From the NCBI GenBank assembly GCA_964439515.1, contig CAYTNU010000002.1, positions 9,877 to 58,250 on the forward strand: DNA of 48,374 bases. The letters run 5' to 3'. How positions within the stretch are numbered: position 1 is the stretch's first letter; each line of letters opens with the position of its first letter. Below, one piece after another: positions 1-48,374 of this stretch. The notes under the pieces are model-generated. The model was not told the origin of the DNA, made no database searches, and worked only from the letters and a program-made list of their open reading frames with translations. Made by a program: the position numbers and the translations under genes. This DNA comes from an uncultured Candidatus Saccharibacteria bacterium (GTDB lineage Bacteria > Patescibacteriota > Minisyncoccia > Portnoybacterales > UBA2143).

Positions 1-2
1 AT

Positions 3-359
3 TATACTTTGTTTTTATATAAACAAGATGAAGGTAGTCGCCTGGGAATCGTTATAGAAATGGGAGAAAGTGAAACTTTAGTTCAAGACTTAAACGATTG
101 GGAGAATACAATAATAGATGATTTAAATCAGTTATTATTAACAGAGGATATTTTAAATGCTCATAGCGAAGAGTTTGGAGATAAAATATATAATGAAACA
201 TATATTCGTTATATGAATTTTCCAACACCTGCCCTAACTCTTGATTATGGAATTGTATCTGGAAATTTAATTATTGCTACTTCTAGAGAATCCATGTTCA
301 TGGTAATAGATAAACTATTAACTATTAATAATGAAGATGTTGATGGAACAGAAGACTAA
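3..359 (+). CDS. hypothetical protein, 5' end cut by window edge
   Basis: The frame is open from the window edge to TAA 357-359. The track's start at 9 is a TTG and probably not the true start. The C-terminus (..LIIATSRESMFMVIDKLL) resembles that of the next ORF, suggesting tandem paralogues. Confidence 0.5.
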   Translation, partial: YTLFLYKQDEGSRLGIVIEMGESETLVQDLNDWENTIIDDLNQLLLTEDILNAHSEEFGDKIYNETYIRYMNFPTPALTLDYGIVSGNLIIATSRESMFMVIDKLLTINNEDVDGTED

Positions 360-361
360 TT

Positions 362-1057
362 ATGACTCAAATTATTATTAAAAAAAATGATATTTCTGAT
401 CATCAAGTTTCTGAAGAATCTAAATTAGATTTGCGCAATAACCAATCAAATAAAGAACAGAAACATTCTTCAAAAAAGTGGCTTTATACAAGCTTATTTT
501 TATTTCTAATCATTGTTTGTTTAGGAGTAAATTATTGGTTTTTAATATTACAAGAGAATCCTTTTAATGATTTAATCCCTGAGAATGCTGTCGCTTATAG
601 CATTATTAATCAAATAGAACTTTATCCACAAATATCACCTTTTAATCAAGTTCTACAAGAAAAAAACTTGCTTAGCCAGGATATAATTAGTAAAATCAAT
701 AATTGTTTTAATCAAGCTGGATTAGATTTTTTTAAAGATATACAATCTTTATTTAAAAATCAGTTTGCTTTTGTTCTTTTACCAACTAATTCTGAAATTA
801 GTTTACCATTTTTAGTCATTTTAGAGAGAAATAAAGACTTGGCTAAAACAAGCCAAATTTTGAATAGTATTGAATTAGAATTTAATAAAGAATTTAATTT
901 ATATACCGAAGATTATCGTCAGATTAAAATAGCAGAGATTAGCCCTTTATCTAATTCAAATAATAACTATTTTTACACACAAATAGAAAAGTATTTTATT
1001 ATCAGCAATTCACAAGAATCATTAGAAAAAATAGTTGATTCTATCATTAATTTTTAA
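362..1057 (+). CDS. hypothetical membrane-anchored protein (single N-terminal TM helix)
   Basis: 231-aa ORF starting 2 nt after the previous stop. Hydrophobic stretch WLYTSLFLFLIIVCLGVNYWFLIL. No catalytic motif recognised. Confidence 0.55.
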   Translation: MTQIIIKKNDISDHQVSEESKLDLRNNQSNKEQKHSSKKWLYTSLFLFLIIVCLGVNYWFLILQENPFNDLIPENAVAYSIINQIELYPQISPFNQVLQEKNLLSQDIISKINNCFNQAGLDFFKDIQSLFKNQFAFVLLPTNSEISLPFLVILERNKDLAKTSQILNSIELEFNKEFNLYTEDYRQIKIAEISPLSNSNNNYFYTQIEKYFIISNSQESLEKIVDSIINF

Positions 1058-1094
1058 ATAGAATAACCTGTGGAAAACTTTTGGAAAACATGGG

Positions 1095-1123
1095 TTGACA
1101 TGTGTATCAAAAAATAATAAAAT
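1095..1123 (+). promoter_or_regulatory. sigma70-like promoter (TTGACA-17 nt-TAAAAT)
   Basis: TTGACA at 1095-1100, a 17-nt spacer, then TAAAAT at 1118-1123. It lies in a 400-bp ORF-free gap. Confidence 0.4.
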
Positions 1124-1124
1124 A

Positions 1125-1440
1125 ATAGTGTTCTCAACGAAGTCTGTTCTAGAGAACAAAATTTGCTGGCTAAGTAAAAAAAGTTAAGATTAGTTCTTTA
1201 AAAGTAAAAGCTTCGGAGGGAAGCATACAGCTGGCAGAAATAAGTTGTTTTTTTGAGAAGAATATGATTATTATTGCACAGGAGGACTATAAATTATTAT
1301 ATAAAAAAAATGCGATAAGATCTGTTTTTACAGAAAAACAAAGGAGGGTTATAACCTAAAAGTAACATACAAAGGGTTTCATAATCCTTCTCTATATATA
1401 ATGAGGGTAATCAAAAAACGGTTGCCCTCTTTAGTCTTTT
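1125..1440 (+). ncRNA. candidate structured non-coding RNA, class unknown
   Basis: No credible ORF on either strand. Bounded by the promoter above and a terminator-like hairpin (GAGGGTAA..TTGCCCTC, 1403-1429) plus a T-rich tail. Local hairpins include GTTCTC..GAGAAC and GCTTC-GGAGG-GAAGC. Confidence 0.3.
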
Positions 1441-1456
1441 ATGATAGTATTTATAC

Positions 1457-1834
1457 ATGGACAAGAAACTTAAAGAACAATTGAAAAAGAAATTAGAAGA
1501 AGAAAAAAAGAAACTAACTAAAGAGATTAGTTCTTTTGCCAAGAAAGATCCCAAAAGAAAGGGGAATTGGTTAACTAGTTTTCCTTTTTTAGGCAATGAT
1601 CGTTCTCATGTAGATGAAAGCGCAGAAAGAATTGAAGCCTATGAAAGTTTATTGCCAATTGAACACACCTTAGAATTACGTCTTAAGAATATAGACGATG
1701 CTTTAGAAAAAATTAAAAGCGATAATTATGGTAAATGTGAAAAATGTAATAAAAATATTGAATTGAAACGTCTTGAAATAGTTCCTGAAGCAAAGACATG
1801 TTTACAATGTGGTAAAGAAATCTCGAATCAATAA
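1457..1834 (+). CDS. DksA/TraR-family C4 zinc-finger protein
   Basis: Coiled-coil Lys/Glu-rich N-terminus. C-terminal CEKC-x17-CLQC zinc-finger motif typical of DksA/TraR. Confidence 0.8.
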   Translation: MDKKLKEQLKKKLEEEKKKLTKEISSFAKKDPKRKGNWLTSFPFLGNDRSHVDESAERIEAYESLLPIEHTLELRLKNIDDALEKIKSDNYGKCEKCNKNIELKRLEIVPEAKTCLQCGKEISNQ

Positions 1835-1855
1835 TAAATTATTTTGTGGATTAAT

Positions 1856-1881
1856 AAAAAACTGCCATTTGGCAGTTTTTT
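1856..1881. terminator. bidirectional rho-independent terminator
   Basis: AAAAAACTGCC-ATTT-GGCAGTTTTTT lies between convergent genes. A-run and T-run flanks allow function on both strands. Confidence 0.75.
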
Positions 1882-1890
1882 AATGTTAAT

Positions 1891-1958
1891 TGTCATTCTG
1901 AGGTAGTAGCCGAAGAATCTAACTAAATAGATCCTTCATCTACTGATTCAGGATGACA
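1891..1958. repeat. ~68-bp imperfect palindromic repeat (TGTCATYCTGA...TCAGRATGACA), copy A
   Basis: TGTCATTCTGAGGTAGTAGCCGAAGAATCT / AGATCCTTCATCTACTGATTCAGGATGACA form ~29-nt arms. The reverse complement closely matches the copy at 47419-47487. Confidence 0.8.
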
Positions 1959-1966
1959 GAGAGATT

Positions 1967-3013
1967 TTAATATATATATCCTCTGATACGCCAGTCATTA
2001 TTCCTAAGCGTTCTTACACTTTTACGAGCATATCCAGTATAATTCATTTCTGAGATTGTTACCCAAACACCATTTACTGCCTCAACATAAGCAACATGAC
2101 CATACATTCGTCCCATCCAGCCACCTTCATTCATAACCATAATAGATCCAACTCTTGGAACTGATCCTGTTTGACGCCCATAAGCTCTAGCATTCACTAA
2201 CCATGATTTAGCATGCCCAGACCAAGGAACCACTACTTTTTGAGCAACATACCAAGTACATTGACCATAGGGGAATACTCTGCTTTTTCCAGTTCCTACT
2301 CCAGTGACATAACTTTTTGTAACAATTCTACTAGGCGTTGCAATAAATGGCATTTGACCATCTGGAATAATTAATTTTTGATTAATTTGAATAGCTCCAT
2401 CGGCTGGCAAATCATTAAAGGCAATAATTTTTTCTGTGTTTGCCTTATATTTTGTGGCAATTGCACCAATGGTGTCATTATTTTTAACTTTATAGACTAG
2501 TCCATTAATAGGAAGGATAGTTAATTCATCTCCTGGACGAATAAGACTAGTTTCTTTAAGGTTATTACTCCATAATAATGTGTTTAAACTAATACCAAAT
2601 TTAGCAGAAATACTTGATGTATTATCTCCTTGTTGAACAACATAAGTAGATATCTTTTCTCTTGGCTCTTGGCTGATAGTGGTGATTGGATTGGATTGGC
2701 TCAAAAGAGCATTCTCTTGCCATGTTATTAAGTTAATCTCTTTTAAATATGAATCTTCTTGAATTTCAGAATCTGTTTGATCGGTTAGAATGGCTAAACT
2801 ATTTGTCATTAAATATGTTCCATTATTTTCAAATATTTCTGTTTGTTCAACAATCTCTTGTTTGCTTTTATTAAAATAAATAGAAAGAAGCTTTTCAGTT
2901 GCTTTTGCTGGGCCAATTAAGGCGAAAATCATAATAAATAAAACAACTGCCGCTAGGAGCAGTTTTTTATTAAAGCGTTTAATTCTGGCTTCTAAATGTT
3001 CTTTTATACCCAT
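1967..3013 (-). CDS. secreted peptidoglycan hydrolase with two LysM repeats and a C-terminal CHAP domain
   Basis: N-terminal TM/signal segment. Two LysM-like repeats (YVVQQGDNTSSISAKFGISLNTLLWSNNL.. and YKVKNNDTIGAIATKYKANTEKIIAFNDL). CHAP motifs GQCTWYV and YGHVAYVE. Confidence 0.85.
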   Translation of the reverse strand: MGIKEHLEARIKRFNKKLLLAAVVLFIMIFALIGPAKATEKLLSIYFNKSKQEIVEQTEIFENNGTYLMTNSLAILTDQTDSEIQEDSYLKEINLITWQENALLSQSNPITTISQEPREKISTYVVQQGDNTSSISAKFGISLNTLLWSNNLKETSLIRPGDELTILPINGLVYKVKNNDTIGAIATKYKANTEKIIAFNDLPADGAIQINQKLIIPDGQMPFIATPSRIVTKSYVTGVGTGKSRVFPYGQCTWYVAQKVVVPWSGHAKSWLVNARAYGRQTGSVPRVGSIMVMNEGGWMGRMYGHVAYVEAVNGVWVTISEMNYTGYARKSVRTLRNNDWRIRGYIY

Positions 3014-3071
3014 AGGTATAACTTTATAATATCAAGATCAACGATGACTGTCAAGCATAATCTTTCCACAA

Positions 3072-3332
3072 TTATATCTTACTGATTGCTTTGGTTAATC
3101 GTGATTTTTTTCTGCTTCCTGTGTTTTTTTTAATCACGCCTCTTTTAATCGCTTTATCAATCGCCTTATATGTTTTTGGTAGAATTTCAAGAGCTTCTTC
3201 TTTTTTGGCGCTTTTAATTAATTTTTTACTTTGTTTGACTAGCTCTTTCATCGTTTTTATGCGACGTGAATTAAATAACCGTTTTTTGTGGTTTTGACGA
3301 AGAGCTTTTTTTGCTGATTTAGTTATAGGCAT
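3072..3332 (-). CDS. rpsT: 30S ribosomal protein S20
   Basis: MPITKSAKKALRQNHKKRLFN.. is a typical S20 N-terminus. I prefer the internal ATG at 3332, giving the usual ~86 aa. The track start at 3389 would add 19 atypical residues. Confidence 0.85.
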   Translation of the reverse strand: MPITKSAKKALRQNHKKRLFNSRRIKTMKELVKQSKKLIKSAKKEEALEILPKTYKAIDKAIKRGVIKKNTGSRKKSRLTKAISKI

Positions 3333-3396
3333 AAGTTTAGTATTATCTAAATTTGATAAGTTGTCAAATAATTTACCCTGAGTTATCATATAAAGT

Positions 3397-3963
3397 ATGA
3401 TTGCTTTACTTAAAGGTAAAATTGAATTAAAAGAAAATAGGTTTGTAATTGTTGATGTTAAAGGAGTGGGGTATAAGGTATATTGTCCTGCGCCTATTTT
3501 AGAAAAACTAATTCTTAAACAAGAAGTTAAATTATTTATTCATCTTTATCATAGAGAAAATATTTTAGACCTATATGGATTTTTAAATATTGATGAATTA
3601 GAATTTTTTGAGCTTTTGATTTCTATTAGTGGGATTGGGCCTAAGGCAGCATTATCTGTTTTATCAATTGCTTCAATAAAAAATCTTAAAGCATCAATTG
3701 CCAGTGGACGCGTTGATCTATTAACTAAGGTTTCTGGTATTGGCAAGAAAACAGCTGAAAGAGTTATCTTAGAATTAAGAAGCAAGATTTTGGTTTCTGG
3801 TTCAGAAGTTAAAAAATTAGTTTCTGATGATGAGGTTGTTGATGCTTTGGTTGGATTAGGATATACCAAATATCAAGTTCATGATGCTTTGAAACAAGTT
3901 CCGGAAAGAATAAAAGATATAGAGAGTAGAATTAAAGAGGTTTTGAAGATTCTGGGGAAATGA
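3397..3963 (+). CDS. ruvA: Holliday junction branch-migration protein RuvA
   Basis: MIALLKGKI..VDVKGVGYKVY OB-fold start. Two HhH motifs (ISGIGPKAA, VSGIGKKTAERV). C-terminal domain III. Confidence 0.9.
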   Translation: MIALLKGKIELKENRFVIVDVKGVGYKVYCPAPILEKLILKQEVKLFIHLYHRENILDLYGFLNIDELEFFELLISISGIGPKAALSVLSIASIKNLKASIASGRVDLLTKVSGIGKKTAERVILELRSKILVSGSEVKKLVSDDEVVDALVGLGYTKYQVHDALKQVPERIKDIESRIKEVLKILGK

Positions 3964-4000
3964 TTTTAGTTTATGTTTTATAGGTTCACATTTAAATTTC

Positions 4001-4099
4001 ATGCTTCAGAAAACAATTTTTTTTAAATCGCTTAGCCCTTTTCAGCAAGCTGAAAAGCACGCCCACACCTACGATTCAAAAAAATTATTTTCTTCGCAT
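4001..4099. repeat. nested imperfect palindrome in the ruvA/FemAB-like spacer
   Basis: The outer arms are ATGCTTCAGAAAACAATTTTTTTTAAATCG (4001-4030) and CGATTCAAAAAAATTATTTTCTTCGCAT (4072-4099). The inner hairpin is CTTTTCAGC-AA-GCTGAAAAG (4038-4057). Confidence 0.6.
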
Positions 4100-4104
4100 T
4101 ATTT

Positions 4105-5037
4105 ATGAATACAAAGAAAGAACAATGGAATCAGTTCATTAAAGAAAACAAAGGTTCTTTTCCACAGTCTTGGCAATGGGGCCAACTACAAGAATCAATG
4201 GATAGAAAAATTTGGCGGATTGAGACAGAAGGATTAAAAGGATTAATTATTAAACATAATTTGCCATTAAAGAAGAATTATCTATATTGTCCCTATGGGC
4301 CAGTTGGAAAAGGAGATTTTAAAGAATTTTTAGAAGAGATTAATAAAATAGCTAAGCAAGAAAAAAGTATATTTTTTAAGATAGAACCGAATTTTACAAA
4401 TTACAAATTACAAATTACAAATTACAAATTTATTAAATCTGCTAAAGAAATTCAGCCAAGCAGGTCTATCGTTTTAGACATTAACCAATCAGAAGAAGAC
4501 TTGCTTAAGCAAATGCATCAAAAGACAAGGTATAATATTAAATTAGCTCAAAAAAAAGGAATAGAAATTAGACAATCAAACAATCCAGAAGCATTAAATG
4601 CTTTTGTTGGCCTATTGGGACAAACGGCTAAGCGAGATGATTTTTATCTTCATCCTAAAGAATATTATCAAAAAGTTTTAGATATTTTAGGAAAAGAAAC
4701 AGTTAAATTATTTTTAGCTGAATATCAAAACAAGACAGTGGCAGCTATCCTTGTGTATTTTTTTGGGGAAACAGCTGTTTATGCTCATGGCGCTTCTGAT
4801 CATGATCATCGTAGATTAATGGCTCCTTATTTACTTCAATGGCACGCAATATTAGAAGCAAAAAAGAAAGGATTAAAATATTATGATTTTTGGGGAATTG
4901 ATGAAGATAAGTGGCCTGGAGTAACTCGTTTTAAAAAAGGATTCAATGGCCAAGAAGTAAATTATTCAGGTGCTTTTAACTTGATTTATAGGTCAACTTG
5001 GCATACTCTTTATAATCTAGCTAGAAAAATTTTATGA
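4105..5037 (+). CDS. FemAB-family peptidoglycan interpeptide-bridge aminoacyltransferase (FemX/MurM-like)
   Basis: Motifs SWQWGQ, LYCPYGP, TRYNIKLAQKKG, AVYAHGASDHDHRRLMAPYLLQW and TRFKKGF are characteristic of the FemAB family. Confidence 0.8.
   Translation: MNTKKEQWNQFIKENKGSFPQSWQWGQLQESMDRKIWRIETEGLKGLIIKHNLPLKKNYLYCPYGPVGKGDFKEFLEEINKIAKQEKSIFFKIEPNFTNYKLQITNYKFIKSAKEIQPSRSIVLDINQSEEDLLKQMHQKTRYNIKLAQKKGIEIRQSNNPEALNAFVGLLGQTAKRDDFYLHPKEYYQKVLDILGKETVKLFLAEYQNKTVAAILVYFFGETAVYAHGASDHDHRRLMAPYLLQWHAILEAKKKGLKYYDFWGIDEDKWPGVTRFKKGFNGQEVNYSGAFNLIYRSTWHTLYNLARKIL
4394..4428 (+). repeat. tandem heptanucleotide repeat (TTACAAA x5) inside the FemAB-like CDS
   Basis: Counted directly: five perfect TTACAAA units, encoding ..NFTNYKLQITNYKF.. 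Confidence 0.95.
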
Positions 5038-6353
5038 TTATATTAGAAAGCTTATTGAAATTAGGTAAGCGGATTATTCCTCAGCCAATATTTAATTTTT
5101 TTCAGCCAATATATCATCTTCTATTGATTATGCTGGCTGTTTTTTGGTATCGTTTTCCTTCTCGTAAGATGAAAATAATTGGGGTGACTGGTACTAACGG
5201 CAAATCAACAGCAATTTATTTGATCAGTCAAATTTTAGAGCAAGGCGGTTATAATGTGGCTGCTTTTTCTTCAATTGAATTTAAAATTAAAGATAAGATT
5301 TGGAAAAATGATTTAAAAATGACTATGCCTGGTAGATTTAAACTTCAGAAGCTTTTGCGTCAAGCGTATAAAGCAGGTTGTGAATATGTTGTTTTAGAAG
5401 TAACTTCAGAAGGTATTAAACAACATCGTCATCGTTTTATTGGTTTTGACATTGCTGTTTTAACTAATTTAACTGAAGAACACTTAGAAAGTCATGGAGG
5501 GTTTGAAAAGTATAAGCAAGCTAAATCAAAACTTTTTCAAATGTTAAAACTTAAAGGTAGTGCAATTGTTAATTTAGACGATCTTAATGCTGAATATTTT
5601 TTACAGTTTCCAGCTAAAGAAAAATGGGGTTATGGGATAGATTTTGAATCATCAACAGAAGTTAATCAAACCGTTAAAGCAAGCGATTATCAATTAAGCA
5701 AAAAAGGCATTAGCTTTAGAGTTGATGGTCAAGATTTTGATGTGAATTTATTGGGTAAATTTAATTTACATAATATTTTAGCAGCTATAAGTGTTGGGCT
5801 GATTGAAGGAATTAGTTTAGATAAAATTAAATTAGCATTAGAAAAAGTTAATAGTATTTCAGGACGATTAGAAATAGTTATTAAAAATCCTTTTATGGTT
5901 ATAGTTGATTATGCTCATACTCCTGATGCTTTAGAAAAAGTTTATCAAATGATTAGAGAATTATTTTCTAGCTCGCCTGATGGTGGAACAAGAAGGATAA
6001 TTGGTGTATTAGGGGCTGCTGGTGGGGGACGAGATAAATGGAAGCGTGTTGAATTTGGTAAAATTGCTGAAAAATATTTAGATAAGATTATCATCGCCAA
6101 CGAAGATCCATACAATGAAGATCCTCAGGCAATTATAGATGATATTGCTAAAGGTTTAAAAAATAGATTAGCTGAAAAATTCATTGATAGAAGAGAAGCA
6201 ATTCATAGAGCATTAGAATCAGCTCAAGATGGAGATATTGTAATTATTACTGGTAAAGGATGTGAATCATGGCTTTGCGTAGATAAAGGTAAAAAAATTG
6301 CTTGGGATGATAGAAAAATAGTTAAGGAGGAAATGAAAAAAATTTCTAATTAA
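5034..6353 (+). CDS. murE: Mur ligase family protein, MurE-like (UDP-MurNAc-tripeptide synthetase)
   Basis: P-loop GVTGTNGKST, plus EVTSEG, LTNLTEEHLESHGG and DYAHTPDALEKV. Its ATGA overlaps the upstream stop. The N-terminal domain is short. Confidence 0.8.
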   Translation: MIILESLLKLGKRIIPQPIFNFFQPIYHLLLIMLAVFWYRFPSRKMKIIGVTGTNGKSTAIYLISQILEQGGYNVAAFSSIEFKIKDKIWKNDLKMTMPGRFKLQKLLRQAYKAGCEYVVLEVTSEGIKQHRHRFIGFDIAVLTNLTEEHLESHGGFEKYKQAKSKLFQMLKLKGSAIVNLDDLNAEYFLQFPAKEKWGYGIDFESSTEVNQTVKASDYQLSKKGISFRVDGQDFDVNLLGKFNLHNILAAISVGLIEGISLDKIKLALEKVNSISGRLEIVIKNPFMVIVDYAHTPDALEKVYQMIRELFSSSPDGGTRRIIGVLGAAGGGRDKWKRVEFGKIAEKYLDKIIIANEDPYNEDPQAIIDDIAKGLKNRLAEKFIDRREAIHRALESAQDGDIVIITGKGCESWLCVDKGKKIAWDDRKIVKEEMKKISN

Positions 6354-6355
6354 TT

Positions 6356-7657
6356 ATGATATTACTAGAGAAAATATTTTTTTATCTTTTAGTTTTTTGT
6401 TTGCCTTTTCAAACAAGGAAGATAATTTATCAATTTGGGGAAGATTTCAATGAATGGACTAGTATTTATCTTTACTTGACTGATGTTTTGCTTATTTTAG
6501 TCTTTTTGTTTTGGATTTGGAGGATAAGAAAAAACAGATTTTTAAAAGATTTTAAAATATTTCAATTAAAAAACTATAGTTTTTGGCTATTGGTTTTTTT
6601 TATAATTGGTTTTATTTCTTTGATCCAAGCTAGGAGCTTGTCTCTTGGTTTTTATTCTTGGTTAAAATTATTAGAATTTATAGGATTATTCTTTTATCTA
6701 AAATGTAATTATAGGGAAATTTTTAATTTTAAAAGATTAGCTCAAGTTTTTGTTGCTAGCGGTTTAATCCAATCTATAATAGCTATTTTACAATTCTTTA
6801 CTCAGAAGAGCTTAGGGTTAAGATTTTTAACTGAAAGTCCATTAGGTGTGAACATAGATGGAGTAGCTAAATTTACTGTCGATGGATCAACCTTTATTCG
6901 GGCTTATGGAAGCTTGCCTCATCCTAATGTTTTGGCTTTTTTTCTTTTAATTAGTATTTTCTTTCTTTATTTTCTTTGGTTAGAAAAGAAACATTCTCTT
7001 AATATTAATTTATTATTAATTGCTATTTATTCATTATTAATTACTGCTTTATTTTTAACTTTTTCTAGAATTATTATTGTTCTTTTTGTTTTATCAAGTT
7101 TATTTTATTTTATATTTGAGTTTTGTAAGTCAAGAAAAAAAGAAAATAAAGAATTGTCTAAGAAAATTATTTTGCTTTTTTTATTATTTATTGTTTCCTG
7201 TTTATCGTTTGTTGTTTTTGCTTTTCCTGAACTTTTCTCTAGGTTCTCAGTATCTTCAGCAGAACAATCAGTTACTTTGAGGGTTCTTTATAATGAAACT
7301 GCTTATTCTGTTATCCAAGAATATCCCTTAATTGGTATTGGGCTTGGTAATTTTGTATGGGAGATAAGAGAAATGTTACCATTGTTGTCAAATTGGATTC
7401 ATCAACCAGTTCATAATGTTTATCTTTTAATATCTAGTGAAGTCGGCTTATTAGGATTAATTGTTTTTTTAATATTTCTTTATCAATTACTAAAGAGATT
7501 TAAAAAACAAAATTCTGTTTTATTTATTATCGTCATCTGTATTATATTTGTTAGTTTATTTGATCACTTTTTCTGGACTCTACAGCAAGGTCAGCTAATG
7601 TTTTGGTTAATTCTGGGGTTAATGACGCATTTGACCGTTAGGGAGATGGGAGTATAA
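6356..7657 (+). CDS. O-antigen ligase/Wzy-like polytopic membrane protein
   Basis: About 10-12 hydrophobic helices with a central loop (RAYGSLPHPNVLA..) typical of the Wzy_C/O-antigen ligase family. Confidence 0.65.
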   Translation: MILLEKIFFYLLVFCLPFQTRKIIYQFGEDFNEWTSIYLYLTDVLLILVFLFWIWRIRKNRFLKDFKIFQLKNYSFWLLVFFIIGFISLIQARSLSLGFYSWLKLLEFIGLFFYLKCNYREIFNFKRLAQVFVASGLIQSIIAILQFFTQKSLGLRFLTESPLGVNIDGVAKFTVDGSTFIRAYGSLPHPNVLAFFLLISIFFLYFLWLEKKHSLNINLLLIAIYSLLITALFLTFSRIIIVLFVLSSLFYFIFEFCKSRKKENKELSKKIILLFLLFIVSCLSFVVFAFPELFSRFSVSSAEQSVTLRVLYNETAYSVIQEYPLIGIGLGNFVWEIREMLPLLSNWIHQPVHNVYLLISSEVGLLGLIVFLIFLYQLLKRFKKQNSVLFIIVICIIFVSLFDHFFWTLQQGQLMFWLILGLMTHLTVREMGV

Positions 7658-7684
7658 TAAGGATAGTTTTTCTTGTATAATATT

Positions 7685-8989
7685 ATGAAATTTATTGCGG
7701 ATTTGCATATTCATTCTAAATATTCTAGAGCTACTTCACGGGACATGGACATAGACCATTTGAATAAATGGGCTAAGATTAAAGGCGTTAAAGTTTTAGG
7801 TACTGGCGATTTTACTCATCATCTTTGGATTAAAGAACTTAAGTCAAAACTTGAACCCGCAGAGCCGGGTCTTTTTAAATTGAAAAAGAGAATTAGTGCT
7901 TCCTCTAAAAAAAATGATTGGCTTCCGCAAAATGGCAACAACCAAGAAGATAAAGATATTCGTTTTTTATTAAGCAGTGAAATTAGTTGTATTTATTCTA
8001 AAGATAATAGAGTTAGAAAAATTCATATTATTATTTTAGCGCCAAATTTTAAAATCGTTGAGAAAATCAATGCTCGTCTAGGCTTGATTGGTAATATTAA
8101 ATCTGACGGTAGGCCTATTCTTGATTTAGATGTTAAAGAATTGCTCAAAATTGTTTTAACTATTTCTGATGATTGTATGATTATACCTGCTCATCTTTGG
8201 ACGCCATGGTTTGGTTTGTTTGGAGCTAACTCTGGTTTTGACTCTATTGAAGAATGTTTTGAAGAATATTCTAGATATATTTATGCAGGAGAAACGGGAC
8301 TAAGTTCAGATCCAGGAATGAATTGGCGACTCTCTTCTTTAGATAAAATTTCTTTGATAAGTAATTCAGATGCACATAGTCCAAGTAAGATAGGCAGAGA
8401 GGCTAATGTTTTTGACACAGATTTAAGTTATATTGGGATCGTTGATGCAATTAAAAGTAAAAATCCTAAAAAGTTTTTAGAAACAATTGAATCTTTTCCT
8501 GAAGAAGACAAATATCATTATGATGGACATCGTAAATGTGAAATAGTTTTAAATCCTAAAAAATCTAAGAAAATAAAGAGCATTTGTCCTAAATGTAAAA
8601 AACCATTAACAGTTGGTATTCTTCATAGGATTGATGATTTAGCAGACAGAAAAGATGGATTTAAACCTGATAATTTTATTCCATTTAGACATATGATTCC
8701 ATTAGATGAAATTATTGCTGACGCGAAAGGAGTGGGAGTAAAGACAAAAAAAGTTGAAAAGGAGTATAAGAATTTAATTGAGCGTTTTAATACAGAATTT
8801 GAAATACTTTTATCTACTTCTATAGAGCAAATTGAACGAATCAGTTCTCCTAAAATTGCTGAGGGGATTAATAGGGTTCGTCAGGGCAAGGTTAATATTA
8901 TGCCCGGCTATGATGGTGAATATGGCAAGATAGAAATTTTTAAAAAGAAAGAACGTGGAAAGTTTTCTAAACAAGCTAATTTGTTTTAA
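7685..8989 (+). CDS. endonuclease Q-like PHP-domain nuclease
   Basis: ADLHIHSKYSRATS, GTGDFTH, PAHLWTPWF, SNSDAHSPSKIGREAN, zinc finger CPKCKKPLTVG and the C-terminal PGYDGEYGKI all follow the EndoQ architecture as I recall it. The start is set at ATG 7685 rather than the track's TTG at 7673. Confidence 0.75.
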   Translation: MKFIADLHIHSKYSRATSRDMDIDHLNKWAKIKGVKVLGTGDFTHHLWIKELKSKLEPAEPGLFKLKKRISASSKKNDWLPQNGNNQEDKDIRFLLSSEISCIYSKDNRVRKIHIIILAPNFKIVEKINARLGLIGNIKSDGRPILDLDVKELLKIVLTISDDCMIIPAHLWTPWFGLFGANSGFDSIEECFEEYSRYIYAGETGLSSDPGMNWRLSSLDKISLISNSDAHSPSKIGREANVFDTDLSYIGIVDAIKSKNPKKFLETIESFPEEDKYHYDGHRKCEIVLNPKKSKKIKSICPKCKKPLTVGILHRIDDLADRKDGFKPDNFIPFRHMIPLDEIIADAKGVGVKTKKVEKEYKNLIERFNTEFEILLSTSIEQIERISSPKIAEGINRVRQGKVNIMPGYDGEYGKIEIFKKKERGKFSKQANLF

Positions 8990-9006
8990 AAAATAGATTT
9001 TAGAAA

Positions 9007-9219
9007 ATGAAATTTATTATATTATTTTTAATTAAAATTTATCAGAAAACTATTTCGCCTGACCATGGCTATATTCCTATCTTAAAGTTATTAGGACAAT
9101 GTAGACATTATCCAACTTGTTCTCAATATACTTATGATGCCGTTGAAAGACATGGAGTAGTTAAAGGAGTTTGGATGGGAATTAAAAGAGTTTCTACTTG
9201 TCATCCTTGGGGATCTTGA
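9007..9219 (+). CDS. yidD: membrane protein insertion efficiency factor YidD
   Basis: The motif CRHYPTCSQYTYDAVERHGVVKGVWMGIKRVSTCHPWG is canonical for YidD. Confidence 0.85.
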   Translation: MKFIILFLIKIYQKTISPDHGYIPILKLLGQCRHYPTCSQYTYDAVERHGVVKGVWMGIKRVSTCHPWGS

Positions 9220-9291
9220 CTTGTTCTAAAAAATATGTTATTTAAAATATAAAGATAAGAAGTTCATTAATAATGAAAAAGGAGGTTAATT

Positions 9292-9699
9292 ATGAGAAAA
9301 AAGTTAATATTGATAGTTGACGACGAAGAAAGCAATCGGGACATATTAATGAATTTGATCAAATTTCATTTAGAGACCCATATTATTTTAGAGGATCAAA
9401 TGCCTGAAATTATAGAGGCAACAAATGGGTTGGAGGCATGACATTTACTTTCTAAAGAGAAGATAAAACCTTTTCTTATTTTCACTGATTTCCAAATGCC
9501 TAAAATGAATGGGCTGGAACTCATAGATAGAATAGATGCTGAACTGAACCTCAAGGCAAAGATTGTAGTTTGTAGTGGACTCCATTCAATAGGGGCTGAG
9601 GTTAAAAAAAGAGGGAGGAATTTTCTCTCAAAACCTTTTCAAAAAAATGATCTTTTTGAGATTATTGAAAAAGGAATTCTCATGTCCTGTTTGGAATAA
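9292..9699 (+). pseudogene. stand-alone response-regulator receiver domain interrupted by an in-frame TGA (9439-9441)
   Basis: ATG 9292 follows a strong SD (AAAGGAGGT). The translation is MRKKLILIVDDEESNRDIL...ATNGLEA*HLLSKEKIKPFLIFTDFQMPKMNGLELI...SKPF. This is a complete CheY-like fold (DD, phospho-acceptor D, K-P) only if the TGA is read through. Confidence 0.7.
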
Positions 9700-9771
9700 G
9701 AAACAGGAATAAGGGCAATCTAGTAATAGGTCACCCTTTTTTTATTCTTCTAATATTGATATGATAAAAAG

Positions 9772-10398
9772 ATGAAGATAAAGATAAATAAAGTAATTAA
9801 AATTTTAATTTTTTCTGATGTCGCCTTAGTTGGTGGGTTCGGTTTTATTACTCCTATCTTCGCTATTTTTTTAACAGAGAGGATTAGAGGAGGTAATGTA
9901 GAAATTGCTGGTTATGTTGCTGCTATTTATTGGATTGTTATGTCTTTAATGGTTATTCCTTTTGGAAAATATCTGGATAAAAATCATGGAGAAAAAGATG
10001 ATTTTTGGTTTATTGTTATTGGTAACATCTTAGCTTCCTTAGCTGTAATTGGATTTATTTTTTCTTTTTTACCTTGGCATATATATATTTTTCAAGTTTT
10101 TTATGCCTTTGGTATGAGTATGAACATAGCTGCTTACTCAGCTATATTTACTAGACATATTAGTAAGGGGAGAGAAGCATTCAGTTGGAGTATTAGGGCT
10201 TGTTTGATTGGTTTTTCTGCCGGAATTACAGGTGCTATTGGAGGAATAATCGCTAATCGTTTTGGTTTTACTATGCTTTTAATTTGTGTATTGTTTTTTG
10301 TTTTGATTAGTTCTTTAGTACCATTTTTTATTTATAAAAGTATTTTTTCGAAGAATAAAAAAGATTTAAGGATACCAAAAATTAAAGAAATCAAATAA
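9772..10398 (+). CDS. polytopic membrane protein (MFS-like six-helix half)
   Basis: About six hydrophobic helices. No other motif recognised. Confidence 0.5.
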   Translation: MKIKINKVIKILIFSDVALVGGFGFITPIFAIFLTERIRGGNVEIAGYVAAIYWIVMSLMVIPFGKYLDKNHGEKDDFWFIVIGNILASLAVIGFIFSFLPWHIYIFQVFYAFGMSMNIAAYSAIFTRHISKGREAFSWSIRACLIGFSAGITGAIGGIIANRFGFTMLLICVLFFVLISSLVPFFIYKSIFSKNKKDLRIPKIKEIK

Positions 10399-10402
10399 AA
10401 GA

Positions 10403-12115
10403 ATGAAGAATTTGGAAATAGCTAAAATTTTTTATCTTATGGCTGAATTTATTGAAATGGATAAGGCCTCTTTTATTTCTATTGCCTATAACAGAGCTAG
10501 TCGGATTTTAGAATCTTTGGAAAATGATATTGAAGAAATATATAAAGAAGGTGGGGTAGAAGAATTAAAAAAGATTTCAGGCGTAGGCAAAGGTATAGCT
10601 GAAAAAATTGAAGAATATATCAAAACAGGGAAAATTAAACGTTATCAGGAATTGAAAAAGAAATGTCCAGTTGATTTGGAAAAATTAATTTCTATTGAAG
10701 GGTTGGGCGCTAAAAAGATTAAAGCTTTTTATAAGGAGCTTAATATTAGAAATTTAAAAGATTTAGAAAAGGCTGCTAAAGCTGGAAAGATAGGTGAATT
10801 AGATAATTTTGGCAAAAAAAGTGAACAAAATATTTTACAGGCAATTAAATTTGTTAAAGCTGGAGATAATAAGTTTTTACTTGGCAAAGCTATTCCGATA
10901 GTTAAAGAGATAATAAACAATCTTAAAAAACTGCCTGAAGTAAGTAATATTAGTTCTGCTGGTTCAGTTAGGCGTATGAAAGAAGTGATTGGCGATGTCG
11001 ATATTTTAGTTGTTTCTTCTAAACCTAAAAAGGTAATAGATTTTTTTGTGAAGATGCCTAGAGTAGTTAAGATTTGGGCTCAAGGGTCAACTAAATCATC
11101 GGTTAGATTAAGGAATGGCCTTGATTGTGATTTAAGAATAGTTAAGAAAGAAAGTTTTGGTTCTGCTTTACAGTATTTTACTGGAAGCAAAGAGCATAAT
11201 ATTTCAACTCGTCTTATAGCTAAGAAAAAAGGATTAAAATTAAATGAATATGGAGTTTATAAAAACGACAAGAGAATTGCTGGTAAAAATGAAAAAGAAG
11301 TCTATCAAGCAATAGGATTAAAATACATTGAACCAGAATTAAGATCTAATACAGGAGAGATTGAAGCAAGTTTGAATGATAAATTGCCTAAATTAATTAG
11401 ATATAATGATATTAAGGGAGATACTCATTGTCATAGTAATTGGAGTGATGGTTCTGATTCAATTGAACAAATTGTTAAAGCTGCTAAAAAGATAGGATAT
11501 GAATATATAGCCATTACAGATCATGCTGGCTTTCTAAAAATTGCTAATGCATTAGATGAAAAGCGTCTTTTAAAACAAATATTTGAAATAGATAGAATTA
11601 ACAAGAAGCTTTCTGGAATTAAAATTATTAAAGGAGCTGAAGTTGATATTAAAGTTGATGGAAGCATGGCAATCAAGGATGAAGTTCTAGCTAAATTAGA
11701 TTTTGTTTATGGGGCAATCCATTCTAGTTTTAAAATGAATAAAAATGATATGACGAATAGATTGATTAGGGCGATTGAAAATCCTAATATTGATGCAATT
11801 GCTCATCCAACTGGTCGTATAATTCAAAAAAGAGAAGAATACAAGATAGATTTTGATAAAATTTTTAAAGTAGCAAAAAAAACTAAAACAGCCCTAGAAA
11901 TTAATGCTCATTATAATCGTTTAGATTTAAAAGATTCTTATATCCGTCAAGCTAAAGAAAATGGTGTCAAAATTGTAATTGGAACCGATGCTCATTCTCT
12001 TGATAACTTATCTATGATGAAATTTGGTGTTGCTCAAGCACGTCGTGGCTGGGCTGAAAAAAAAGACATTCTTAATACACGTTCTTATAAAGAATTTATT
12101 CAGTACTTTAAATAA
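10403..12115 (+). CDS. polX: family X DNA polymerase with C-terminal PHP domain (PolX)
   Basis: N-terminal HhH motifs (ISGVGKGIAEKI, IEGLGAKKI), the nucleotidyltransferase motif GDVDILV, and a PHP domain (GDTHCHSNWSDG .. GTDAHS). Confidence 0.9.
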   Translation: MKNLEIAKIFYLMAEFIEMDKASFISIAYNRASRILESLENDIEEIYKEGGVEELKKISGVGKGIAEKIEEYIKTGKIKRYQELKKKCPVDLEKLISIEGLGAKKIKAFYKELNIRNLKDLEKAAKAGKIGELDNFGKKSEQNILQAIKFVKAGDNKFLLGKAIPIVKEIINNLKKLPEVSNISSAGSVRRMKEVIGDVDILVVSSKPKKVIDFFVKMPRVVKIWAQGSTKSSVRLRNGLDCDLRIVKKESFGSALQYFTGSKEHNISTRLIAKKKGLKLNEYGVYKNDKRIAGKNEKEVYQAIGLKYIEPELRSNTGEIEASLNDKLPKLIRYNDIKGDTHCHSNWSDGSDSIEQIVKAAKKIGYEYIAITDHAGFLKIANALDEKRLLKQIFEIDRINKKLSGIKIIKGAEVDIKVDGSMAIKDEVLAKLDFVYGAIHSSFKMNKNDMTNRLIRAIENPNIDAIAHPTGRIIQKREEYKIDFDKIFKVAKKTKTALEINAHYNRLDLKDSYIRQAKENGVKIVIGTDAHSLDNLSMMKFGVAQARRGWAEKKDILNTRSYKEFIQYFK

Positions 12116-12117
12116 TT

Positions 12118-12483
12118 ATGTCTTTAAAGGTTAAAAATTGGGTTTTAGTTTTTATTTGGGCTAGTTTTATCTTTTTTCTTTCTCATCAACCCTTTCTTAA
12201 ATCTGGTCTTCCTAGTCAATGGGATTTTATTTTACGAAAAATAGCTCATATTAGCGAATATGCTATTCTAACATGGCTTTTAATAAGAGCCTTAAAAGAA
12301 TATGGATTAACTAATAGGAAAATTTTGATTTTAGCTATTAGTCTATCTTTTTTGTATGCTTTTTCCGATGAATATCATCAAACTTTTATTTTTGGACGTC
12401 AAGGAGCATTTAGAGATGTTTTTATAGATAGTGTGGGGATTTTAATTACTAGCCAACTAGCTAGAAATAAGAAAATACCATAG
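12118..12483 (+). CDS. VanZ-family membrane protein
   Basis: Four helices. KIAHISEYAIL and SDEYHQ motifs typical of VanZ. Confidence 0.7.
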   Translation: MSLKVKNWVLVFIWASFIFFLSHQPFLKSGLPSQWDFILRKIAHISEYAILTWLLIRALKEYGLTNRKILILAISLSFLYAFSDEYHQTFIFGRQGAFRDVFIDSVGILITSQLARNKKIP

Positions 12484-12498
12484 AATAAGGATAGTCAA

Positions 12499-13170
12499 AT
12501 GAGTAATCATTTAATAATTAAAATATCTAAAATTTTTCAAGCATTTACTTATTGGCCTATTTATTTAACGTTAAGATTTTTTGTTCGTTTTGAAATTTAT
12601 GGACAAGAAAATTTAAAAGGACTTGAAAATGGACCAATTATTTTTGCTTCAAATCATTCTAATTATTTAGACAGTCCAATTAATGCGGCAATAATGCCTC
12701 GTTATAAAGGGGAGTTTTATCCAAAAAGATTTTTTCCTATTAGATTTTTAGCTCATTCTAAATTTTTTAAATTTAGATATTTATTAGTTGCTTTATACGT
12801 TTGGATAAATGCTTCTATAAAGATACAAGCAAATACTGGAAAAGATTTGTCCATAACGCTTAGAGAAGCGATTGATGCTTTAAAAAATAATAATCATATT
12901 TGGATTTATCCAGAAGGTAGAATATCACAGAATGTTCGATTTAAAGAAGGCAAGCGTGGTATTGCTTATTTACATCAACAAACTGGCGCGCTAATTGTTC
13001 CAGTATTTATCAGGGGAACATTTGGAATCTTGTCTTTTAAAACTTTATTGCGTAGAAAAAAAGTAATAGCCATGATTGGAGCTCCCATTTATTCTTTAGA
13101 GAATTTTTCATTAGAACAGGCAACAGAAAAAATTATGTTATCAATTGTAGAATTATCTAAAAAACATTAA
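12499..13170 (+). CDS. plsC: lysophospholipid (1-acyl-glycerol-3-phosphate) acyltransferase-like
   Basis: HX4D motif (NHSNYLD) and a YPEGRIS block. Confidence 0.75.
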   Translation: MSNHLIIKISKIFQAFTYWPIYLTLRFFVRFEIYGQENLKGLENGPIIFASNHSNYLDSPINAAIMPRYKGEFYPKRFFPIRFLAHSKFFKFRYLLVALYVWINASIKIQANTGKDLSITLREAIDALKNNNHIWIYPEGRISQNVRFKEGKRGIAYLHQQTGALIVPVFIRGTFGILSFKTLLRRKKVIAMIGAPIYSLENFSLEQATEKIMLSIVELSKKH

Positions 13171-13174
13171 TAAT

Positions 13175-13669
13175 ATGAGTAAACATTTAATATCTAAAAT
13201 TGGAGTAGGAGCGTTGATTATTGATAAAGAAAATAATTCTATTTTATTGAGCAAAAAGAATTATGGACCAATAAAAGACAAATGGACTTTTCCTGAAGGA
13301 TATGTTGATAAATATGAATCTTTAATTGAAGCAATAAAGAGAGAAATGAAAGAAGAATTAAATGGAGATATAGAAGTAAATGATTTGGTCGCTGTTCGTT
13401 ATAGGAGATCAAAAAAGAATCCAACGGTTTATTTTGTTTTTAATTGTTTATTATTAAATAAAGAAGAATTAAAAATAAACGATAAAGAGGAAATAAATGA
13501 TTTTAAGTTTTTTAATATTGAACAAGCTGAAGAAAGTCCAGAAATTTATTCTTTGGTTAAGATAATTTTAAATAAATATAAAAATAATTCAAACTCTAAT
13601 TTTAAAAAAGCTGATTTTTTTCCTTCGGAGATGAAAGTAAGTAAAAACGATTATTTCTTATATTTATAA
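13175..13669 (+). CDS. NUDIX hydrolase
   Basis: Nudix box: PEGYVDKYESLIEAIKREMKEELNG. Confidence 0.8.
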   Translation: MSKHLISKIGVGALIIDKENNSILLSKKNYGPIKDKWTFPEGYVDKYESLIEAIKREMKEELNGDIEVNDLVAVRYRRSKKNPTVYFVFNCLLLNKEELKINDKEEINDFKFFNIEQAEESPEIYSLVKIILNKYKNNSNSNFKKADFFPSEMKVSKNDYFLYL

Positions 13670-13673
13670 TAAT

Positions 13674-14438
13674 ATGGAATCTTTCTTAAAAGAAACTAAA
13701 TATTGTGATTTTAATAATTTAAAAATTAAAGAATTAGCTTTTGATATAACTAAAAATATAAACGATGATAAAAACAAAGCAATCGCTTTATTCTATTATG
13801 TAAGAGATAGCATATTATATAGAGTTGGAAATTGGAACAAAAAAGCATCGGAAACATTATTAGAGGGGAAGGGAGTATGTACTAGTAAATCAAATCTTTT
13901 AATCGCCTTATTGAGATCGTTGGGGATACCAGCTGGATATGGCGTAATGCGTGTAAAGGGAAAAGAGTATTTTGGAAACATAGTCCCATTATTTTTTAGA
14001 GACAAGATAGGGAAAGAATCTATTCATATTTATGTTTATGTGTATCTAAATAACAGATGGATAAAATGTGATCCATCTGATGATAAAAGATTTTCAGAAA
14101 ATACTAGCTATTTTAATCCACAAAGCAAATTAGTAGATTGGAATGGCGAAAATGATGCAATCTTAAATTTAAATCCAAATCATATTTTAGAAGATAGCAA
14201 TGTCTTAGATAATATAGATGATATTATTTGTAAAGAGCCTAAAAATGCAAAAGGGATTATTTTGAATTTAGGAAATCTTTATATAGATTTTTTAAGATGG
14301 AATGATAAAAGAATTAATAATTTAGATGAGCTGGATTTTTTGTTTAAAAAGTGGTTAAAGAAAAATCATATATTATATTATTATTTTTACATTATAGGAG
14401 TTTGGTTTAGAGATAAAAGAAGTAATAAATTATGTTAG
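13674..14438 (+). CDS. transglutaminase-like cysteine peptidase superfamily protein
   Basis: GKGVCTSKSNLLIALLRSLGIPA (catalytic Cys), ..HIYVYVY.. (His) and ..KCDPSD (Asp) give the order expected for a transglutaminase core. Confidence 0.7.
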   Translation: MESFLKETKYCDFNNLKIKELAFDITKNINDDKNKAIALFYYVRDSILYRVGNWNKKASETLLEGKGVCTSKSNLLIALLRSLGIPAGYGVMRVKGKEYFGNIVPLFFRDKIGKESIHIYVYVYLNNRWIKCDPSDDKRFSENTSYFNPQSKLVDWNGENDAILNLNPNHILEDSNVLDNIDDIICKEPKNAKGIILNLGNLYIDFLRWNDKRINNLDELDFLFKKWLKKNHILYYYFYIIGVWFRDKRSNKLC

Positions 14439-16081
14439 ATATTTATACATGGTCTGTTCTTATAGTGGCTGTATTTTTTACTGTTTTTGGATCTTTTTCT
14501 TATCTTAGGAATAGGAAAGAATTGATGAACAAGCTTTTTGCGTTGCTCTCTTTGGCATTTGCAATGTGGAGTTATACTTGGTTCGCTTTGCTTCTTACTA
14601 GAGAAAATGAGCAAATCGCTTTCTTATGGGCAAGATTATTAAATATTGGAGCAATATTTATTCCTATATTTTATTTTCACTGGGTTTTATCTCTTTTAGA
14701 TTTACATAAAAAGAAAAAGATTTTAGTAATATCTGGTTATCTTGTTACATTATTATTTTTTGTTCTTAGTTTTTCTGATAAATATGTAACGGGTGTTCAT
14801 TCTATACTTTCTTTTCCTTTTTGGCCTACTGCAGGGCCTTTGTATAAATGGTTTTTAATATTTGGATACTTATGTATGGTTGGTTATTCTTTATATTTAC
14901 TATTTAAAGCATTTAATAAAAGCGAAGGAGAAAAAAAATATCAAATTGGATATGTTATTATTGGTTCTTTGATGGGATTCGGTGGAGGAGCAATGAATTT
15001 TCCTTTGATGTATAACATAGATATAATTCCTCCATTTGGTGTTTTTGCTATTATCGCTTGTCCATTAATTCTTAGTTATGCAGTAATTAAATATCATTTA
15101 ATGAACACAAAAGTTGCTACGGTTGAAATTCTTAGCGCTTTAATATCTGCCGTTTTGCTTGTTGATGCTCTATTGTCTTCGGGTACAGAATTTTATTTAA
15201 AATTCGGTCTTTTTATTGGAGTTGTTATATTCAGTATAATTTTAATCCATAGTGTTTTAAAAGAAACTAGGTCTAGAGAGAAAATTATTAAATTAGCAAA
15301 GAGTTTGAAAAAGGCTAATATTGAATTACAAAAATTAGACAAAGCAAAATCAGAATTCATTTCTATTGCTTCTCACCAATTAAGAACTCCAGTATCAGTA
15401 ATAAAAGGGATTACCTCTATGATGATTGAAGGAGATTTAGAAAAATTTCCTATAGAAAAAAAGAATAGGTTTATTGAGGGGCTGTGGAATAAAAGTTGTA
15501 AATTAGAAAATATTATTAATGACATTCTTAATGCTACAGAAATGACGAATTTTAAATATAGAGTTAAAAAAGAAAAAGCTGAATTAATTGATTTAGAAGA
15601 ATTGATTAAAAAAACAATTAGTGATTTTCAATCAATTATAAAGAAAAAAGGTGTGGATGTTATTTTAAAAAAATCTATAAAATCTTTACCGAGGATAAAT
15701 GGACAAAAACAATATCTTCAAGAAGCATTTAGTAATTTAATAGATAATGCTATTAAATATACTTCCTCTAAAGGAAAGATTGTTATATCCATTACAAAAA
15801 AAGAAAATAATGTTATCATATCTATAGAGGATAATGGCATTGGAATTCCTAAAGAAGAAATTCCTGGATTGTTTATAAAGTTCATAAGAGGTAGTAATGC
15901 GAGGGAAATGTACACAGATGGTTCTGGACTAGGACTTTTTATAGTTAGAGAAGTTATTGAAGGACATTATGGTAAAGTATGGATGGAAAGCGAACTTAAT
16001 AAGGGAACAACTTTTTTTATCAGTCTGCCAATTCATTCTTCTAAAAAAATTAATGTTAAAAATCATATTATAAATGACTAA
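14432..16081 (+). CDS. sensor histidine kinase with multi-helix membrane sensor domain
   Basis: About seven N-terminal TM helices, an H-box (SIASHQLRTP), an N-box (LIDNAIKYT), and G-boxes (DNGIGIP, GSGLGL). Confidence 0.9.
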   Translation: MLDIYTWSVLIVAVFFTVFGSFSYLRNRKELMNKLFALLSLAFAMWSYTWFALLLTRENEQIAFLWARLLNIGAIFIPIFYFHWVLSLLDLHKKKKILVISGYLVTLLFFVLSFSDKYVTGVHSILSFPFWPTAGPLYKWFLIFGYLCMVGYSLYLLFKAFNKSEGEKKYQIGYVIIGSLMGFGGGAMNFPLMYNIDIIPPFGVFAIIACPLILSYAVIKYHLMNTKVATVEILSALISAVLLVDALLSSGTEFYLKFGLFIGVVIFSIILIHSVLKETRSREKIIKLAKSLKKANIELQKLDKAKSEFISIASHQLRTPVSVIKGITSMMIEGDLEKFPIEKKNRFIEGLWNKSCKLENIINDILNATEMTNFKYRVKKEKAELIDLEELIKKTISDFQSIIKKKGVDVILKKSIKSLPRINGQKQYLQEAFSNLIDNAIKYTSSKGKIVISITKKENNVIISIEDNGIGIPKEEIPGLFIKFIRGSNAREMYTDGSGLGLFIVREVIEGHYGKVWMESELNKGTTFFISLPIHSSKKINVKNHIIND

Positions 16082-16457
16082 TAATATAAAAATATTACTC
16101 GTTGAAGACGATCCTGATCAAATTCTTATTTATCAAAGTAAATTTGAATTAGAAGGTTTCTTTTTGATAGTGGCTGATAATTATAAAGATGCGATAAAAT
16201 TTGCTTTATATGATAAACCAGATTTGATTATGTTGGATTTACTTTTAGGAAATGAAAACGGTCTTGATGTTTTAGATGAACTTAAAAAAAATTCTAAGAC
16301 CAGTAAAATTCCAGTAGTTGTTTTTACTAATTTTGATACAGAAGAAACTAAAGATAAGGCATTCAAATTAGGAGCAATTGATTATATTGTAAAGGCTCAA
16401 GTTACTCCAAGTGAAATTGTTAAAAAAGTAAGAATGATAATAGAGAAATTTAAATAA
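16074..16457 (+). CDS. single-domain response regulator (receiver only)
   Basis: ILLVEDDPDQ, DLIMLDLLL, and a VFTNF..K pattern. Overlaps the kinase gene by 8 nt. Confidence 0.9.
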   Translation: MTNNIKILLVEDDPDQILIYQSKFELEGFFLIVADNYKDAIKFALYDKPDLIMLDLLLGNENGLDVLDELKKNSKTSKIPVVVFTNFDTEETKDKAFKLGAIDYIVKAQVTPSEIVKKVRMIIEKFK

Positions 16458-16552
16458 CATGTTTCATTTTCCACAAAAAACATCTTTTGGATTAGATCTA
16501 AGTGATCTTTCTTTTAAAATTGTACAATTTAAAAAAAAGAAAGATGGTTTAT
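16446..16552 (+). repeat. left copy of an exact 107-bp direct repeat (RR stop plus first 31 codons of pilM)
   Basis: Base-for-base identical to 18596-18702 by manual alignment, at an offset of 2150 bp. Confidence 0.9.
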
Positions 16553-16602
16553 ATGTCCGTGGATGTATGCAGTGGGTTGACAATACACTGTTTTCTTGTT
16601 AG
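16459..16602 (+). pseudogene. pilM 5' remnant (31 pilM codons fused to 16 unrelated codons, then TAG)
   Basis: MFHFPQKTSFGLDLSDLSFKIVQFKKKKDGL is identical to the intact PilM N-terminus at 18609. It then diverges (YVRGCMQWVDNTLFSC*). Confidence 0.8.
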
Positions 16603-16605
16603 AAT
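16577..16605 (+). promoter_or_regulatory. consensus sigma70-like promoter (TTGACA-17 nt-TGtTAGAAT)
   Basis: TTGACA at 16577-16582, a 17-nt spacer ending in an extended -10 TG, then TAGAAT at 16600-16605. It sits 75 nt upstream of the ATP-grasp ATG. Confidence 0.6.
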
Positions 16606-16679
16606 TTAAGCAGAACATTAAAATTCAAAAGAACAGAAACATAAAAATAATCATCTATGGTTAAGGGAGGTGTGTTGAA

Positions 16680-17648
16680 ATGATATTAATTTTGACGAAT
16701 AAAATGGATGCTCATACGGATATAGTCATTGAAAAATTACACAAACGCGGGCTGGATTTTTTCAGGTGGAATATAGAGGATTTTTTGACTGAACATGGTT
16801 TTGAAATAGAAATTGAAAACGGTTGTGTAAAAAATCTAATGTTATCGGCAGAAGACAGAAATATAGATTTAGTAAAAGATGTTTCTGTGGTATGGTATAG
16901 AAGACCCGGAAAATTAGTTATTTCAGAAGCAGTTAAAGATGAAGGGTATATAGAATTCGGGTTAAGAGAAGCAAAATTTCTGTTAAATAATGTTTGGAGA
17001 TTGTTAGAAGATAAAACTTGGATAAATAATCCTTTTGAAAACAGTCAGATTGACAACAAACTTTATCAACTTAGTTTGGCTGCGAAATTAGGATTGGAAA
17101 CTCCTCATAGTTTTGTGACTAACAAGAAAAAAGAGGCCTATAATTTTATAGAGAAATATGGTGATGTGGTTGTGAAAGCAATATCGGTAGGACATGTCAA
17201 TCAAGAAAGAGGATTTAAAAACATATATACTCATAAAATTGAGGCAGATGACTTGAGTAAATTGGATTCCGTTGAGTTAGCGCCGACACTATTTCAACTA
17301 AATGTCCCAAAACAAATTGAGTTAAGAATTACGGTTATAGAAGATAGTGTTTTTTCATGTGCTATTGAATCTCAAAAATCAGAAAAAAGCAAACAAGACT
17401 GGAGGAGATATGACTTTGAAAATGTTCCTCATTATCCCTATGAAGTGCCAGAAGAAATTGAGCAAAAATTGATTGAATTTCTTCGCGTTTCGGGTTTAAA
17501 ATATGGAGCATTTGATATGGTGCTAACACCTGATGATAGATATGTTTTTCTTGAATTAAATCCCAATGGGCAGTGGTATTGGATAGAACATTTAACAGGT
17601 TTAAAGATTACAGATAAGTTGATTGATTTATTCGCAAAATACTTATAA
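16680..17648 (+). CDS. RiPP ATP-grasp macrocyclase, MdnC/MvdD (microviridin/graspetide) type
   Basis: 322 aa with SD GGGAGGTG at 16665-16672. Blocks VSVVWYRR, LYQLSLAAKLGLETP, IELRITVIEDSVF, KQDWRRY and LKYGAFDMVLTPDDRYVFLELNPNGQWYWIE parallel MdnC/MvdD blocks as I recall them. Confidence 0.85.
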   Translation: MILILTNKMDAHTDIVIEKLHKRGLDFFRWNIEDFLTEHGFEIEIENGCVKNLMLSAEDRNIDLVKDVSVVWYRRPGKLVISEAVKDEGYIEFGLREAKFLLNNVWRLLEDKTWINNPFENSQIDNKLYQLSLAAKLGLETPHSFVTNKKKEAYNFIEKYGDVVVKAISVGHVNQERGFKNIYTHKIEADDLSKLDSVELAPTLFQLNVPKQIELRITVIEDSVFSCAIESQKSEKSKQDWRRYDFENVPHYPYEVPEEIEQKLIEFLRVSGLKYGAFDMVLTPDDRYVFLELNPNGQWYWIEHLTGLKITDKLIDLFAKYL

Positions 17649-17664
17649 AAAGGAGGTGAGGCAA

Positions 17665-17844
17665 ATGAATCAAATTCCTTTTGCGGCGCAGTTTGCGGAA
17701 GACGTTCCAGAAATAAACATGAGTGGTATATATGATCCTAAACTACAAATGTTTTTACCGGAAAGTAAATCTTTTGAAGCGGGGCATACTACGACAGAAA
17801 CGGCAACTGGTGGTTGGAATGATACCGATAGTGATGTCGATTAG
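17665..17844 (+). CDS. graspetide precursor peptide (59 aa; core ..HTTTETATGGWNDTDSDVD)
   Basis: ATG 17665 lies 5 nt after the SD AAGGAGGTGA (17650-17659) and 16 nt after the ATP-grasp stop. The leader has IPFAAQFAED (compare microviridin PFFARFL). The C-terminus is Thr-rich followed by Asp-rich. A terminator follows directly. Confidence 0.75.
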   Translation: MNQIPFAAQFAEDVPEINMSGIYDPKLQMFLPESKSFEAGHTTTETATGGWNDTDSDVD

Positions 17845-17869
17845 CTTGTTCTTTCGCATAACTGTAAAT

Positions 17870-17905
17870 ATTAGCCGCAATAAAAAAATTGCGGCTAATT
17901 TTTTA
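17870..17905 (+). terminator. rho-independent terminator after the precursor gene
   Basis: A perfect 12-bp stem, ATTAGCCGCAAT-AAAAAA-ATTGCGGCTAAT, followed by TTTTT. Confidence 0.85.
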
Positions 17906-17914
17906 ATAAATAAA

Positions 17915-18517
17915 ATGAAAAACAATAATCGTGTTAAAATTAATAATCTTTTAAATGAGCGTCGATATGGCGATGCTTTGTTGCTGTTGGAAAAAGGCAT
18001 CAAAGGGGAAAAGGATAACGATGAGTTATGTAGAAAATATGTTTTGTTAGGATGGCTTTATGATCAATGGGCTTTGAACGTTGAAAAACGAATAACCAAG
18101 AAATATCAAAAATTGGCGGAGAAATATTTTAATTTGGCTCTTGGATATAAAAAAACAAAATATGACGCTACGAGAGGATTGGCTACGGTTCTAATGCATC
18201 AGGAAAAATATGATTTGGCAATGATTTATTACAAAAAAGCCCATAGATTAAAGAAATCTTTTGATACTTACAATGATTTGGGAAATATTTATCAAAAGAT
18301 AAATAAACGCAAAACGGCAATTACTAATTACGAAAAGGCCTTTTGTTTGAGAAAGAACAAAGAGGAAGCGACTATCCCTTGTTTTAATATGATTGTGATT
18401 AGCAAGAAAGCGGGAGACAACGCGACGGAAAAGAAGTATACGGACATTTTAAAAAAACTTGCCAAAAAGTTTGGTTTGGCGAAAATGATGTTTGAAAGAT
18501 TAGATAAAGTGAAATAA
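17915..18517 (+). CDS. TPR-repeat protein (200 aa)
   Basis: Repeated TPR-like helices (YDLAMIYYKKAHRL, YNDLGNIYQKINKRKTAITNYEKAF, AEKYFNLALGY). The start is set at ATG 17915, because the track's longer ORF (17723) overlaps the precursor gene and the terminator. Confidence 0.65.
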   Translation: MKNNNRVKINNLLNERRYGDALLLLEKGIKGEKDNDELCRKYVLLGWLYDQWALNVEKRITKKYQKLAEKYFNLALGYKKTKYDATRGLATVLMHQEKYDLAMIYYKKAHRLKKSFDTYNDLGNIYQKINKRKTAITNYEKAFCLRKNKEEATIPCFNMIVISKKAGDNATEKKYTDILKKLAKKFGLAKMMFERLDKVK

Positions 18518-18570
18518 CATAAAGGACATAAAGGGGTCAGGATCCTTTTTATTAGGGATTTTTTAAGCAC

Positions 18571-18599
18571 TTGGCTTAATAAGAAAAAAATGATAAAAT
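18571..18599 (+). promoter_or_regulatory. possible promoter at the right island junction (TTGGCT-17 nt-TGaTAAAAT)
   Basis: TTGGCT at 18571-18576, a 17-nt spacer ending in TGA, then TAAAAT at 18594-18599. It lies just upstream of pilM and straddles the start of the right repeat copy. Confidence 0.3.
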
Positions 18600-18702
18600 T
18601 TAAATAACATGTTTCATTTTCCACAAAAAACATCTTTTGGATTAGATCTAAGTGATCTTTCTTTTAAAATTGTACAATTTAAAAAAAAGAAAGATGGTTT
18701 AT
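18596..18702 (+). repeat. right copy of the exact 107-bp direct repeat
   Basis: Identical to 16446-16552. Contains the start of the intact pilM. Confidence 0.9.
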
Positions 18703-19655
18703 GTCTGTCTAGTTTTATTAAACAAGATATTCCTAAAGGATTAGTTGAAGAAGGAGAGATAAAAAAAGAAAAAGAATTAATTGATATTTTAAAAAAAACT
18801 TTGATTAAAATGAAGGTAGGGAAGAGAGTGGTTTGTAATCTGCCAGAAGAAAAAGTTTTTATTCGAATTATTCAATTGCCGAAAATGAAAGAAAGCGAAT
18901 TAGAAAAAGCAATTAATTGGGAGGCTGAAGCCAATATTCCATTAGTTATTGATGAAGCATATTTAGGATGGCAAGTTATTGATCCAATTTTTGAACATAT
19001 TGATCATCTTGATATTTTGATCGCAGCTGCTCCTCGAACATTAGTAGATAATTATTTAAGTTTTTTAAGGAAAAGCGGACTTGAACCAATAGCATTAGAA
19101 CCAGAATCAGCTTCTATAATTAGAAGTATAATGACTAAAGATGATTTAACGCCAAGTATTATTGTTGACCTAGGGGCAGTGGGATCAAATTTTGTTATAT
19201 TTTCTGCTTTAGCAATACGCTTTACTTCTCATATAAAGATTTCTGGTCAACTTTTTAATAAAGCAATAATGAAAGAATTAAAAGTAAGTGAAAAAGAAGC
19301 TGATAAATTAAAAATTAATGTTGGATTAGATAAGAAAAAAGAAAAAGGAATGGTTTATAATGCATTAGAACCAATTATTGATGATTTAGCTAAGCAGATT
19401 AATGATTATATTGTCTTTTATCATGAACACGCTACTCATGTTCATGGTCCAGATGGAGCGATAGGACAGATAATTCTTTGTGGAGGTGATTCTTTATTAT
19501 TAAATCTACCTGAATTATTAAGTGAAAAATTAAAGTTACCAGTTAAAATGGGCAATTCTTTAATTAATGTTTCATCAAAAGGTATATCTCTTCCTAAGAA
19601 AGAATCTTTTACATACGCCACTGCAATAGGACTAGCCTTAAAAGAATTCTTATAA
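18609..19655 (+). CDS. pilM: type IV pilus assembly ATPase-fold protein PilM
   Basis: Actin/FtsA-like fold pattern (GLDLS.., ..DLGAVGSNF.., ..ILCGGDS..). It sits upstream of PilN/PilO-like genes. Confidence 0.85.
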   Translation: MFHFPQKTSFGLDLSDLSFKIVQFKKKKDGLCLSSFIKQDIPKGLVEEGEIKKEKELIDILKKTLIKMKVGKRVVCNLPEEKVFIRIIQLPKMKESELEKAINWEAEANIPLVIDEAYLGWQVIDPIFEHIDHLDILIAAAPRTLVDNYLSFLRKSGLEPIALEPESASIIRSIMTKDDLTPSIIVDLGAVGSNFVIFSALAIRFTSHIKISGQLFNKAIMKELKVSEKEADKLKINVGLDKKKEKGMVYNALEPIIDDLAKQINDYIVFYHEHATHVHGPDGAIGQIILCGGDSLLLNLPELLSEKLKLPVKMGNSLINVSSKGISLPKKESFTYATAIGLALKEFL

Positions 19656-19657
19656 TA

Positions 19658-20197
19658 ATGTTTAAACTTAATCTTTTACCACCAAAAGATAAAAAAAGAT
19701 TAGAATTAATTGATTTTAGCTATCTATTAGTTTATTTTGGTTTTCGATTAGTAATTGTTTTTATTATTTTTATTTTAATTTTAATTACTACTTATTTCTC
19801 TCTTTTTATTCTTGTTAATTCACAGGAAGGATTGATAGGGGTTAGACAAAGCAATGAAAATGCTCAATTACAAATGGAAATTGAAAAGAAAATAGAAGAA
19901 ACGAATAAAGATGCTAGACAATTATATGTTAAACAGAGTGAGATAATTGTTTGGACTCCTATTTTGGAAAAACTAAGTAAAATTACTCCTGATGGAATTT
20001 ATTTAACTAGTTTTTCTTATCTCTCAATTGACGATAAAGTTAATATAGTTGGATGGGCTGAAAATAGAGATAAGCTGTTATCTTTTAAAGATTCTTTAGA
20101 AGAAATCCCTTATTTTAAAGATGTATATGCGCCTTTAAGTAATTTAATTAAACAAACTGATATTAATTTTAATTTTACTCTTAAATCAATAGAATGA
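19658..20197 (+). CDS. pilN: type IV pilus assembly protein PilN-like
   Basis: N-terminal LNLLPPKDKKR motif, then one TM helix and a coiled coil. Confidence 0.75.
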   Translation: MFKLNLLPPKDKKRLELIDFSYLLVYFGFRLVIVFIIFILILITTYFSLFILVNSQEGLIGVRQSNENAQLQMEIEKKIEETNKDARQLYVKQSEIIVWTPILEKLSKITPDGIYLTSFSYLSIDDKVNIVGWAENRDKLLSFKDSLEEIPYFKDVYAPLSNLIKQTDINFNFTLKSIE

Positions 20198-20742
20198 ATT
20201 TTATTCAAAAAAAACTTATTGGTTCTATTATAATTGTTGTAATTGTCTTAGCTCTTATTATCTGGTTGGCTGTTTTACCATTAGTAGGAAAAATTAAATA
20301 TTTATCTCAAGAGTATTTATCTAATCAAGGAATTCTAGCTCAAATAGATCAAAAGGAATTTTTATTTAAAGATTTAGAAAAAGATTATCAAGAAATAGAA
20401 GATGAATTATTAATCATTAAAGGAGTTTTTCTTGAAAAAGAAAAAATAGTTAGTTTTATTCCTGATTTAGAATCTATTGCTAAATTTACTGGAAACATTT
20501 TTGAAATTACAACCGTTATGTCTTCTTCTGATGAAGAAGAAAATAGAGAAAAATTCCTTAGTCTAAATATTTCTCTTCGTGGTGATTTTAAAAATTTACT
20601 TCTTTTTCTATCTAATTTAGAAGATAGTCCCTATCCTCCTTATCGTTTATTGGAAATAGATAAATTATCAATTAATAGATTAGATGACGAAGAGGATTAT
20701 AGATTAGAAACTAATTTAAGAATTAAAGTTTATACAAAATGA
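20194..20742 (+). CDS. PilO-like pilus assembly protein
   Basis: N-terminal TM helix, coiled coil and C-terminal ferredoxin-like region. Its ATGA overlaps pilN. Assignment is by position and topology only. Confidence 0.55.
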   Translation: MNFIQKKLIGSIIIVVIVLALIIWLAVLPLVGKIKYLSQEYLSNQGILAQIDQKEFLFKDLEKDYQEIEDELLIIKGVFLEKEKIVSFIPDLESIAKFTGNIFEITTVMSSSDEEENREKFLSLNISLRGDFKNLLLFLSNLEDSPYPPYRLLEIDKLSINRLDDEEDYRLETNLRIKVYTK

Positions 20743-21020
20743 AAATAAAGATTAATTTATCATTAGAAAGAATATCTAGTTTTTTAAAAAAATATCATTT
20801 TTTTATTTTGGGTATAATTTTTATTTTATTACTCTGTTTTAATGCCTTTATATATTATCAATATGTTTATGTAGCAACGAATATGAACGTAGATCCAGTT
20901 GATGAGAGAATTGTTGTTGATGAAGATGTACTTAAAAAAGTTATTGAAAGTATAGATGAAAGAAAAGATAATTTAATAAGAGTTAAGACAGAAAGCTATT
21001 CTACTCCTTTTGATGATTGA
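20739..21020 (+). CDS. small membrane-anchored hypothetical protein in the pil cluster
   Basis: 93 aa with one TM helix. Its ATGA overlaps the PilO-like gene. Confidence 0.5.
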   Translation: MKIKINLSLERISSFLKKYHFFILGIIFILLLCFNAFIYYQYVYVATNMNVDPVDERIVVDEDVLKKVIESIDERKDNLIRVKTESYSTPFDD

Positions 21021-21052
21021 CTTTTAGTGATTTTTAAGTATAATTTTTATAT

Positions 21053-21125
21053 GCGCCTGTAGCTCAGTGGATAGAGCAACGGGTTTCTAACCCGTAGGCC
21101 GGGGGTTCGAGTCCCTCCAGGCGTA
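21053..21125 (+). tRNA. tRNA-Arg (anticodon TCT)
   Basis: Manual cloverleaf: acceptor GCGCCTG/CAGGCGT, D arm GCTC-AGTGGATA-GAGC, anticodon stem ACGGG/CCCGT with loop TTTCTAA, T arm GGGGG-TTCGAGT-CCCTC. No encoded CCA. Confidence 0.9.
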
Positions 21126-21132
21126 CTCGTAT

Positions 21133-21205
21133 GGTGCCTATAGCTCAATGGTTAGAGCTCTAGTTTGTGGAACTAGCGACGAGGGTTCGACTCCCTCTAG
21201 GCACC
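21133..21205 (+). tRNA. tRNA-His (anticodon GTG) with encoded G-1
   Basis: G-1 plus acceptor GTGCCTA/TAGGCAC plus discriminator C. The anticodon loop is TTGTGGA and the T loop is TTCGACT. Confidence 0.9.
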
Positions 21206-21223
21206 CAATCAATATATATTTAT

Positions 21224-22084
21224 ATGCAAGAAATTATATTAAAATTTATTAGTAATTTAACTCCATGGATTTTATCTCATGGTGTTAGAATTTTAATTAT
21301 TCTTATTATTGCTTCCCTTATATATAAATTCGGTGGAGCTTTAATTGATAAAATCATTAGAAAAGCAGTTGTTGCCAAAGGGTTTCTTACTCCAGAAGCA
21401 GAAAGAAAAAGAGAAGATACTTTAATTGTTGTTTTTGAAGGAACGTTAAAGGTGATCGTTTGGATATCGGTTATCTTAATGATTATTTCTGAGTTTGGTG
21501 TTAACATTGGACCTCTTTTAGCTGGTGCTGGAGTAATTGGATTAGCAGTTGGTTTTGGTGCACAATATATTATTAGAGATTTTTTTACTGGCCTCTTTAT
21601 TATTCTAGAGAACCAGTATAGAGTTGGTGACGTAGTTTGTATTGATACTATCTGTGGTACAGTAGAAGATATTAATTTAAGAATGACTGTTCTTAGAGAC
21701 ATTGATGGAGCAGTTCATCATATTCCAAATGGAGAAATTAAAATAGCAACGAATAAGACAAAAGGATTTGCTAGAATTAATTTAGTAATTGGTGTAGCAT
21801 ATGATACTGATATAGATAAAGTTAAAAATGTAATTAATAAAGTTGGTCAGGAGATAGCTAATGATCCTAAATGGAAAGATAAAATTTTTAAAGCTCCAGA
21901 ATTTATTAGAATTGATAACCTTGCTGATTCGTCAGTAGATATTAAAATATCAGGTGAAGTTAAGCCATTAGAACAATGGGATGTTTTAGGTGAGTTGCGC
22001 TATAGAATTAAAAATGCTTTTGATAAAAATGAAATTGAAATTCCTTTCCCACAAAGAGTGGTTAGACAAGTAAAAGAAAAATAA
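21224..22084 (+). CDS. mscS: small-conductance mechanosensitive channel (MscS family)
   Basis: AGAGVIGLAVGFGAQYIIRDFFTGLFIILENQYRVGDVV is the MscS pore-helix signature. The start is moved to ATG 21224, because the track start at 21167 lies inside tRNA-His. Confidence 0.85.
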   Translation: MQEIILKFISNLTPWILSHGVRILIILIIASLIYKFGGALIDKIIRKAVVAKGFLTPEAERKREDTLIVVFEGTLKVIVWISVILMIISEFGVNIGPLLAGAGVIGLAVGFGAQYIIRDFFTGLFIILENQYRVGDVVCIDTICGTVEDINLRMTVLRDIDGAVHHIPNGEIKIATNKTKGFARINLVIGVAYDTDIDKVKNVINKVGQEIANDPKWKDKIFKAPEFIRIDNLADSSVDIKISGEVKPLEQWDVLGELRYRIKNAFDKNEIEIPFPQRVVRQVKEK

Positions 22085-22097
22085 GATTTTTACAAGA

Positions 22098-22126
22098 TTG
22101 ACATTAGATTGTTAATCTGCTATTTT
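22098..22126 (+). promoter_or_regulatory. putative str-operon promoter (TTGACA-17 nt-TGcTATTTT)
   Basis: TTGACA at 22098-22103, a 17-nt spacer ending in an extended -10 TG, then TATTTT at 22121-22126. It sits 8 nt upstream of rpsL. Confidence 0.4.
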
Positions 22127-22133
22127 TTAAATC

Positions 22134-22619
22134 ATGCCTACGATTCAACAATTAGTTAGAAAGCCAAGAAAGATTGTAAAGAAAAAGCCTAAGACGCCAG
22201 CTCTTAGGCGGACTTTTAATTTAAAGAAAAATAGACCTGGTCAATCACGTTCTCCATTTAAAAGAGGAGTTTGTATAAAGGTATATACTGTAACGCCTAA
22301 AAAACCTAATTCAGCTTTACGTAAAGTAACTAGAGTTCGTTTAACTAATGGTATGGAAGTGATTGCATACATTCCTGGTGAAGGACATAATTTACAAGAA
22401 CATTCAGTCGTTTTAATTAGAGGCGGTCGTGTTAAGGACTTACCAGGAGTACGTTATCATGTTATTAGAGGAATTTTAGATACTCAAGGAGTAGAAGGTC
22501 GTAAACAAAAAAGAAGTCGTTATGGAACTAAAAGACCAAAAGATGGAAGCGTTAAATCTGAAGGAGGAGAAAGCGAAGCTCCTGCTGAAGCTCCAGCTGA
22601 AGAAAAAGCTGACGAATAA
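22134..22619 (+). CDS. rpsL: 30S ribosomal protein S12 (with N-terminal insertion and acidic C-terminal tail)
   Basis: [18 protein letters not shown] and [13 protein letters not shown] match S12. It carries an extra C-terminal tail, ..[20 protein letters not shown]. Confidence 0.95.
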
Positions 22620-22624
22620 ATATT

Positions 22625-23095
22625 ATGAGAAAAAAAAGAAACATTAAAAGAGATATCGCACCAGATAATAAGTATGATAATACTTTAGTAGCAAAGTTTA
22701 TTAACCATCTAATGAGAGATGGTAAAAAATCAGTAGCTCAAAAGATTTTTTATAGTGCTTTTGATTCTATTGAAAAGAATAATAAAGGAAAAGATGTTTT
22801 AGAAGTTTTTGATTTAGCCATTAAGAATGCTTCTCCTTTTGTAGAGGTTCGTTCTAGAAGAATTGGTGGAGCTCGTTATCAGGTTCCGCGCGAAGTAAGA
22901 GGAGAACGAAAAATTGCTTTATCTATGAACTGGATTATTCAAGCAGCTAGATCTCAAAAAGGTAAACCAATGTATGAAAGATTGGCTAAGGAACTTTTAG
23001 ATGCTTCTAAAAATGAAGGAGTAGCTGTTAGAAAGAAAGAAGATACTCATAAGATCGCTGATGCTAATAAGGCTTTTGCGCATTTTGGTTGGTAG
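22625..23095 (+). CDS. rpsG: 30S ribosomal protein S7
   Basis: Matches [28 protein letters not shown].. and ends with ..AFAHFGW. Confidence 0.95.
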
Positions 23096-23099
23096 ATTT

Positions 23100-25214
23100 A
23101 TGTCTAGAAAATATTCATTAGAAAAAACAAGAAACATTGGTATCATTGCTCATATTGATGCCGGAAAAACCACCATTACGGAGGGTGTTTTATATTTAAC
23201 TGGCATGACCCATAAAATTGGAATAGTTCATGAAGGCGATACCCAAATGGACTGGATGGAGCAAGAGAGAGAAAGAGGGATTACAATTACATCAGCTGCA
23301 ACTACTTGTTTTTGGAAAGCAAAACATTATAAATCAGATTTAGATGATGAATATAGGATTAATATTATTGACACTCCTGGTCATATTGATTTTACAGCAG
23401 AGGTTCAACGTAGTTTGCGTGTTCTTGATGGAGCTATTGTAGTTCTTGATGGAAAAATGGGAGTAGAGCCACAATCAGAAACAGTTTGGCGTCAAGCAAA
23501 TGAATTTAATGTACCTAGGGTATGTTTTGTTAATAAAATAAATCAAATAGGAGGAGATTTTTATAAAAGCTTAGAATCAATTAGAGAAAGATTAAGTGTT
23601 AATTCTTTTCCAGTTCAATTACCAATTGGTTTTGAGAAAGATATTAATGGCGTAGTTGATTTAGTCAAAATGAAAGCATATGTTTATAAGGATTTTCATG
23701 ATAAAAAATTAATTGAAGAAGAAATTCCAGATGATTTAAAAGAAAAGGCAGATAAATATAGAAATGAATTAATAGAAAAGGCAGTAGAAATTGATGATTC
23801 TTTGACAGAAAAATATTTAAATGGAGAAGATATCAGTGAACAAGAATTAGTTGATGCAATTAGAAAAAGCATTTTTAAAGGTGATTTCTTTCCTGTTTTT
23901 ACTGGCGATGGACGTGGTGTAATAGTAGAAACTTTGTTAGATGCAATAATTAATTATTTGCCTTCACCGATTGATCTACCTTCGGTTGTTGGGATTGATC
24001 CTAAAACAGAAGAGGAAATTTCTAGAGAAACAAAAGATAATGCTCCTTTCTCTGCTTTAGCTTTTAAAATTGCAACTGATCCCTATGTTGGTCAGCTTTG
24101 TTATTTTAGAACATATTCTGGAACATTAGAAAGTGGATCATATATTTTAAATGTTTCTACTGGAAAAAAAGAAAGGATTGGCCGTATTGTTAGAATGCAT
24201 GCTAATAAGAGAGAAGAGGTTAAAGAAATTTATGCTGGAGATATAGCAGCTATCGTAGGACTTAAAGGAACTACGACTGGTGATACATTGTCTGACGTAG
24301 ATCATCCTATCATTCTAGAAAAAATTGAATTCCCAGAGCCAGTTATTTCTATTGCTGTTGAACCAAAAACAAAAGCTGACCAAGAAAAAATGGGATTAGC
24401 TTTAAAGAAATTATCCGAAGAAGATCCAACCTTTCAAGTCAAAGGAGATCCAGAGACAGGACAAACAATTATTTCTGGTATGGGAGAATTGCATTTAGAA
24501 GTTCTTGTTGATAGAATGTCAAGAGAATTTAGTGTTGGAGCTAATATTGGTAAACCGCAAGTAGCTTATAGAGAAACAATTAAAAAGGGAACTAAAGCAG
24601 AAGGAAAATATATTCGTCAGACTGGTGGTCATGGACAATATGGTCATGTATGGATAGAGATTGAACCACAAGAACGTAGTAAAGGATTTGAATTTTATAA
24701 TAAAATTAAAGGTGGAATTATTCCTCAAGAATATATTCCAGCCGTAGAAAAAGGAATTAAAGAGGCAATGGATAAAGGAGTAATTGCTGGATATCCTTTA
24801 GTTGATGTTAAAGCAACTCTTTATGATGGTTCTTTCCATGATGTTGATTCCTCTGAATCAGCGTTTAAAATTGCTGGTTCGATTGCATTACAAGAAGCAG
24901 TTAAACATGCGGATCCAATTTTATTAGAACCAATTATGAAATTGCAAGTAGTTGTACCAGAAAAGTTTATGGGTGATGTGATTGGTGATCTTAATTCTAA
25001 GAGAGGCAGAATAGAAAAAATGGAAGATAGGGGAATTGGAGTTAATCTAGTAAAAATGATTGATGCACAAATTCCTTTAGCTAGTATGTTCGGTTATGCA
25101 ACTCAATTACGTTCTATTAGTCAAGGCAGAGGAACTTCAACAATGGAATTTAGTCATTATTCAGAAGTTCCTAAAAACGTAGCAGAAGAAATTATTGGGA
25201 AAAAAGAAAAATAA
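23100..25214 (+). CDS. fusA: elongation factor G
   Basis: [22 protein letters not shown] and NKINQ GTPase motifs. The start is set at ATG 23100, because the track start at 23061 overlaps rpsG. Confidence 0.95.
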
Positions 25215-25226
25215 GGTTAAATTTAT

Positions 25227-25481
25227 ATGTGGGAAAAAATAAAAAAAATATTATCAAAAGGAGATGGTAAATGCATCTTAGTAGAAGATAATCAACCAAC
25301 TTATGTTATTATTAAGTGGGAAGATTATGAAAATATGATAGATAATTATTCTGTAAAGACAGAAGAAGTTAACCGTAATATTGATAACTGGAAAGCAGAA
25401 AATGATGCTAAGGATAAATCCGAAGATAAGGTTGCAAGAGAAGATAAAGCAGAGGTTAAGATAGAAGATTTACCATTTTAA
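25227..25481 (+). CDS. small acidic hypothetical protein between fusA and tuf
   Basis: 84-aa ORF. The N-terminal part (CILVEDNQPTYVIIKWEDYENM) is loosely reminiscent of a Phd/YefM-type beta-alpha start, followed by a Lys/Glu/Asp-rich tail. Confidence 0.45.
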   Translation: MWEKIKKILSKGDGKCILVEDNQPTYVIIKWEDYENMIDNYSVKTEEVNRNIDNWKAENDAKDKSEDKVAREDKAEVKIEDLPF

Positions 25482-25501
25482 TTAGTATCTCTTTTATATA
25501 C

Positions 25502-25530
25502 TTGACAACTCGGGTCTTTTTTGCTAATTT
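25502..25530 (+). promoter_or_regulatory. possible tuf promoter (TTGACA-17 nt-TGcTAATTT)
   Basis: TTGACA at 25502-25507, then TAATTT at 25525-25530 preceded by TGc. Confidence 0.35.
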
Positions 25531-25641
25531 TATAATATAAGTATAAATAAACTAAATTTAATAGAGACAAAGAATCTTGGATAATGGCCAATCAATATTT
25601 TTTATTGTTCATTATTTATAATCTATTGTCTATATGCCATT

Positions 25642-26841
25642 ATGGCCGAAAAATTTGAAAGAAATAAACCCCATCTTAATATAGGTACTATTGGTCATGT
25701 TGATCATGGCAAAACCACTCTTACTGCTGCTATTCTTAAATGTTTGTCAGCAGCTGGTTTTACTTCACAAGATAAAGGGGTTGATCAAATCGATAACGCT
25801 CCAGAAGAAAAGGCGCGTGGTTTGACTATTGCTGTCTCTCATGTTGAGTATGAGACAGAGAAGCGACACTATGCTCACATTGATTGTCCTGGACATGCTG
25901 ACTATATTAAAAACATGATTACTGGTGCAGCTCAAATGGATGGAGGAATATTAGTTGTATCAGCAGCCGATGGTCCAATGCCTCAAACACGTGAACATAT
26001 TCTTTTAGCTCGTCAAGTTGGTTTGCCTGCTTTAGTCGTTTTCTTGAACAAGACAGATCAAGTTGATGATCCAGAAATGATTGATTTAGTTGAACAGGAA
26101 ATAAGAGAACTTTTAACTAAATATGAATACGACGGAGAGAAGACTCCTATTATAAGAGGATCAGCTCTTCAAGCATTGGAATGTGGTTGTGGAAAAGAAG
26201 AATGTGATAAATGTGGTCCTATTCTTCAATTAATGAAATCAATTGATGAGAACATTCCTGAACCAAAAAGAGCAGTTGATGAACCATTCTTAATGCCTGT
26301 TGAAGATGTATTCTCTATTGAAGGAAGAGGTACAGTAGCTACTGGTAGAATTCAACGTGGACAAATTAAAATTAATGAAGAAGTTGAAATTGTTGGTATT
26401 AAAGATACTCAGAAAACAGTTGTTACCGGGATTGAAATGTTTAACAAGTCTCTTGATGAAGGACAAGCCGGTGATAATGCTGGTATTCTTTTAAGAGGAC
26501 TTAAGAGAGAAGATGTTGAAAGAGGTCAAGTATTGGTTAAGCCAGGAAGCGTTAGTCCACATACCGAATTTGAAGGAGAAGTATATATCTTAAGCAAAGA
26601 AGAAGGTGGTCGTCATACTCCTTTCTTTAGTGGATATAAACCTCAATTTTATATTAGAACTACTGATGTAACTGGTGATGTTATTTTGCCCGAAGGGACA
26701 GAAATGGTTATGCCTGGCGATACTGTTAATTTAAAGATTAAATTAGTTGTTCCAGTTGCTTTAGAGAATAAACAAAGATTTGCTATTAGAGAAGGCGGTA
26801 AAACAGTAGGCGCTGGTGTAGTTACAAAGATTGTTAAATAA
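25642..26841 (+). CDS. tuf: elongation factor Tu
   Basis: [18 protein letters not shown] and NKTD motifs over a full-length 399 aa. Confidence 0.97.
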
Positions 26842-26852
26842 ATATATAAATA

Positions 26853-27185
26853 ATGGCACCTAAAAAACAAGAAGAGATAAAACAAAGAATTCGTATTAGA
26901 ATTCAAGCTTATGATCATAAGCTAATTGATCAATCAGCTAAACAGATCGTTGACACTATTGAACGTTGTGGAGTGGACATTCGTGGCCCCATACCTTTAC
27001 CAACAAATATTCATAAATACACAATTAATCGGGCCACTTTTGTTCATAAAAAATCACGTGATCAGTATGAAATGAGAATTCATAAGAGATTGATTGATAT
27101 TCTTAGCCCTAGTTCTAAGGTTATTGATGCATTAATGGAATTAACCTTACCGGCTGGCGTTGATATTGAAATAAAGATGATTTAA
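26853..27185 (+). CDS. rpsJ: 30S ribosomal protein S10
   Basis: Matches [14 protein letters not shown].. and ends with ..[11 protein letters not shown]. Confidence 0.95.
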
Positions 27186-27210
27186 TATATATTGGATTTA
27201 GTCATTATGG

Positions 27211-27231
27211 CCGGGGCTATCCCCGGTTTTT
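27211..27231 (+). terminator. GC hairpin plus T-run between rpsJ and rplC (terminator/attenuator-like)
   Basis: CCGGGG-CTAT-CCCCGG followed by TTTTT. Confidence 0.55.
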
Positions 27232-27251
27232 AATTAGAGATTTAATTTTAC

Positions 27252-27920
27252 ATGAAATTTATTTTAGGTAAGAAAATAAGAATGAGTCAGATTTTTGATG
27301 AAAGTGATAAAGTTATTCCAGTAACCTTAATTGATGCTGGGCCATGTTATGTAACACAAGTAAAAACTGAAGAAAAAGATGGTTATTCATCTGTTCAAAT
27401 TGGTTTTGAAGAGAAAAAAGACAAACATACCAATAAAGCTCAACAAGGTCATTTTAAAAAATCAGGCATTGGAAATAATTTACGTTATTTAAAAGAATTT
27501 AAAGCTGAAGGATTAAAAATCGGAGATAAAATTGATGTTAGTATTTTTAATCCTGGTGAAATAGTTAGAGTAAGCGGTATTTCTAAGGGCAAGGGGTTTC
27601 AAGGAGTAGTCAAAAGACATGGGTTCTCTGGTGCAAAAGCTACTCATGGAACAAAGCATAACGAAAGAGCACCTGGTTCTATTGGTTCAGCTTGGCCACA
27701 AAGAGTTTTCAAAGGCAAAAGAATGGCTGGCCGAATGGGAAGTGATAGAATAACCGTTGAAGGATTAGAAATAGTTGGAATTGATAAAGAAGAAAATCTT
27801 TTAGTTATTAGAGGAGCATTGCCAGGTAGAAAAGGAACTTTATTAGAGATAATAACTACTAAAGAAATTGAAAAAGCTAAAGAAGAAGAAAAAGAGAAAA
27901 CAGAAAAGGAAGATAAATAA
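27252..27920 (+). CDS. rplC: 50S ribosomal protein L3
   Basis: GKGFQGVVKRHGFSG and HGTKHNERAPGSIG match L3. Confidence 0.95.
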   Translation: MKFILGKKIRMSQIFDESDKVIPVTLIDAGPCYVTQVKTEEKDGYSSVQIGFEEKKDKHTNKAQQGHFKKSGIGNNLRYLKEFKAEGLKIGDKIDVSIFNPGEIVRVSGISKGKGFQGVVKRHGFSGAKATHGTKHNERAPGSIGSAWPQRVFKGKRMAGRMGSDRITVEGLEIVGIDKEENLLVIRGALPGRKGTLLEIITTKEIEKAKEEEKEKTEKEDK

Positions 27921-27922
27921 TT

Positions 27923-28567
27923 ATGAAGGCATCATTATACAATCAAGAAGGAGAAGAAATTAAAAAGGTTGATTTGCCTTCTGAAATTTTTGATATAGAA
28001 TTAAATTCTGATTTGGTTCATCAAGTAGTTGTTGCTCAGATGAGTAATTCTAGAAAAGTTATTGCTCATACTAAAGATAGAAGTGAAAAAAGAGGTGGAG
28101 GTCGTAAACCTTGGCGTCAAAAAGGAACAGGACGAGCTCGTCATGGTTCAATTCGTTCACCGATTTGGCGTGGTGGTGGAGTTACTTTTGGACCAACTAA
28201 AGATAGAAACTTTAGTAAGAAAATAAATAAGAAAATGAAACAGGGAGCTCTTTTAATGACTTTATCATCTAAAATTAAAGAAGATGAGTTTGTTTTATTA
28301 GATAAAATTGAATTAACCGAAGGAAAAACGAAATTAATGAATGAAATGATTAATAATTTAGGAAATAAGTTAAAAAAGAATTTAAATAAGAGCACTTTAA
28401 TTGTTCTATCTAAGACTGATTTAAAAATTAGTCATGCAGTTAGAAATATTCCTAAAATCAAGACTATTAGAGCAGATAGTTTAAATGTTCTAGATATTCT
28501 TAATCACCAATATCTAATATTATTGCAAGATGCAATTAAAACAATTAAGGAAACATACGTTAAATAG
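27923..28567 (+). CDS. rplD: 50S ribosomal protein L4
   Basis: The block RKPWRQKGTGRARHGSIRSPIWRGGGVTFGP matches L4. Confidence 0.95.
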   Translation: MKASLYNQEGEEIKKVDLPSEIFDIELNSDLVHQVVVAQMSNSRKVIAHTKDRSEKRGGGRKPWRQKGTGRARHGSIRSPIWRGGGVTFGPTKDRNFSKKINKKMKQGALLMTLSSKIKEDEFVLLDKIELTEGKTKLMNEMINNLGNKLKKNLNKSTLIVLSKTDLKISHAVRNIPKIKTIRADSLNVLDILNHQYLILLQDAIKTIKETYVK

Positions 28568-28583
28568 ATAAAATTTTAAAATC

Positions 28584-28997
28584 ATGGCATTTTTAGATAA
28601 ATTTAAAAAAAAGGAAAAATCTGAAATAGTAAAAAAGGTTAAAAAACCTGTATCAAAAGAATTAAAACAGGAAAAACCTAAAATAATTATTAAGAAAAAA
28701 GATCTTCAGATTTATAAGGTTATTAAAGAGGCTCACATTACAGAGAAGGCCGGTATTTTAGCAGAACAAGGAAAATATGTTTTTAGAATTTATCCCAAAG
28801 CCAATAAGATAGAAATAAAAAAAGCAATTGAATCTCTTTATGATGTCAAAGTAGATAAAGTTAATATAGTTCATTCTGCTCCAAAAAAAAGACGATTGGG
28901 TCGTCACCAGGGATGGCGTCATGGATTAAAAAAGGGATTTAAAAAAGCAATTGTTAGTCTAAAAGAAGGAGAAGAGATAGAATTATTACCAAAATAA
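28584..28997 (+). CDS. rplW: 50S ribosomal protein L23 (Lys-rich N-terminal extension)
   Basis: The L23 core is [30 protein letters not shown], preceded by about 40 Lys-rich residues. Confidence 0.9.
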
Positions 28998-29001
28998 AGA
29001 G

Positions 29002-29844
29002 ATGAAGAGATATAAACCAACAACACCAGGCAGAAGAGGAATGACTTCAGTAGATTATTCTTCTATAACAAAAACAAAACCAGCTAAAAAGTTAACTAAA
29101 AAGTTACTCAAAAAAGCTGGGCGCGGTTATCGTGGTCATATCACTGTTAGACATAAAGGCGGTGGACATAAAAAGAAATATAGATTAATTGATTTTAAAC
29201 GTTATGATAAAATCGGTATTTCAGCAAAGGTTACTTCAATTGAATATGATCCAAATAGAACTTGCTTTATTGCCTTGCTTGATTATAATGATGGAGAGAA
29301 AAGATATATTTTAGCGCCTGACGGTTTAAAGGTTGGGCAGGTAGTTATTTGTAAAGAAAAAGCGCCATTAAAAATTGGGAATAGATTAGAGTTAAAAAAC
29401 ATTCTTATTGGTACAGAAGTCTATAACATTGAATTTCAACCTCGTAAAGGTGGTCAAATGATTCGTTCAGCTGGAAGTTCAGCTCAAGTAATGGCTCACG
29501 AAGGTGGCTATACCCATTTAAAACTTGCTTCAAGTGAAATAAGAATGGTAAGAGATAATTGTTTTGCTAGTATAGGTCAATTAAGTAATACAGAACATAG
29601 CCTAGTAGTGATCGGTAAGGCAGGTAGAAGCCGTTGGATGGGACGTAGACCAACTGTTCGTGGTTCTGCTATGAATGCTTGTGATCATCCACATGGTGGA
29701 GGAGAAAATCGTCAATCGATTGGCCTAAGAAGAGGACCAAAAACACCATGGGGTAAGTTGGCTTATGGAGTAAAAACAAGAAAGAAGAAAGCAAGTAATA
29801 AACTAATTTTAAAACGTAGAATAATTAAGAAAAAGAAAAAATAG
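29002..29844 (+). CDS. rplB: 50S ribosomal protein L2
   Basis: GGGHKKKYR and [16 protein letters not shown] match L2. Confidence 0.97.
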
Positions 29845-29853
29845 TAAAATATT

Positions 29854-30147
29854 ATGAGTAGATCACTTAAAAAAGGACCATATGTTGATGCTAAGCTATT
29901 AAAAAAAATAGCCAAGTTAAAGTCGGGCGATAAGACAGTAATTAAGACATGGGCCAGAGCCAGTACTATTGTTCCAGAAATGGTTGGTTTTACATTTGGC
30001 ATTCATAATGGCAAGGATCATATTCAGGTATTTATTACCGAAGACATGGTTGGTCATAAATTAGGTGAATTTTCATTAACTAGAAAATTTGTTAAACATG
30101 GTGGTAAGATGCAGAAAGAAAAAGAAATAGTTTCTAGAAAGAAATAA
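29854..30147 (+). CDS. rpsS: 30S ribosomal protein S19
   Basis: [11 protein letters not shown] and [23 protein letters not shown] match S19. Confidence 0.95.
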
Positions 30148-30154
30148 TAAACTT

Positions 30155-30724
30155 ATGATAACAGCAAAGTTAAAACATTTAAGAACATCACCTCGAAAAG
30201 TCAGATTGGTAGTTGACCTAATTAGAGGATTAGATGTAATAGTAGCTGAAAATCAGTTAAAATTTTTACCCAAAAGATCTGCTGAACCAGTTTTAATACT
30301 TTTAAAATCAGCAATAGCTAATGCTTTAAATGATTTTAATGCTGTTAAAGAAAATCTTTTTATTTCTAAAATTACTGTTGATCAAGGACCTACTTTAAAA
30401 CGATGGATGCCTAGAGCAATGGGTCGCGCTACACCAATAATGAAAAGAACTAGTCATTTGACAATAGAGCTAGAATCCAAAGAGCCATTATTAAAAGAGA
30501 AAGAAGTTAAAAAAGAGAAAGAATTAGACGTTGAAAAGAAAGACGTTGATTCATTAAAGGAAAAGAGTAAACCAATTGAGAAAGAAGAAGATAAATCATC
30601 TGTTAATCATAAATCAATAGTACCAGAGAAACCTTATTTAACTCCTTCTCAATCAAAGAAAAAACTTTTTAGTCGACAGACCTTTGGAAATGTAAAAAAA
30701 CAATTTAGAAGAAAGAGTATTTAA
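30155..30724 (+). CDS. rplV: 50S ribosomal protein L22 (long Lys/Glu-rich C-terminal extension)
   Basis: The L22 core is LRTSPRKVRLVVDLIRG...RAMGRATPIMKRTSHLTI, followed by about 80 extra residues. Confidence 0.9.
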   Translation: MITAKLKHLRTSPRKVRLVVDLIRGLDVIVAENQLKFLPKRSAEPVLILLKSAIANALNDFNAVKENLFISKITVDQGPTLKRWMPRAMGRATPIMKRTSHLTIELESKEPLLKEKEVKKEKELDVEKKDVDSLKEKSKPIEKEEDKSSVNHKSIVPEKPYLTPSQSKKKLFSRQTFGNVKKQFRRKSI

Positions 30725-30728
30725 AATC

Positions 30729-31400
30729 ATGGGAAGAAAAGTACATCCATTCATTTTTCGATTAGGCACAGTCAATACTTGGAAATCACGTTGGTTTAAT
30801 CAAAAAGAATATAAGAAACTATTAGAGCAAGATGTTAAATTGCGTGATTTTATTTTGAAAAAATTAAGTAAAGCAGCCGTTGATTTAGTAGAGATAGAAC
30901 GTTCAGCTAATTTGATAAAAATCATTATTGGAACAGCTCGTCCAGGATTAGTAATTGGTCGTGGAGGAAGTGGTGTTGAAGAATTAAAACAGGAAATAAA
31001 GAAAATAATTTATAAAAATAATCCAGAATTATCTAATATTGATGTTAATTTAGAGATAAATGAGATAAGAGATCCCAATAGCCATGCAGCAATAGTTGCT
31101 CAAGATATAGCTAGCCAGATAGAAAGACGAATGCCTTATCGTAGAGTAATAAAACAAACATTAGATAAAATTATTCAAAGCACTGGAGTCCAAGGAGCTA
31201 AAATCACAGTTAAAGGTAGATTGAACGGAGCTGAGATTGCAAGAAAAGAATGGTTAAAAAAAGGTAGAATTTCTTTGCAGACCATACGTGCTAACATTGA
31301 CTATGCTGAAGCAACCGCTTACACTACATACGGAACGATTGGAGTAAAGGTTTGGATATCTAAAGGAGAAGTATTTGAAAATCAAGTAAATCAGAAATAA
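30729..31400 (+). CDS. rpsC: 30S ribosomal protein S3
   Basis: MGRKVHP, a KH domain with [10 protein letters not shown], and RLNGAEIAR match S3. Confidence 0.95.
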
Positions 31401-31402
31401 TT

Positions 31403-31816
31403 ATGTTAACACCAAAGAAAGTAAAACATAGAAAGTGGCAAAAAGGACGAAGAAGAGGTAAGGGTAAAGAAACTCGAGGAAACGAGATTTCTTTTGGTTC
31501 ATATGCATTAAAAGCAATGGCTGAATGTTGGTTAACTTCTCGTCAAATTGAAGCAGCTAGAAGAGCCATGACTCGTCATATCCAACGTGGTGGCAAAATA
31601 TGGATTAGAGTTTTTCCTGATAAACCAGTAACAAAAAAAGGCATTGAAGTTCCTATGGGTGGGGGAAAAGGAAGCGTTGATCATTATGTAATGCCAATAA
31701 AACCAGGAAGAATTATTTTCGAAATGGATGGAGTAACAGAAGAATTAGCCAAAGAAGCAATGGGTAAGGCAACTCATAAATTGCCAATTAAAACAAAATT
31801 TATTATAAGAGATTAA
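31403..31816 (+). CDS. rplP: 50S ribosomal protein L16
   Basis: [25 protein letters not shown] and VPMGGGKGS match L16. Confidence 0.95.
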
Positions 31817-31819
31817 CAG

Positions 31820-32026
31820 ATGAAAACAAAAGATTTACATCAAAAAACAGAAAAAGAATTAAATGAGCTATTAATTGATAATCGCTATAAACTAGGGAAG
31901 CTTAAATTCGATTTATCTTCTAAAAAAATTAAGAATGTTAGAGAAATTAGAGATTTACGTAGAGATGTTGCTAGAATTTTAACCATATTAAATGAAAAAA
32001 ATGTTATTAAAAAAGAAGAAAAATAA
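31820..32026 (+). CDS. rpmC: 50S ribosomal protein L29
   Basis: 68 aa with [24 protein letters not shown], in the conserved L29 position. Confidence 0.9.
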
Positions 32027-32297
32027 AGAAATTGAAAATAAAATACCAGAAAAGACAACCGAAAAAAAGGGTCGTTTTCTTAAGGGTGCAATAGTAAGCG
32101 ATAAGATGGATAAAACAGTTGTTGTTTTAGTTAATCAATATAAGGAACATCCTAAATATAAGAAAAGATATAATGTTAGTAAAAGATATCAAGCTCATGA
32201 TGAAAAAAATGAATATAAAGTTGGTGACAAAGTAGTTATTCATGAGCGTTCTCCTTTAAGCAAAAATAAAAAATGGGAAGTAATTAAAAAGATATGA
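31992..32297 (+). CDS. rpsQ: 30S ribosomal protein S17 (start uncertain)
   Basis: The S17 core is [18 protein letters not shown]...YKKRY...AHDE. ATG 31992 or 32001 would overlap rpmC by about 30 nt, and the N-terminus is Lys-rich. Confidence 0.85.
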
Positions 32298-32659
32298 TAC
32301 AGACAGAAACAAAATTAAAAGTAGCTGATAATACTGGAGCAAAAATTATTCAGTGTTTTAAGGTTTTAGGTGGAAGTAAGCGCCGTTATGCTCAAATTGG
32401 AGATATAATAGTGGCTTCCGTTAAAAGTGCTGAACCAAGAAAAATTGTTAAGAAAAAGGAAGTTGTTCGAGCAGTAATAGTTAGACAAAGAAGAGCCTTT
32501 AGACGTAAAGATGGTTCATATATTCGTTTTGATGAAAATGCAGCTGTGATTGTTGATGGACATAATCCAAGAGGTGGTCGTATCTTTGGTCCAGTACCAA
32601 GAGAATTAAAAGAAAAGGGCTTTGATAAAATAGTATCATTAGCACCTGAAGTACTATAA
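32294..32659 (+). CDS. rplN: 50S ribosomal protein L14
   Basis: [17 protein letters not shown] and [10 protein letters not shown] match L14. Confidence 0.97.
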
Positions 32660-32663
32660 AGTC

Positions 32664-32969
32664 ATGAAAATCAAAAAAGATGATACAGTATTAATAATTA
32701 GCGGTAAAGATAAAGGCAAAAAAGCTAAAGTTTTAGAATCTTTTCCTAAAGACAATAAACTTATGGTAGAAGGTGTTAATATTGTTAAAAAACATCGTAG
32801 ACCTAAAAAAGAAAATGAAAAAGGGCAAATCGTTGAAATTCCGAAGCCAATTGATGCATCTAATGTTAAATTAGTTTGTCCTAAATGTAATAAGATAACT
32901 AGAATAGGTTATCGTTTAACCGAAAAAGGTAAGTATAGAATTTGTAAAAAATGTGGACAAGAATTATAA
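32664..32969 (+). CDS. rplX: 50S ribosomal protein L24 (C-terminal CxxC..CxxC ribbon)
   Basis: KOW motif IKKDDTVLIISGKDKGKKAKV, plus CPKC...CKKC. Confidence 0.9.
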   Translation: MKIKKDDTVLIISGKDKGKKAKVLESFPKDNKLMVEGVNIVKKHRRPKKENEKGQIVEIPKPIDASNVKLVCPKCNKITRIGYRLTEKGKYRICKKCGQEL

Positions 32970-32971
32970 AT

Positions 32972-33523
32972 ATGTTGTTATTAAAAGAAAAATATATAAA
33001 AGAAGTTTTACCTGCTCTGAAAGAAAAGTTTGGTTATAAGAACAATTTAGCTGTGCCTAAAATAGTCAAGGCGGTTGTTAATGTTGGTTTTAATCCAGCA
33101 ACAGGTGGAGACAAGATACAGGAAGACTTAACTAGAGATTTAACAGTAATTACTGGTCAGAAACCAAGTGCTTGTCAAGTTAAAAAACCAGAAGCTAGTT
33201 TTAAAACCAGAAAGGGCATGGTTAATGGATTAAAAATTACATTAAGAGGTAATCGCATGTATGACTTTTTAAATAGATTGATTCATTTATCCTTACCACG
33301 TGGTCGTGATTTTCGAGGATTAAAAGAATCAGGAATTGATCAAACAGGAAATTTAAATATTGGAATTAAAGAACATCTAATTTTCCCAGAAATTTCAGAT
33401 GAACATGTTAGAAAAATTTTTGGATTTCAGATTACTGTAGTAACTACATGTAAAAATCGTGAACATGGATTAGAATTGTTTAAGTTGTTAGGTTTTCCTA
33501 TCAAATTTAAGGATAAAGAATAA
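32972..33523 (+). CDS. rplE: 50S ribosomal protein L5
   Basis: [21 protein letters not shown].. matches L5. The start is moved to ATG 32972, because the track start at 32951 overlaps rplX. Confidence 0.93.
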
Positions 33524-33524
33524 T

Positions 33525-33710
33525 ATGGCTAAAAAATCAGTTATTGCAAGATCTAAAAAAACTCCTAAGTTCTCTAGTCGAATAGTTCGACGTTGTTTTC
33601 GTTGTGGTAGAAAGAGATCTTATTTAAGAAAATTTAATTTATGTCGAATTTGCTTTAGAGAATTAGCTAATAAGGGAGAGCTCCCTGGAATTAAAAAATC
33701 ATCATGGTAA
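33525..33710 (+). CDS. rpsN: 30S ribosomal protein S14, zinc-binding type Z
   Basis: 61 aa with [23 protein letters not shown]. Confidence 0.93.
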
Positions 33711-34096
33711 ACGATCCAATTGCAGATATGTTAACTAGAATAAGGAACGCTAAAGCCGTTGCACACAATACGGTTACTATTCCTTTTTCTAATCTTAAGC
33801 TAAAATTAGCTGAAATTTTAGAAAAAGAAGGAATAATTGGGAAAGTAACTACACAAGGTAAAAAGACAAAAAAGAGTATTGAAATTGAATTGAAGTACAA
33901 GAAAGGCAAATCAGTGATTGATACTATAAAAAAAATTAGTAAGCCAGGTCGTAGAGTTTATATTAAAAAAAGTGAAATAAAGTCAATTAGACAAGGATTT
34001 GGTATGTCTATTATTTCCACTTCAGAAGGATTAATGACCAATAAAGAAGCAAAGAAAAAAGGATTAGGCGGAGAGGTTCTTTGTGAAATTTGGTAA
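33704..34096 (+). CDS. rpsH: 30S ribosomal protein S8
   Basis: [13 protein letters not shown] and the ending ..GGEVLCEIW match S8. Confidence 0.95.
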
Positions 34097-34100
34097 ACTT

Positions 34101-34643
34101 ATGAGTAGAATAGGAAAACAATTAATTATAATCCCAGATGGAGTTGATGTTAATATTGATAATGGAGAGATTAAGGTCAAAGGGCCTAAAGGAGAATTAT
34201 TTCAGGAGATTCCCTATGAGATTGAAGTTATAATTAAAGACAAAGAAATAACGATTAGTCCAAAGAATAAAACAAAAAATTCTTCAGCTCTTTGGGGTCT
34301 GTTAAGGACTTTAATTTTTAATATGATTGAAGGAGTTGTTAATGGATATGAAAAACAATTAGAAATTGAAGGAGTTGGGTATAGGGCAGCTGTTGAAGGC
34401 AATAAATTAGTTTTGAATCTTGGTTTTTCTCATCCGATTAACATAGAAGCACCCAAGGGAATCGAATTTAAAGTAGAGAAGAATGTAATTACAGTTTCTG
34501 GTTTTGATAAACAATTAGTTGGTCAAGTATCAGCAGACATTAGATCTAAACGTAAGCCTGAGCCATACAAAGGCAAAGGAATTCATTATATGGGAGAAGT
34601 TATCATAAGAAAAGCTGGTAAAAAAGCAGTAGGAAGCGAATAA
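34101..34643 (+). CDS. rplF: 50S ribosomal protein L6
   Basis: [15 protein letters not shown] and GVGYRA match L6. The start is set at ATG 34101. Confidence 0.93.
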
Positions 34644-34647
34644 AAAC

Positions 34648-34992
34648 ATGTTAGAAAAACAACAAAAAAGATATAGACGACATCATAAAATTAGAGCAAA
34701 AATAATCGGAAGCAAAAAATGTCCGAGACTTTCTGTTTTTCGAAGTAATCAACATATATATGCTCAGTTGATTGATGATGAAGAAGGAAAAACATTAGCT
34801 AGCATTAGTGACTTAAAATTAAAAAAGAATATAAAAAAGATAAAAGCAGCTGATGAGATTGGCAAATTAATTGCTGAAAAAGCATTAGAGAAAAAAATTA
34901 AAAAAGTTGTTTTTGATCGTGGTGGATATAAATATCATGGTAGAATTAAAGCAGTAGCAGAAGCAGCTCGTAAAGGAGGATTAGTGTTTTAA
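34648..34992 (+). CDS. rplR: 50S ribosomal protein L18
   Basis: [18 protein letters not shown] and [24 protein letters not shown] match L18. Confidence 0.95.
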
Positions 34993-35101
34993 TAATCAAT
35001 AATCAAATATCAATGATCAATCAATGATCAATAGTCAATGATCATTTAAAAATTGAAAATTCATTGAAAATTGAAAATTGAAACTTGAGAATTAAATTAT
35101 T
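34993..35101 (+). repeat. repeat-laden 109-bp spacer between rplR and rpsE (CAATGATCA units, then complementary ATTGAAAA units)
   Basis: CAATGATCA occurs at 35011, 35022 and 35036. ATTGAAAA occurs at 35052, 35063 and 35070. The two halves are roughly complementary (TCAAT/ATTGA). Confidence 0.7.
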
Positions 35102-35572
35102 ATGTTTAATCAAAATTCACAAAAAGGGGACAGAAGACCTGTTCAAGAAAGAGAATATGAACAAAAATTGCTTGATCTTGCTCGTGTAGTCAGGGTTGTT
35201 GCTGGTGGTCGTCGATTTAGATTTCGTGCAACAGTAGTTATTGGCAACAAAAAAGGCAAGGTTGGTGTTGGCGTATCTAAGGGACAAGATGTCAGTTTAG
35301 CAGTTGAAAAAGCCGTTGAAGATGCGAAGAAACATTTAATTAAAGTTAAAATAGTAAACGGAACCATTCCTCATCAGGTAGAGGCTAAATTTAATACTGC
35401 TAAAGTTTTATTAAAGCCAGGCGTTCAAGGTAGAGGTATTGTAGCTGGTGGTGCAGTTCGTGTAGTTTCTAATTTAGCTGGCATTGAAAATATTTCAGGA
35501 AAGATTATAGGAAAGACAAAAAATAAATTGAATAATGCTAGAGCAACGATTAAGGCATTGGAAAAAATATAA
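35102..35572 (+). CDS. rpsE: 30S ribosomal protein S5
   Basis: VVRVVAGGRRFRFRATVVIGN and GVGVSKG match S5. Confidence 0.95.
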   Translation: MFNQNSQKGDRRPVQEREYEQKLLDLARVVRVVAGGRRFRFRATVVIGNKKGKVGVGVSKGQDVSLAVEKAVEDAKKHLIKVKIVNGTIPHQVEAKFNTAKVLLKPGVQGRGIVAGGAVRVVSNLAGIENISGKIIGKTKNKLNNARATIKALEKI

Positions 35573-35574
35573 TT

Positions 35575-36024
35575 ATGCAATTACATCAATTAAAACCTAA
35601 TCATAAAAAGAAGTCTCGTAAACGAGTTGGTAGAGGAGGCAAAAAAGGGACTTATTCTGGCAAAGGAATGAAAGGACAAAAATCTAGGGCTGGAAAAAAG
35701 CCACGAATTGGTTTTGCTGGTGGAGATACTACTATGATTGAACGCTTGCCTAAAAGAAGGGGTTTGTCTGGTAAATTAAAAAAGATAAGGAGAGGAGTAC
35801 AAACAGCAAGATCAATAATGAAGCCGATAATTTTAGATTTAAAAAATATAGAAAAGAAATTTGAGAAAGAAGAAATAGTTTCTCCTAAAAGTTTACTTGA
35901 GAAGGGATTAATTAGTAAAGTAAGGAAAAGTATTCCCAAGATTAAGATTTTAGGCGAATCAAAAAAAGGATTAAAGTTTGAAGGTGTTATATTAACTAAA
36001 AAACTTCAAGAAAAAGTTAAGTAA
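35575..36024 (+). CDS. rplO: 50S ribosomal protein L15
   Basis: LKPNHKKKSRKRVGRGGKKGTYSGKGMKGQKSR matches L15. It follows rpsE after a 2-nt gap, so there is no L30 gene. Confidence 0.95.
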   Translation: MQLHQLKPNHKKKSRKRVGRGGKKGTYSGKGMKGQKSRAGKKPRIGFAGGDTTMIERLPKRRGLSGKLKKIRRGVQTARSIMKPIILDLKNIEKKFEKEEIVSPKSLLEKGLISKVRKSIPKIKILGESKKGLKFEGVILTKKLQEKVK

Positions 36025-36029
36025 TTATT

Positions 36030-37313
36030 ATGAATTGGTTAAAAAAGGTTATTCAAATTTTTAAAATTAAAGATTTACGCAAAAAGATATTTTTTGTTTT
36101 GATGATTTTAGTGATTTTTAGAATCGCTGCTAATATTCCTGTACCAGGAATTGACGCTGAACGTTTAAGTCAATTCTTTAGTAATAACCAATTATTTGGG
36201 TTATTAAATATTTTTACTGGTGGCGCAATGAGTAATCTTTCAATTATAATGCTTGGTTTGGGTCCATATATTACTGCTACAATTATAATGCAACTTTTAA
36301 CAATGATTTTTCCTCAATTAGAATTATTATATAAAGAGGAAGGAGATAAAGGACGTCAAAAGTTTAATCAATATGGTAGAATATTAACAGTTCCCTTGGC
36401 ATCTCTTCAGTCTTATGCGATGTTAACTATTTTAAGCAGACAAGGTGTTTTAGATCTTGTTTCAAGTATTCAATGGATGACTTCTATTACCGTGATTACG
36501 GCTGGAGCAGTATTTTTAATGTGGTTAGGTGAGTTAATCTCTGAAAAAGGTATTGGAAATGGAATATCTTTATTGATTTTTGCTGGAATCGTTTCAGGAG
36601 TTCCTTTGTCTATTAGGGAATTAGCAGTTACTTATACTCCTTCAAAAATTCCTTCTTATTTAGCTTTTCTTGTATTAGCTTTGGTTATTACGGTTAGCGT
36701 AGTAATTATAACTGAAGGACGGCGCAATATTCCTGTTTCTTATGCTAAAAGGATAAGAGGAAATCGTGTTTATGGTGGTGTTTCTACTTATTTGCCTCTT
36801 AATGTTAATCCAGCTGGTGTAATCCCAATTATTTTTGCTCTTTCAATCATGCTTTTTCCTGGAATGGTTGCTAATTTTTTTGGAGCTTCTAGTATTGGTT
36901 GGTTAGCTAGTTTAGCCCAAGGAGTTGGGAGGTTGTTTGAAAATATGTGGTTTTATGGTGTTGCATATTTTCTTTTAGTCGTTTTATTTACATATTTTTA
37001 TACAGCTGTTACTTTTGATCCTAAAAATATAGCTAGTAATTTACAAAAAAGTGGTGGTTTTATCCCTGGCATTAGACCAGGTAAATCAACTTCTGACTTT
37101 TTATACTTTATTCTTAATCGTGTTCTATTATTTGGAGCTATCTTTTTAGGTACGATTGCTGTTTTGCCTTCAATTGTTCAAGGAGCAACTGGTATTACTG
37201 CATTTGGTTTTGCTATTGGAGGGACTGCCCTCTTGATTGTTGTTTCTGTGGTCTTGGAAACTATGCGACAGATTAACTCTCAATTAACTATGAGAGATTA
37301 TGAGGGATTCTAA
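36030..37313 (+). CDS. secY: preprotein translocase subunit SecY
   Basis: Ten-helix pattern. LGLGPYITATIIMQLL and GISLLIFAGIV match SecY. Confidence 0.95.
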   Translation: MNWLKKVIQIFKIKDLRKKIFFVLMILVIFRIAANIPVPGIDAERLSQFFSNNQLFGLLNIFTGGAMSNLSIIMLGLGPYITATIIMQLLTMIFPQLELLYKEEGDKGRQKFNQYGRILTVPLASLQSYAMLTILSRQGVLDLVSSIQWMTSITVITAGAVFLMWLGELISEKGIGNGISLLIFAGIVSGVPLSIRELAVTYTPSKIPSYLAFLVLALVITVSVVIITEGRRNIPVSYAKRIRGNRVYGGVSTYLPLNVNPAGVIPIIFALSIMLFPGMVANFFGASSIGWLASLAQGVGRLFENMWFYGVAYFLLVVLFTYFYTAVTFDPKNIASNLQKSGGFIPGIRPGKSTSDFLYFILNRVLLFGAIFLGTIAVLPSIVQGATGITAFGFAIGGTALLIVVSVVLETMRQINSQLTMRDYEGF

Positions 37314-37314
37314 T

Positions 37315-37965
37315 ATGTCAAAAATTATTATCATTCTTGGCAGGTCTGGTTCTGGCAAAGGAACTCAAGCCAAACTTTTAACTAAAGAGTTTGGTTTTAA
37401 TTATTTAGGCAGTGGTATTTTACTAAGAGAGAGAGTTAAGAATAATGATGATCTTGGTCAAGAATTAAAAAAAATTATTGATCGAGGTGATTTAGTCCCA
37501 ACCGAAACAATTTTCAAGATTTGGTCAGAGAGATTAGAAGAGATGAAAGAACAAGTAGGTGAGAAAGGTTTAATTATTGATGGTAGCCCGAGAATGCTTG
37601 AAGAAGCAAAAATGATGGATGAACTTTTCGAAAAACTTGGTTGGGAGGATATTAAAGTTGTTTTAGTTGATATTTCCGAGCAAGAATCTTTTGATCGGCT
37701 AATCAAGCGTCGTATTTGCAAGAAATGTGGACGGATAATTCCATGGGTTGGTGATTTTAAGGAAATAAAGGTTTGCGATAAGTGTGGTGGGGAACTTGTT
37801 ACTCGAGATGACGATAATCCTGAAGCTATTAGAAAACGCTTGGCCTATTTCAAAAAAGATGTTCAGCCAACTATTGATTATTACGAAAAACAAGATAGAT
37901 TAATTAAAATTGACGGAACTAAGTCAATTGAAGAAGTTTATAATGATATTAAAAAGAAAATTTAA
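37315..37965 (+). CDS. adk: adenylate kinase (zinc-lid type)
   Basis: P-loop GRSGSGKGTQ and lid CKKCGR...CDKCGGELVTRDDD. The start is set at ATG 37315. Confidence 0.93.
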   Translation: MSKIIIILGRSGSGKGTQAKLLTKEFGFNYLGSGILLRERVKNNDDLGQELKKIIDRGDLVPTETIFKIWSERLEEMKEQVGEKGLIIDGSPRMLEEAKMMDELFEKLGWEDIKVVLVDISEQESFDRLIKRRICKKCGRIIPWVGDFKEIKVCDKCGGELVTRDDDNPEAIRKRLAYFKKDVQPTIDYYEKQDRLIKIDGTKSIEEVYNDIKKKI

Positions 37966-38708
37966 TGATTTATATTAAAACACCAGAAGAAATTAAAATA
38001 ATGGCTCAAAGTTGTCAACTTCTTTCTAAGGTTATGAAAGAATTAAAGAATAAAGTTGAGCCAGGTAGAACTACCAATGAATTAAATGATCTTGCAGAAG
38101 AGCTTATTCTTAGTTTTGGAGCTAAACCTGCATTTAAGGGGTATAATAATTTTCCTTCTGCTTTATGTACTTCAATTAATGAACAAATTGTTCATGGCGT
38201 GCCTTCAAATAGAATATTAAAAGAAGGTGATATTTTAAGTTTAGACCTAGGTCTTATTTATGATGGATTTAATTCAGATATGGCAATAACATTGCCAATT
38301 GGTTCTATTGACCCAGAAACGAATCGTTTAATGAAAGCAACAAAAAAATCTCTTAAAAGAGCAATTGCTAGAACAAAAGCAGGGAAGACAATTGGTGATA
38401 TTGGACATGCTATTCAGGGGCATATAGAAGGACAAGGATTCCAAGTAGTTAGAGAACTTTGCGGACATGGAGTTGGCAGACAGCTTCATGAAAGCCCTGA
38501 TGTTCCTAATTTTGGACAAAGACATAAAGGAGAGTTATTAAAAGTAGGCATGGTTATAGCTATTGAACCAATGGCTACTATTGGTCAACCTAAAATAAAA
38601 AAAGGCCCGGATGGCTTTTGTTATCAGACAGCTGATGATAGTTTATCGGCTCATTTTGAGCATACAATTGCTATAACCGAAAAAGGTCCAAGAGTTTTGA
38701 CTAAATAG
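37965..38708 (+). CDS. map: type I methionine aminopeptidase
   Basis: Metal ligands appear in context: DLGLIYDGFNSDMA, CGHGVG, IEP and FEHT. Confidence 0.95.
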   Translation: MIYIKTPEEIKIMAQSCQLLSKVMKELKNKVEPGRTTNELNDLAEELILSFGAKPAFKGYNNFPSALCTSINEQIVHGVPSNRILKEGDILSLDLGLIYDGFNSDMAITLPIGSIDPETNRLMKATKKSLKRAIARTKAGKTIGDIGHAIQGHIEGQGFQVVRELCGHGVGRQLHESPDVPNFGQRHKGELLKVGMVIAIEPMATIGQPKIKKGPDGFCYQTADDSLSAHFEHTIAITEKGPRVLTK

Positions 38709-38709
38709 A

Positions 38710-40446
38710 TTATTCCTTTTCTTCAATCTCTTTTTTAATCTTTTCAATAAATTTATCTGTTTTCATCGGGCCAAGATCTCCTTCTCTTCTATCTCTGATA
38801 GAAATTGAATTAGCTTTTTGTTCTTTTTCTCCAACAATTAAAAGATAAGGAATTTTTTGAAGTTCACCTTCACGAATCTTCTTTCCTAATGTTTCGTTAT
38901 TATCGTTTAATTCAACTCTAATATTATCTTTATTGAGTTGTTTTTTTATTTCTTCTCCATATTTATTAAATTTTTGACTAATAGGAATAATTTGAGCCTG
39001 AACAGGAGATAGCCACGCAGGAAAAGCTCCCGCATATTGTTCAATTAAAAAGGCCATTGTTCTCTCTATGCAGCCAATAGAAGCCCTATGGATGACAATT
39101 GGTGTTTGTTTTTTGCCGTCCTTGTCTATATAAGTCATATCAAATTTTTTAGGCATATCAAAATCAATTTGAACAGTAAAAAGAGTCTCCTCTTTGTTAT
39201 TAACATTTCTAATTTGAATATCTGTTTTAGGACCATAGAAAGCAGCTTCATCTTCTTCTTCAATGTATTTAAGCTTTAATCCATCAAGTATTTTTTTCAT
39301 TAATTTTTCAGTTTCTTGCCATGCTTTTGGATTATTAGTATATTTCTCCTTATTTTTGGGATCCCATTTTGAAAAACGATACCAATAATCTTTAATGCCC
39401 AAAACTTTCATATTATATTGAATTAATTTAAGAACGTCTTTGAATTCTTCTTCAACTTGATCTGGCCTGCAGATAAGATGACCATCAACCAAAGAAAAAG
39501 CCATTAATCTTATAAGTCCAGACAATTCTCCTGACTGTTCTTTCCTGTATTGTTTAACAATTTCAGCATATCTTAAAGGAAGTTCTCGATAGCTTCTGGG
39601 ACGTGAATTATATAACATAAAGTGATGAGGACAAGCCATTGGACGAAGAATATAATCTTCGCCATCAATATTCATTGGAGGATACATACTTTCTTTATAA
39701 TGTTTCCAATGACCCGATTTTTTATATAATTCTAATTTTGCTAAATCAGGAGTATAAACATGTAGATATCCTCTCTTGGTCTCTTCTTCAATGATGAATT
39801 TTTCTAATTCATATCTTATTATTGCTCCTTTTGGTGTTAAGAGAGGCAATCCTTTGCCTACTAAATCAGAAAAGCAAAATAAATCTAATTCTTTGCCGAT
39901 TTTACGATGATCTCTTTTTTCTGCTTCTTCTTGTTGTTTCAAATAATCATTTAATTCTTTCTTTGTATTAAAAGCTACGCCATAAATTCTTTGTAGCATT
40001 TTATTTTTTTCATTTCCTTTCCAGTAAGCACCAGCTAAAGAGGTGAGTTTAAAAGCATCAAATCTAATTTCTTTAGTAGATTTAATATGAGGACCTTTGC
40101 ATAAATCAATAAAATCACCAACTGTATAAATAGTTACTTTCTTATTTTTTTCTTTTTCTAAATCTTTAATTAATTCTAACTTGTAGGGTTGTTTAAGTTT
40201 TTTAAATAATTCAATTGCTTTTTTTATTTCTAATTCTTTCTTTTCAAATTTTAAATCTTTTTTAATTAATTCTTTCATTTCTTTCTCAATTTTTGGTAGA
40301 TCTTCTGGTGTTATTCTTTTAGAAAGATCTAAATCGTAATAGAATCCATTTTCTATTGTTGGTCCAATAGCAAATTTAACTTCTTTAAAAAGTTTTTGGA
40401 TTGCAGCTGCAGCAATATGTGAAATTGAATGTCTAATAATATCCAT
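38710..40446 (-). CDS. thrS: threonyl-tRNA synthetase (no N-terminal TGS domain)
   Basis: It starts at the second additional domain (IIRHSISHIAAAAIQKL..AIGPTIENGFYYD). It has class II motifs and a C-terminal anticodon-binding domain. At 578 aa it is about 60 aa shorter than E. coli ThrRS. Confidence 0.93.
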   Translation of the reverse strand: MDIIRHSISHIAAAAIQKLFKEVKFAIGPTIENGFYYDLDLSKRITPEDLPKIEKEMKELIKKDLKFEKKELEIKKAIELFKKLKQPYKLELIKDLEKEKNKKVTIYTVGDFIDLCKGPHIKSTKEIRFDAFKLTSLAGAYWKGNEKNKMLQRIYGVAFNTKKELNDYLKQQEEAEKRDHRKIGKELDLFCFSDLVGKGLPLLTPKGAIIRYELEKFIIEEETKRGYLHVYTPDLAKLELYKKSGHWKHYKESMYPPMNIDGEDYILRPMACPHHFMLYNSRPRSYRELPLRYAEIVKQYRKEQSGELSGLIRLMAFSLVDGHLICRPDQVEEEFKDVLKLIQYNMKVLGIKDYWYRFSKWDPKNKEKYTNNPKAWQETEKLMKKILDGLKLKYIEEEDEAAFYGPKTDIQIRNVNNKEETLFTVQIDFDMPKKFDMTYIDKDGKKQTPIVIHRASIGCIERTMAFLIEQYAGAFPAWLSPVQAQIIPISQKFNKYGEEIKKQLNKDNIRVELNDNNETLGKKIREGELQKIPYLLIVGEKEQKANSISIRDRREGDLGPMKTDKFIEKIKKEIEEKE

Positions 40447-40448
40447 GT

Positions 40449-43400
40449 TTATTCTAATACTTTAACATTGTCGCAAATAATCTTCAAGTTTCCATCACGG
40501 TCACTTACGCGACCTCCAACTAATACTATTTTTTCTTCTTGCCAAATAGTCGCAGTTTGTTCAAGGGTATTAGGAAATACTATTGCCTCTATTCTTCCCG
40601 TCATATCTTCTAATTCAACAAAAAGCATTGATTGACCTGTCTTTGTATTAAACCTTTCAATCTTATTAATTATGCCTCCAATTTTTACTCTGCGTCCAAC
40701 TTCTTTTTTGGAAATAGCCTGACAAGGACATGCTATTCTGGCTAATCTTTCTTGATATTCTTTTAATGGATGTTCAGAGATGTATAGTCCTAGCAATTCT
40801 TTTTCCCAACTAAGAATTTCTTTTTTATCAGCTGGTTCAATTTCAGGTAATTTTAATGATGGTGTTTCTATCTTTGTTTGATTGCTGAATAAACTGATTT
40901 GACCATTCTTTCTCGCATTTTGAGTTTCTCTATTTAAACTTAATATTTGTTCCATTCCTGTTAAGAGTTGATTTCTTTCGCCAAAATAATCTAAAGCTCC
41001 GCATTTAATTAAACTTTCTAATGATTTTTTATTTAAATCCTTAGATTCAACGCGTTCAACAAAATTAGCTATTGATTTATATATTCCGTTTTTTTTTCTT
41101 TCTTCAACGATTGATTCGACTACATTATGTCCAACATTTTTAATAGCATTAAGTCCAAAATGAATAGTTTTTTCTCCTGCTTTACTGAAATTTTTATCAC
41201 TTTCATTAATATTTGGAGGCAAAACATTAAGATTCATTTTTTTACATTCATTAATTAAAAGAGCGATTCTTTCAATATCGTTTTGTTCTGACATCATTAG
41301 GGCAGACATAAATTCAGTAGGGTAATGTGCTTTGAGATATGCTGTTCGATAGCCAATAAGGGCATAGCAAGCACTGTGACTTCTATTAAATCCATATTGA
41401 GCGAATGGTTCAATAGTTTGCCATATTTTTTTAGCGATTCTTGAATCAACATTGTTTTTAATCATTCCATTAATCATGTTGTCTTTTTGTTCATCAAGGA
41501 GTTTTTTGATTTTTTTACCAACTGCCTTTCTAAGAACATCTGCTTCTGAAAGCGTAAATCCTGCTAAGTCACGAGCAATCCTCATTAATTGTTCCTGGTA
41601 AACCATAACACCATATGTATTTTCTAAAATTGGTTTTAATTTTGGATGTAAATATTTAACCTCTCTTAAGCCATGTTTTCTAGCAATAAAATCTGGAATA
41701 AATTCTATTGGTCCAGGACGATATAGAGCAACCATAGCAATAATGTCTTCAAAAACATTTGGCTTGAGTTCTTTAAGATTTTTTTTCATACCTCCTGATT
41801 CTAATTGGAATACACCCGTTGTGTTGGCTTCTTGAAATAGCTTAAATGTTTTTTTGTCATCTAATGGTAAATTTATTAAATCAATTTTATTTTTAATTGA
41901 ATTAAGAGTATTTTGAATTACCGTTAATGTTTTAAGTCCTAGAAAGTCCATTTTTAATAATCCAAGAGCTTCAATAGAATGCATTTCATATTGAGTAACA
42001 ATCGTCTCGTTATTTTGCGTTGGATGTTGACAGGGGATAGTAAGATCAAGAGGATCTTTTGTAATAACGACACCACATGCATGAGTTGAAGCATGACGAG
42101 CTACCCCTTCTAATTTCATGGCCATATTAATTAATTTTTTTGTATTTTCATCTGATTCATATGCCTGATGAAGTTCTGGTGATTCATGAATAGCTTTTTC
42201 TAAATTTGATCCAAAAGGTATCATTTTGGCTATTTGATCACAAAAATTATATGAATAATCTAATACTCTACCAACATCGCGAATAGCTGCTCTAGCAGCC
42301 ATTGTTCCAAATGTAATAATCTGAGCTACATGATCATTGCCATATTTTTTAGAAACATATTCAATAACTTCATCTCTTCTGTCATCAGCAAAGTCTAGAT
42401 CAATATCTGGCATATTAATTCTTTCAGGATTTAAGAATCTTTCAAAAAGTAAATCGTATTTTAAAGGATCAATTTCTGTAATACCTATGAGGTAAGAAAT
42501 TATTGATCCAGCTGCGCTACCTCGTCCTGGTCCGCAAACAATATCTTTAGATTTAGCCCAATTAATAAAATCTTGAACAATTAAAAAGTAAGAAGCAAAA
42601 CCAGTTTCTTTAATAACGCCTAATTCATAATCAAGTCGTTCTAAAATTTCATTTAGAGGATGATCAAATTTACATTTTTTTAATCCTTGTTCACATAATT
42701 CTTTCAAGTATTCATCAGGAGTTTTATTATTTGGTAATTCAAAATGAGGTAGGTGAATTTCATCAAGATTGAATTGGAAATTACATTGGTTAACTATTCT
42801 TTGTGTGTTTTCAATTGCTTCAGGAGTGTTTTTAAAATCTTTAATCATTTGTTCGGTTGATCGTAGAGAAAAATCGTCCTTTCTCATCGTTAATCGTTCT
42901 TGGTCATTGATTTTTTTATCTGTTTGAATCCCCATTAATATATCTTGAGCCTCAGCGTCTTCTGATTTAACATAATGAACATCATTAGTGGCAATTAATG
43001 GAATTTTATTTTTTTGAGCTATTTTAATTATCTCTTTATTAACTTTTGCTTGTTCTGGAAATCCAGGATGATGTTGAATTTCTAAATAAAAATTACCATG
43101 ACCAAAAATGTCACAGTATTCTAATGCAACTTTCTCTGCTTTATTTAAATCACCGGCAATAATAGCTTGGGGGATTTCTCCAGCCAAACAAGCTGACATT
43201 CCAATTAATCCATCGCTATGTTTTCTAAGTAATTCTTTATCAATTCTTGGTTTATAATAGAATCCTTCCAAGTACGATTTTGTTGTTAGTTTAACTAAAT
43301 TGCGATAACCTTTGCTATCTTTGACTAGAACAACTAAATGATGTCTCTTGTTGTCAATATTAGGTCGTTTTTCATACATTCCATTGGGTGCAACATACAT

Positions 43401-43598
43401 TTCATTTCCAATAATAGGTTTAATGCCTCTTTTTTTTGCTTCTCTATAAAATTCAACTATTCCATACATAGAACCATGATCAGTTAATGCAATAGAAGAC
43501 ATTTTTAATTCTTGGCAGGCGTCCAAAATTTGACCTATTTTGGCCATTCCATCTAAAAGAGAATAGTGTGAGTGAACATGTAGATGTGTAAATTTCAT
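40449..43598 (-). CDS. dnaE: DNA polymerase III alpha subunit
   Basis: PHP domain start FTHLHVHSHYSLLDG, catalytic PDIDLDF, and a C-terminal OB fold. 1049 aa. Confidence 0.95.
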   Translation of the reverse strand: MKFTHLHVHSHYSLLDGMAKIGQILDACQELKMSSIALTDHGSMYGIVEFYREAKKRGIKPIIGNEMYVAPNGMYEKRPNIDNKRHHLVVLVKDSKGYRNLVKLTTKSYLEGFYYKPRIDKELLRKHSDGLIGMSACLAGEIPQAIIAGDLNKAEKVALEYCDIFGHGNFYLEIQHHPGFPEQAKVNKEIIKIAQKNKIPLIATNDVHYVKSEDAEAQDILMGIQTDKKINDQERLTMRKDDFSLRSTEQMIKDFKNTPEAIENTQRIVNQCNFQFNLDEIHLPHFELPNNKTPDEYLKELCEQGLKKCKFDHPLNEILERLDYELGVIKETGFASYFLIVQDFINWAKSKDIVCGPGRGSAAGSIISYLIGITEIDPLKYDLLFERFLNPERINMPDIDLDFADDRRDEVIEYVSKKYGNDHVAQIITFGTMAARAAIRDVGRVLDYSYNFCDQIAKMIPFGSNLEKAIHESPELHQAYESDENTKKLINMAMKLEGVARHASTHACGVVITKDPLDLTIPCQHPTQNNETIVTQYEMHSIEALGLLKMDFLGLKTLTVIQNTLNSIKNKIDLINLPLDDKKTFKLFQEANTTGVFQLESGGMKKNLKELKPNVFEDIIAMVALYRPGPIEFIPDFIARKHGLREVKYLHPKLKPILENTYGVMVYQEQLMRIARDLAGFTLSEADVLRKAVGKKIKKLLDEQKDNMINGMIKNNVDSRIAKKIWQTIEPFAQYGFNRSHSACYALIGYRTAYLKAHYPTEFMSALMMSEQNDIERIALLINECKKMNLNVLPPNINESDKNFSKAGEKTIHFGLNAIKNVGHNVVESIVEERKKNGIYKSIANFVERVESKDLNKKSLESLIKCGALDYFGERNQLLTGMEQILSLNRETQNARKNGQISLFSNQTKIETPSLKLPEIEPADKKEILSWEKELLGLYISEHPLKEYQERLARIACPCQAISKKEVGRRVKIGGIINKIERFNTKTGQSMLFVELEDMTGRIEAIVFPNTLEQTATIWQEEKIVLVGGRVSDRDGNLKIICDNVKVLE

Positions 43599-43680
43599 AA
43601 ACTGTCTTTAGTATATCACTTTTATTTTTTCTGGCAAATCAACTTGAAAATACGCCTTTAAATCGTTATACTACATACAT

Positions 43681-45720
43681 ATGAACAAGAAAGAAGATAA
43701 AAAACGAATAGCTAAATTAAGACAAGTTATCAATCATAATAACTATTTATATCATGTTTTAGATACACCAGAAATTAATGATGCAGCTTTTGATTCTTTG
43801 AAACACGAACTTTCTAAATTAGAAGAACAATATCCTGATTTAATTACATTGGATTCTCCGACTCAAAGAGTTAGTGGTCAGGCATTAGATAAGTTTAAGA
43901 AAGTTAAGCATAAAAAAAGAATGCTTTCTTTAGAAGATATTTTTTATCAAGAAGAACTTGAAGCATGGCAAGAAAGAATTCAGAAACTAGTTCCTTCACA
44001 AAAATTAGACTATTTTACTGAATTGAAAATAGATGGATTTGCTATTACTTTAATTTATAAGAATGGTATTTTTTTTCAAGGAGCCACTAGAGGAGACAGT
44101 AGGATTGGTGAGGATGTTACTCAAAATTTAAAAACTATTAAATCAATACCTTTAAAATTAGAGATACGTCAATCATTTCCTAATAAAGAGATAGATAAGA
44201 AAGCAAGGGAATTCTTAGAAAAAGGAGAAATAGAAGTTAGGGGTGAAGTATATATGACTAAATCTGCTTTTAAAAAAGTAAATGAAGATAGAATGAAAAA
44301 TAAGTTGCCACTTTATGCTAATCCGCGGAACACTGCAGCTGGTAGTATTCGTCAACTTGATTCAAAAATTGCAGCTTCTCGTAAATTAGATTTTTTAAGT
44401 TATGATTTAGTAACTGATTTAGGACAAGAAACTCATGAACAAGAACATCAAATTTTACGCGCATTGGGGTTTAAAACAAGCAAAGAGAAAGGTTTAGATA
44501 GTATAAAAAGAATAGTTGAGTTTAAAGAAGAAATTAATAAAATTAGAAATAGATTAGCTTATCAGATTGATGGTTTAGTAATTAGCGTTAATAATAATGT
44601 GATTTTAAAAAAATTAGGAGTAGTTGGAAAAGCTCCTCGTGGAATGATCGCATATAAGTTTCCAGCAGAGGAAACTACTACCATTGTTAAAGACATAGTT
44701 GTTCAGGTTGGACGTACTGGGGCATTAACTCCTGTAGCAATATTAAAACCAATTCGTTTAGGTGGAGTTTCGATCACTAGGGCTACTCTTCATAATGATG
44801 ATGAAATTAAAAGATTAGATGTTAAAATTGGTGATACTGTTATTATCCAAAGAGCTGGTGATGTTATCCCAGATATTGTTAAGGTAATTAAAAAATTACG
44901 AACTAATAATGAAAAAAAGTTTAATATGCCTAAAAAATGTCCAGCTTGTGGTAGTAAAATAATTAGAAAAAAAGGTGAAGTAGTTTATCGTTGCACTAAT
45001 TTAGAATGCGGTTCAATACAAAGAAAAAGAATTATGCATTTTGTTTCTAGAAAAGCTTTTAATATTGATGGCATTGGTCCTCAAATTGTTAATCAATTAA
45101 TGGATGAAGGATTAATTTCTGATCCATCTGATTTGTTCTTATTAAAATATGGTGATTTAGTTTCATTAGAAAGATTTGCTGAAAAATCAGCTAATAATTT
45201 AATTGAATCTATAGAAAAAAGCAAAGAAATTCCATTAGATAAATTTATTTATTCGCTTGGAATTCGTCATGTTGGAGAGGAGACCTCTATTGCTTTAGCA
45301 CAAAATTTTGGTGATTTAAAAAAGATATCTAAAACAGAAGAAGAAAAGCTTGCTAATATTGAAGATATTGGCCAAATAGTTGCTCAAAGCATTGTTAAAT
45401 GGTTTAATTATAGAAGGAATAGGGATTTAATTAATAATTTAATTAAAAATGGAGTTAAGATAGGAAGGGTAAAAATTTTTGAAAAAAAATTATCTGGATT
45501 AATCTTTGTTTTAACTGGAGAATTAGATAGCTATACTAGAGAAAAATCTAAAACTAAAATTAGACAATTTGGAGGAGAGATTTCTAATTCAGTTTCTAAA
45601 AATACAGATTTTGTTGTTTATGGTAATAATCCTGGATCTAAATATATGGAAGCCAAGAGATTAGGAGTTAAAATTATTAATGAAAAAGAGTTTTTGAAAA
45701 TAATTAAAAAATTAGAATAA
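43681..45720 (+). CDS. ligA: NAD-dependent DNA ligase
   Basis: Adenylation motif ELKIDG, a Zn finger (CPACGS...C..LEC), HhH repeats and a C-terminal BRCT domain. Confidence 0.95.
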   Translation: MNKKEDKKRIAKLRQVINHNNYLYHVLDTPEINDAAFDSLKHELSKLEEQYPDLITLDSPTQRVSGQALDKFKKVKHKKRMLSLEDIFYQEELEAWQERIQKLVPSQKLDYFTELKIDGFAITLIYKNGIFFQGATRGDSRIGEDVTQNLKTIKSIPLKLEIRQSFPNKEIDKKAREFLEKGEIEVRGEVYMTKSAFKKVNEDRMKNKLPLYANPRNTAAGSIRQLDSKIAASRKLDFLSYDLVTDLGQETHEQEHQILRALGFKTSKEKGLDSIKRIVEFKEEINKIRNRLAYQIDGLVISVNNNVILKKLGVVGKAPRGMIAYKFPAEETTTIVKDIVVQVGRTGALTPVAILKPIRLGGVSITRATLHNDDEIKRLDVKIGDTVIIQRAGDVIPDIVKVIKKLRTNNEKKFNMPKKCPACGSKIIRKKGEVVYRCTNLECGSIQRKRIMHFVSRKAFNIDGIGPQIVNQLMDEGLISDPSDLFLLKYGDLVSLERFAEKSANNLIESIEKSKEIPLDKFIYSLGIRHVGEETSIALAQNFGDLKKISKTEEEKLANIEDIGQIVAQSIVKWFNYRRNRDLINNLIKNGVKIGRVKIFEKKLSGLIFVLTGELDSYTREKSKTKIRQFGGEISNSVSKNTDFVVYGNNPGSKYMEAKRLGVKIINEKEFLKIIKKLE

Positions 45721-45723
45721 ATT

Positions 45724-46011
45724 ATGATAACAAAAAAAGAAATTGAAGATATGTCTAAGTTGTCACGCTTAGGATTGTCTGAGAAAGAAAAAGAAAAATT
45801 TAGTAAAGAACTCTCAGCTATTTTAGAATTTGTAAATAAATTAGATGAAGTTAAAATAGACAAGATTAAGCCAACTGCTCAAGTAACTGGCTTAGAGAAT
45901 GTTAGTCGTAAAGATAGCGGAAGAAAGAAGACAAAAAAAGAGACAGATAAGTTATTGGCTTTAGTTCCAGATTCTGAAAATAGGCATGTTAAAGTAAGGG
46001 CAATATTATAA
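45724..46011 (+). CDS. gatC: Asp/Glu-tRNA amidotransferase subunit C
   Basis: KLSRLGLSEKEKEKFSKELSAILEFVNKLDEV matches GatC. It lies directly upstream of gatA. Confidence 0.9.
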   Translation: MITKKEIEDMSKLSRLGLSEKEKEKFSKELSAILEFVNKLDEVKIDKIKPTAQVTGLENVSRKDSGRKKTKKETDKLLALVPDSENRHVKVRAIL

Positions 46012-47429
46012 TGAAATTAGATAAATTAACCATTAAACAATCTAATCAAGGATTAAAAAAGAAAGATTTTTCATCAGTTGAATTAACTGAAGCTGTTTTA
46101 AGTAGAATAAAAAAACGTAATCAAGAAATTAATGCATATTTGACTATTTCTGAAGAATCAGCATTAAGCCAAGCCAAAAGAGTGGATAATAAGATAAAAA
46201 ATAAAGAAGAAATTAGTATTTTAGAAGGGATTCCATTGGCAGTTAAAGATGCTATTTTAGTTGATGGGATTAAATGTACATCTGCTTCTAAAATTTTAGA
46301 AAACTATATTGCTCCTTATGATGCTACTGTAATTAAAAGATTAAGAAAAGTAGGAGCTATTTTTATTGGTAAAACTAATTTAGATGAGTTTACGATGGGT
46401 GCTTCTGGTGAAAATTCTGCTTTTGGCTTAACAAAAAATCCATACGATTTAGAAAGAGTTCCTGGTGGCAGTTCTAGCGGTTCAGCTGCTGCAGTGGCTG
46501 ATGATCAAGCTATTTATGCATTAGGTAGTGATACTGGAGGTTCAATTCGTCAGCCTTCTTCTTTTTGTGGCATTGTTGGTTTAAAAACAACATATGGACG
46601 TGTTTCTCGTTATGGTTTAATAGCTCATGCTTCTTCTTTGGATCAAATTGGTCCAATGACAAAAACGGTTGAAGACGCTAGAATAGTTTTTGATATTATT
46701 AAAGGAAAAGACGTAAAGGATTCTACTAGCATGGATTCTCAAAATGATGAATCTCAAATAAAGATTGAAGATTTAAAAATTGGAATACCAAAAGAATATT
46801 TTGTTAAAGGAATTGATCCTGATGTTGAGAAAATCGTTAAAAAAGCGATTAATAAATATGAGAAAATGGGAGCTAATATTGTAGAAGTTAGTTTGCCTCA
46901 TACTGAATATGCAGTACCTTGTTACTATATCATAGTGTCAGCCGAAGCCTCAGCTAATTTAGCTCGTTATGATGGAATTAGATATGGCTTATCAGAGAAA
47001 GGAGAAAATTTACTAGAAGGATATTTAAAAACTAAACAGAAAGGATTTGGAGATGAAGTAACCAGAAGAATTATGATGGGAACATATGTTTTGTCAGCTG
47101 GATATTATGATGCCTATTATCTTAAAGCTCAAAAAGTTAGAACTTTAATTAAACAAGATTTTGATGATGTTTTTAAGAAAGTGGATGTTTTGATGGGGCC
47201 AGTTTCGCCAACGCCGGCTTTTAAAATAGGGGAGAAGATGGATGATCCTGTTTCAATGTATTTGACTGATATCTATACTGTTTCTGTTAATTTAGCAGGA
47301 ATTCCAGCTATTTCTATTCCTGCAGGAGAAATAGGAAACTTGCCAGTTGGTCTTCAAATTATGGGTAAACAATTTGATGATGAAAGAATTCTTCAAGTAG
47401 CAAAATTTTATGAGGAAATGTCATCCTGA
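46011..47429 (+). CDS. gatA: Asp/Glu-tRNA amidotransferase subunit A
   Basis: Amidase signature GGSSSGSAAAVA..GSDTGGSIRQPSSFCG. The last three codons and the stop lie inside the palindromic repeat at 47419. Confidence 0.93.
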   Translation: MKLDKLTIKQSNQGLKKKDFSSVELTEAVLSRIKKRNQEINAYLTISEESALSQAKRVDNKIKNKEEISILEGIPLAVKDAILVDGIKCTSASKILENYIAPYDATVIKRLRKVGAIFIGKTNLDEFTMGASGENSAFGLTKNPYDLERVPGGSSSGSAAAVADDQAIYALGSDTGGSIRQPSSFCGIVGLKTTYGRVSRYGLIAHASSLDQIGPMTKTVEDARIVFDIIKGKDVKDSTSMDSQNDESQIKIEDLKIGIPKEYFVKGIDPDVEKIVKKAINKYEKMGANIVEVSLPHTEYAVPCYYIIVSAEASANLARYDGIRYGLSEKGENLLEGYLKTKQKGFGDEVTRRIMMGTYVLSAGYYDAYYLKAQKVRTLIKQDFDDVFKKVDVLMGPVSPTPAFKIGEKMDDPVSMYLTDIYTVSVNLAGIPAISIPAGEIGNLPVGLQIMGKQFDDERILQVAKFYEEMSS

Positions 47430-47487
47430 GTCAGCAGACGAAGGATCTAAAAGATAGAGATTCTTCACTTGCTAGTTCAGAATGACA
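47419..47487. repeat. ~69-bp imperfect palindromic repeat, copy B (inverted relative to copy A)
   Basis: TGTCATCCTGAGTCAGCAGACGAAGGATCT...AGATTCTTCACTTGCTAGTTCAGAATGACA. Its first 30 nt differ at only 3 positions from the reverse complement of 1891-1958. Confidence 0.8.
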
Positions 47488-47496
47488 ACGAGGTAT

Positions 47497-48030
47497 ATGA
47501 GAACAGAAATTTATAAAATAATTGATCATTTTCCAGAATATTTTTCTTATACTAATTTTCAGCAGAATATTTTTCCTTTTAAAATTATTTCTGTAAGTTT
47601 TTCTATTGGTTTAATAATTGTTATAATCTATTTAATTTTTCAAATTAGAAAAGATATTAAGAATTTTTTAGAGACAATAGCTGAAAGCGTAACTACCTCA
47701 AGTGTTCATAGTAAAAATCTTATCAAAGGATGGCAATCAGTTTTAGATAAATTAGAAATTGGCGATGAAGCAAATTATAAGTTGGCTATAATTGAGGCAG
47801 ATAAAATTTTTGATAATTTGCTTAAAAGAATTGGCTATCAGGGAGATGACATGGGTGAGAGATTAAAACAAATTACTTCTGCTCAATTAGCTAATATTGA
47901 TGAACTTTGGCAAGCTCATAAAATTCGTAATCGTTTAGTTCATGAAGAAAATTTTCAATTAAAAGAACATGAAGCTAAAAAAGTTATTGAGATATATGAA
48001 AAAGCATTAGACGAATTAGAAGCGATATAG
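47497..48030 (+). CDS. membrane-anchored hypothetical protein with C-terminal Rx4H (HEPN/DUF4145-like) motif
   Basis: One TM helix (IISVSFSIGLIIVIIYLIF). The C-terminal helical domain carries ..WQAHKIRNRLVHEE... Start is ATG 47497 or ATG 47482; the latter lies inside the repeat. Confidence 0.5.
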   Translation: MRTEIYKIIDHFPEYFSYTNFQQNIFPFKIISVSFSIGLIIVIIYLIFQIRKDIKNFLETIAESVTTSSVHSKNLIKGWQSVLDKLEIGDEANYKLAIIEADKIFDNLLKRIGYQGDDMGERLKQITSAQLANIDELWQAHKIRNRLVHEENFQLKEHEAKKVIEIYEKALDELEAI

Positions 48031-48098
48031 TAAGTACTTTACAAAATTAGTTTTATATGGTATTTTGATAAAAAAACATACAGATAAGGAGGCATGTT

Positions 48099-48230
48099 AT
48101 GGACGTCTTTGGAGATACTTTTATGAAAGAGCTTCAAAAAGAAGCTCTTAAAAAAATTGGAAAGATAGTAGCATGTGCTATTTTACTGATTCTTTCTTTA
48201 TTTGGAGTATTAAAATATTGTTGGATGTAG
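48099..48230 (+). CDS. 43-aa hydrophobic small protein
   Basis: A strong SD (AAGGAGG, 48086-48092) sits 6 nt before the ATG. The product is MDVFGDTFMKELQKEALKKIGKIVACAILLILSLFGVLKYCWM. A terminator follows. Confidence 0.45.
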   Translation: MDVFGDTFMKELQKEALKKIGKIVACAILLILSLFGVLKYCWM

Positions 48231-48243
48231 CAATCCAAATAAC

Positions 48244-48279
48244 AAAAAACCCTGCGGTAGAATATACCCAGGGTTTTTT
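48244..48279. terminator. rho-independent terminator between the small ORF and tRNA-Asp
   Basis: AAAAAACCCTG..loop..CAGGGTTTTTT. Its A-run and T-run flanks could serve both convergent units. Confidence 0.65.
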
Positions 48280-48293
48280 ATTTTGATTAACAT

Positions 48294-48370
48294 TGGCGGG
48301 GACGACGCGACTCGAACGCGCGACCTTCTGCGTGACAGGCAGACGCTCTAACCAGCTGAGCTACGCCCCC
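48294..48370 (-). tRNA. tRNA-Asp (anticodon GTC) with encoded CCA
   Basis: The reverse complement folds manually: acceptor GGGGGCG/CGTCCCC, D arm GCTC-AGCTGGTTA-GAGC, anticodon stem TCTGC/GCAGA with loop CTGTCAC, T arm GCGCG-TTCGAGT-CGCGT, discriminator G, then CCA. Confidence 0.9.
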
Positions 48371-48374
48371 AATA

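Follow-up and report, generated by a model that had tools for sequence, protein, structure and literature searches.

A graspetide gene cassette upstream of pilM in Patescibacteria, bracketed by an exact 107-bp direct repeat of host sequence

CPR/Patescibacteria have tiny genomes with few recognisable mobile elements. The locus described here resembles several known systems in part. It shares with Campbell-type insertion-duplication a direct duplication of the target that brackets the insert, a duplication length equal to the shared homology and no need for an element-encoded enzyme; in E. coli, single-crossover integration of a circular molecule gave anchor duplications of 109-950 bp, and published events of homology-facilitated illegitimate recombination (HFIR) were mostly deletions of recipient DNA, not duplications (PMC3240628). 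For T6SS and Rhs arrays, displacement by one anchor plus an illegitimate join is a proposed mechanism (PMC5361080). The likeness to such arrays (T6SS effector-immunity, Rhs and CDI orphan modules) lies in a conserved gene end that serves as anchor, incoming modules that carry a copy of it, older or neighbouring modules kept behind truncated anchor remnants, and exchange between related co-occurring strains (PMC5361080). With att-flanked genomic islands and integrative elements the locus has in common direct repeats at both ends and a target gene regenerated at one of them, and with integron cassettes and CALINs a small, promoter-proximal cassette of single function. As for the cargo, the closest relatives are the CPR graspetide clusters, for omega-ester peptides (Makarova et al. 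2022, branches 1-2), with their MvdD-like ATP-grasp ligase and associated TPR protein; precursors in these clusters are adjacent to the ligase and have a leader of the form P-h-h-x(1,2)-h and a core of the form TxxxTx(6-10)Dx(1-4)D (PMC8939145).

A repeat search of the window (the whole 48,374-nt stretch of DNA that was analysed) found one long direct repeat of high identity, 16446-16552 and 18596-18702, identical at 107 of 107 positions with a start-to-start spacing of 2150. Chance can be excluded, since the runner-up repeats in the same 48 kb are just 43-46 nt long at 70-81% identity. The repeat consists of host sequence alone (the stop of a response regulator gene, RR, a single C at 16458, and pilM codons 1-31), and its junction reads AAATTTAAATAA-C-ATG, not -CA-ATG as the first-pass annotation had it. 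The exact repeat around an insertion and the layout of reading frames reported there (RR stop, a 47-codon pilM fragment ending in TAG, then intact pilM) are both borne out:

12118..12483, + strand, VanZ gene, 121 aa, with an island-type C-terminus (NCBIfam vanZ_1, E = 1e-23)
12499..16457, + strand, accessory island (Pfam and precomputed domains, as for its five genes below)
12499-13170, + strand, island acyltransferase
13175-13669, + strand, island NUDIX
13674-14438, + strand, island transglutaminase-like
14432-16081, + strand, island 7TM histidine kinase (HK)
16074-16457, + strand, RR, receiver-only, TAA stop
16446..16552, + strand, left repeat copy: last 12 nt of RR (KFK, stop), C, pilM codons 1-31
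16459..16602, + strand, dead-end pilM fragment ORF: 31 pilM codons plus read-through into the cargo, 47 aa, TAG
18544-18558, + strand, right joint of the cargo, within TTTTTAT/TAGGGA
18553..18607, + strand, VanZ 3' remnant of the ancestral 123-aa type (..GIF.SAWLNKKKMIKFK, stop), by alignment with the VanZ-pilM junctions of L002, L021 and L022
18596..18702, + strand, right repeat copy, which opens intact pilM
18609-19655, + strand, intact pilM (Pfam PilM_2, 1e-42)
19658-20197, + strand, pilN (Pfam PilN)
20194-20742, + strand, pilO-like (weak Pfam PilO match)

The 47-aa fragment has no Pfam match. The layout with both exact copies was present in 16 of the 19 loci fetched first and recurs in at least 20 independent assemblies, drawn from ENA MEGAHIT assemblies, several JGI metagenomes and one NCBI record. 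A collapsed or chimeric repeat might be suspected in a window that is presumably metagenomic, the more so as two loci from one sample, L002 and L010, are reciprocal mosaics; however, an identical structure in at least 20 contigs from separate samples and sources leads us to reject an assembly artefact, whose probability we regard as negligible, and the names of the ENA contigs (k141) indicate a k of 141, above the length of the repeat.

The two copies differ in what precedes them. The left one is continuous with RR and the right one with a tail of ~55 nt from a 123-aa VanZ gene, the last 12 nt of which are the beginning of the right copy. This tail, taken earlier for a degenerate echo of the 3' end of the regulator, agrees with the functional VanZ-pilM junction in a sister lineage (lineage B) and in an outgroup (L002, L021, L022, L025-27). 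It differs from the functional VanZ tail of L002 at three positions, one of them a 1-nt deletion, and is polymorphic, the remnants in L007 and L017 departing from the lineage B tail at one position only. The right copy is not derivable from an RR-pilM junction alone, so that two different haplotypes must have been joined: judged by its sequence, the window locus is a hybrid, with an RR-pilM junction on the left and the cassette plus a VanZ-tail-pilM junction on the right. The inserted foreign DNA proper is 16553-18552, that is, 2000 bp; that unrelated DNA was inserted and a gene junction duplicated thus stands as first described, although its length had been put at about 2.04 kb.

Three states of the locus were found: VanZ-pilM (S0; L021, L022, L025-27), island-RR-pilM without cargo (S1; L023) and the window layout (S2). 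In S0 the 123-aa VanZ gene directly abuts pilM (as also in L002), with the spacing TA[AG], 1-2 nt, ATG, and this holds for lineage B as well as for the outgroup, which has 76% PilM identity. Since VanZ-pilM occurs in both, the comparison makes it the ancestral layout, in place of the HK-RR-pilMNO order first proposed. The accessory island is restricted to lineages A and C and is absent from L002, L021, L022 and L025-27; the 121-aa VanZ of the window departs from the ancestral protein (of L002, L021 and L025) after GGGGATTTT (12444-12452), and BLAST homology of the window to lineage B ends at 12443. Uninterrupted target alleles are therefore present in relatives of both kinds, VanZ-pilM in lineage B and the outgroup and HK-RR-pilM in L023, where the RR-pilM junction suggested as a check has island, TAA, C and ATG in place with a 1-nt gap. 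No cargo-free allele of lineage A was seen among the JGI contigs, all 23 of the 23 RR-bearing contigs read carrying the cargo.

The same states could be read in the opposite direction, with the window layout old and the RR-pilM of L023 and the VanZ-pilM of lineage B derived from it, without any recent insertion. Deletion between the 107-bp repeats would yield the exact L023 junction, and deletion between two GGGATTTT copies, GGGGATTTT in the 121-aa VanZ gene and AGGGATTTT at 18554-18562, would regenerate the 123-aa VanZ of lineage B. Four observations make this history quite improbable: the outgroup already has VanZ(123)-pilM, the two repeat copies show 100% identity, the cargo does not vary between samples, and the non-functional VanZ remnant is off the lineage B tail at only 1-3 of ~43 positions, against a genome-wide divergence of ~10%.

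Recombination between lineages is, on sequence grounds, active at this locus. L002 is a mosaic of B on the left and A on the right, while L010 combines A on the left, the cargo and B on the right, and both switch lineage inside 37 nt shared at this boundary. Chimerism is possible for these two reciprocal mosaics of one assembly, though the shared stretch is 37 nt against a k of 141. Three-way flank identities gave no clear phylogenetic incongruence.

The cargo had been described only as unrelated DNA, which is right for this locus but missed its identity as a graspetide gene cluster. From its sequence, 16553-18552 is a self-contained biosynthetic cassette for a graspetide, a cross-linked peptide, and is predicted to comprise genes for an ATP-grasp macrocyclase, a 59-aa precursor and a TPR partner together with its own promoter and a terminator:

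16553..16573, + strand, left-joint filler, 21 nt (ATGTCCGTGGATGTATGCAGT), preceding the start of homology to L028 at 16574
16577..16605, + strand, cassette promoter TTGACA-17-TAGAAT, 11/12 consensus with TG upstream, just inside the cargo
16680..17648, + strand, MvdD/MdnC-type ATP-grasp peptide macrocyclase (graspetide synthetase), 322 aa
17665..17844, + strand, graspetide precursor, 59 aa, leader motif PFAAQF and core TTTETATGGWNDTDSDVD (translation)
17870..17899, + strand, intrinsic terminator 3' of the precursor gene, 12-bp stem with 5 GC pairs and a T-run
17915..18517, + strand, TPR protein, 200 aa (Pfam TPR families), the third conserved cassette gene
18518..18552, + strand, trailing non-coding end with a short hairpin and T-run, the hairpin not being called in the terminator scan

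The macrocyclase carries the pre-ATP-grasp domain typical of the MvdC/MvdD/MdnB/MdnC group (Pfam PF21068, E = 6e-13) plus RimK, and matches CdnC (5e-47), MdnB/MdnC (1e-44) and PsnB (3e-10) in the PDB; its match to NCBIfam TIGR04187, an ATP-grasp ribosomal peptide maturase, has E = 3e-78 and lies below the curated cut-off of 350 bits. The precursor ORF starts 17 nt 3' of the ligase gene, and homologous 59-aa precursors adjoin homologous ligases in L032, L035 and L036. Its PFFARFL-like leader (P-h-h-x(1,2)-h) and its core of Thr/Ser plus Asp/Glu fit the motifs given for CPR graspetides (PMC8939145). Most likely, PFAAQF is the leader that the ligase recognises, and Thr is cross-linked to side chains of Asp/Glu within the core. 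In contrast to the clusters of Makarova et al. (2022), the precursor family (..TETxTGGWNDTDSDVD) is a distinct one, recognised by neither NCBIfam nor Pfam, and is flagged here as a previously uncharacterised family for chemical study.

Ligase, precursor and TPR protein are kept together at unrelated sites in other Patescibacteria (L032-37); the TPR family comprises just 16 proteins, whose members adjoin the ligase and precursor. In the nearest copy of the cassette (L028, 85% aa), which follows a histidine kinase, the sequence before the promoter is ..CCAGTGGAGTAG, the HK stop, and both the promoter (GGGTTGACAATAC..TTGTTAGAAAT) and the terminator are kept in L028-31. The 21-nt filler of the window matched nothing else anywhere and is probably what is left of the 3' end of an HK gene that stood before the cassette at its previous location.

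Neither integrase, transposase nor resolvase was detected among the scanned ORFs of the window, and the repeat search revealed no terminal inverted repeats at the cargo ends, in agreement with the first-pass annotation; the remaining ORFs are housekeeping genes as annotated on near-identical contigs, and no close viral relative was found. A transposon or insertion sequence was rejected on the lack of inverted repeats and transposase and on a duplication of 107 bp where target-site duplications are of 2-15 bp. We consider it very improbable that the cassette is a non-autonomous element integrated site-specifically, on the model of integrase-less islands or integron cassettes, with the 107-bp repeats as attL/attR and a tyrosine or serine recombinase acting in trans. 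The insert does lie between direct repeats and its target gene is restored intact, as in islands at gene ends; moreover, the homologous cassette is near tRNA genes in L032 and L036, directly downstream of one in L035/L036, and is set apart from its neighbours by a repeated element of ~135 nt with inverted GTTCTAAC..GTTAGAAC arms resembling attC. However, the window has neither a recombinase nor the attC-like arms, nothing but host sequence (RR tail plus pilM) makes up the repeat, and where other insertions of this type occur, the local gene ends involved are different ones that share no motif. The flanks of the cassette are unrelated in L028, L032, L035 and L036, so that no att core is common to the independent insertions, another difference from att-flanked islands. 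The likeness to CALINs extends to the cassette of L032 and L036, found in a gene array separated by imperfect-palindrome repeats, but an integron cassette was rejected for the window, where these arms find no match even at 3 mismatches and IntI is missing. A 107-bp duplication of the target is not what integron insertion produces. At the right joint there is only a 13-nt coincidence, TTTTTATTAGGGA.

Two other insertions have the same architecture. L010 contains a radical-SAM/SPASM island, beginning with its own promoter, between two 53-nt copies (98%) of a segment made up of the acyltransferase/NUDIX junction and 17 codons of NUDIX, and in L028 a RhuM gene lies between 96-nt copies of the HK 3' end. 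These 96-nt copies differ by 10 synonymous versus 2 non-synonymous changes, an excess that indicates an origin in two functional alleles. HK 3' fragments also flank a radical-SAM cluster on both sides in L122, and in a third lineage (L144) the VanZ-tail/pilM boundary is again the site of an insertion, with restriction-modification (R-M) and toxin-antitoxin genes 5' of pilM and a VanZ-tail remnant still attached.

The reading we favour, and hold to be reasonably probable, is that the cassette arrived without element-encoded machinery. Homology-anchored recombination would have taken place between Patescibacteria lineages that co-occur, the region between VanZ and pilM being a hot spot of flexible genes. 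The donor DNA would have had the order HK 3'-end remnant, cassette, VanZ 3' tail and pilM 5' end and would have come from a lineage with the ancestral VanZ-pilM, while the recipient chromosome would have carried the island, from acyltransferase to HK-RR, directly 5' of pilM. One end of the exchange would have used the pilM-side homology, and the other either the same homology (a single crossover, the fragment having been circularised) or, at pilM codon 31, an illegitimate join. What both types of junction have in common, from AAATTTAAATAA-C-ATG to pilM codon 31, is exactly the 107-bp repeat, and such products would survive because the duplication leaves RR and pilM both intact. Which lineages were donor and recipient, in what order the events came and which type of crossover took place is what we infer, and integration of a Campbell-type circle may be indistinguishable here from one homologous exchange plus an illegitimate join. 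A haplotype of the kind predicted for the donor (HK-cassette-VanZ tail-pilM) did not turn up, and a circle or tandem junction pattern had 0 matches in the JGI contigs. At the left joint the microhomology is AT(GTC) and at the right joint TAGGGA; both are short and AT-biased and are no proof of an illegitimate join.

Duplication-insertion in situ, by replication template switching or staggered breaks, is an unlikely alternative. A fork or break at pilM codon 31 would have taken up the cassette by copying it from incoming DNA, and re-entry would have been in the VanZ tail, ~150 nt upstream, which in a genome of the VanZ-pilM type would duplicate the VanZ-tail/pilM 5' segment; in a later homologous recombination, the left VanZ tail would have given way to the RR island. 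Such a course would account for two 100% identical copies, for non-homologous joints with 2-6 nt of possible microhomology at both cargo ends, and for the VanZ tail on the right copy, as expected if a VanZ-pilM junction was duplicated. It requires two events, however, and its intermediate (VanZ123-pilM fragment-cargo) was not found in the JGI contigs; furthermore, the copies in the RhuM case differ mainly at synonymous sites, and hence represent different alleles and not the fill-in of one template.

Under homology-anchored recombination, the 107-bp duplication looks like an ordinary recombination scar between co-existing strains and not like a new mobile element; the event is of a known kind, and no new kind of element is revealed. 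It differs from the Campbell type in that the window locus shows neither a circular form nor a plasmid backbone or replicon and in that the right copy drags along a VanZ tail foreign to the left-hand chromosome type, which means that a circle would need a different haplotype. The anchor remnants here (a pilM fragment, a VanZ tail and, in L028 and L122, HK 3' ends) recall displacement arrays, but it is a housekeeping pilus gene that provides the anchor, with its 5' end, and a RiPP cluster takes the place of the toxin-immunity pair as cargo. The locus is a clean population-level example of accessory gene gain in CPR/Patescibacteria, with recombination scars still legible, three further insertions that bear a comparable scar and a graspetide secondary-metabolite cassette fixed in one lineage and missing from its sister, and it supports the view that homologous and illegitimate recombination of co-occurring strains, not dedicated elements, drives flexible gene content. 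It is conceivable, if rather unlikely, that Patescibacteria acquire cassettes in general without a recombinase, with copies of conserved host gene ends of 50-150 nt as portable homology arms. Promoter-bearing modules (RiPP clusters, RhuM, R-M systems) would then travel with gene-end copies, and DNA taken in by way of the competence pilus would be knocked in beside a conserved gene, which would stay unharmed, with duplicated gene ends as the telltale mark. Recurrent docking would have had two of its sites at the boundary of VanZ and pilM and at the 3' end of a 7TM histidine kinase.

As to transcription, the promoter first placed at 18571-18599 (TTGGCT-17-TAAAAT) is a mere 9/12 match to consensus, well behind the 11/12 of the cassette promoter at 16577-16605, and promoter-like sites in the region show no excess over shuffled sequence (16 observed versus 14.6 +/- 4.2). 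The strong terminator noted at 17870 is real, with its 12-bp stem followed by a T-run, and the insertion does uncouple pilMNO from the two-component genes, as had been proposed, because the cargo brings its own promoter along with this terminator.

The window contains two identical stretches of 107 nt (16446-16552 and 18596-18702) at a spacing of 2150 nt, and no second repeat comparable to this pair was found elsewhere in the 48 kb. The left copy consists of the last four codons of the response regulator gene, one C and codons 1-31 of pilM, and the pilM fragment reads on into a 47-aa dead-end ORF; the right copy is the start of the intact pilM-pilN-pilO. The first-pass annotation had reported this exact direct repeat, and the terminator that it placed at 17870 is also real (17870-17899). 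Its promoter-like site at 18571-18599 is present but weak, agreeing with the consensus at 9/12 positions, and such matches are not in excess in this region. Just within the insert, at 16577-16605, there is a strong promoter (TTGACA-17-TAGAAT).

Features of the locus and its junctions
16074-16457, response regulator, receiver-only, with its last four codons within the left repeat copy
16680-17648, MvdD/MdnC-type ATP-grasp ligase (Pfam PF21068; PDB CdnC 5e-47, MdnB/MdnC 1e-44)
17665-17844, 59-aa precursor ORF, 17 nt downstream of the ligase gene, MNQIPFAAQFAEDVPEINMSGIYDPKLQMFLPESKSFEAGHTTTETATGGWNDTDSDVD
17915-18517, TPR protein, third gene of the cassette, from a family of only 16 proteins
Right joint of the cargo, GGATCCTTTTTATTAGGGATTTTTTAAG
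Sequence diagnostic of a cargo-free response regulator-pilM junction, ATAATAGAGAAATTTAAATAACATG...GGTTTATGTCTGTC
Sequence expected at the junction of a circle or tandem copy, VanZ remnant and repeat followed by ATGTCCGTGG

Contigs for comparison were retrieved through exact matches to PilM, to the ATP-grasp protein and to the response regulator, and came from ENA assemblies (k141), several JGI metagenomes and an NCBI record; among GTDB representative genomes, PilM gave no hit. An assembly artefact is ruled out, since the structure recurs in no fewer than 20 independent contigs and k, 141 according to the ENA names, is larger than the 107-bp repeat. The order response regulator, pilM fragment, ATP-grasp gene, 59-aa gene, TPR gene, pilM was found in all retrieved contigs except one (L002, k141_108032), and the cargo is present in all contigs with the response regulator that were read. 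Both repeat copies are exact in 16 of the first 19 loci, and one synonymous SNP is the only variation of the cargo across samples. Contig L014 differs by the loss of single bases within A8 runs, as sequencing errors typically produce.

The ligase matches the NCBIfam ATP-grasp ribosomal peptide maturase (E = 3e-78), and the small ORF behind it has the features of a graspetide precursor: PFAAQF fits the leader motif P-h-h-x(1,2)-h and the core fits TxxxTx(6-10)Dx(1-4)D, both known from CPR graspetides, which TPR proteins often adjoin (PMC8939145). The ligase-precursor-TPR triad also occurs at unrelated sites in other Patescibacteria, with 61-63% identity in the ligase and near-identical precursor cores: behind a tRNA and a dehydrogenase gene (L032, L033), behind ftsX and a tRNA (L035), and between a tRNA and a RimK-like gene (L036). 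Closest in sequence (85% aa) is a decayed copy behind a 7TM-GAF histidine kinase in a Portnoybacteria MAG; the promoter is conserved there, and nucleotide homology to this copy starts at 16574. The cargo is thus a graspetide cassette that is conserved and transferable and has its own promoter. Between pilM codon 31 and this promoter lie 21 nt with a loose resemblance to the end of that kinase gene (..CCAGTGGAGTAG), and this filler of the left joint has no further match in the window or in any locus. We found no meaningful PADLOC match for the ligase or the TPR protein that would point to an anti-phage role.

With this arrangement, the response regulator would now precede a fusion ORF of 47 aa extending into the cassette promoter, and the cassette would be expressed from that promoter, with the strong terminator behind the precursor gene. 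pilM seems to retain the upstream context of genomes in which it follows VanZ, and would now stand behind the TPR gene without a translationally coupled upstream gene.

That context became apparent from L002, in which PilM is identical to that of the window, about 6.1 kb are absent and a 123-aa VanZ gene ends directly on pilM as TAA-C-ATG. The last ~55 nt of this gene correspond to window 18553-18607; the two differ at three positions, one of them a 1-nt deletion. What had been taken for a degenerate echo of the regulator's 3' end upstream of the right copy is therefore a VanZ 3' remnant, and comparison with L002, L021 and L025 rules out a decayed response regulator tail. Three states of the locus could be distinguished.

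States of the locus upstream of pilM
S0, PolX-VanZ(123)-pilM, in the sister lineage B (L021, L022; ~90% identical to the window) and in the outgroup L025-27 (PilM 76% identical; VanZ ends ..KKMIKLK)
S1, VanZ(121)-acyltransferase-NUDIX-transglutaminase-HK-RR-pilM, cargo-free, RR and pilM meeting seamlessly across 1 nt, in lineage C (L023, ~86%)
S2, S1 plus pilM fragment, cassette and VanZ remnant, in the window (lineage A)

S0 is ancestral, as the outgroup shares VanZ(123)-pilM. The history proposed in the first-pass annotation stands in so far as a relative with a response regulator-pilM junction and a 1-nt gap does exist (L023), but the ancestral junction was VanZ-pilM and the locus is a hybrid of two haplotypes. 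The remnant has 1-3 differences in ~43 positions from the functional tail of lineage B and is polymorphic within lineage A (window 18559-18569), where L007 and L017 have an extra T and TG for CA, leaving one difference from that tail. The remnant is thus young; an old S2 layout with secondary deletions is less likely. The NUDIX protein of the accessory island (13175-13669) matches the PADLOC candidate defence model PDC-S07 (E = 2e-14).

The identical repeat copies and the remnant together imply that the left side of the window's structure is a response regulator-pilM junction, and its right side a cassette that was already seated on a VanZ-tail-pilM junction; these two junction types have exactly the 107 bp in common. 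These data fit a homology-anchored acquisition, which may have proceeded by single-crossover (Campbell-type) integration of a circularised fragment or by homologous exchange on one side and an illegitimate join, at pilM codon 31, on the other. Single-crossover integration has given anchor duplications of 109-950 bp experimentally (PMC3240628), and the one-sided mechanism has been put forward for the displacement arrays of T6SS and Rhs loci (PMC5361080); both routes lead to the same final sequence and cannot be separated here. A site-specific recombinase would have to act in trans, no recombinase or transposase gene being encoded in the window, and is less likely, as is template switching in situ; the cargo has no terminal inverted repeats and the cassette has different flanks at its other locations. 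A viral vector was rejected: the viral contigs of IMG/VR contain no close relative of the ATP-grasp protein (≤34% identity) and no match to the promoter. The predicted donor haplotype (HK-cassette-VanZ tail-pilM) was not found in assembled contigs. In the JGI contigs there were 0 matches to a lineage A allele from before the insertion or after precise excision, and 0 to a VanZ123-pilM fragment-cargo intermediate, a pattern that would also represent the excised circle or tandem junction. The insertion of unrelated DNA with a duplicated junction, as first described, is real and well documented; the locus is a known kind of gene cluster inserted by a known kind of recombination, not a new mobile element, and a useful example of accessory gene gain in CPR genomes.

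The same architecture was found elsewhere. In L010 (k141_107045), a radical-SAM/SPASM gene and a 198-aa gene, opening with their own TTGACA..TATAAT promoter, lie between the acyltransferase and NUDIX genes, bracketed by a 53-nt repeat (98%; 3986-4038 and 6493-6545) of the acyltransferase/NUDIX junction and 17 NUDIX codons; the repeat corresponds to window 13172-13224, where the window has no insert, and L003 carries a deletion derivative. In the Portnoybacteria MAG GCA_022013995.1 (L028) and in L029 and L030, two 96-nt copies of the 3' end of a 7TM-GAF histidine kinase enclose a RhuM-family gene that was inserted behind this kinase. The L028 copies (4404-4499 and 5583-5678) have 10 synonymous and 2 non-synonymous differences, an excess indicating that they derive from two functional alleles and not from fill-in of a staggered cut, and the right copy directly precedes the decayed copy of the window's graspetide cassette. 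In L122 (JGI 3300033145), kinase 3' fragments (985-1063, 4716-4794) flank an RNHCP/radical-SAM/SPASM cluster and are preceded by a TPR homologue (80% nt identity) that has no ligase beside it, and the whole looks like an array built by successive displacement. In L144 (GCA_018821905.1; PilM 73% identical), the genes before pilM are for restriction-modification and a SocA/Panacea toxin-antitoxin system, and pilM itself is still joined to the remains of a VanZ tail (..AWFNRGKMIK, 4950-5000); with this, three independent cargos are known at the boundary. The VanZ/pilM boundary is a hot spot for differing cargos, and gene-end remnants are the usual scar. The repeats in other CPR graspetide loci (L056, L060, L120) are duplicated intergenic promoter/terminator modules, not gene-end duplications, and were not counted as parallels.

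The homologous cassettes lie near tRNA genes, in L035 and L036 directly downstream of one, and are set apart from single neighbouring genes by a repeated element whose length reaches ~135 nt (L036, ~142-209, 2256-2390, 3265-3392 and 4048-4119; L032, 5704-5825, 7878-7940 and 11760-11828). The element contains a terminator hairpin between inverted arms, GTTCTAACGT(TG)TCCAC / GTGGACGTTAGAAC, and folds weakly better than shuffled sequence (z = -2.2); an Rfam scan of the element in L032, L035 and L036 returned tRNAs only. The arrays end in half-elements, which suggests site-specific recombination of cassettes at attC-like or tandem att sites. A search for such arms in the window gave no match.

Exchange between lineages is also apparent. 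L010 matches the window identically up to ~18606 and lineage B (~90%) thereafter, while L002 has lineage B sequence on its left side and turns to lineage A with the VanZ tail; both switch within 37 nt common to A and B, beside structural heterology, near which recombination tracts are expected to end. These reciprocal mosaics come from one assembly (ENA ERZ27316756, compared with window 2472-29655), and a chimera is conceivable, but k = 141 is much longer than the shared 37 nt. Over 9000-10200 the window and lineage B are 100% identical, in surroundings of ~90%, and together with the mosaics this suggests that lineages A and B, which co-occur in ERZ27316756 and JGI 3300031601, recombine frequently. 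The left and right flanks gave no clear signal of phylogenetic incongruence across lineages A, B and C. At ~9000-9770, the near-identical contigs L006 and L014 have a 49-aa ORF and a 67-aa response-regulator fragment between yidD and an MFS gene; in L003 the response regulator at this place is intact (123 aa) and the MFS gene is missing, making this interval another variable spot.

Follow-up and report, generated by a model that had tools for sequence, protein, structure and literature searches.

Graspetide clusters have been known from CPR bacteria since the survey of Makarova et al. 2022 (Biol Direct 17:7, PMC8939145), which assigned them to two CPR branches in its tree of ATP-grasp enzymes and described in their precursors a leader motif Phhx(1,2)h, within the first 30 residues, and a core signature TxxxTx(6-10)Dx(1-4)D. 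The same work found TPR proteins to be frequent neighbours in these loci (TPR or cluster-23 in branch 1) and called their role 'unclear'. Further graspetide groups of candidate phyla were listed by Carter et al. 2026 (PMC13097080), the source also for rosaritide, whose graspetide ligase MirB needs a strictly co-occurring non-enzymatic partner, MirC. In this regard, the sequence-only reading of the locus studied here, which had presented RiPP biosynthesis in CPR genomes as rarely reported and as a new ecological angle, was anticipated by the 2022 survey, where clusters, leader motif, core signature and TPR neighbours are all found.

The locus and its place among described systems

The locus lies in a stretch of 48,374 nt, called the window. 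The nearest named EF-G sequences belong to Patescibacteria and Candidatus Portnoybacteria, with 81-86% identity, and by this marker the host is a member of the CPR/Patescibacteria with Candidatus Portnoybacteria as nearest named relative. Altogether, the evidence gathered below makes it very probable that a functional graspetide (ω-ester RiPP) cassette of three genes has entered a Portnoybacteria-like Patescibacteria chromosome at its VanZ-pilM junction. Its features are:

16577-16605, + strand: promoter (TTGACA, 17 nt, TAGAAT, extended -10 TG; 11 of 12 matches), conserved in the Portnoybacteria copy L007-L012
16680-17648, + strand: ATP-grasp ligase (graspetide synthetase, RiPP macrocyclase), 322 aa, matching PF21068, a RimK-type ATP-grasp domain, TIGR04187 and CdnC
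17665-17844, + strand: precursor peptide, 59 aa, kept beside the ligase in other genomes
17866-17903, + strand: intrinsic terminator between precursor and TPR genes, an inverted repeat with a 12-bp stem and T-run
17915-18517, + strand: TPR accessory protein, 200 aa, 11 helices (about 5 TPR units), no signal peptide, with homologues beside the ligase

The ligase, precursor, terminator and TPR ORF are all present where the sequence-only reading had located them, and its view of a self-contained graspetide cluster in a CPR host, with its own promoter and devoid of a second ligase, a GNAT and an ABC exporter, agrees with the present data. Judged by host, leader, core and TPR neighbour, the locus fits the description of the branch 1 loci of Makarova et al. 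2022: it combines a CPR host, one ligase beside a small precursor gene, a leader fitting the published motif (P5-F-A-A-Q-F10), a core fitting the published signature (T42-x3-T46-x6-D53-x-D55) and, as in branch 1 loci, a TPR neighbour. In other CPR loci (L034, L037), unlike the window, the place of the TPR gene is taken by a DUF6624 gene. The precursor family with the pattern ETxTGGxxDTD is absent from the portions of the Makarova 2022 supplements that were searched, where the nearest entry is the Giovannonibacteria cluster1472 (...TVQTTVYATGKYGADSKSDPD), and strings of the window precursor have no match in the searched portions of the Carter 2026 supplements.

The best solved relatives of the ligase are those of microviridin and chryseoviridin biosynthesis (MdnB/MdnC, CdnC), and the leader helix motif PFxxxF of the window precursor resembles the PFFARFL of microviridin precursors. 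On the other hand, microviridins have a TxKxPSDx(E/D)(D/E) core with a Lys amide, whereas the window core contains neither Lys nor a PSD motif, and microviridin loci comprise two ligases, a GNAT and an ABC transporter, compared with a single ligase here.

Ligase and precursor

The ligase had been likened block by block to microviridin ligases, a resemblance that full-length alignments to the actual sequences bear out. Among solved structures, CdnC (7mgv) aligns full-length, over residues 2-317, at 5e-47, followed over the same residues by the microviridin-type ligases 5ig8 and 5ig9 (~1e-44) and AMdnB (7m4s, 1e-43), and PsnB (7drm) is a weak match (2.6e-10). The MvdD pre-ATP-grasp domain PF21068 reaches 49.3 bits (gathering score 27), and the Pfam RimK ATP-grasp domain matches the C-terminal half with 32 bits. 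The NCBIfam models give 263 bits for TIGR04187, 228 for TIGR04185 (MvdC) and 213 for TIGR04184 (MvdD), versus 46 for RimK, a profile result that sets the enzyme outside RimK and glutathione synthetase. All three RiPP scores fall below the curated cut-offs (350, 425 and 475, respectively), and therefore outside the curated RiPP-maturase subfamilies, so that by these models the ligase is a member of the MvdC/MvdD/SAV_5884 RiPP-maturase clade belonging to none of them. An alignment of 28 homologues revealed K166, E214, R216, D279, E292 and N294 as invariant, which, by analogy with ATP-grasp enzymes in general, would be the ATP/Mg binding residues (the last two as E292-x-N294). The sequence GGGAGGTG lies 5' of the ORF start at 16680. 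Since the homologues begin MLLILSNKLDAHTD, the start giving 314 aa that some gene callers choose is less probable. In a scan of species-representative genomes, a set from which the window's own genome is absent, the best match was 61% identical; JGI labels homologues 'glutathione synthase/RimK-type ligase-like'.

The precursor ATG (17665) is found 16 nt past the ligase stop, behind the consensus SD AAAGGAGGTGA. Its leader carries the motifs IPFAAQFAEDV and GIYDPKLQMF, and the C-terminal core, HTTTETATGGWNDTDSDVD, begins at about codon 41 (17785-17841). Tested for donors and acceptors as TTTETATGGWNDTDSDVD, the core shows the pattern TxTxTxT-GGWN-DxDxDxD, that is, T42xT44xT46xT48-GGWN-D53xD55xD57xD59. 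A 59-aa precursor gene also follows the ligase in L013-L019, whose ligases are 61-63% identical, and a precursor adjoins the ligase in seven other locus types. Between the window and L013, core codons differ by 9 synonymous and 2 non-synonymous changes, and a scan of 1.84 billion representative proteins recovered 11 short relatives of the same design; T-x-T, a 4-residue loop and D-x-D are common to the 17 members of the family. These comparisons indicate that the core is under purifying selection family-wide and, together with the SD, the spacing to the ligase, the synteny and the relatives, they identify the 59-codon ORF as a genuine precursor, cognate to the RiPP-clade ligase.

Predicted ester topology of the product

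Binding of the leader by the ligase would take place via the PFxxxF motif, with a probable contribution of a second conserved leader motif, G-x-Y-D-x-x-L-Q. By analogy with the established chemistry of this ligase family, the enzyme would then phosphorylate core Asp side chains, and attack by Thr hydroxyls would produce side-chain esters.

Scoring of hairpin-register pairs over the 17 family members revealed that 48/53 and 46/55 are ester-capable in 17/17, 45/56 in 13/17, 44/57 in 11/17 and 42/59 in 12/17, compared with 0/17 for pair 43/58 and 4/17 for pair 47/54. Positions 44 and 57 are jointly lost in L030 and L121, and 42 and 59 in P0262; the covariation is imperfect, with D57 kept alongside V or I at position 44 in four members. 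The core pattern of the window peptide suggests a nested β-hairpin ladder of 2 to 5 esters. The predicted product is a tight ladder with family-invariant rungs T48-D53 and T46-D55 and outer rungs T44-D57 and T42-D59, and a fifth ester, E45-S56, of opposite polarity and on the other face of the hairpin, is possible. Formation of 2 to 5 esters would entail a loss of 36 to 90 Da.

In geometry the predicted product resembles the stem-loop graspimiditides amycolimiditide and albusimiditide, where nested Thr-Asp esters build a hairpin with equal stem spacing, a rule that correctly predicted the albusimiditide ladder (T19-D32, T17-D34, T11-D40, T9-D42), including stem rungs two residues apart (T19-D32, T17-D34) as predicted here. 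They differ in their actinomycete host and in a loop of 12 residues, against 4 in the window, where the connectivity is a prediction. Moreover, graspimiditides bear an aspartimide at a loop Asp-Gly and employ a PIMT-type O-methyltransferase, whereas the window loop, GGWN, has no Asp-Gly and no methyltransferase ORF occurs at 16446-18702, so that no aspartimide is expected in the window product. Plesiocin (group 2, ligase PsnB), described as hairpin-like, likewise relies on one ligase and nested esters. In its TTxxxxEE core the innermost ring spans donor-x4-acceptor, as it would in the window product. Its donors are adjacent, as are its Glu acceptors, and its motifs are repeated, in contrast with the alternating TxT...DxD, the single core copy and the Asp acceptors of the window. 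Inhibition of proteases by the window product would be an extrapolation from other graspetide groups.

Insertion at the VanZ-pilM junction

The surroundings of the cassette contain the following features:

12444-16445, + strand: upstream context segment, missing (as is the cassette) in strain variant L023 and in relative L111
16446-16552: left copy of a perfect 107-nt direct repeat (100% identity, spacing 2150)
16459-16602, + strand: truncated pilM' ORF, 47 aa, with 31 codons identical to pilM followed by junction/promoter DNA
16553-16573: junction segment from repeat to cassette, ending ...GCAGTGGG
18553-18607, + strand: VanZ 3' remnant, reading ..STWLNKKKMIKFK*, matching intact VanZ ends in L023 and L111
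18596-18702: right copy of the 107-nt direct repeat, overlapping the intact pilM gene (18609-19655) at its start

The left repeat joins the last 12 nt of a response-regulator gene, through a single nt, to the first 94 nt of pilM, and those 12 nt are identical to the ancestral VanZ end, AAATTTAAATAA. The truncated pilM' ORF is a by-product of the duplication, and the junction segment might derive from an earlier location at a histidine-kinase 3' end, like that of L007. The VanZ remnant reveals that VanZ once abutted pilM here. In this line, the co-occurring strain L023, found through a PilM look-up, has an identical PilM with VanZ immediately 5' of pilM, and VanZ likewise adjoins pilM in L111. 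The L023 strain lacks 6.1 kb, more than the cassette alone; the additional segment (12444-16445) encodes an alternative VanZ 3' end, a PlsC-type acyltransferase, a NUDIX protein, a transglutaminase-core protein, a histidine kinase and a stand-alone receiver.

The repeat, the arrangement in L023 and L111 and the VanZ remnant together identify the cassette as an insertion. The proposed horizontal acquisition is supported by the flanking repeat, by a strain and a relative lacking the cassette and by the occurrence of the trio in unrelated contexts elsewhere. Its position next to pilus genes, as noted in the sequence-only reading, is correct in the literal sense, but the proximity is incidental: the cassette entered between VanZ and pilM, and in other genomes the family is found at histidine-kinase 3' ends or after tRNA-Gln. 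GC content is no strong sign of foreign origin, at 32.7% for the cassette and 26.5-29.7% for the flanks, only about 3-6 points apart.

Judging from the anatomy of the site, the incoming DNA, made up of the cassette and one repeat (2150 bp), was probably a circle or a linear fragment; it would have carried a copy of the VanZ end and pilM start and recombined within that copy. As no recombinase or integrase gene was found in the 48 kb window and no empty response-regulator-pilM site was recovered (23/23 contigs examined with the exact response-regulator protein carry the cassette), the mechanism of insertion is a conjecture.

Role of the TPR protein

Pfam TPR_1/TPR_2 match the 200-aa ORF above threshold, and its structure model (pLDDT 93) retrieves from the PDB consensus TPR designs, BtubC, APC subunits, MamA and PilF/PilW, all generic matches that reveal no function. 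Apart from a weak generic TPR match, PADLOC returned no defence system, and Rfam gave no match. The family is not related to DUF6624, which is found as accessory protein in other CPR loci (hhalign probability 0.1%). The gene stays with its partners in three orders: ligase-precursor-TPR in the window, L014 and L016, precursor-TPR-ligase in L030 and L031, and precursor-ligase-TPR in L044. The TPR protein is a conserved companion whose most likely function is to bind the peptide, whether in partnership with the ligase or by sequestration in an immunity-like manner.

The second of these roles, in which the protein is an immunity-like or receptor binder of the mature peptide and no biosynthetic helper, the trio being a producer-plus-protector or peptide-plus-receptor module, is a serious possibility, held tentatively. 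It draws on the survival of intact TPR genes after loss or absence of ligase and precursor, as in the Portnoybacteria copy and in four further contexts (L114, L115/L116, L117, L118) where no ligase lies within 2-4 kb, a pattern like that of orphan immunity genes, and on the strong terminator that parts the TPR gene from the ligase-precursor unit. TPR domains are, moreover, classic binders of extended peptides. These orphan homologues speak against a strictly biosynthetic role, although such genomes could hold ligase and precursor elsewhere. Output and DNA-binding domains are both missing from the protein, and according to a review the characterised graspetides are all protease inhibitors without a dedicated immunity gene. 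Partner-dependent synthetases such as that of MirC also keep a biosynthetic role plausible; in that system the partner is a PpiC-like protein instead of a TPR protein, and the orphan TPR genes speak against an obligate ligase-TPR pairing of the MirB-MirC type.

Expression and persistence of the cassette

Promoter-like matches across the region are no more frequent than in shuffled sequence; the call at 16577-16605 is supported because the site is conserved in a DNA copy, 83% identical, on Portnoybacteria MAG contigs, with which the homology of the window begins at 16574, 3 nt 5' of the -35 hexamer. This single promoter would drive ligase and precursor. The terminator core (17870-17899) pairs 12 bp without mismatch around a 6-nt loop and has a T-run, and the TPR gene behind it would be reached by read-through only. 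In the Portnoybacteria copy the 3' third of the ligase and the precursor are deleted and the TPR gene is kept, with the terminator stem-loop retained at the deletion joint, so that cassettes of this family decay. Since the cassette encodes neither a leader peptidase nor an exporter, these steps are host-supplied or absent, and a secreted, leader-free product does not appear assured.

It could thus be argued that the cassette is a recent passenger, unexpressed or decaying in this genome, and that no mature graspetide is made. The missing peptidase and exporter, the nearest relative being a deletion derivative, the lack of the cassette in the co-occurring strain and the recent arrival implied by a perfect repeat would all fit. 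This is very unlikely, in view of three intact ORFs, an intact promoter, terminator and both SD sequences, the purifying selection acting on the precursor core throughout the family, and an island identical or nearly so over all ten contigs compared, each from a different metagenome assembly (0-2 mismatches, with one gap in one contig); 16/16 contigs recorded with the window ligase belong to places showing the intact trio. The chance that the ligase is instead a RimK- or glutathione-synthetase-type enzyme of primary metabolism beside a chance 59-codon ORF, as the RimK domain match and the JGI label might suggest, is practically nil, being refuted by the best RiPP-maturase model beating RimK by more than 200 bits, the MvdD-specific N-terminal domain, best solved relatives that are graspetide synthetases throughout and a small ORF that is conserved, syntenic and under purifying selection.

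Relatives and mobility

Other Patescibacteria genomes also contain the ligase-precursor-TPR trio, in surroundings unrelated to those of the window, and the gene ends where members of the family are seen comprise histidine-kinase 3' ends, the VanZ-pilM junction and sites 3' of tRNA-Gln, with flanking repeats similar to those of the window also at other loci. The repeat between units in L014 and L016 has an attC-like fold, GGTTCTAACG(TTG)TCCAC pairing with GTGGACGTTAGAAC; these arrays, however, break off at CCAGC(C)A, after the left half alone, and showed no intI. Comparison of the window cassette ends with the att-like repeats of L014/L016 gave no convincing similarity. An integron gene cassette was rejected for the window, where the flanking repeat is host sequence (VanZ end and pilM start) and the 48 kb contain no integrase. 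Literature searches returned nothing relevant on integrons in Patescibacteria or on graspetides together with tetratricopeptide proteins.

A bolder proposal, which we regard as unlikely, is that the trio is a mobile cassette of about 2.15-2.2 kb without a recombinase of its own, spreading among Patescibacteria at conserved host gene ends, duplicating 60-120 nt of target and building tandem arrays with other single-gene units, the TPR protein being an immunity-like binder of the ester-stapled hairpin. If true, an immunity-like TPR protein would explain why TPR genes outlive the ligase, and episymbionts would possess a mobile producer-plus-protector module.

Biological meaning

No new class of biology is at stake, as CPR graspetides and their TPR neighbours are already published; the fresh part is the mobile-cassette behaviour, the kind of cluster having been known since 2022. 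The locus provides a minimal, tractable CPR graspetide example of about 2 kb, with three genes and one promoter, and offers a structural prediction, a hairpin with a 4-residue loop in which two ester rungs are invariant and as many as three more may occur. The role of the TPR companion, left open by the 2022 survey, becomes a defined question, for which the population holds natural controls in the strain without the cassette, the internally deleted copy and the orphan TPR genes. Finally, the repeat-flanked layout offers a clue to the way in which ultra-small genomes lacking obvious mobile-element genes swap accessory functions.

An ATP-grasp ligase of the graspetide type

The three ORFs described in the sequence-only reading were all recovered at their window positions, together with the signals between them, and the identification of the locus as a graspetide cluster proved correct, since a RiPP-type ligase is accompanied by a conserved precursor.

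Features of the cassette in the window
16680-17648, + strand: ATP-grasp ligase, 322 aa; upstream sequence GGGAGGTG
17665 (ATG), + strand: precursor peptide, 59 codons, MNQIPFAAQFAEDVPEINMSGIYDPKLQMFLPESKSFEAGHTTTETATGGWNDTDSDVD; preceded by AAAGGAGGTGA
17870-17899, + strand: terminator with a perfect 12-bp stem, 6-nt loop and T-run
17915-18517, + strand: TPR protein, 200 aa, in which TPR repeats are found

The precursor ATG lies 16 nt downstream of the ligase stop, and scanning of the region revealed no notable minus-strand ORF, no Rfam family and no PADLOC defence family. The ATP-grasp protein does not group with RimK or glutathione synthetases, and models of RiPP maturases score far higher: among NCBIfam models, TIGR04187 reaches 263 bits, MvdC 228, MvdD 213 and grasp-with-spasm 157, against 46 bits for RimK and ~16 bits for glutathione synthase. 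The MvdD-specific pre-ATP-grasp domain was detected above threshold (Pfam), and the closest solved structures, aligned end to end, are all graspetide synthetases (CdnC, 5e-47; 5ig8/5ig9, ~1e-44; AMdnB, 1e-43). An alignment of 28 homologues shows no variation at the expected ATP-grasp residues (K166, E214, R216, D279 and E292-x-N294). The ligase stays below all three curated NCBIfam cut-offs, which places it inside the RiPP clade and outside the curated subfamilies.

The precursor family and a predicted ester ladder

On sequence comparison, the 59-codon precursor gene is real. A 59-aa gene occurs 3' of the ligase at equal spacing in two other genomes (ligases 61-63% identical), sharing leader motifs with the window peptide and a nearly identical core, HTITETQTGGWNDTDSDVD. 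Core codons 41-59 of the window and of L013, another Patescibacteria locus, differ at 11 positions, nine of them synonymous. Scoring against 1.84 billion representative proteins gave 11 short relatives of the precursor peptide, to which locus mining added more, and every one of the 17 family members carries T-x-T, a four-residue loop (mostly GGxx) and D-x-D. In a hairpin reading of these cores, the cross-strand pairs differ widely in how often they are ester-capable.

Ester-capable cross-strand pairs among the 17 family members (window-peptide numbering)
48/53: 17/17
46/55: 17/17
45/56 (Glu opposite Ser/Thr): 13/17
44/57: 11/17
42/59: 12/17
43/58: 0/17
47/54: 4/17

Positions 44 and 57 are lost jointly in two of the 17 members, and 42 and 59 in one; the covariation is imperfect, since four members retain D57 facing V or I at 44. 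Assuming that the two stems are equally spaced gave the right prediction for the four-ester ladder of albusimiditide, and by this analogy the window product is predicted to be a tight β-hairpin ladder with side-chain esters. The rungs T48-D53 and T46-D55 would form the family core, T44-D57 and T42-D59 would be added in the window peptide, and an E45-S56 ester would be possible on the opposite face.

The cassette as an insertion upstream of pilM

EF-G of the window shares 81-86% identity with proteins annotated as Patescibacteria group or Candidatus Portnoybacteria. The remainder of the window is housekeeping in nature (ribosomal protein operon, SecY, DnaE, LigA, ThrRS, Mur ligase, FemAB and pilMNO) and contains neither an integrase nor a transposase. 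Many ENA assemblies (e.g. ERZ27316756 and ERZ27315840) and a single JGI metagenome contain the organism. Across all ten contigs compared, each out of a different assembly, the island shows 0-2 mismatches and, in one contig, a single gap as well.

The horizontal acquisition of the cassette, already proposed from the sequence, is supported by a perfect direct repeat around it, a strain and a relative that lack it and a remnant of the ancestral VanZ 3' end.

Features of the insertion in the window
16446-16552 and 18596-18702: 107-nt perfect direct repeat, spacing 2150, flanking the cassette
18553-18607, + strand: remnant of the ancestral VanZ 3' end, reading ..WLNKKKMIKFK*

The repeat comprises 13 nt 5' of pilM and the first 94 nt of this gene, so that its left copy yields a 47-aa pilM' stub. 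In L023 (1-9047), a co-occurring strain variant without the cassette, PilM is identical to that of the window and VanZ lies directly upstream, and VanZ also adjoins pilM in the more distant relative L111 (1131-2578; EF-G 88% identical). Both lack a 6.1-kb block (window 12444-18552). Besides the graspetide cassette, this block encodes an acyltransferase, NUDIX and transglutaminase-core proteins, a histidine kinase and a stand-alone receiver, and it includes an alternative VanZ 3' end. Identity between L023 and the window is only 95% in the left flank, against 99.6% in the right, which suggests between-strain recombination at the VanZ-pilM junction. This junction looks like an insertion hot spot, and the sequence fits a model where a 2150-bp unit made of repeat, cassette and VanZ remnant would have recombined within the 107-nt segment. 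GC content (32.7% in the cassette, 26.5-29.7% in the flanks) adds little as evidence of insertion.

A second presence/absence polymorphism was observed a few kb away: L001, L002, L025 and L026, contigs of the same organism, carry a ~0.8 kb insertion, missing at window ~13170-13175, with an extra 198-aa gene between the acyltransferase and NUDIX genes (e.g. L001 1684-2280) that has no Pfam match. The co-variable block also encodes, 2.2 kb upstream of the cassette, the transglutaminase-core protein (13674-14438), with a cysteine-protease fold; such folds are possible peptidases in some graspetide groups (Carter et al. 2026, PMC13097080), and at other loci this protein does not travel with the trio of ligase, precursor and TPR genes.

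Deleted and repeat-bracketed copies in other genomes

The nearest copy of the cassette is found in Candidatus Portnoybacteria contigs (L007-L012; NCBI, ENA, JGI and Logan samples) and shows 83% DNA identity to window 16574-18090 (e.g. L010 1351-2294). A clean 580-bp internal deletion, equivalent to window 17292-17871, has removed the 3' third of the ligase and the entire precursor, with a joint abutting the terminator stem and the TPR gene left intact. Homology begins 3 nt 5' of the -35 hexamer, and therefore the promoter belongs to the mobile unit.

In other Patescibacteria, direct repeats of 63-119 nt (spacing ~2.17-2.2 kb) enclose the trio at every locus where both flanks can be seen, and no integrase was observed nearby.

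Direct repeats at other loci
L044 (Ryanbacteria MAG), 3488-3606 and 5687-5805: 119 nt, 99% identity, spacing 2199; histidine-kinase gene 3' end
L016, 4704-4766 and 6878-6940: 63 nt, 89% identity, spacing 2174
L014, 176-209, 2257-2390, 3266-3392 and 4048-4119: separate three successive units
L007, 4404-4499 and 5583-5678: 96 nt, histidine-kinase 3' end; flanks a RhuM gene just 5' of the cassette

The L014 units are the trio, a RimK-type ligase gene and an NYN gene, in an array downstream of a tRNA-Gln gene (L013 4578-4650) and a second copy of the tRNA 3' end. As single-stranded DNA, the inter-unit repeat (L016 4738-4845, L014 2290-2395) folds into a long imperfect hairpin (z-scores -3.6 to -3.9), pairing GGTTCTAACG(TTG)TCCAC with GTGGACGTTAGAAC around a terminator stem-loop. 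This fold resembles that of integron attC sites, but the arrays stop after the left half of the attC-like site, at CCAGC(C)A, and no integrase was seen, and for these reasons the L014 and L016 arrays were not classed as integrons.

A TPR companion that also stands alone

The TPR protein and its homologues form a small family of 16 clusters. Family members are found beside the ligase and precursor in three different arrangements: ligase-precursor-TPR, precursor-TPR-ligase and precursor-ligase-TPR. A linkage that outlasts rearrangement points to a functional connection, though not to an obligate one: besides the deleted Portnoybacteria copy, intact TPR genes occur on their own in four other contexts, of which L115 and L116 share one.

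Lone intact TPR homologues
L114, 272-883
L115, 1757-2362
L116, 3118-3711
L117, 4001-4576
L118, 3358-3867

These homologues are 42-82% identical to the TPR protein. Their surroundings are unrelated to one another, and the 2-4 kb of available flank contains no graspetide ligase. At L114, a fragment of a histidine-kinase 3' end and a radical-SAM/SPASM cluster were observed 3' of the TPR gene. In two CPR graspetide loci that are more distantly related (ligases 37-38% identical), a DUF6624 protein adjoins the ligase in place of the TPR protein (L034 4536-5024, L037 2532-3071); by profile comparison, the two families are unrelated.

The AlphaFold model of the TPR protein is confident (pLDDT 93, 11 helices) but matches only generic TPR proteins. 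The protein is most likely a peptide-binding companion. By analogy with MirC, which aids the graspetide synthetase MirB, it may act as a helper of the ligase. The persistence of TPR genes after loss of ligase and precursor, both in the deleted copy and in the stand-alone contexts, would instead favour a protein that sequesters or senses the peptide product, a reading considered possible but less likely than not.

Relation to known CPR graspetides

Graspetide clusters were already described in two CPR branches, with a leader motif Phhx(1,2)h, a core signature TxxxTx(6-10)Dx(1-4)D and TPR proteins that are often encoded nearby and whose role was called unclear (Makarova et al. 2022, PMC8939145). 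The window locus matches all three traits, and CPR graspetide clusters with TPR neighbours were thus known before it, so the rarity and the "new ecological angle" initially attributed to the locus were overstated. Protease inhibition by the peptide, likewise suggested at first, would be an extrapolation from other graspetides. Carter et al. (2026, PMC13097080) added more groups from candidate phyla and described the first synthetases that depend on a partner protein. No member of the ETxTGGxxDTD precursor family was recovered from the searched parts of the Makarova 2022 and Carter 2026 supplementary text, which does not prove its absence from them. What is most worth following is the repeat-bracketed cassette that lacks a recombinase, together with the orphan TPR genes.

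Follow-up and report, generated by a model that had tools for sequence, protein, structure and literature searches.

A short open reading frame beside an ATP-grasp ligase as the likely precursor of a three-gene graspetide cassette

Graspetides serve as scaffolds for protease inhibitors and for the enzymatic cyclisation of peptides and proteins, and every new pairing of a ligase with a core adds a ring pattern that is not predictable from sequence. The locus of interest, from an uncultured Candidatus Saccharibacteria bacterium, raises two questions of this kind: does a short open reading frame (ORF) next to an ATP-grasp ligase gene encode a graspetide precursor and, if it does, which of its side chains would the ligase join? 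An initial annotation of the surrounding 48,374 nt of DNA (the whole analysed stretch, hereafter the window) proposed such a precursor, with a ladder of esters across a hairpin. Our reading is that the ORF is likely to be the precursor of a three-gene graspetide cassette, in which nested Thr-to-Asp esters are the most probable cross-links and a TPR protein is the dedicated partner.

A three-gene cassette between direct repeats

The features that make up the cassette and its borders are, in window coordinates:

16446–16552, no strand assigned: left copy of a perfect 107-nt direct repeat, consisting of the last 12 nt of a response-regulator gene and the first 94 nt of pilM, with 1 nt between them
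16577–16605, + strand: promoter-like sequence, TTGACA-17-TAGAAT with an extended TG (11 of 12 consensus matches, the best in the region); putative function
16680–17648, + strand: predicted graspetide synthetase (322 aa), an ATP-grasp ligase whose pre-ATP-grasp domain is of the MvdD type (Pfam/NCBIfam and structure-sequence matches)
17651–17656, + strand: strong Shine-Dalgarno sequence AGGAGG of the precursor gene, read from the sequence (AAGGAGG 8–14 nt before the ATG)
17665–17844, + strand: precursor peptide gene, 59 aa plus stop (translation; conservation next to homologous ligases)
17870–17899, + strand: intrinsic-terminator-like hairpin and T-run between the precursor and TPR genes (12-bp stem, 5 GC pairs)
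17915–18517, + strand: cytoplasmic TPR protein of 200 aa, the conserved third cassette gene (TPR_1 2.7e-8 and TPR_2 5.9e-8, both above the gathering score)
18596–18702, no strand assigned: right copy of the 107-nt direct repeat; the intact pilM starts at 18609

Translation of 17665–17844 on the forward strand gives MNQIPFAAQFAEDVPEINMSGIYDPKLQMFLPESKSFEAGHTTTETATGGWNDTDSDVD, followed by a stop codon. This is identical to the peptide of the initial annotation, whose residue numbering (P5–A11 as PFAAQFA; T42, T43, T44, E45, T46, T48, G49, G50, W51, N52, D53, T54, D55, S56, D57 and D59) is also correct throughout. The only lysines of the precursor, K26 and K35, both lie in the leader. Its gene begins 16 nt after the stop codon of the ligase, on the same strand. 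The terminator-like hairpin starts 26 nt past the precursor stop, with TTTTTAATAA after the stem, and may be an attenuator that favours an excess of precursor transcript.

The precursor gene is a real, conserved gene with a core under purifying selection. Between the window and the orthologue at locus L001, 55 of the 180 nt of precursor DNA differ; within the 18 core codons, eight changes are synonymous and two are non-synonymous. The same codons of L001 and a further orthologue, L164, are separated by six synonymous and no non-synonymous changes.

By homology, the upstream gene product is a graspetide synthetase with intact catalytic motifs. It matches PF21068 (MvdD pre-ATP-grasp; 6.3e-13, 49.3 bits, gathering score 27) and PF08443 (RimK ATP-grasp; 1e-7, 32.2 bits, gathering score 21). 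The NCBIfam models TIGR04187, MvdC and MvdD give 263, 228 and 213 bits, respectively, all under their curated cut-offs (350 for TIGR04187). Among solved synthetases, CdnC is matched at 5e-47, MdnB/MdnC at ~1e-44 (to 6e-44), and PsnB distantly, at 3e-10. Invariant in 29 ligase relatives are both arginines of the WYRRP motif (R74/R75), K166, E214, R216, and the pair E292 and N294 (E292-x-N294), while a conserved N-terminus, M-[LI]-L-[IV]-x-[TS]-N-K-x-D, supports the start at 16680. No second ligase was found in the 48-kb window by tblastn.

The two copies of the 107-nt repeat are 100% identical, have a spacing of 2150 nt, and bracket exactly the ligase, precursor and TPR genes. The left copy gives rise to a 47-aa pilM-fragment ORF (16459–16602) whose translation is the N-terminus of PilM, and the promoter-like site sits just inside this copy, upstream of the ligase. 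GC content is 0.31–0.35 within the cassette, as against 0.25–0.29 in the flanks, and this cassette structure also occurs in contigs from other samples. We read this arrangement as a cassette of ~2.04 kb that was inserted as a unit between the response-regulator gene and pilM. An 'empty site', in which the response regulator runs straight into pilM, was sought in contigs that encode the regulator; all sites shown (23 contigs, four separate samples) carry the insertion. The cassette's neighbours are the response regulator and PilM. A mobile peptide cassette beside pilus and sensor-kinase genes would be a lead on how ultra-small symbiotic bacteria deal with hosts or competitors.

The system is very small, comprising a 59-aa substrate, a 322-aa ligase and a 200-aa partner, with no protease or exporter in the cassette. 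A transglutaminase-like protein encoded upstream was considered as a leader protease and rejected, since its gene falls beyond the repeats that bound the cassette and none of the other family loci has it.

Of 15 non-redundant family loci, 14 have a TPR homologue beside ligase and precursor (the window, L001, L164/166, L167/168, L169-171, L172, L173, L002, L003, L112, L115, L134, L102 and L016, the last with a homologue of 28% identity, E = 1e-11). The high-GC locus L105 is the only one in the family with ligase and precursor and without the TPR protein. By comparison, 0 of 145 other graspetide-ligase loci contain a TPR homologue. The three genes occur in three orders: (i) ligase-precursor-TPR, (ii) precursor-TPR-ligase, and (iii) precursor-ligase-TPR. 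The TPR protein would be a dedicated partner, for which binding of the leader or ligase, a chaperone function, and immunity are candidate roles. Partner-dependent graspetide synthetases have a precedent (PMC13097080); should the TPR protein be required, this would be a second, unrelated case.

The precursor family, its leader and its core

A homologue search with the single sequence retrieved the peptide itself (56 contigs), one 81%-identical protein, and nothing else. Because this gave almost nothing, 160 loci were gathered around relatives of the ligase, and the small ORFs beside the ligases were inspected. Ligases of 36–63% identity proved to have neighbouring peptides that share this leader and core, in unrelated flanking contexts. 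A profile of 16 sequences gave 53 clusters at 90% identity, and a profile of 51 sequences, run against 1.84 billion representative proteins, gave 60 matches, of which ~55 are true clusters (50% identity); P0199 and P0207, both from the latter search, were discarded as compositional false positives. All family clusters are without a Pfam match, and 'hypothetical protein' is their sole name. Pfam, NCBIfam and PADLOC searches with the precursor peptide returned zero matches (in NCBIfam, none at E<=1), and the family profile found no relative among PDB sequences, 8DYM and 7LIF being undetectable by sequence. The genome bins that contain the family loci are those of Ryanbacteria, 'Saccharibacteria' and other CPR bacteria, and an 85%-identical ligase fragment bears the label Candidatus Portnoybacteria. 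The three-gene cassette occurs mainly in ultra-small uncultured (CPR) bacteria.

The initial annotation had allowed that the ORF might not be conserved beside homologous ligases, in which case its proposal would fall. The ORF is conserved beside them, in many independent contexts, so this ground for rejection disappears. The claim that it encodes the precursor for the adjacent ligase is supported by the same leader and core recurring beside ligases in rearranged loci with unrelated flanks, and the peptide is very probably a genuine substrate of that ligase.

Three elements can be distinguished in the precursor:

17677–17700, + strand: leader recognition motif P5-F-A-A-Q-F-A-E12 (PFxxxFxE), based on conservation, an AlphaFold2 helix at residues 6–10, and a fit to the published leader motif Phhx(1,2)h (PMC8939145)
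17725–17760, + strand: second leader element G21-x-Y23-D-x-x-x-Q28-x-F, a predicted beta-hairpin (conservation and AlphaFold2)
17788–17841, + strand: core T42-T-T-E45-T46-A-T48-G-G50-W-N-D53-T54-D55-S-D57-V-D59 (51-sequence alignment)

In the first leader element, the first 16 members show no variation at F6, F10 and E12, and across 51 sequences these residues are still conserved to at least 90%; in the second, G21, Y23 and Q28 reach that level in the 51 as well. AlphaFold2, run on the precursor with an alignment of 51 homologues, predicts a helix at residues 6–10 and strands at 21–24 and 29–32, the latter being the block of highest pLDDT (89). The model thus supports a two-part leader. The suggestion that PFAAQFA is an MdnC-type leader helix, resembling PFFARFL, agrees with the conservation of the motif and of F6/F10/E12, and with the predicted helix.

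From homology with MdnC, CdnC and PsnB, we infer a sequence of steps in which the ligase (i) binds the leader via the PFxxxFxE helix, and probably via the GxYDxxxQ hairpin too, and (ii) uses ATP to phosphorylate side-chain carboxylates of the C-terminal acidic strand, whereupon (iii) Thr hydroxyls of the N-terminal strand would attack to give omega-esters, and no amides.

The core consensus of the family is T42-x-x-E45-T46-x-T48-G49-G50-(H/W/Y)-(G/N)-D53-T54-D55-(T/S)-D57-x-D59, often extended by xD or ED. T42, T46, T48, G50, D53 and D55 are invariant in 51 sequences, with conservation of at least 90% for E45, G49 and T54. Asp occupies position 57 in 43 of 50 unique cores and position 59 in only 39; some members have an xxED end instead, which counts against the reading preferred here. 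Position 44 is occupied by V (19), T (14), I (5), S (4), Y (4), E (2) or C (2). As annotated, the core is not the microviridin TxKxPSD motif: TTTETATGGWNDTDSDVD is without Lys, Pro or PSD. Since the core lacks Lys and the window holds a single ligase, only esters are expected, again as initially predicted.

Ring pattern of the predicted product

The nested links that appear most likely are T48–D53, which would close the GGWN turn, T46–D55, and T42–D59. The choice of these three follows from family-wide conservation together with the equal-spacing rule: solved stem-loop graspetides have equal spacing on both strands, and the rule predicted albusimiditide correctly (bioRxiv 10.1101/2023.06.21.545981). 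In the present core the spacings are symmetrical (2/2 and 4/4), and only four residues (GGxx) lie between the invariant T48 and D53. T44–D57 may form a fourth link in the window's own clade only; with a hydroxyl at position 44 in just 18 of 50 unique cores, this rung is clade-specific at best. Neither T44–D57 nor the other cross-strand candidate pairs gave a covariation signal.

The hairpin ladder of three to four rungs that was originally proposed is therefore kept in part: nested Thr-to-Asp links are plausible, with three rungs family-wide, but the fourth rung is not conserved. As a novel topology, the ladder has to be given up, because amycolimiditide, albusimiditide, fuscimiditide and SsfA already have 2–5 stacked Thr-Asp esters; precedent for such hairpins is given in bioRxiv 10.1101/2023.06.21.545981 and PMC13001092. 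The AlphaFold2 model leaves the (unmodified) core disordered, with a pLDDT of 56–60, and so lends the hairpin register no independent support. The product probably contains at least three esters; that these form a purely nested hairpin is a tentative reading, to which we give a little less than an even chance.

A further regularity of the core concerns positions 45 and 54, which were tabulated for 84 distinct family sequences anchored on T.T.G..D.D. E45 is combined with T or S at position 54 in 67 sequences and with any other residue in none. Sequences lacking E45 have V, M or Q at position 54 in 16 cases and T/S in one, and this single sequence, with Ser54, is a member of a different core family (Fisher p = 2.7e-16 for the coupling, uncorrected for phylogeny). 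By corrected mutual information, 45–54 is the top pair of the core (0.57), the next positional pair reaching 0.21; rank two is formally taken by 60–61 (0.449), which reflects only the presence of the C-terminal extension. In the non-E members, position 45 varies (T, L, Y, A, G, K, W, S), and 14 of 17 retain Thr at position 42, which rules out T42 as the partner of E45. By leader sequence, the nearest relatives of these members carry the E/T pair, and they belong to at least five separate lineages (leader-only pairs: P0178–P0175, 53%; P0192–L001, 51%; P0196–P0133, 44%), similarity over a 40-aa leader being a weak guide to phylogeny.

Perfect covariation implies that E45 and T54 function together, and the pair would take part as well, whether by forming an additional link or by serving in structure or recognition. 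The invariance and coupling of E45/T54 are left unexplained by a nested ladder, which counts against it. Neither the coupling nor the obligatory TPR partner had been foreseen in the initial annotation.

How far do these observations favour other products of the same substrate and enzyme? One possibility is that the rings are interlocked and cage-like—for example, with T46–D53 crossing T48–D55, or in a rosaritide-like manner—with or without an E45 link. Rosaritide (SSxT...DTDSD), the product of a TIGR04187-type ligase, has donors S8, S9 and T11, and acceptors D22, D24 and D26 in a D-T-D-S-D tail, joined by the crossing links T11–D24, S9–D26 and S8–D22, and its interleaved T and S are not donors (PMC13097080). 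This crossing, and the remark of Makarova et al. that motifs do not predict connectivity (PMC8939145), make any connectivity read from motifs less certain; moreover, an E45–T54 link would itself cross T46–D55. Set against this are the four-residue GGxx loop and the symmetrical 2/2, 4/4 spacing, both typical of solved stem-loop graspetides (bioRxiv 10.1101/2023.06.21.545981), and G49–G50, a classic turn, and we regard interlocking as possible but rather unlikely. The coupling could also mean that, besides the Thr-to-Asp links, the ligase installs an ester with T54 as donor and E45 as acceptor, the acceptor being N-terminal to the donor, a polarity that would be new among characterised graspetides. 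Such a link would account for the 67/0/0/16 co-variation (the lone exception coming from a different core family), for the scatter of members without both residues over at least five leader lineages, and for the top mutual-information rank of the pair, and T42 is excluded as the partner of E45. It seems improbable nonetheless: the donor is N-terminal in all mapped graspetide links (bioRxiv 10.1101/2023.06.21.545981), a reverse-order variant of ThfA is left unmodified by ThfB (PMC12291112), and in rosaritide the Thr/Ser between acceptor Asp residues are not donors (PMC13097080). In addition, two residues hydrogen-bonded across the strands, or recognised together by the enzyme, would covary equally, and the leader-based lineages rest on a weak guide to phylogeny. 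If the E45–T54 link were true, the rule that donors lie N-terminal to acceptors would fall. Less probable again, taken as a whole, is a combined picture of an unnamed, mainly-CPR graspetide group with an obligate ligase/precursor/TPR system on a mobile 2-kb cassette, whose nested Thr-to-Asp esters and reversed T54–E45 ester produce a doubly stapled, partly interlocked hairpin.

Two further readings were weighed. If Gly49-Gly50 were a double-glycine cleavage site, the mature core would be WNDTDSDVD, the last nine residues, with T54 and S56 as donors. GG is a common cleavage site of RiPP precursors and has been highlighted in CPR precursors (PMC8939145), and G50 is invariant here; however, a leader would not be expected to end in the invariant T42, E45, T46 and T48 that directly precede the GG, neither a C39 peptidase nor a PCAT transporter was seen in the cassette or in any family locus, and rings within nine residues would be very small. 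We consider this highly improbable. Scarcely credible is the notion that the ORF is no substrate at all but a spurious or unrelated small gene, with the ligase acting elsewhere: although it would suit a peptide without a database family match, it conflicts with the co-occurrence with ligases across rearranged loci, the purifying selection on the core, the ribosome-binding site, and the conserved leader motif. For the nested Thr-to-Asp esters that we prefer, as for the alternatives, the sharply defined core and the natural 'mutants' with or without the E45/T54 pair make connectivity directly testable.

Relation to described graspetides

The locus displays every defining feature of a graspetide cluster that is testable in silico, including putative donors T42, T46 and T48 N-terminal to the candidate acceptors D53, D55, D57 and D59. 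Multi-ester hairpins are already known, and so are CPR graspetide loci that have TPR neighbours; the latter were published in 2022 ('role unclear'), with the signature TxxxTx(6-10)Dx(1-4)D (PMC8939145). The new points are the rarity and sharp definition of the family, its dedicated TPR partner, the repeats that bound the cassette, and the perfect covariation of a Glu/Thr pair.

The 2022 loci belong to 'Branch 1' of Makarova 2022, where they were predicted and are known from sequence alone (PMC8939145). They share with the present locus a CPR host, a single MvdD-type ligase, a short precursor and TPR neighbours; the Branch 1 core signature is matched exactly (T42-x3-T46-x6-D53-x1-D55), as is the leader motif Phhx(1,2)h (P5-F-A-A-Q-F). 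One Branch 1 example, L009 (cluster1029), has a different core, a non-TPR neighbour, and a ligase of 36.5% identity, about that of many non-CPR ligases. The core was also compared with published precursor sets. Motif-string searches for the core gave no match in the portion of the Makarova 2022 supplements (174 published precursor clusters) that they reached, and a literature search for graspetides in Patescibacteria/CPR found only PMC8939145. In the RODEO census of Carter 2026, no printed representative of groups 25–43 resembles the core (groups 26 and 31 being printed without sequence), TPR is listed for group 39 only (21%), and no group shows frequent TPR co-occurrence. The 'new core class' that had been ventured is plausible at the level of a family, with no match in the published lists that were compared, those of Makarova 2022 and of groups 25–43 in Carter 2026.

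The graspimiditides (amycolimiditide, PDB 8DYM; albusimiditide; fuscimiditide; SsfA; Ramesh group 13) are stem-loops with 2–5 stacked, equally spaced Thr-Asp omega-esters. They have the same alternating T-x-T ... D-x-D design as the precursor here, and TIGR04187 is the best NCBIfam model for our ligase too. Their clusters are essentially from Actinomycetota and include an O-methyltransferase of the PIMT type, through which an aspartimide is formed in a larger loop. In contrast, the present cassette has no methyltransferase, the loop is GGWN (four residues, no Asp-Gly), the ligase reaches 263 bits against the TIGR04187 cut-off of 350, and the precursor is without a TIGR04186 match. Membership of this group was rejected on the missing methyltransferase and Asp-Gly loop, and on the scores below cut-offs.

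With microviridins (group 1), the locus has in common a homologous ligase (MdnB/MdnC ~1e-44, CdnC 5e-47) and a PFFARFL-like leader helix. Missing from it are the TxKxPSDx(D/E)(D/E) core with its Lys amide, a second ligase, and the usual companions of the ligases, a GNAT acetyltransferase and an ABC transporter; microviridin membership was rejected on these defining features. Plesiocin and thuringinin (groups 2 and 3) resemble the prediction in that one ligase makes hairpin-like, nested Thr-Glu/Asp esters. They differ in their TTxxxxEE and TxxTxxTxxxExxDxD spacings and repeated cores, and PsnB is only distantly related to the present ligase (3e-10).

Rosaritide (group 21; Carter et al. 2026, PMC13097080) is similar in its D-T-D-S-D acceptor tail and in having only ester links, as is expected here. 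It differs in having a long Pro-rich loop, interlocked links, a PCAT exporter and an actinomycete host. Both systems have a strictly co-occurring non-catalytic protein beside the ligase, which in the rosaritide cluster is SurA/PpiC-like, not TPR.

The cassette as a probable repeat-bounded insertion

The ligase, precursor and TPR genes are flanked by a perfect, 107-nt direct repeat, which comprises the end of the response-regulator gene and the first 94 nt of pilM. GC content inside the cassette is slightly above that of the flanks. Overall, the cassette looks like a ~2.04-kb insertion with duplication of host sequence; pilM itself was left intact. The features concerned, together with the upstream and leader elements, are as follows.

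13674–14438: transglutaminase-core protein (cysteine-protease fold), upstream of the kinase
14432–16081: histidine kinase with a 7TM sensor domain (PF16927)
16446–16552: 107-nt direct repeat, first copy
16459–16602: 47-aa ORF (gene-finder call)
17725–17760: second conserved leader element (precursor residues 21–32)
18596–18702: 107-nt direct repeat, second copy
18609–21020: type IV pilus assembly genes pilM, pilN and neighbours, directly downstream of the cassette

The 47-aa ORF can be ruled out as a second precursor: it duplicates an N-terminal portion of PilM, and its residues 1–31 are identical to the genuine pilM product (gene start 18609).

Gene content and decay in related cassettes

Among the loci collected around relatives of the window ligase (L numbers), the closest is L082 (positions 1461–2299; labelled Candidatus Portnoybacteria), in which the ligase is 85% identical but ends at around residue 214 and is followed directly by the TPR gene. 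Deletion has removed the precursor gene along with the ligase's C-terminal half, which makes L082 a cassette copy in decay. At L094 (1581–3249), a 41% identical ligase is followed by a TPR homologue, with no recognisable precursor ORF near the two genes. L105 (3715–4960), on a 684-kb contig of a high-GC organism, carries precursor and ligase; the TPR gene is absent, and uvrA occupies its place.

Some family loci have a further gene or gene fragment that the window lacks: (i) an additional RimK-type ATP-grasp gene (284 aa) downstream of the TPR gene (L164, 2408–3262; L166, 2407–3261), and (ii) a 168-aa pre-ATP-grasp fragment upstream of the ligase (L173, 1216–1722).

Neighbouring kinase and transglutaminase-like protein

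Five non-redundant family loci have a PF16927 histidine kinase gene no more than a few kb from the cassette: the window, L016 (5687–6823), L172 (7159–8754), L170 (237–1853) and L082 (1–168). Beyond the family set, the only matches are L161 and L162 (both from the same genome as the window) and one unlisted locus. The association could be functional, with the kinase sensing the peptide, or could merely reflect taxonomic bias of CPR genomes. The transglutaminase-core protein is conserved in no other family locus, and is thus probably unconnected with leader removal.

Leader and core in a sister family

The second leader element, G-x-Y-D-x-x-x-Q-x-F, is predicted by AlphaFold2 to form a beta-hairpin, the highest-confidence part of the peptide. 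It also occurs in other CPR and cyanobacterial graspetide leaders, e.g. cluster6190 (PMC8939145).

A sister family of precursors is encoded just 5' of the ligase at L084, L085, L086, L087, L088 and L092. These share the leader of the window family (PFxxxFxE...GxYDxxxQxW) but differ in their cores, (P/A)TxTxTxT...DxDxD(W), and have neither a Glu45 equivalent nor a TPR homologue. The sister cores look even more like a plain Thr/Asp ladder than do those of the window family.
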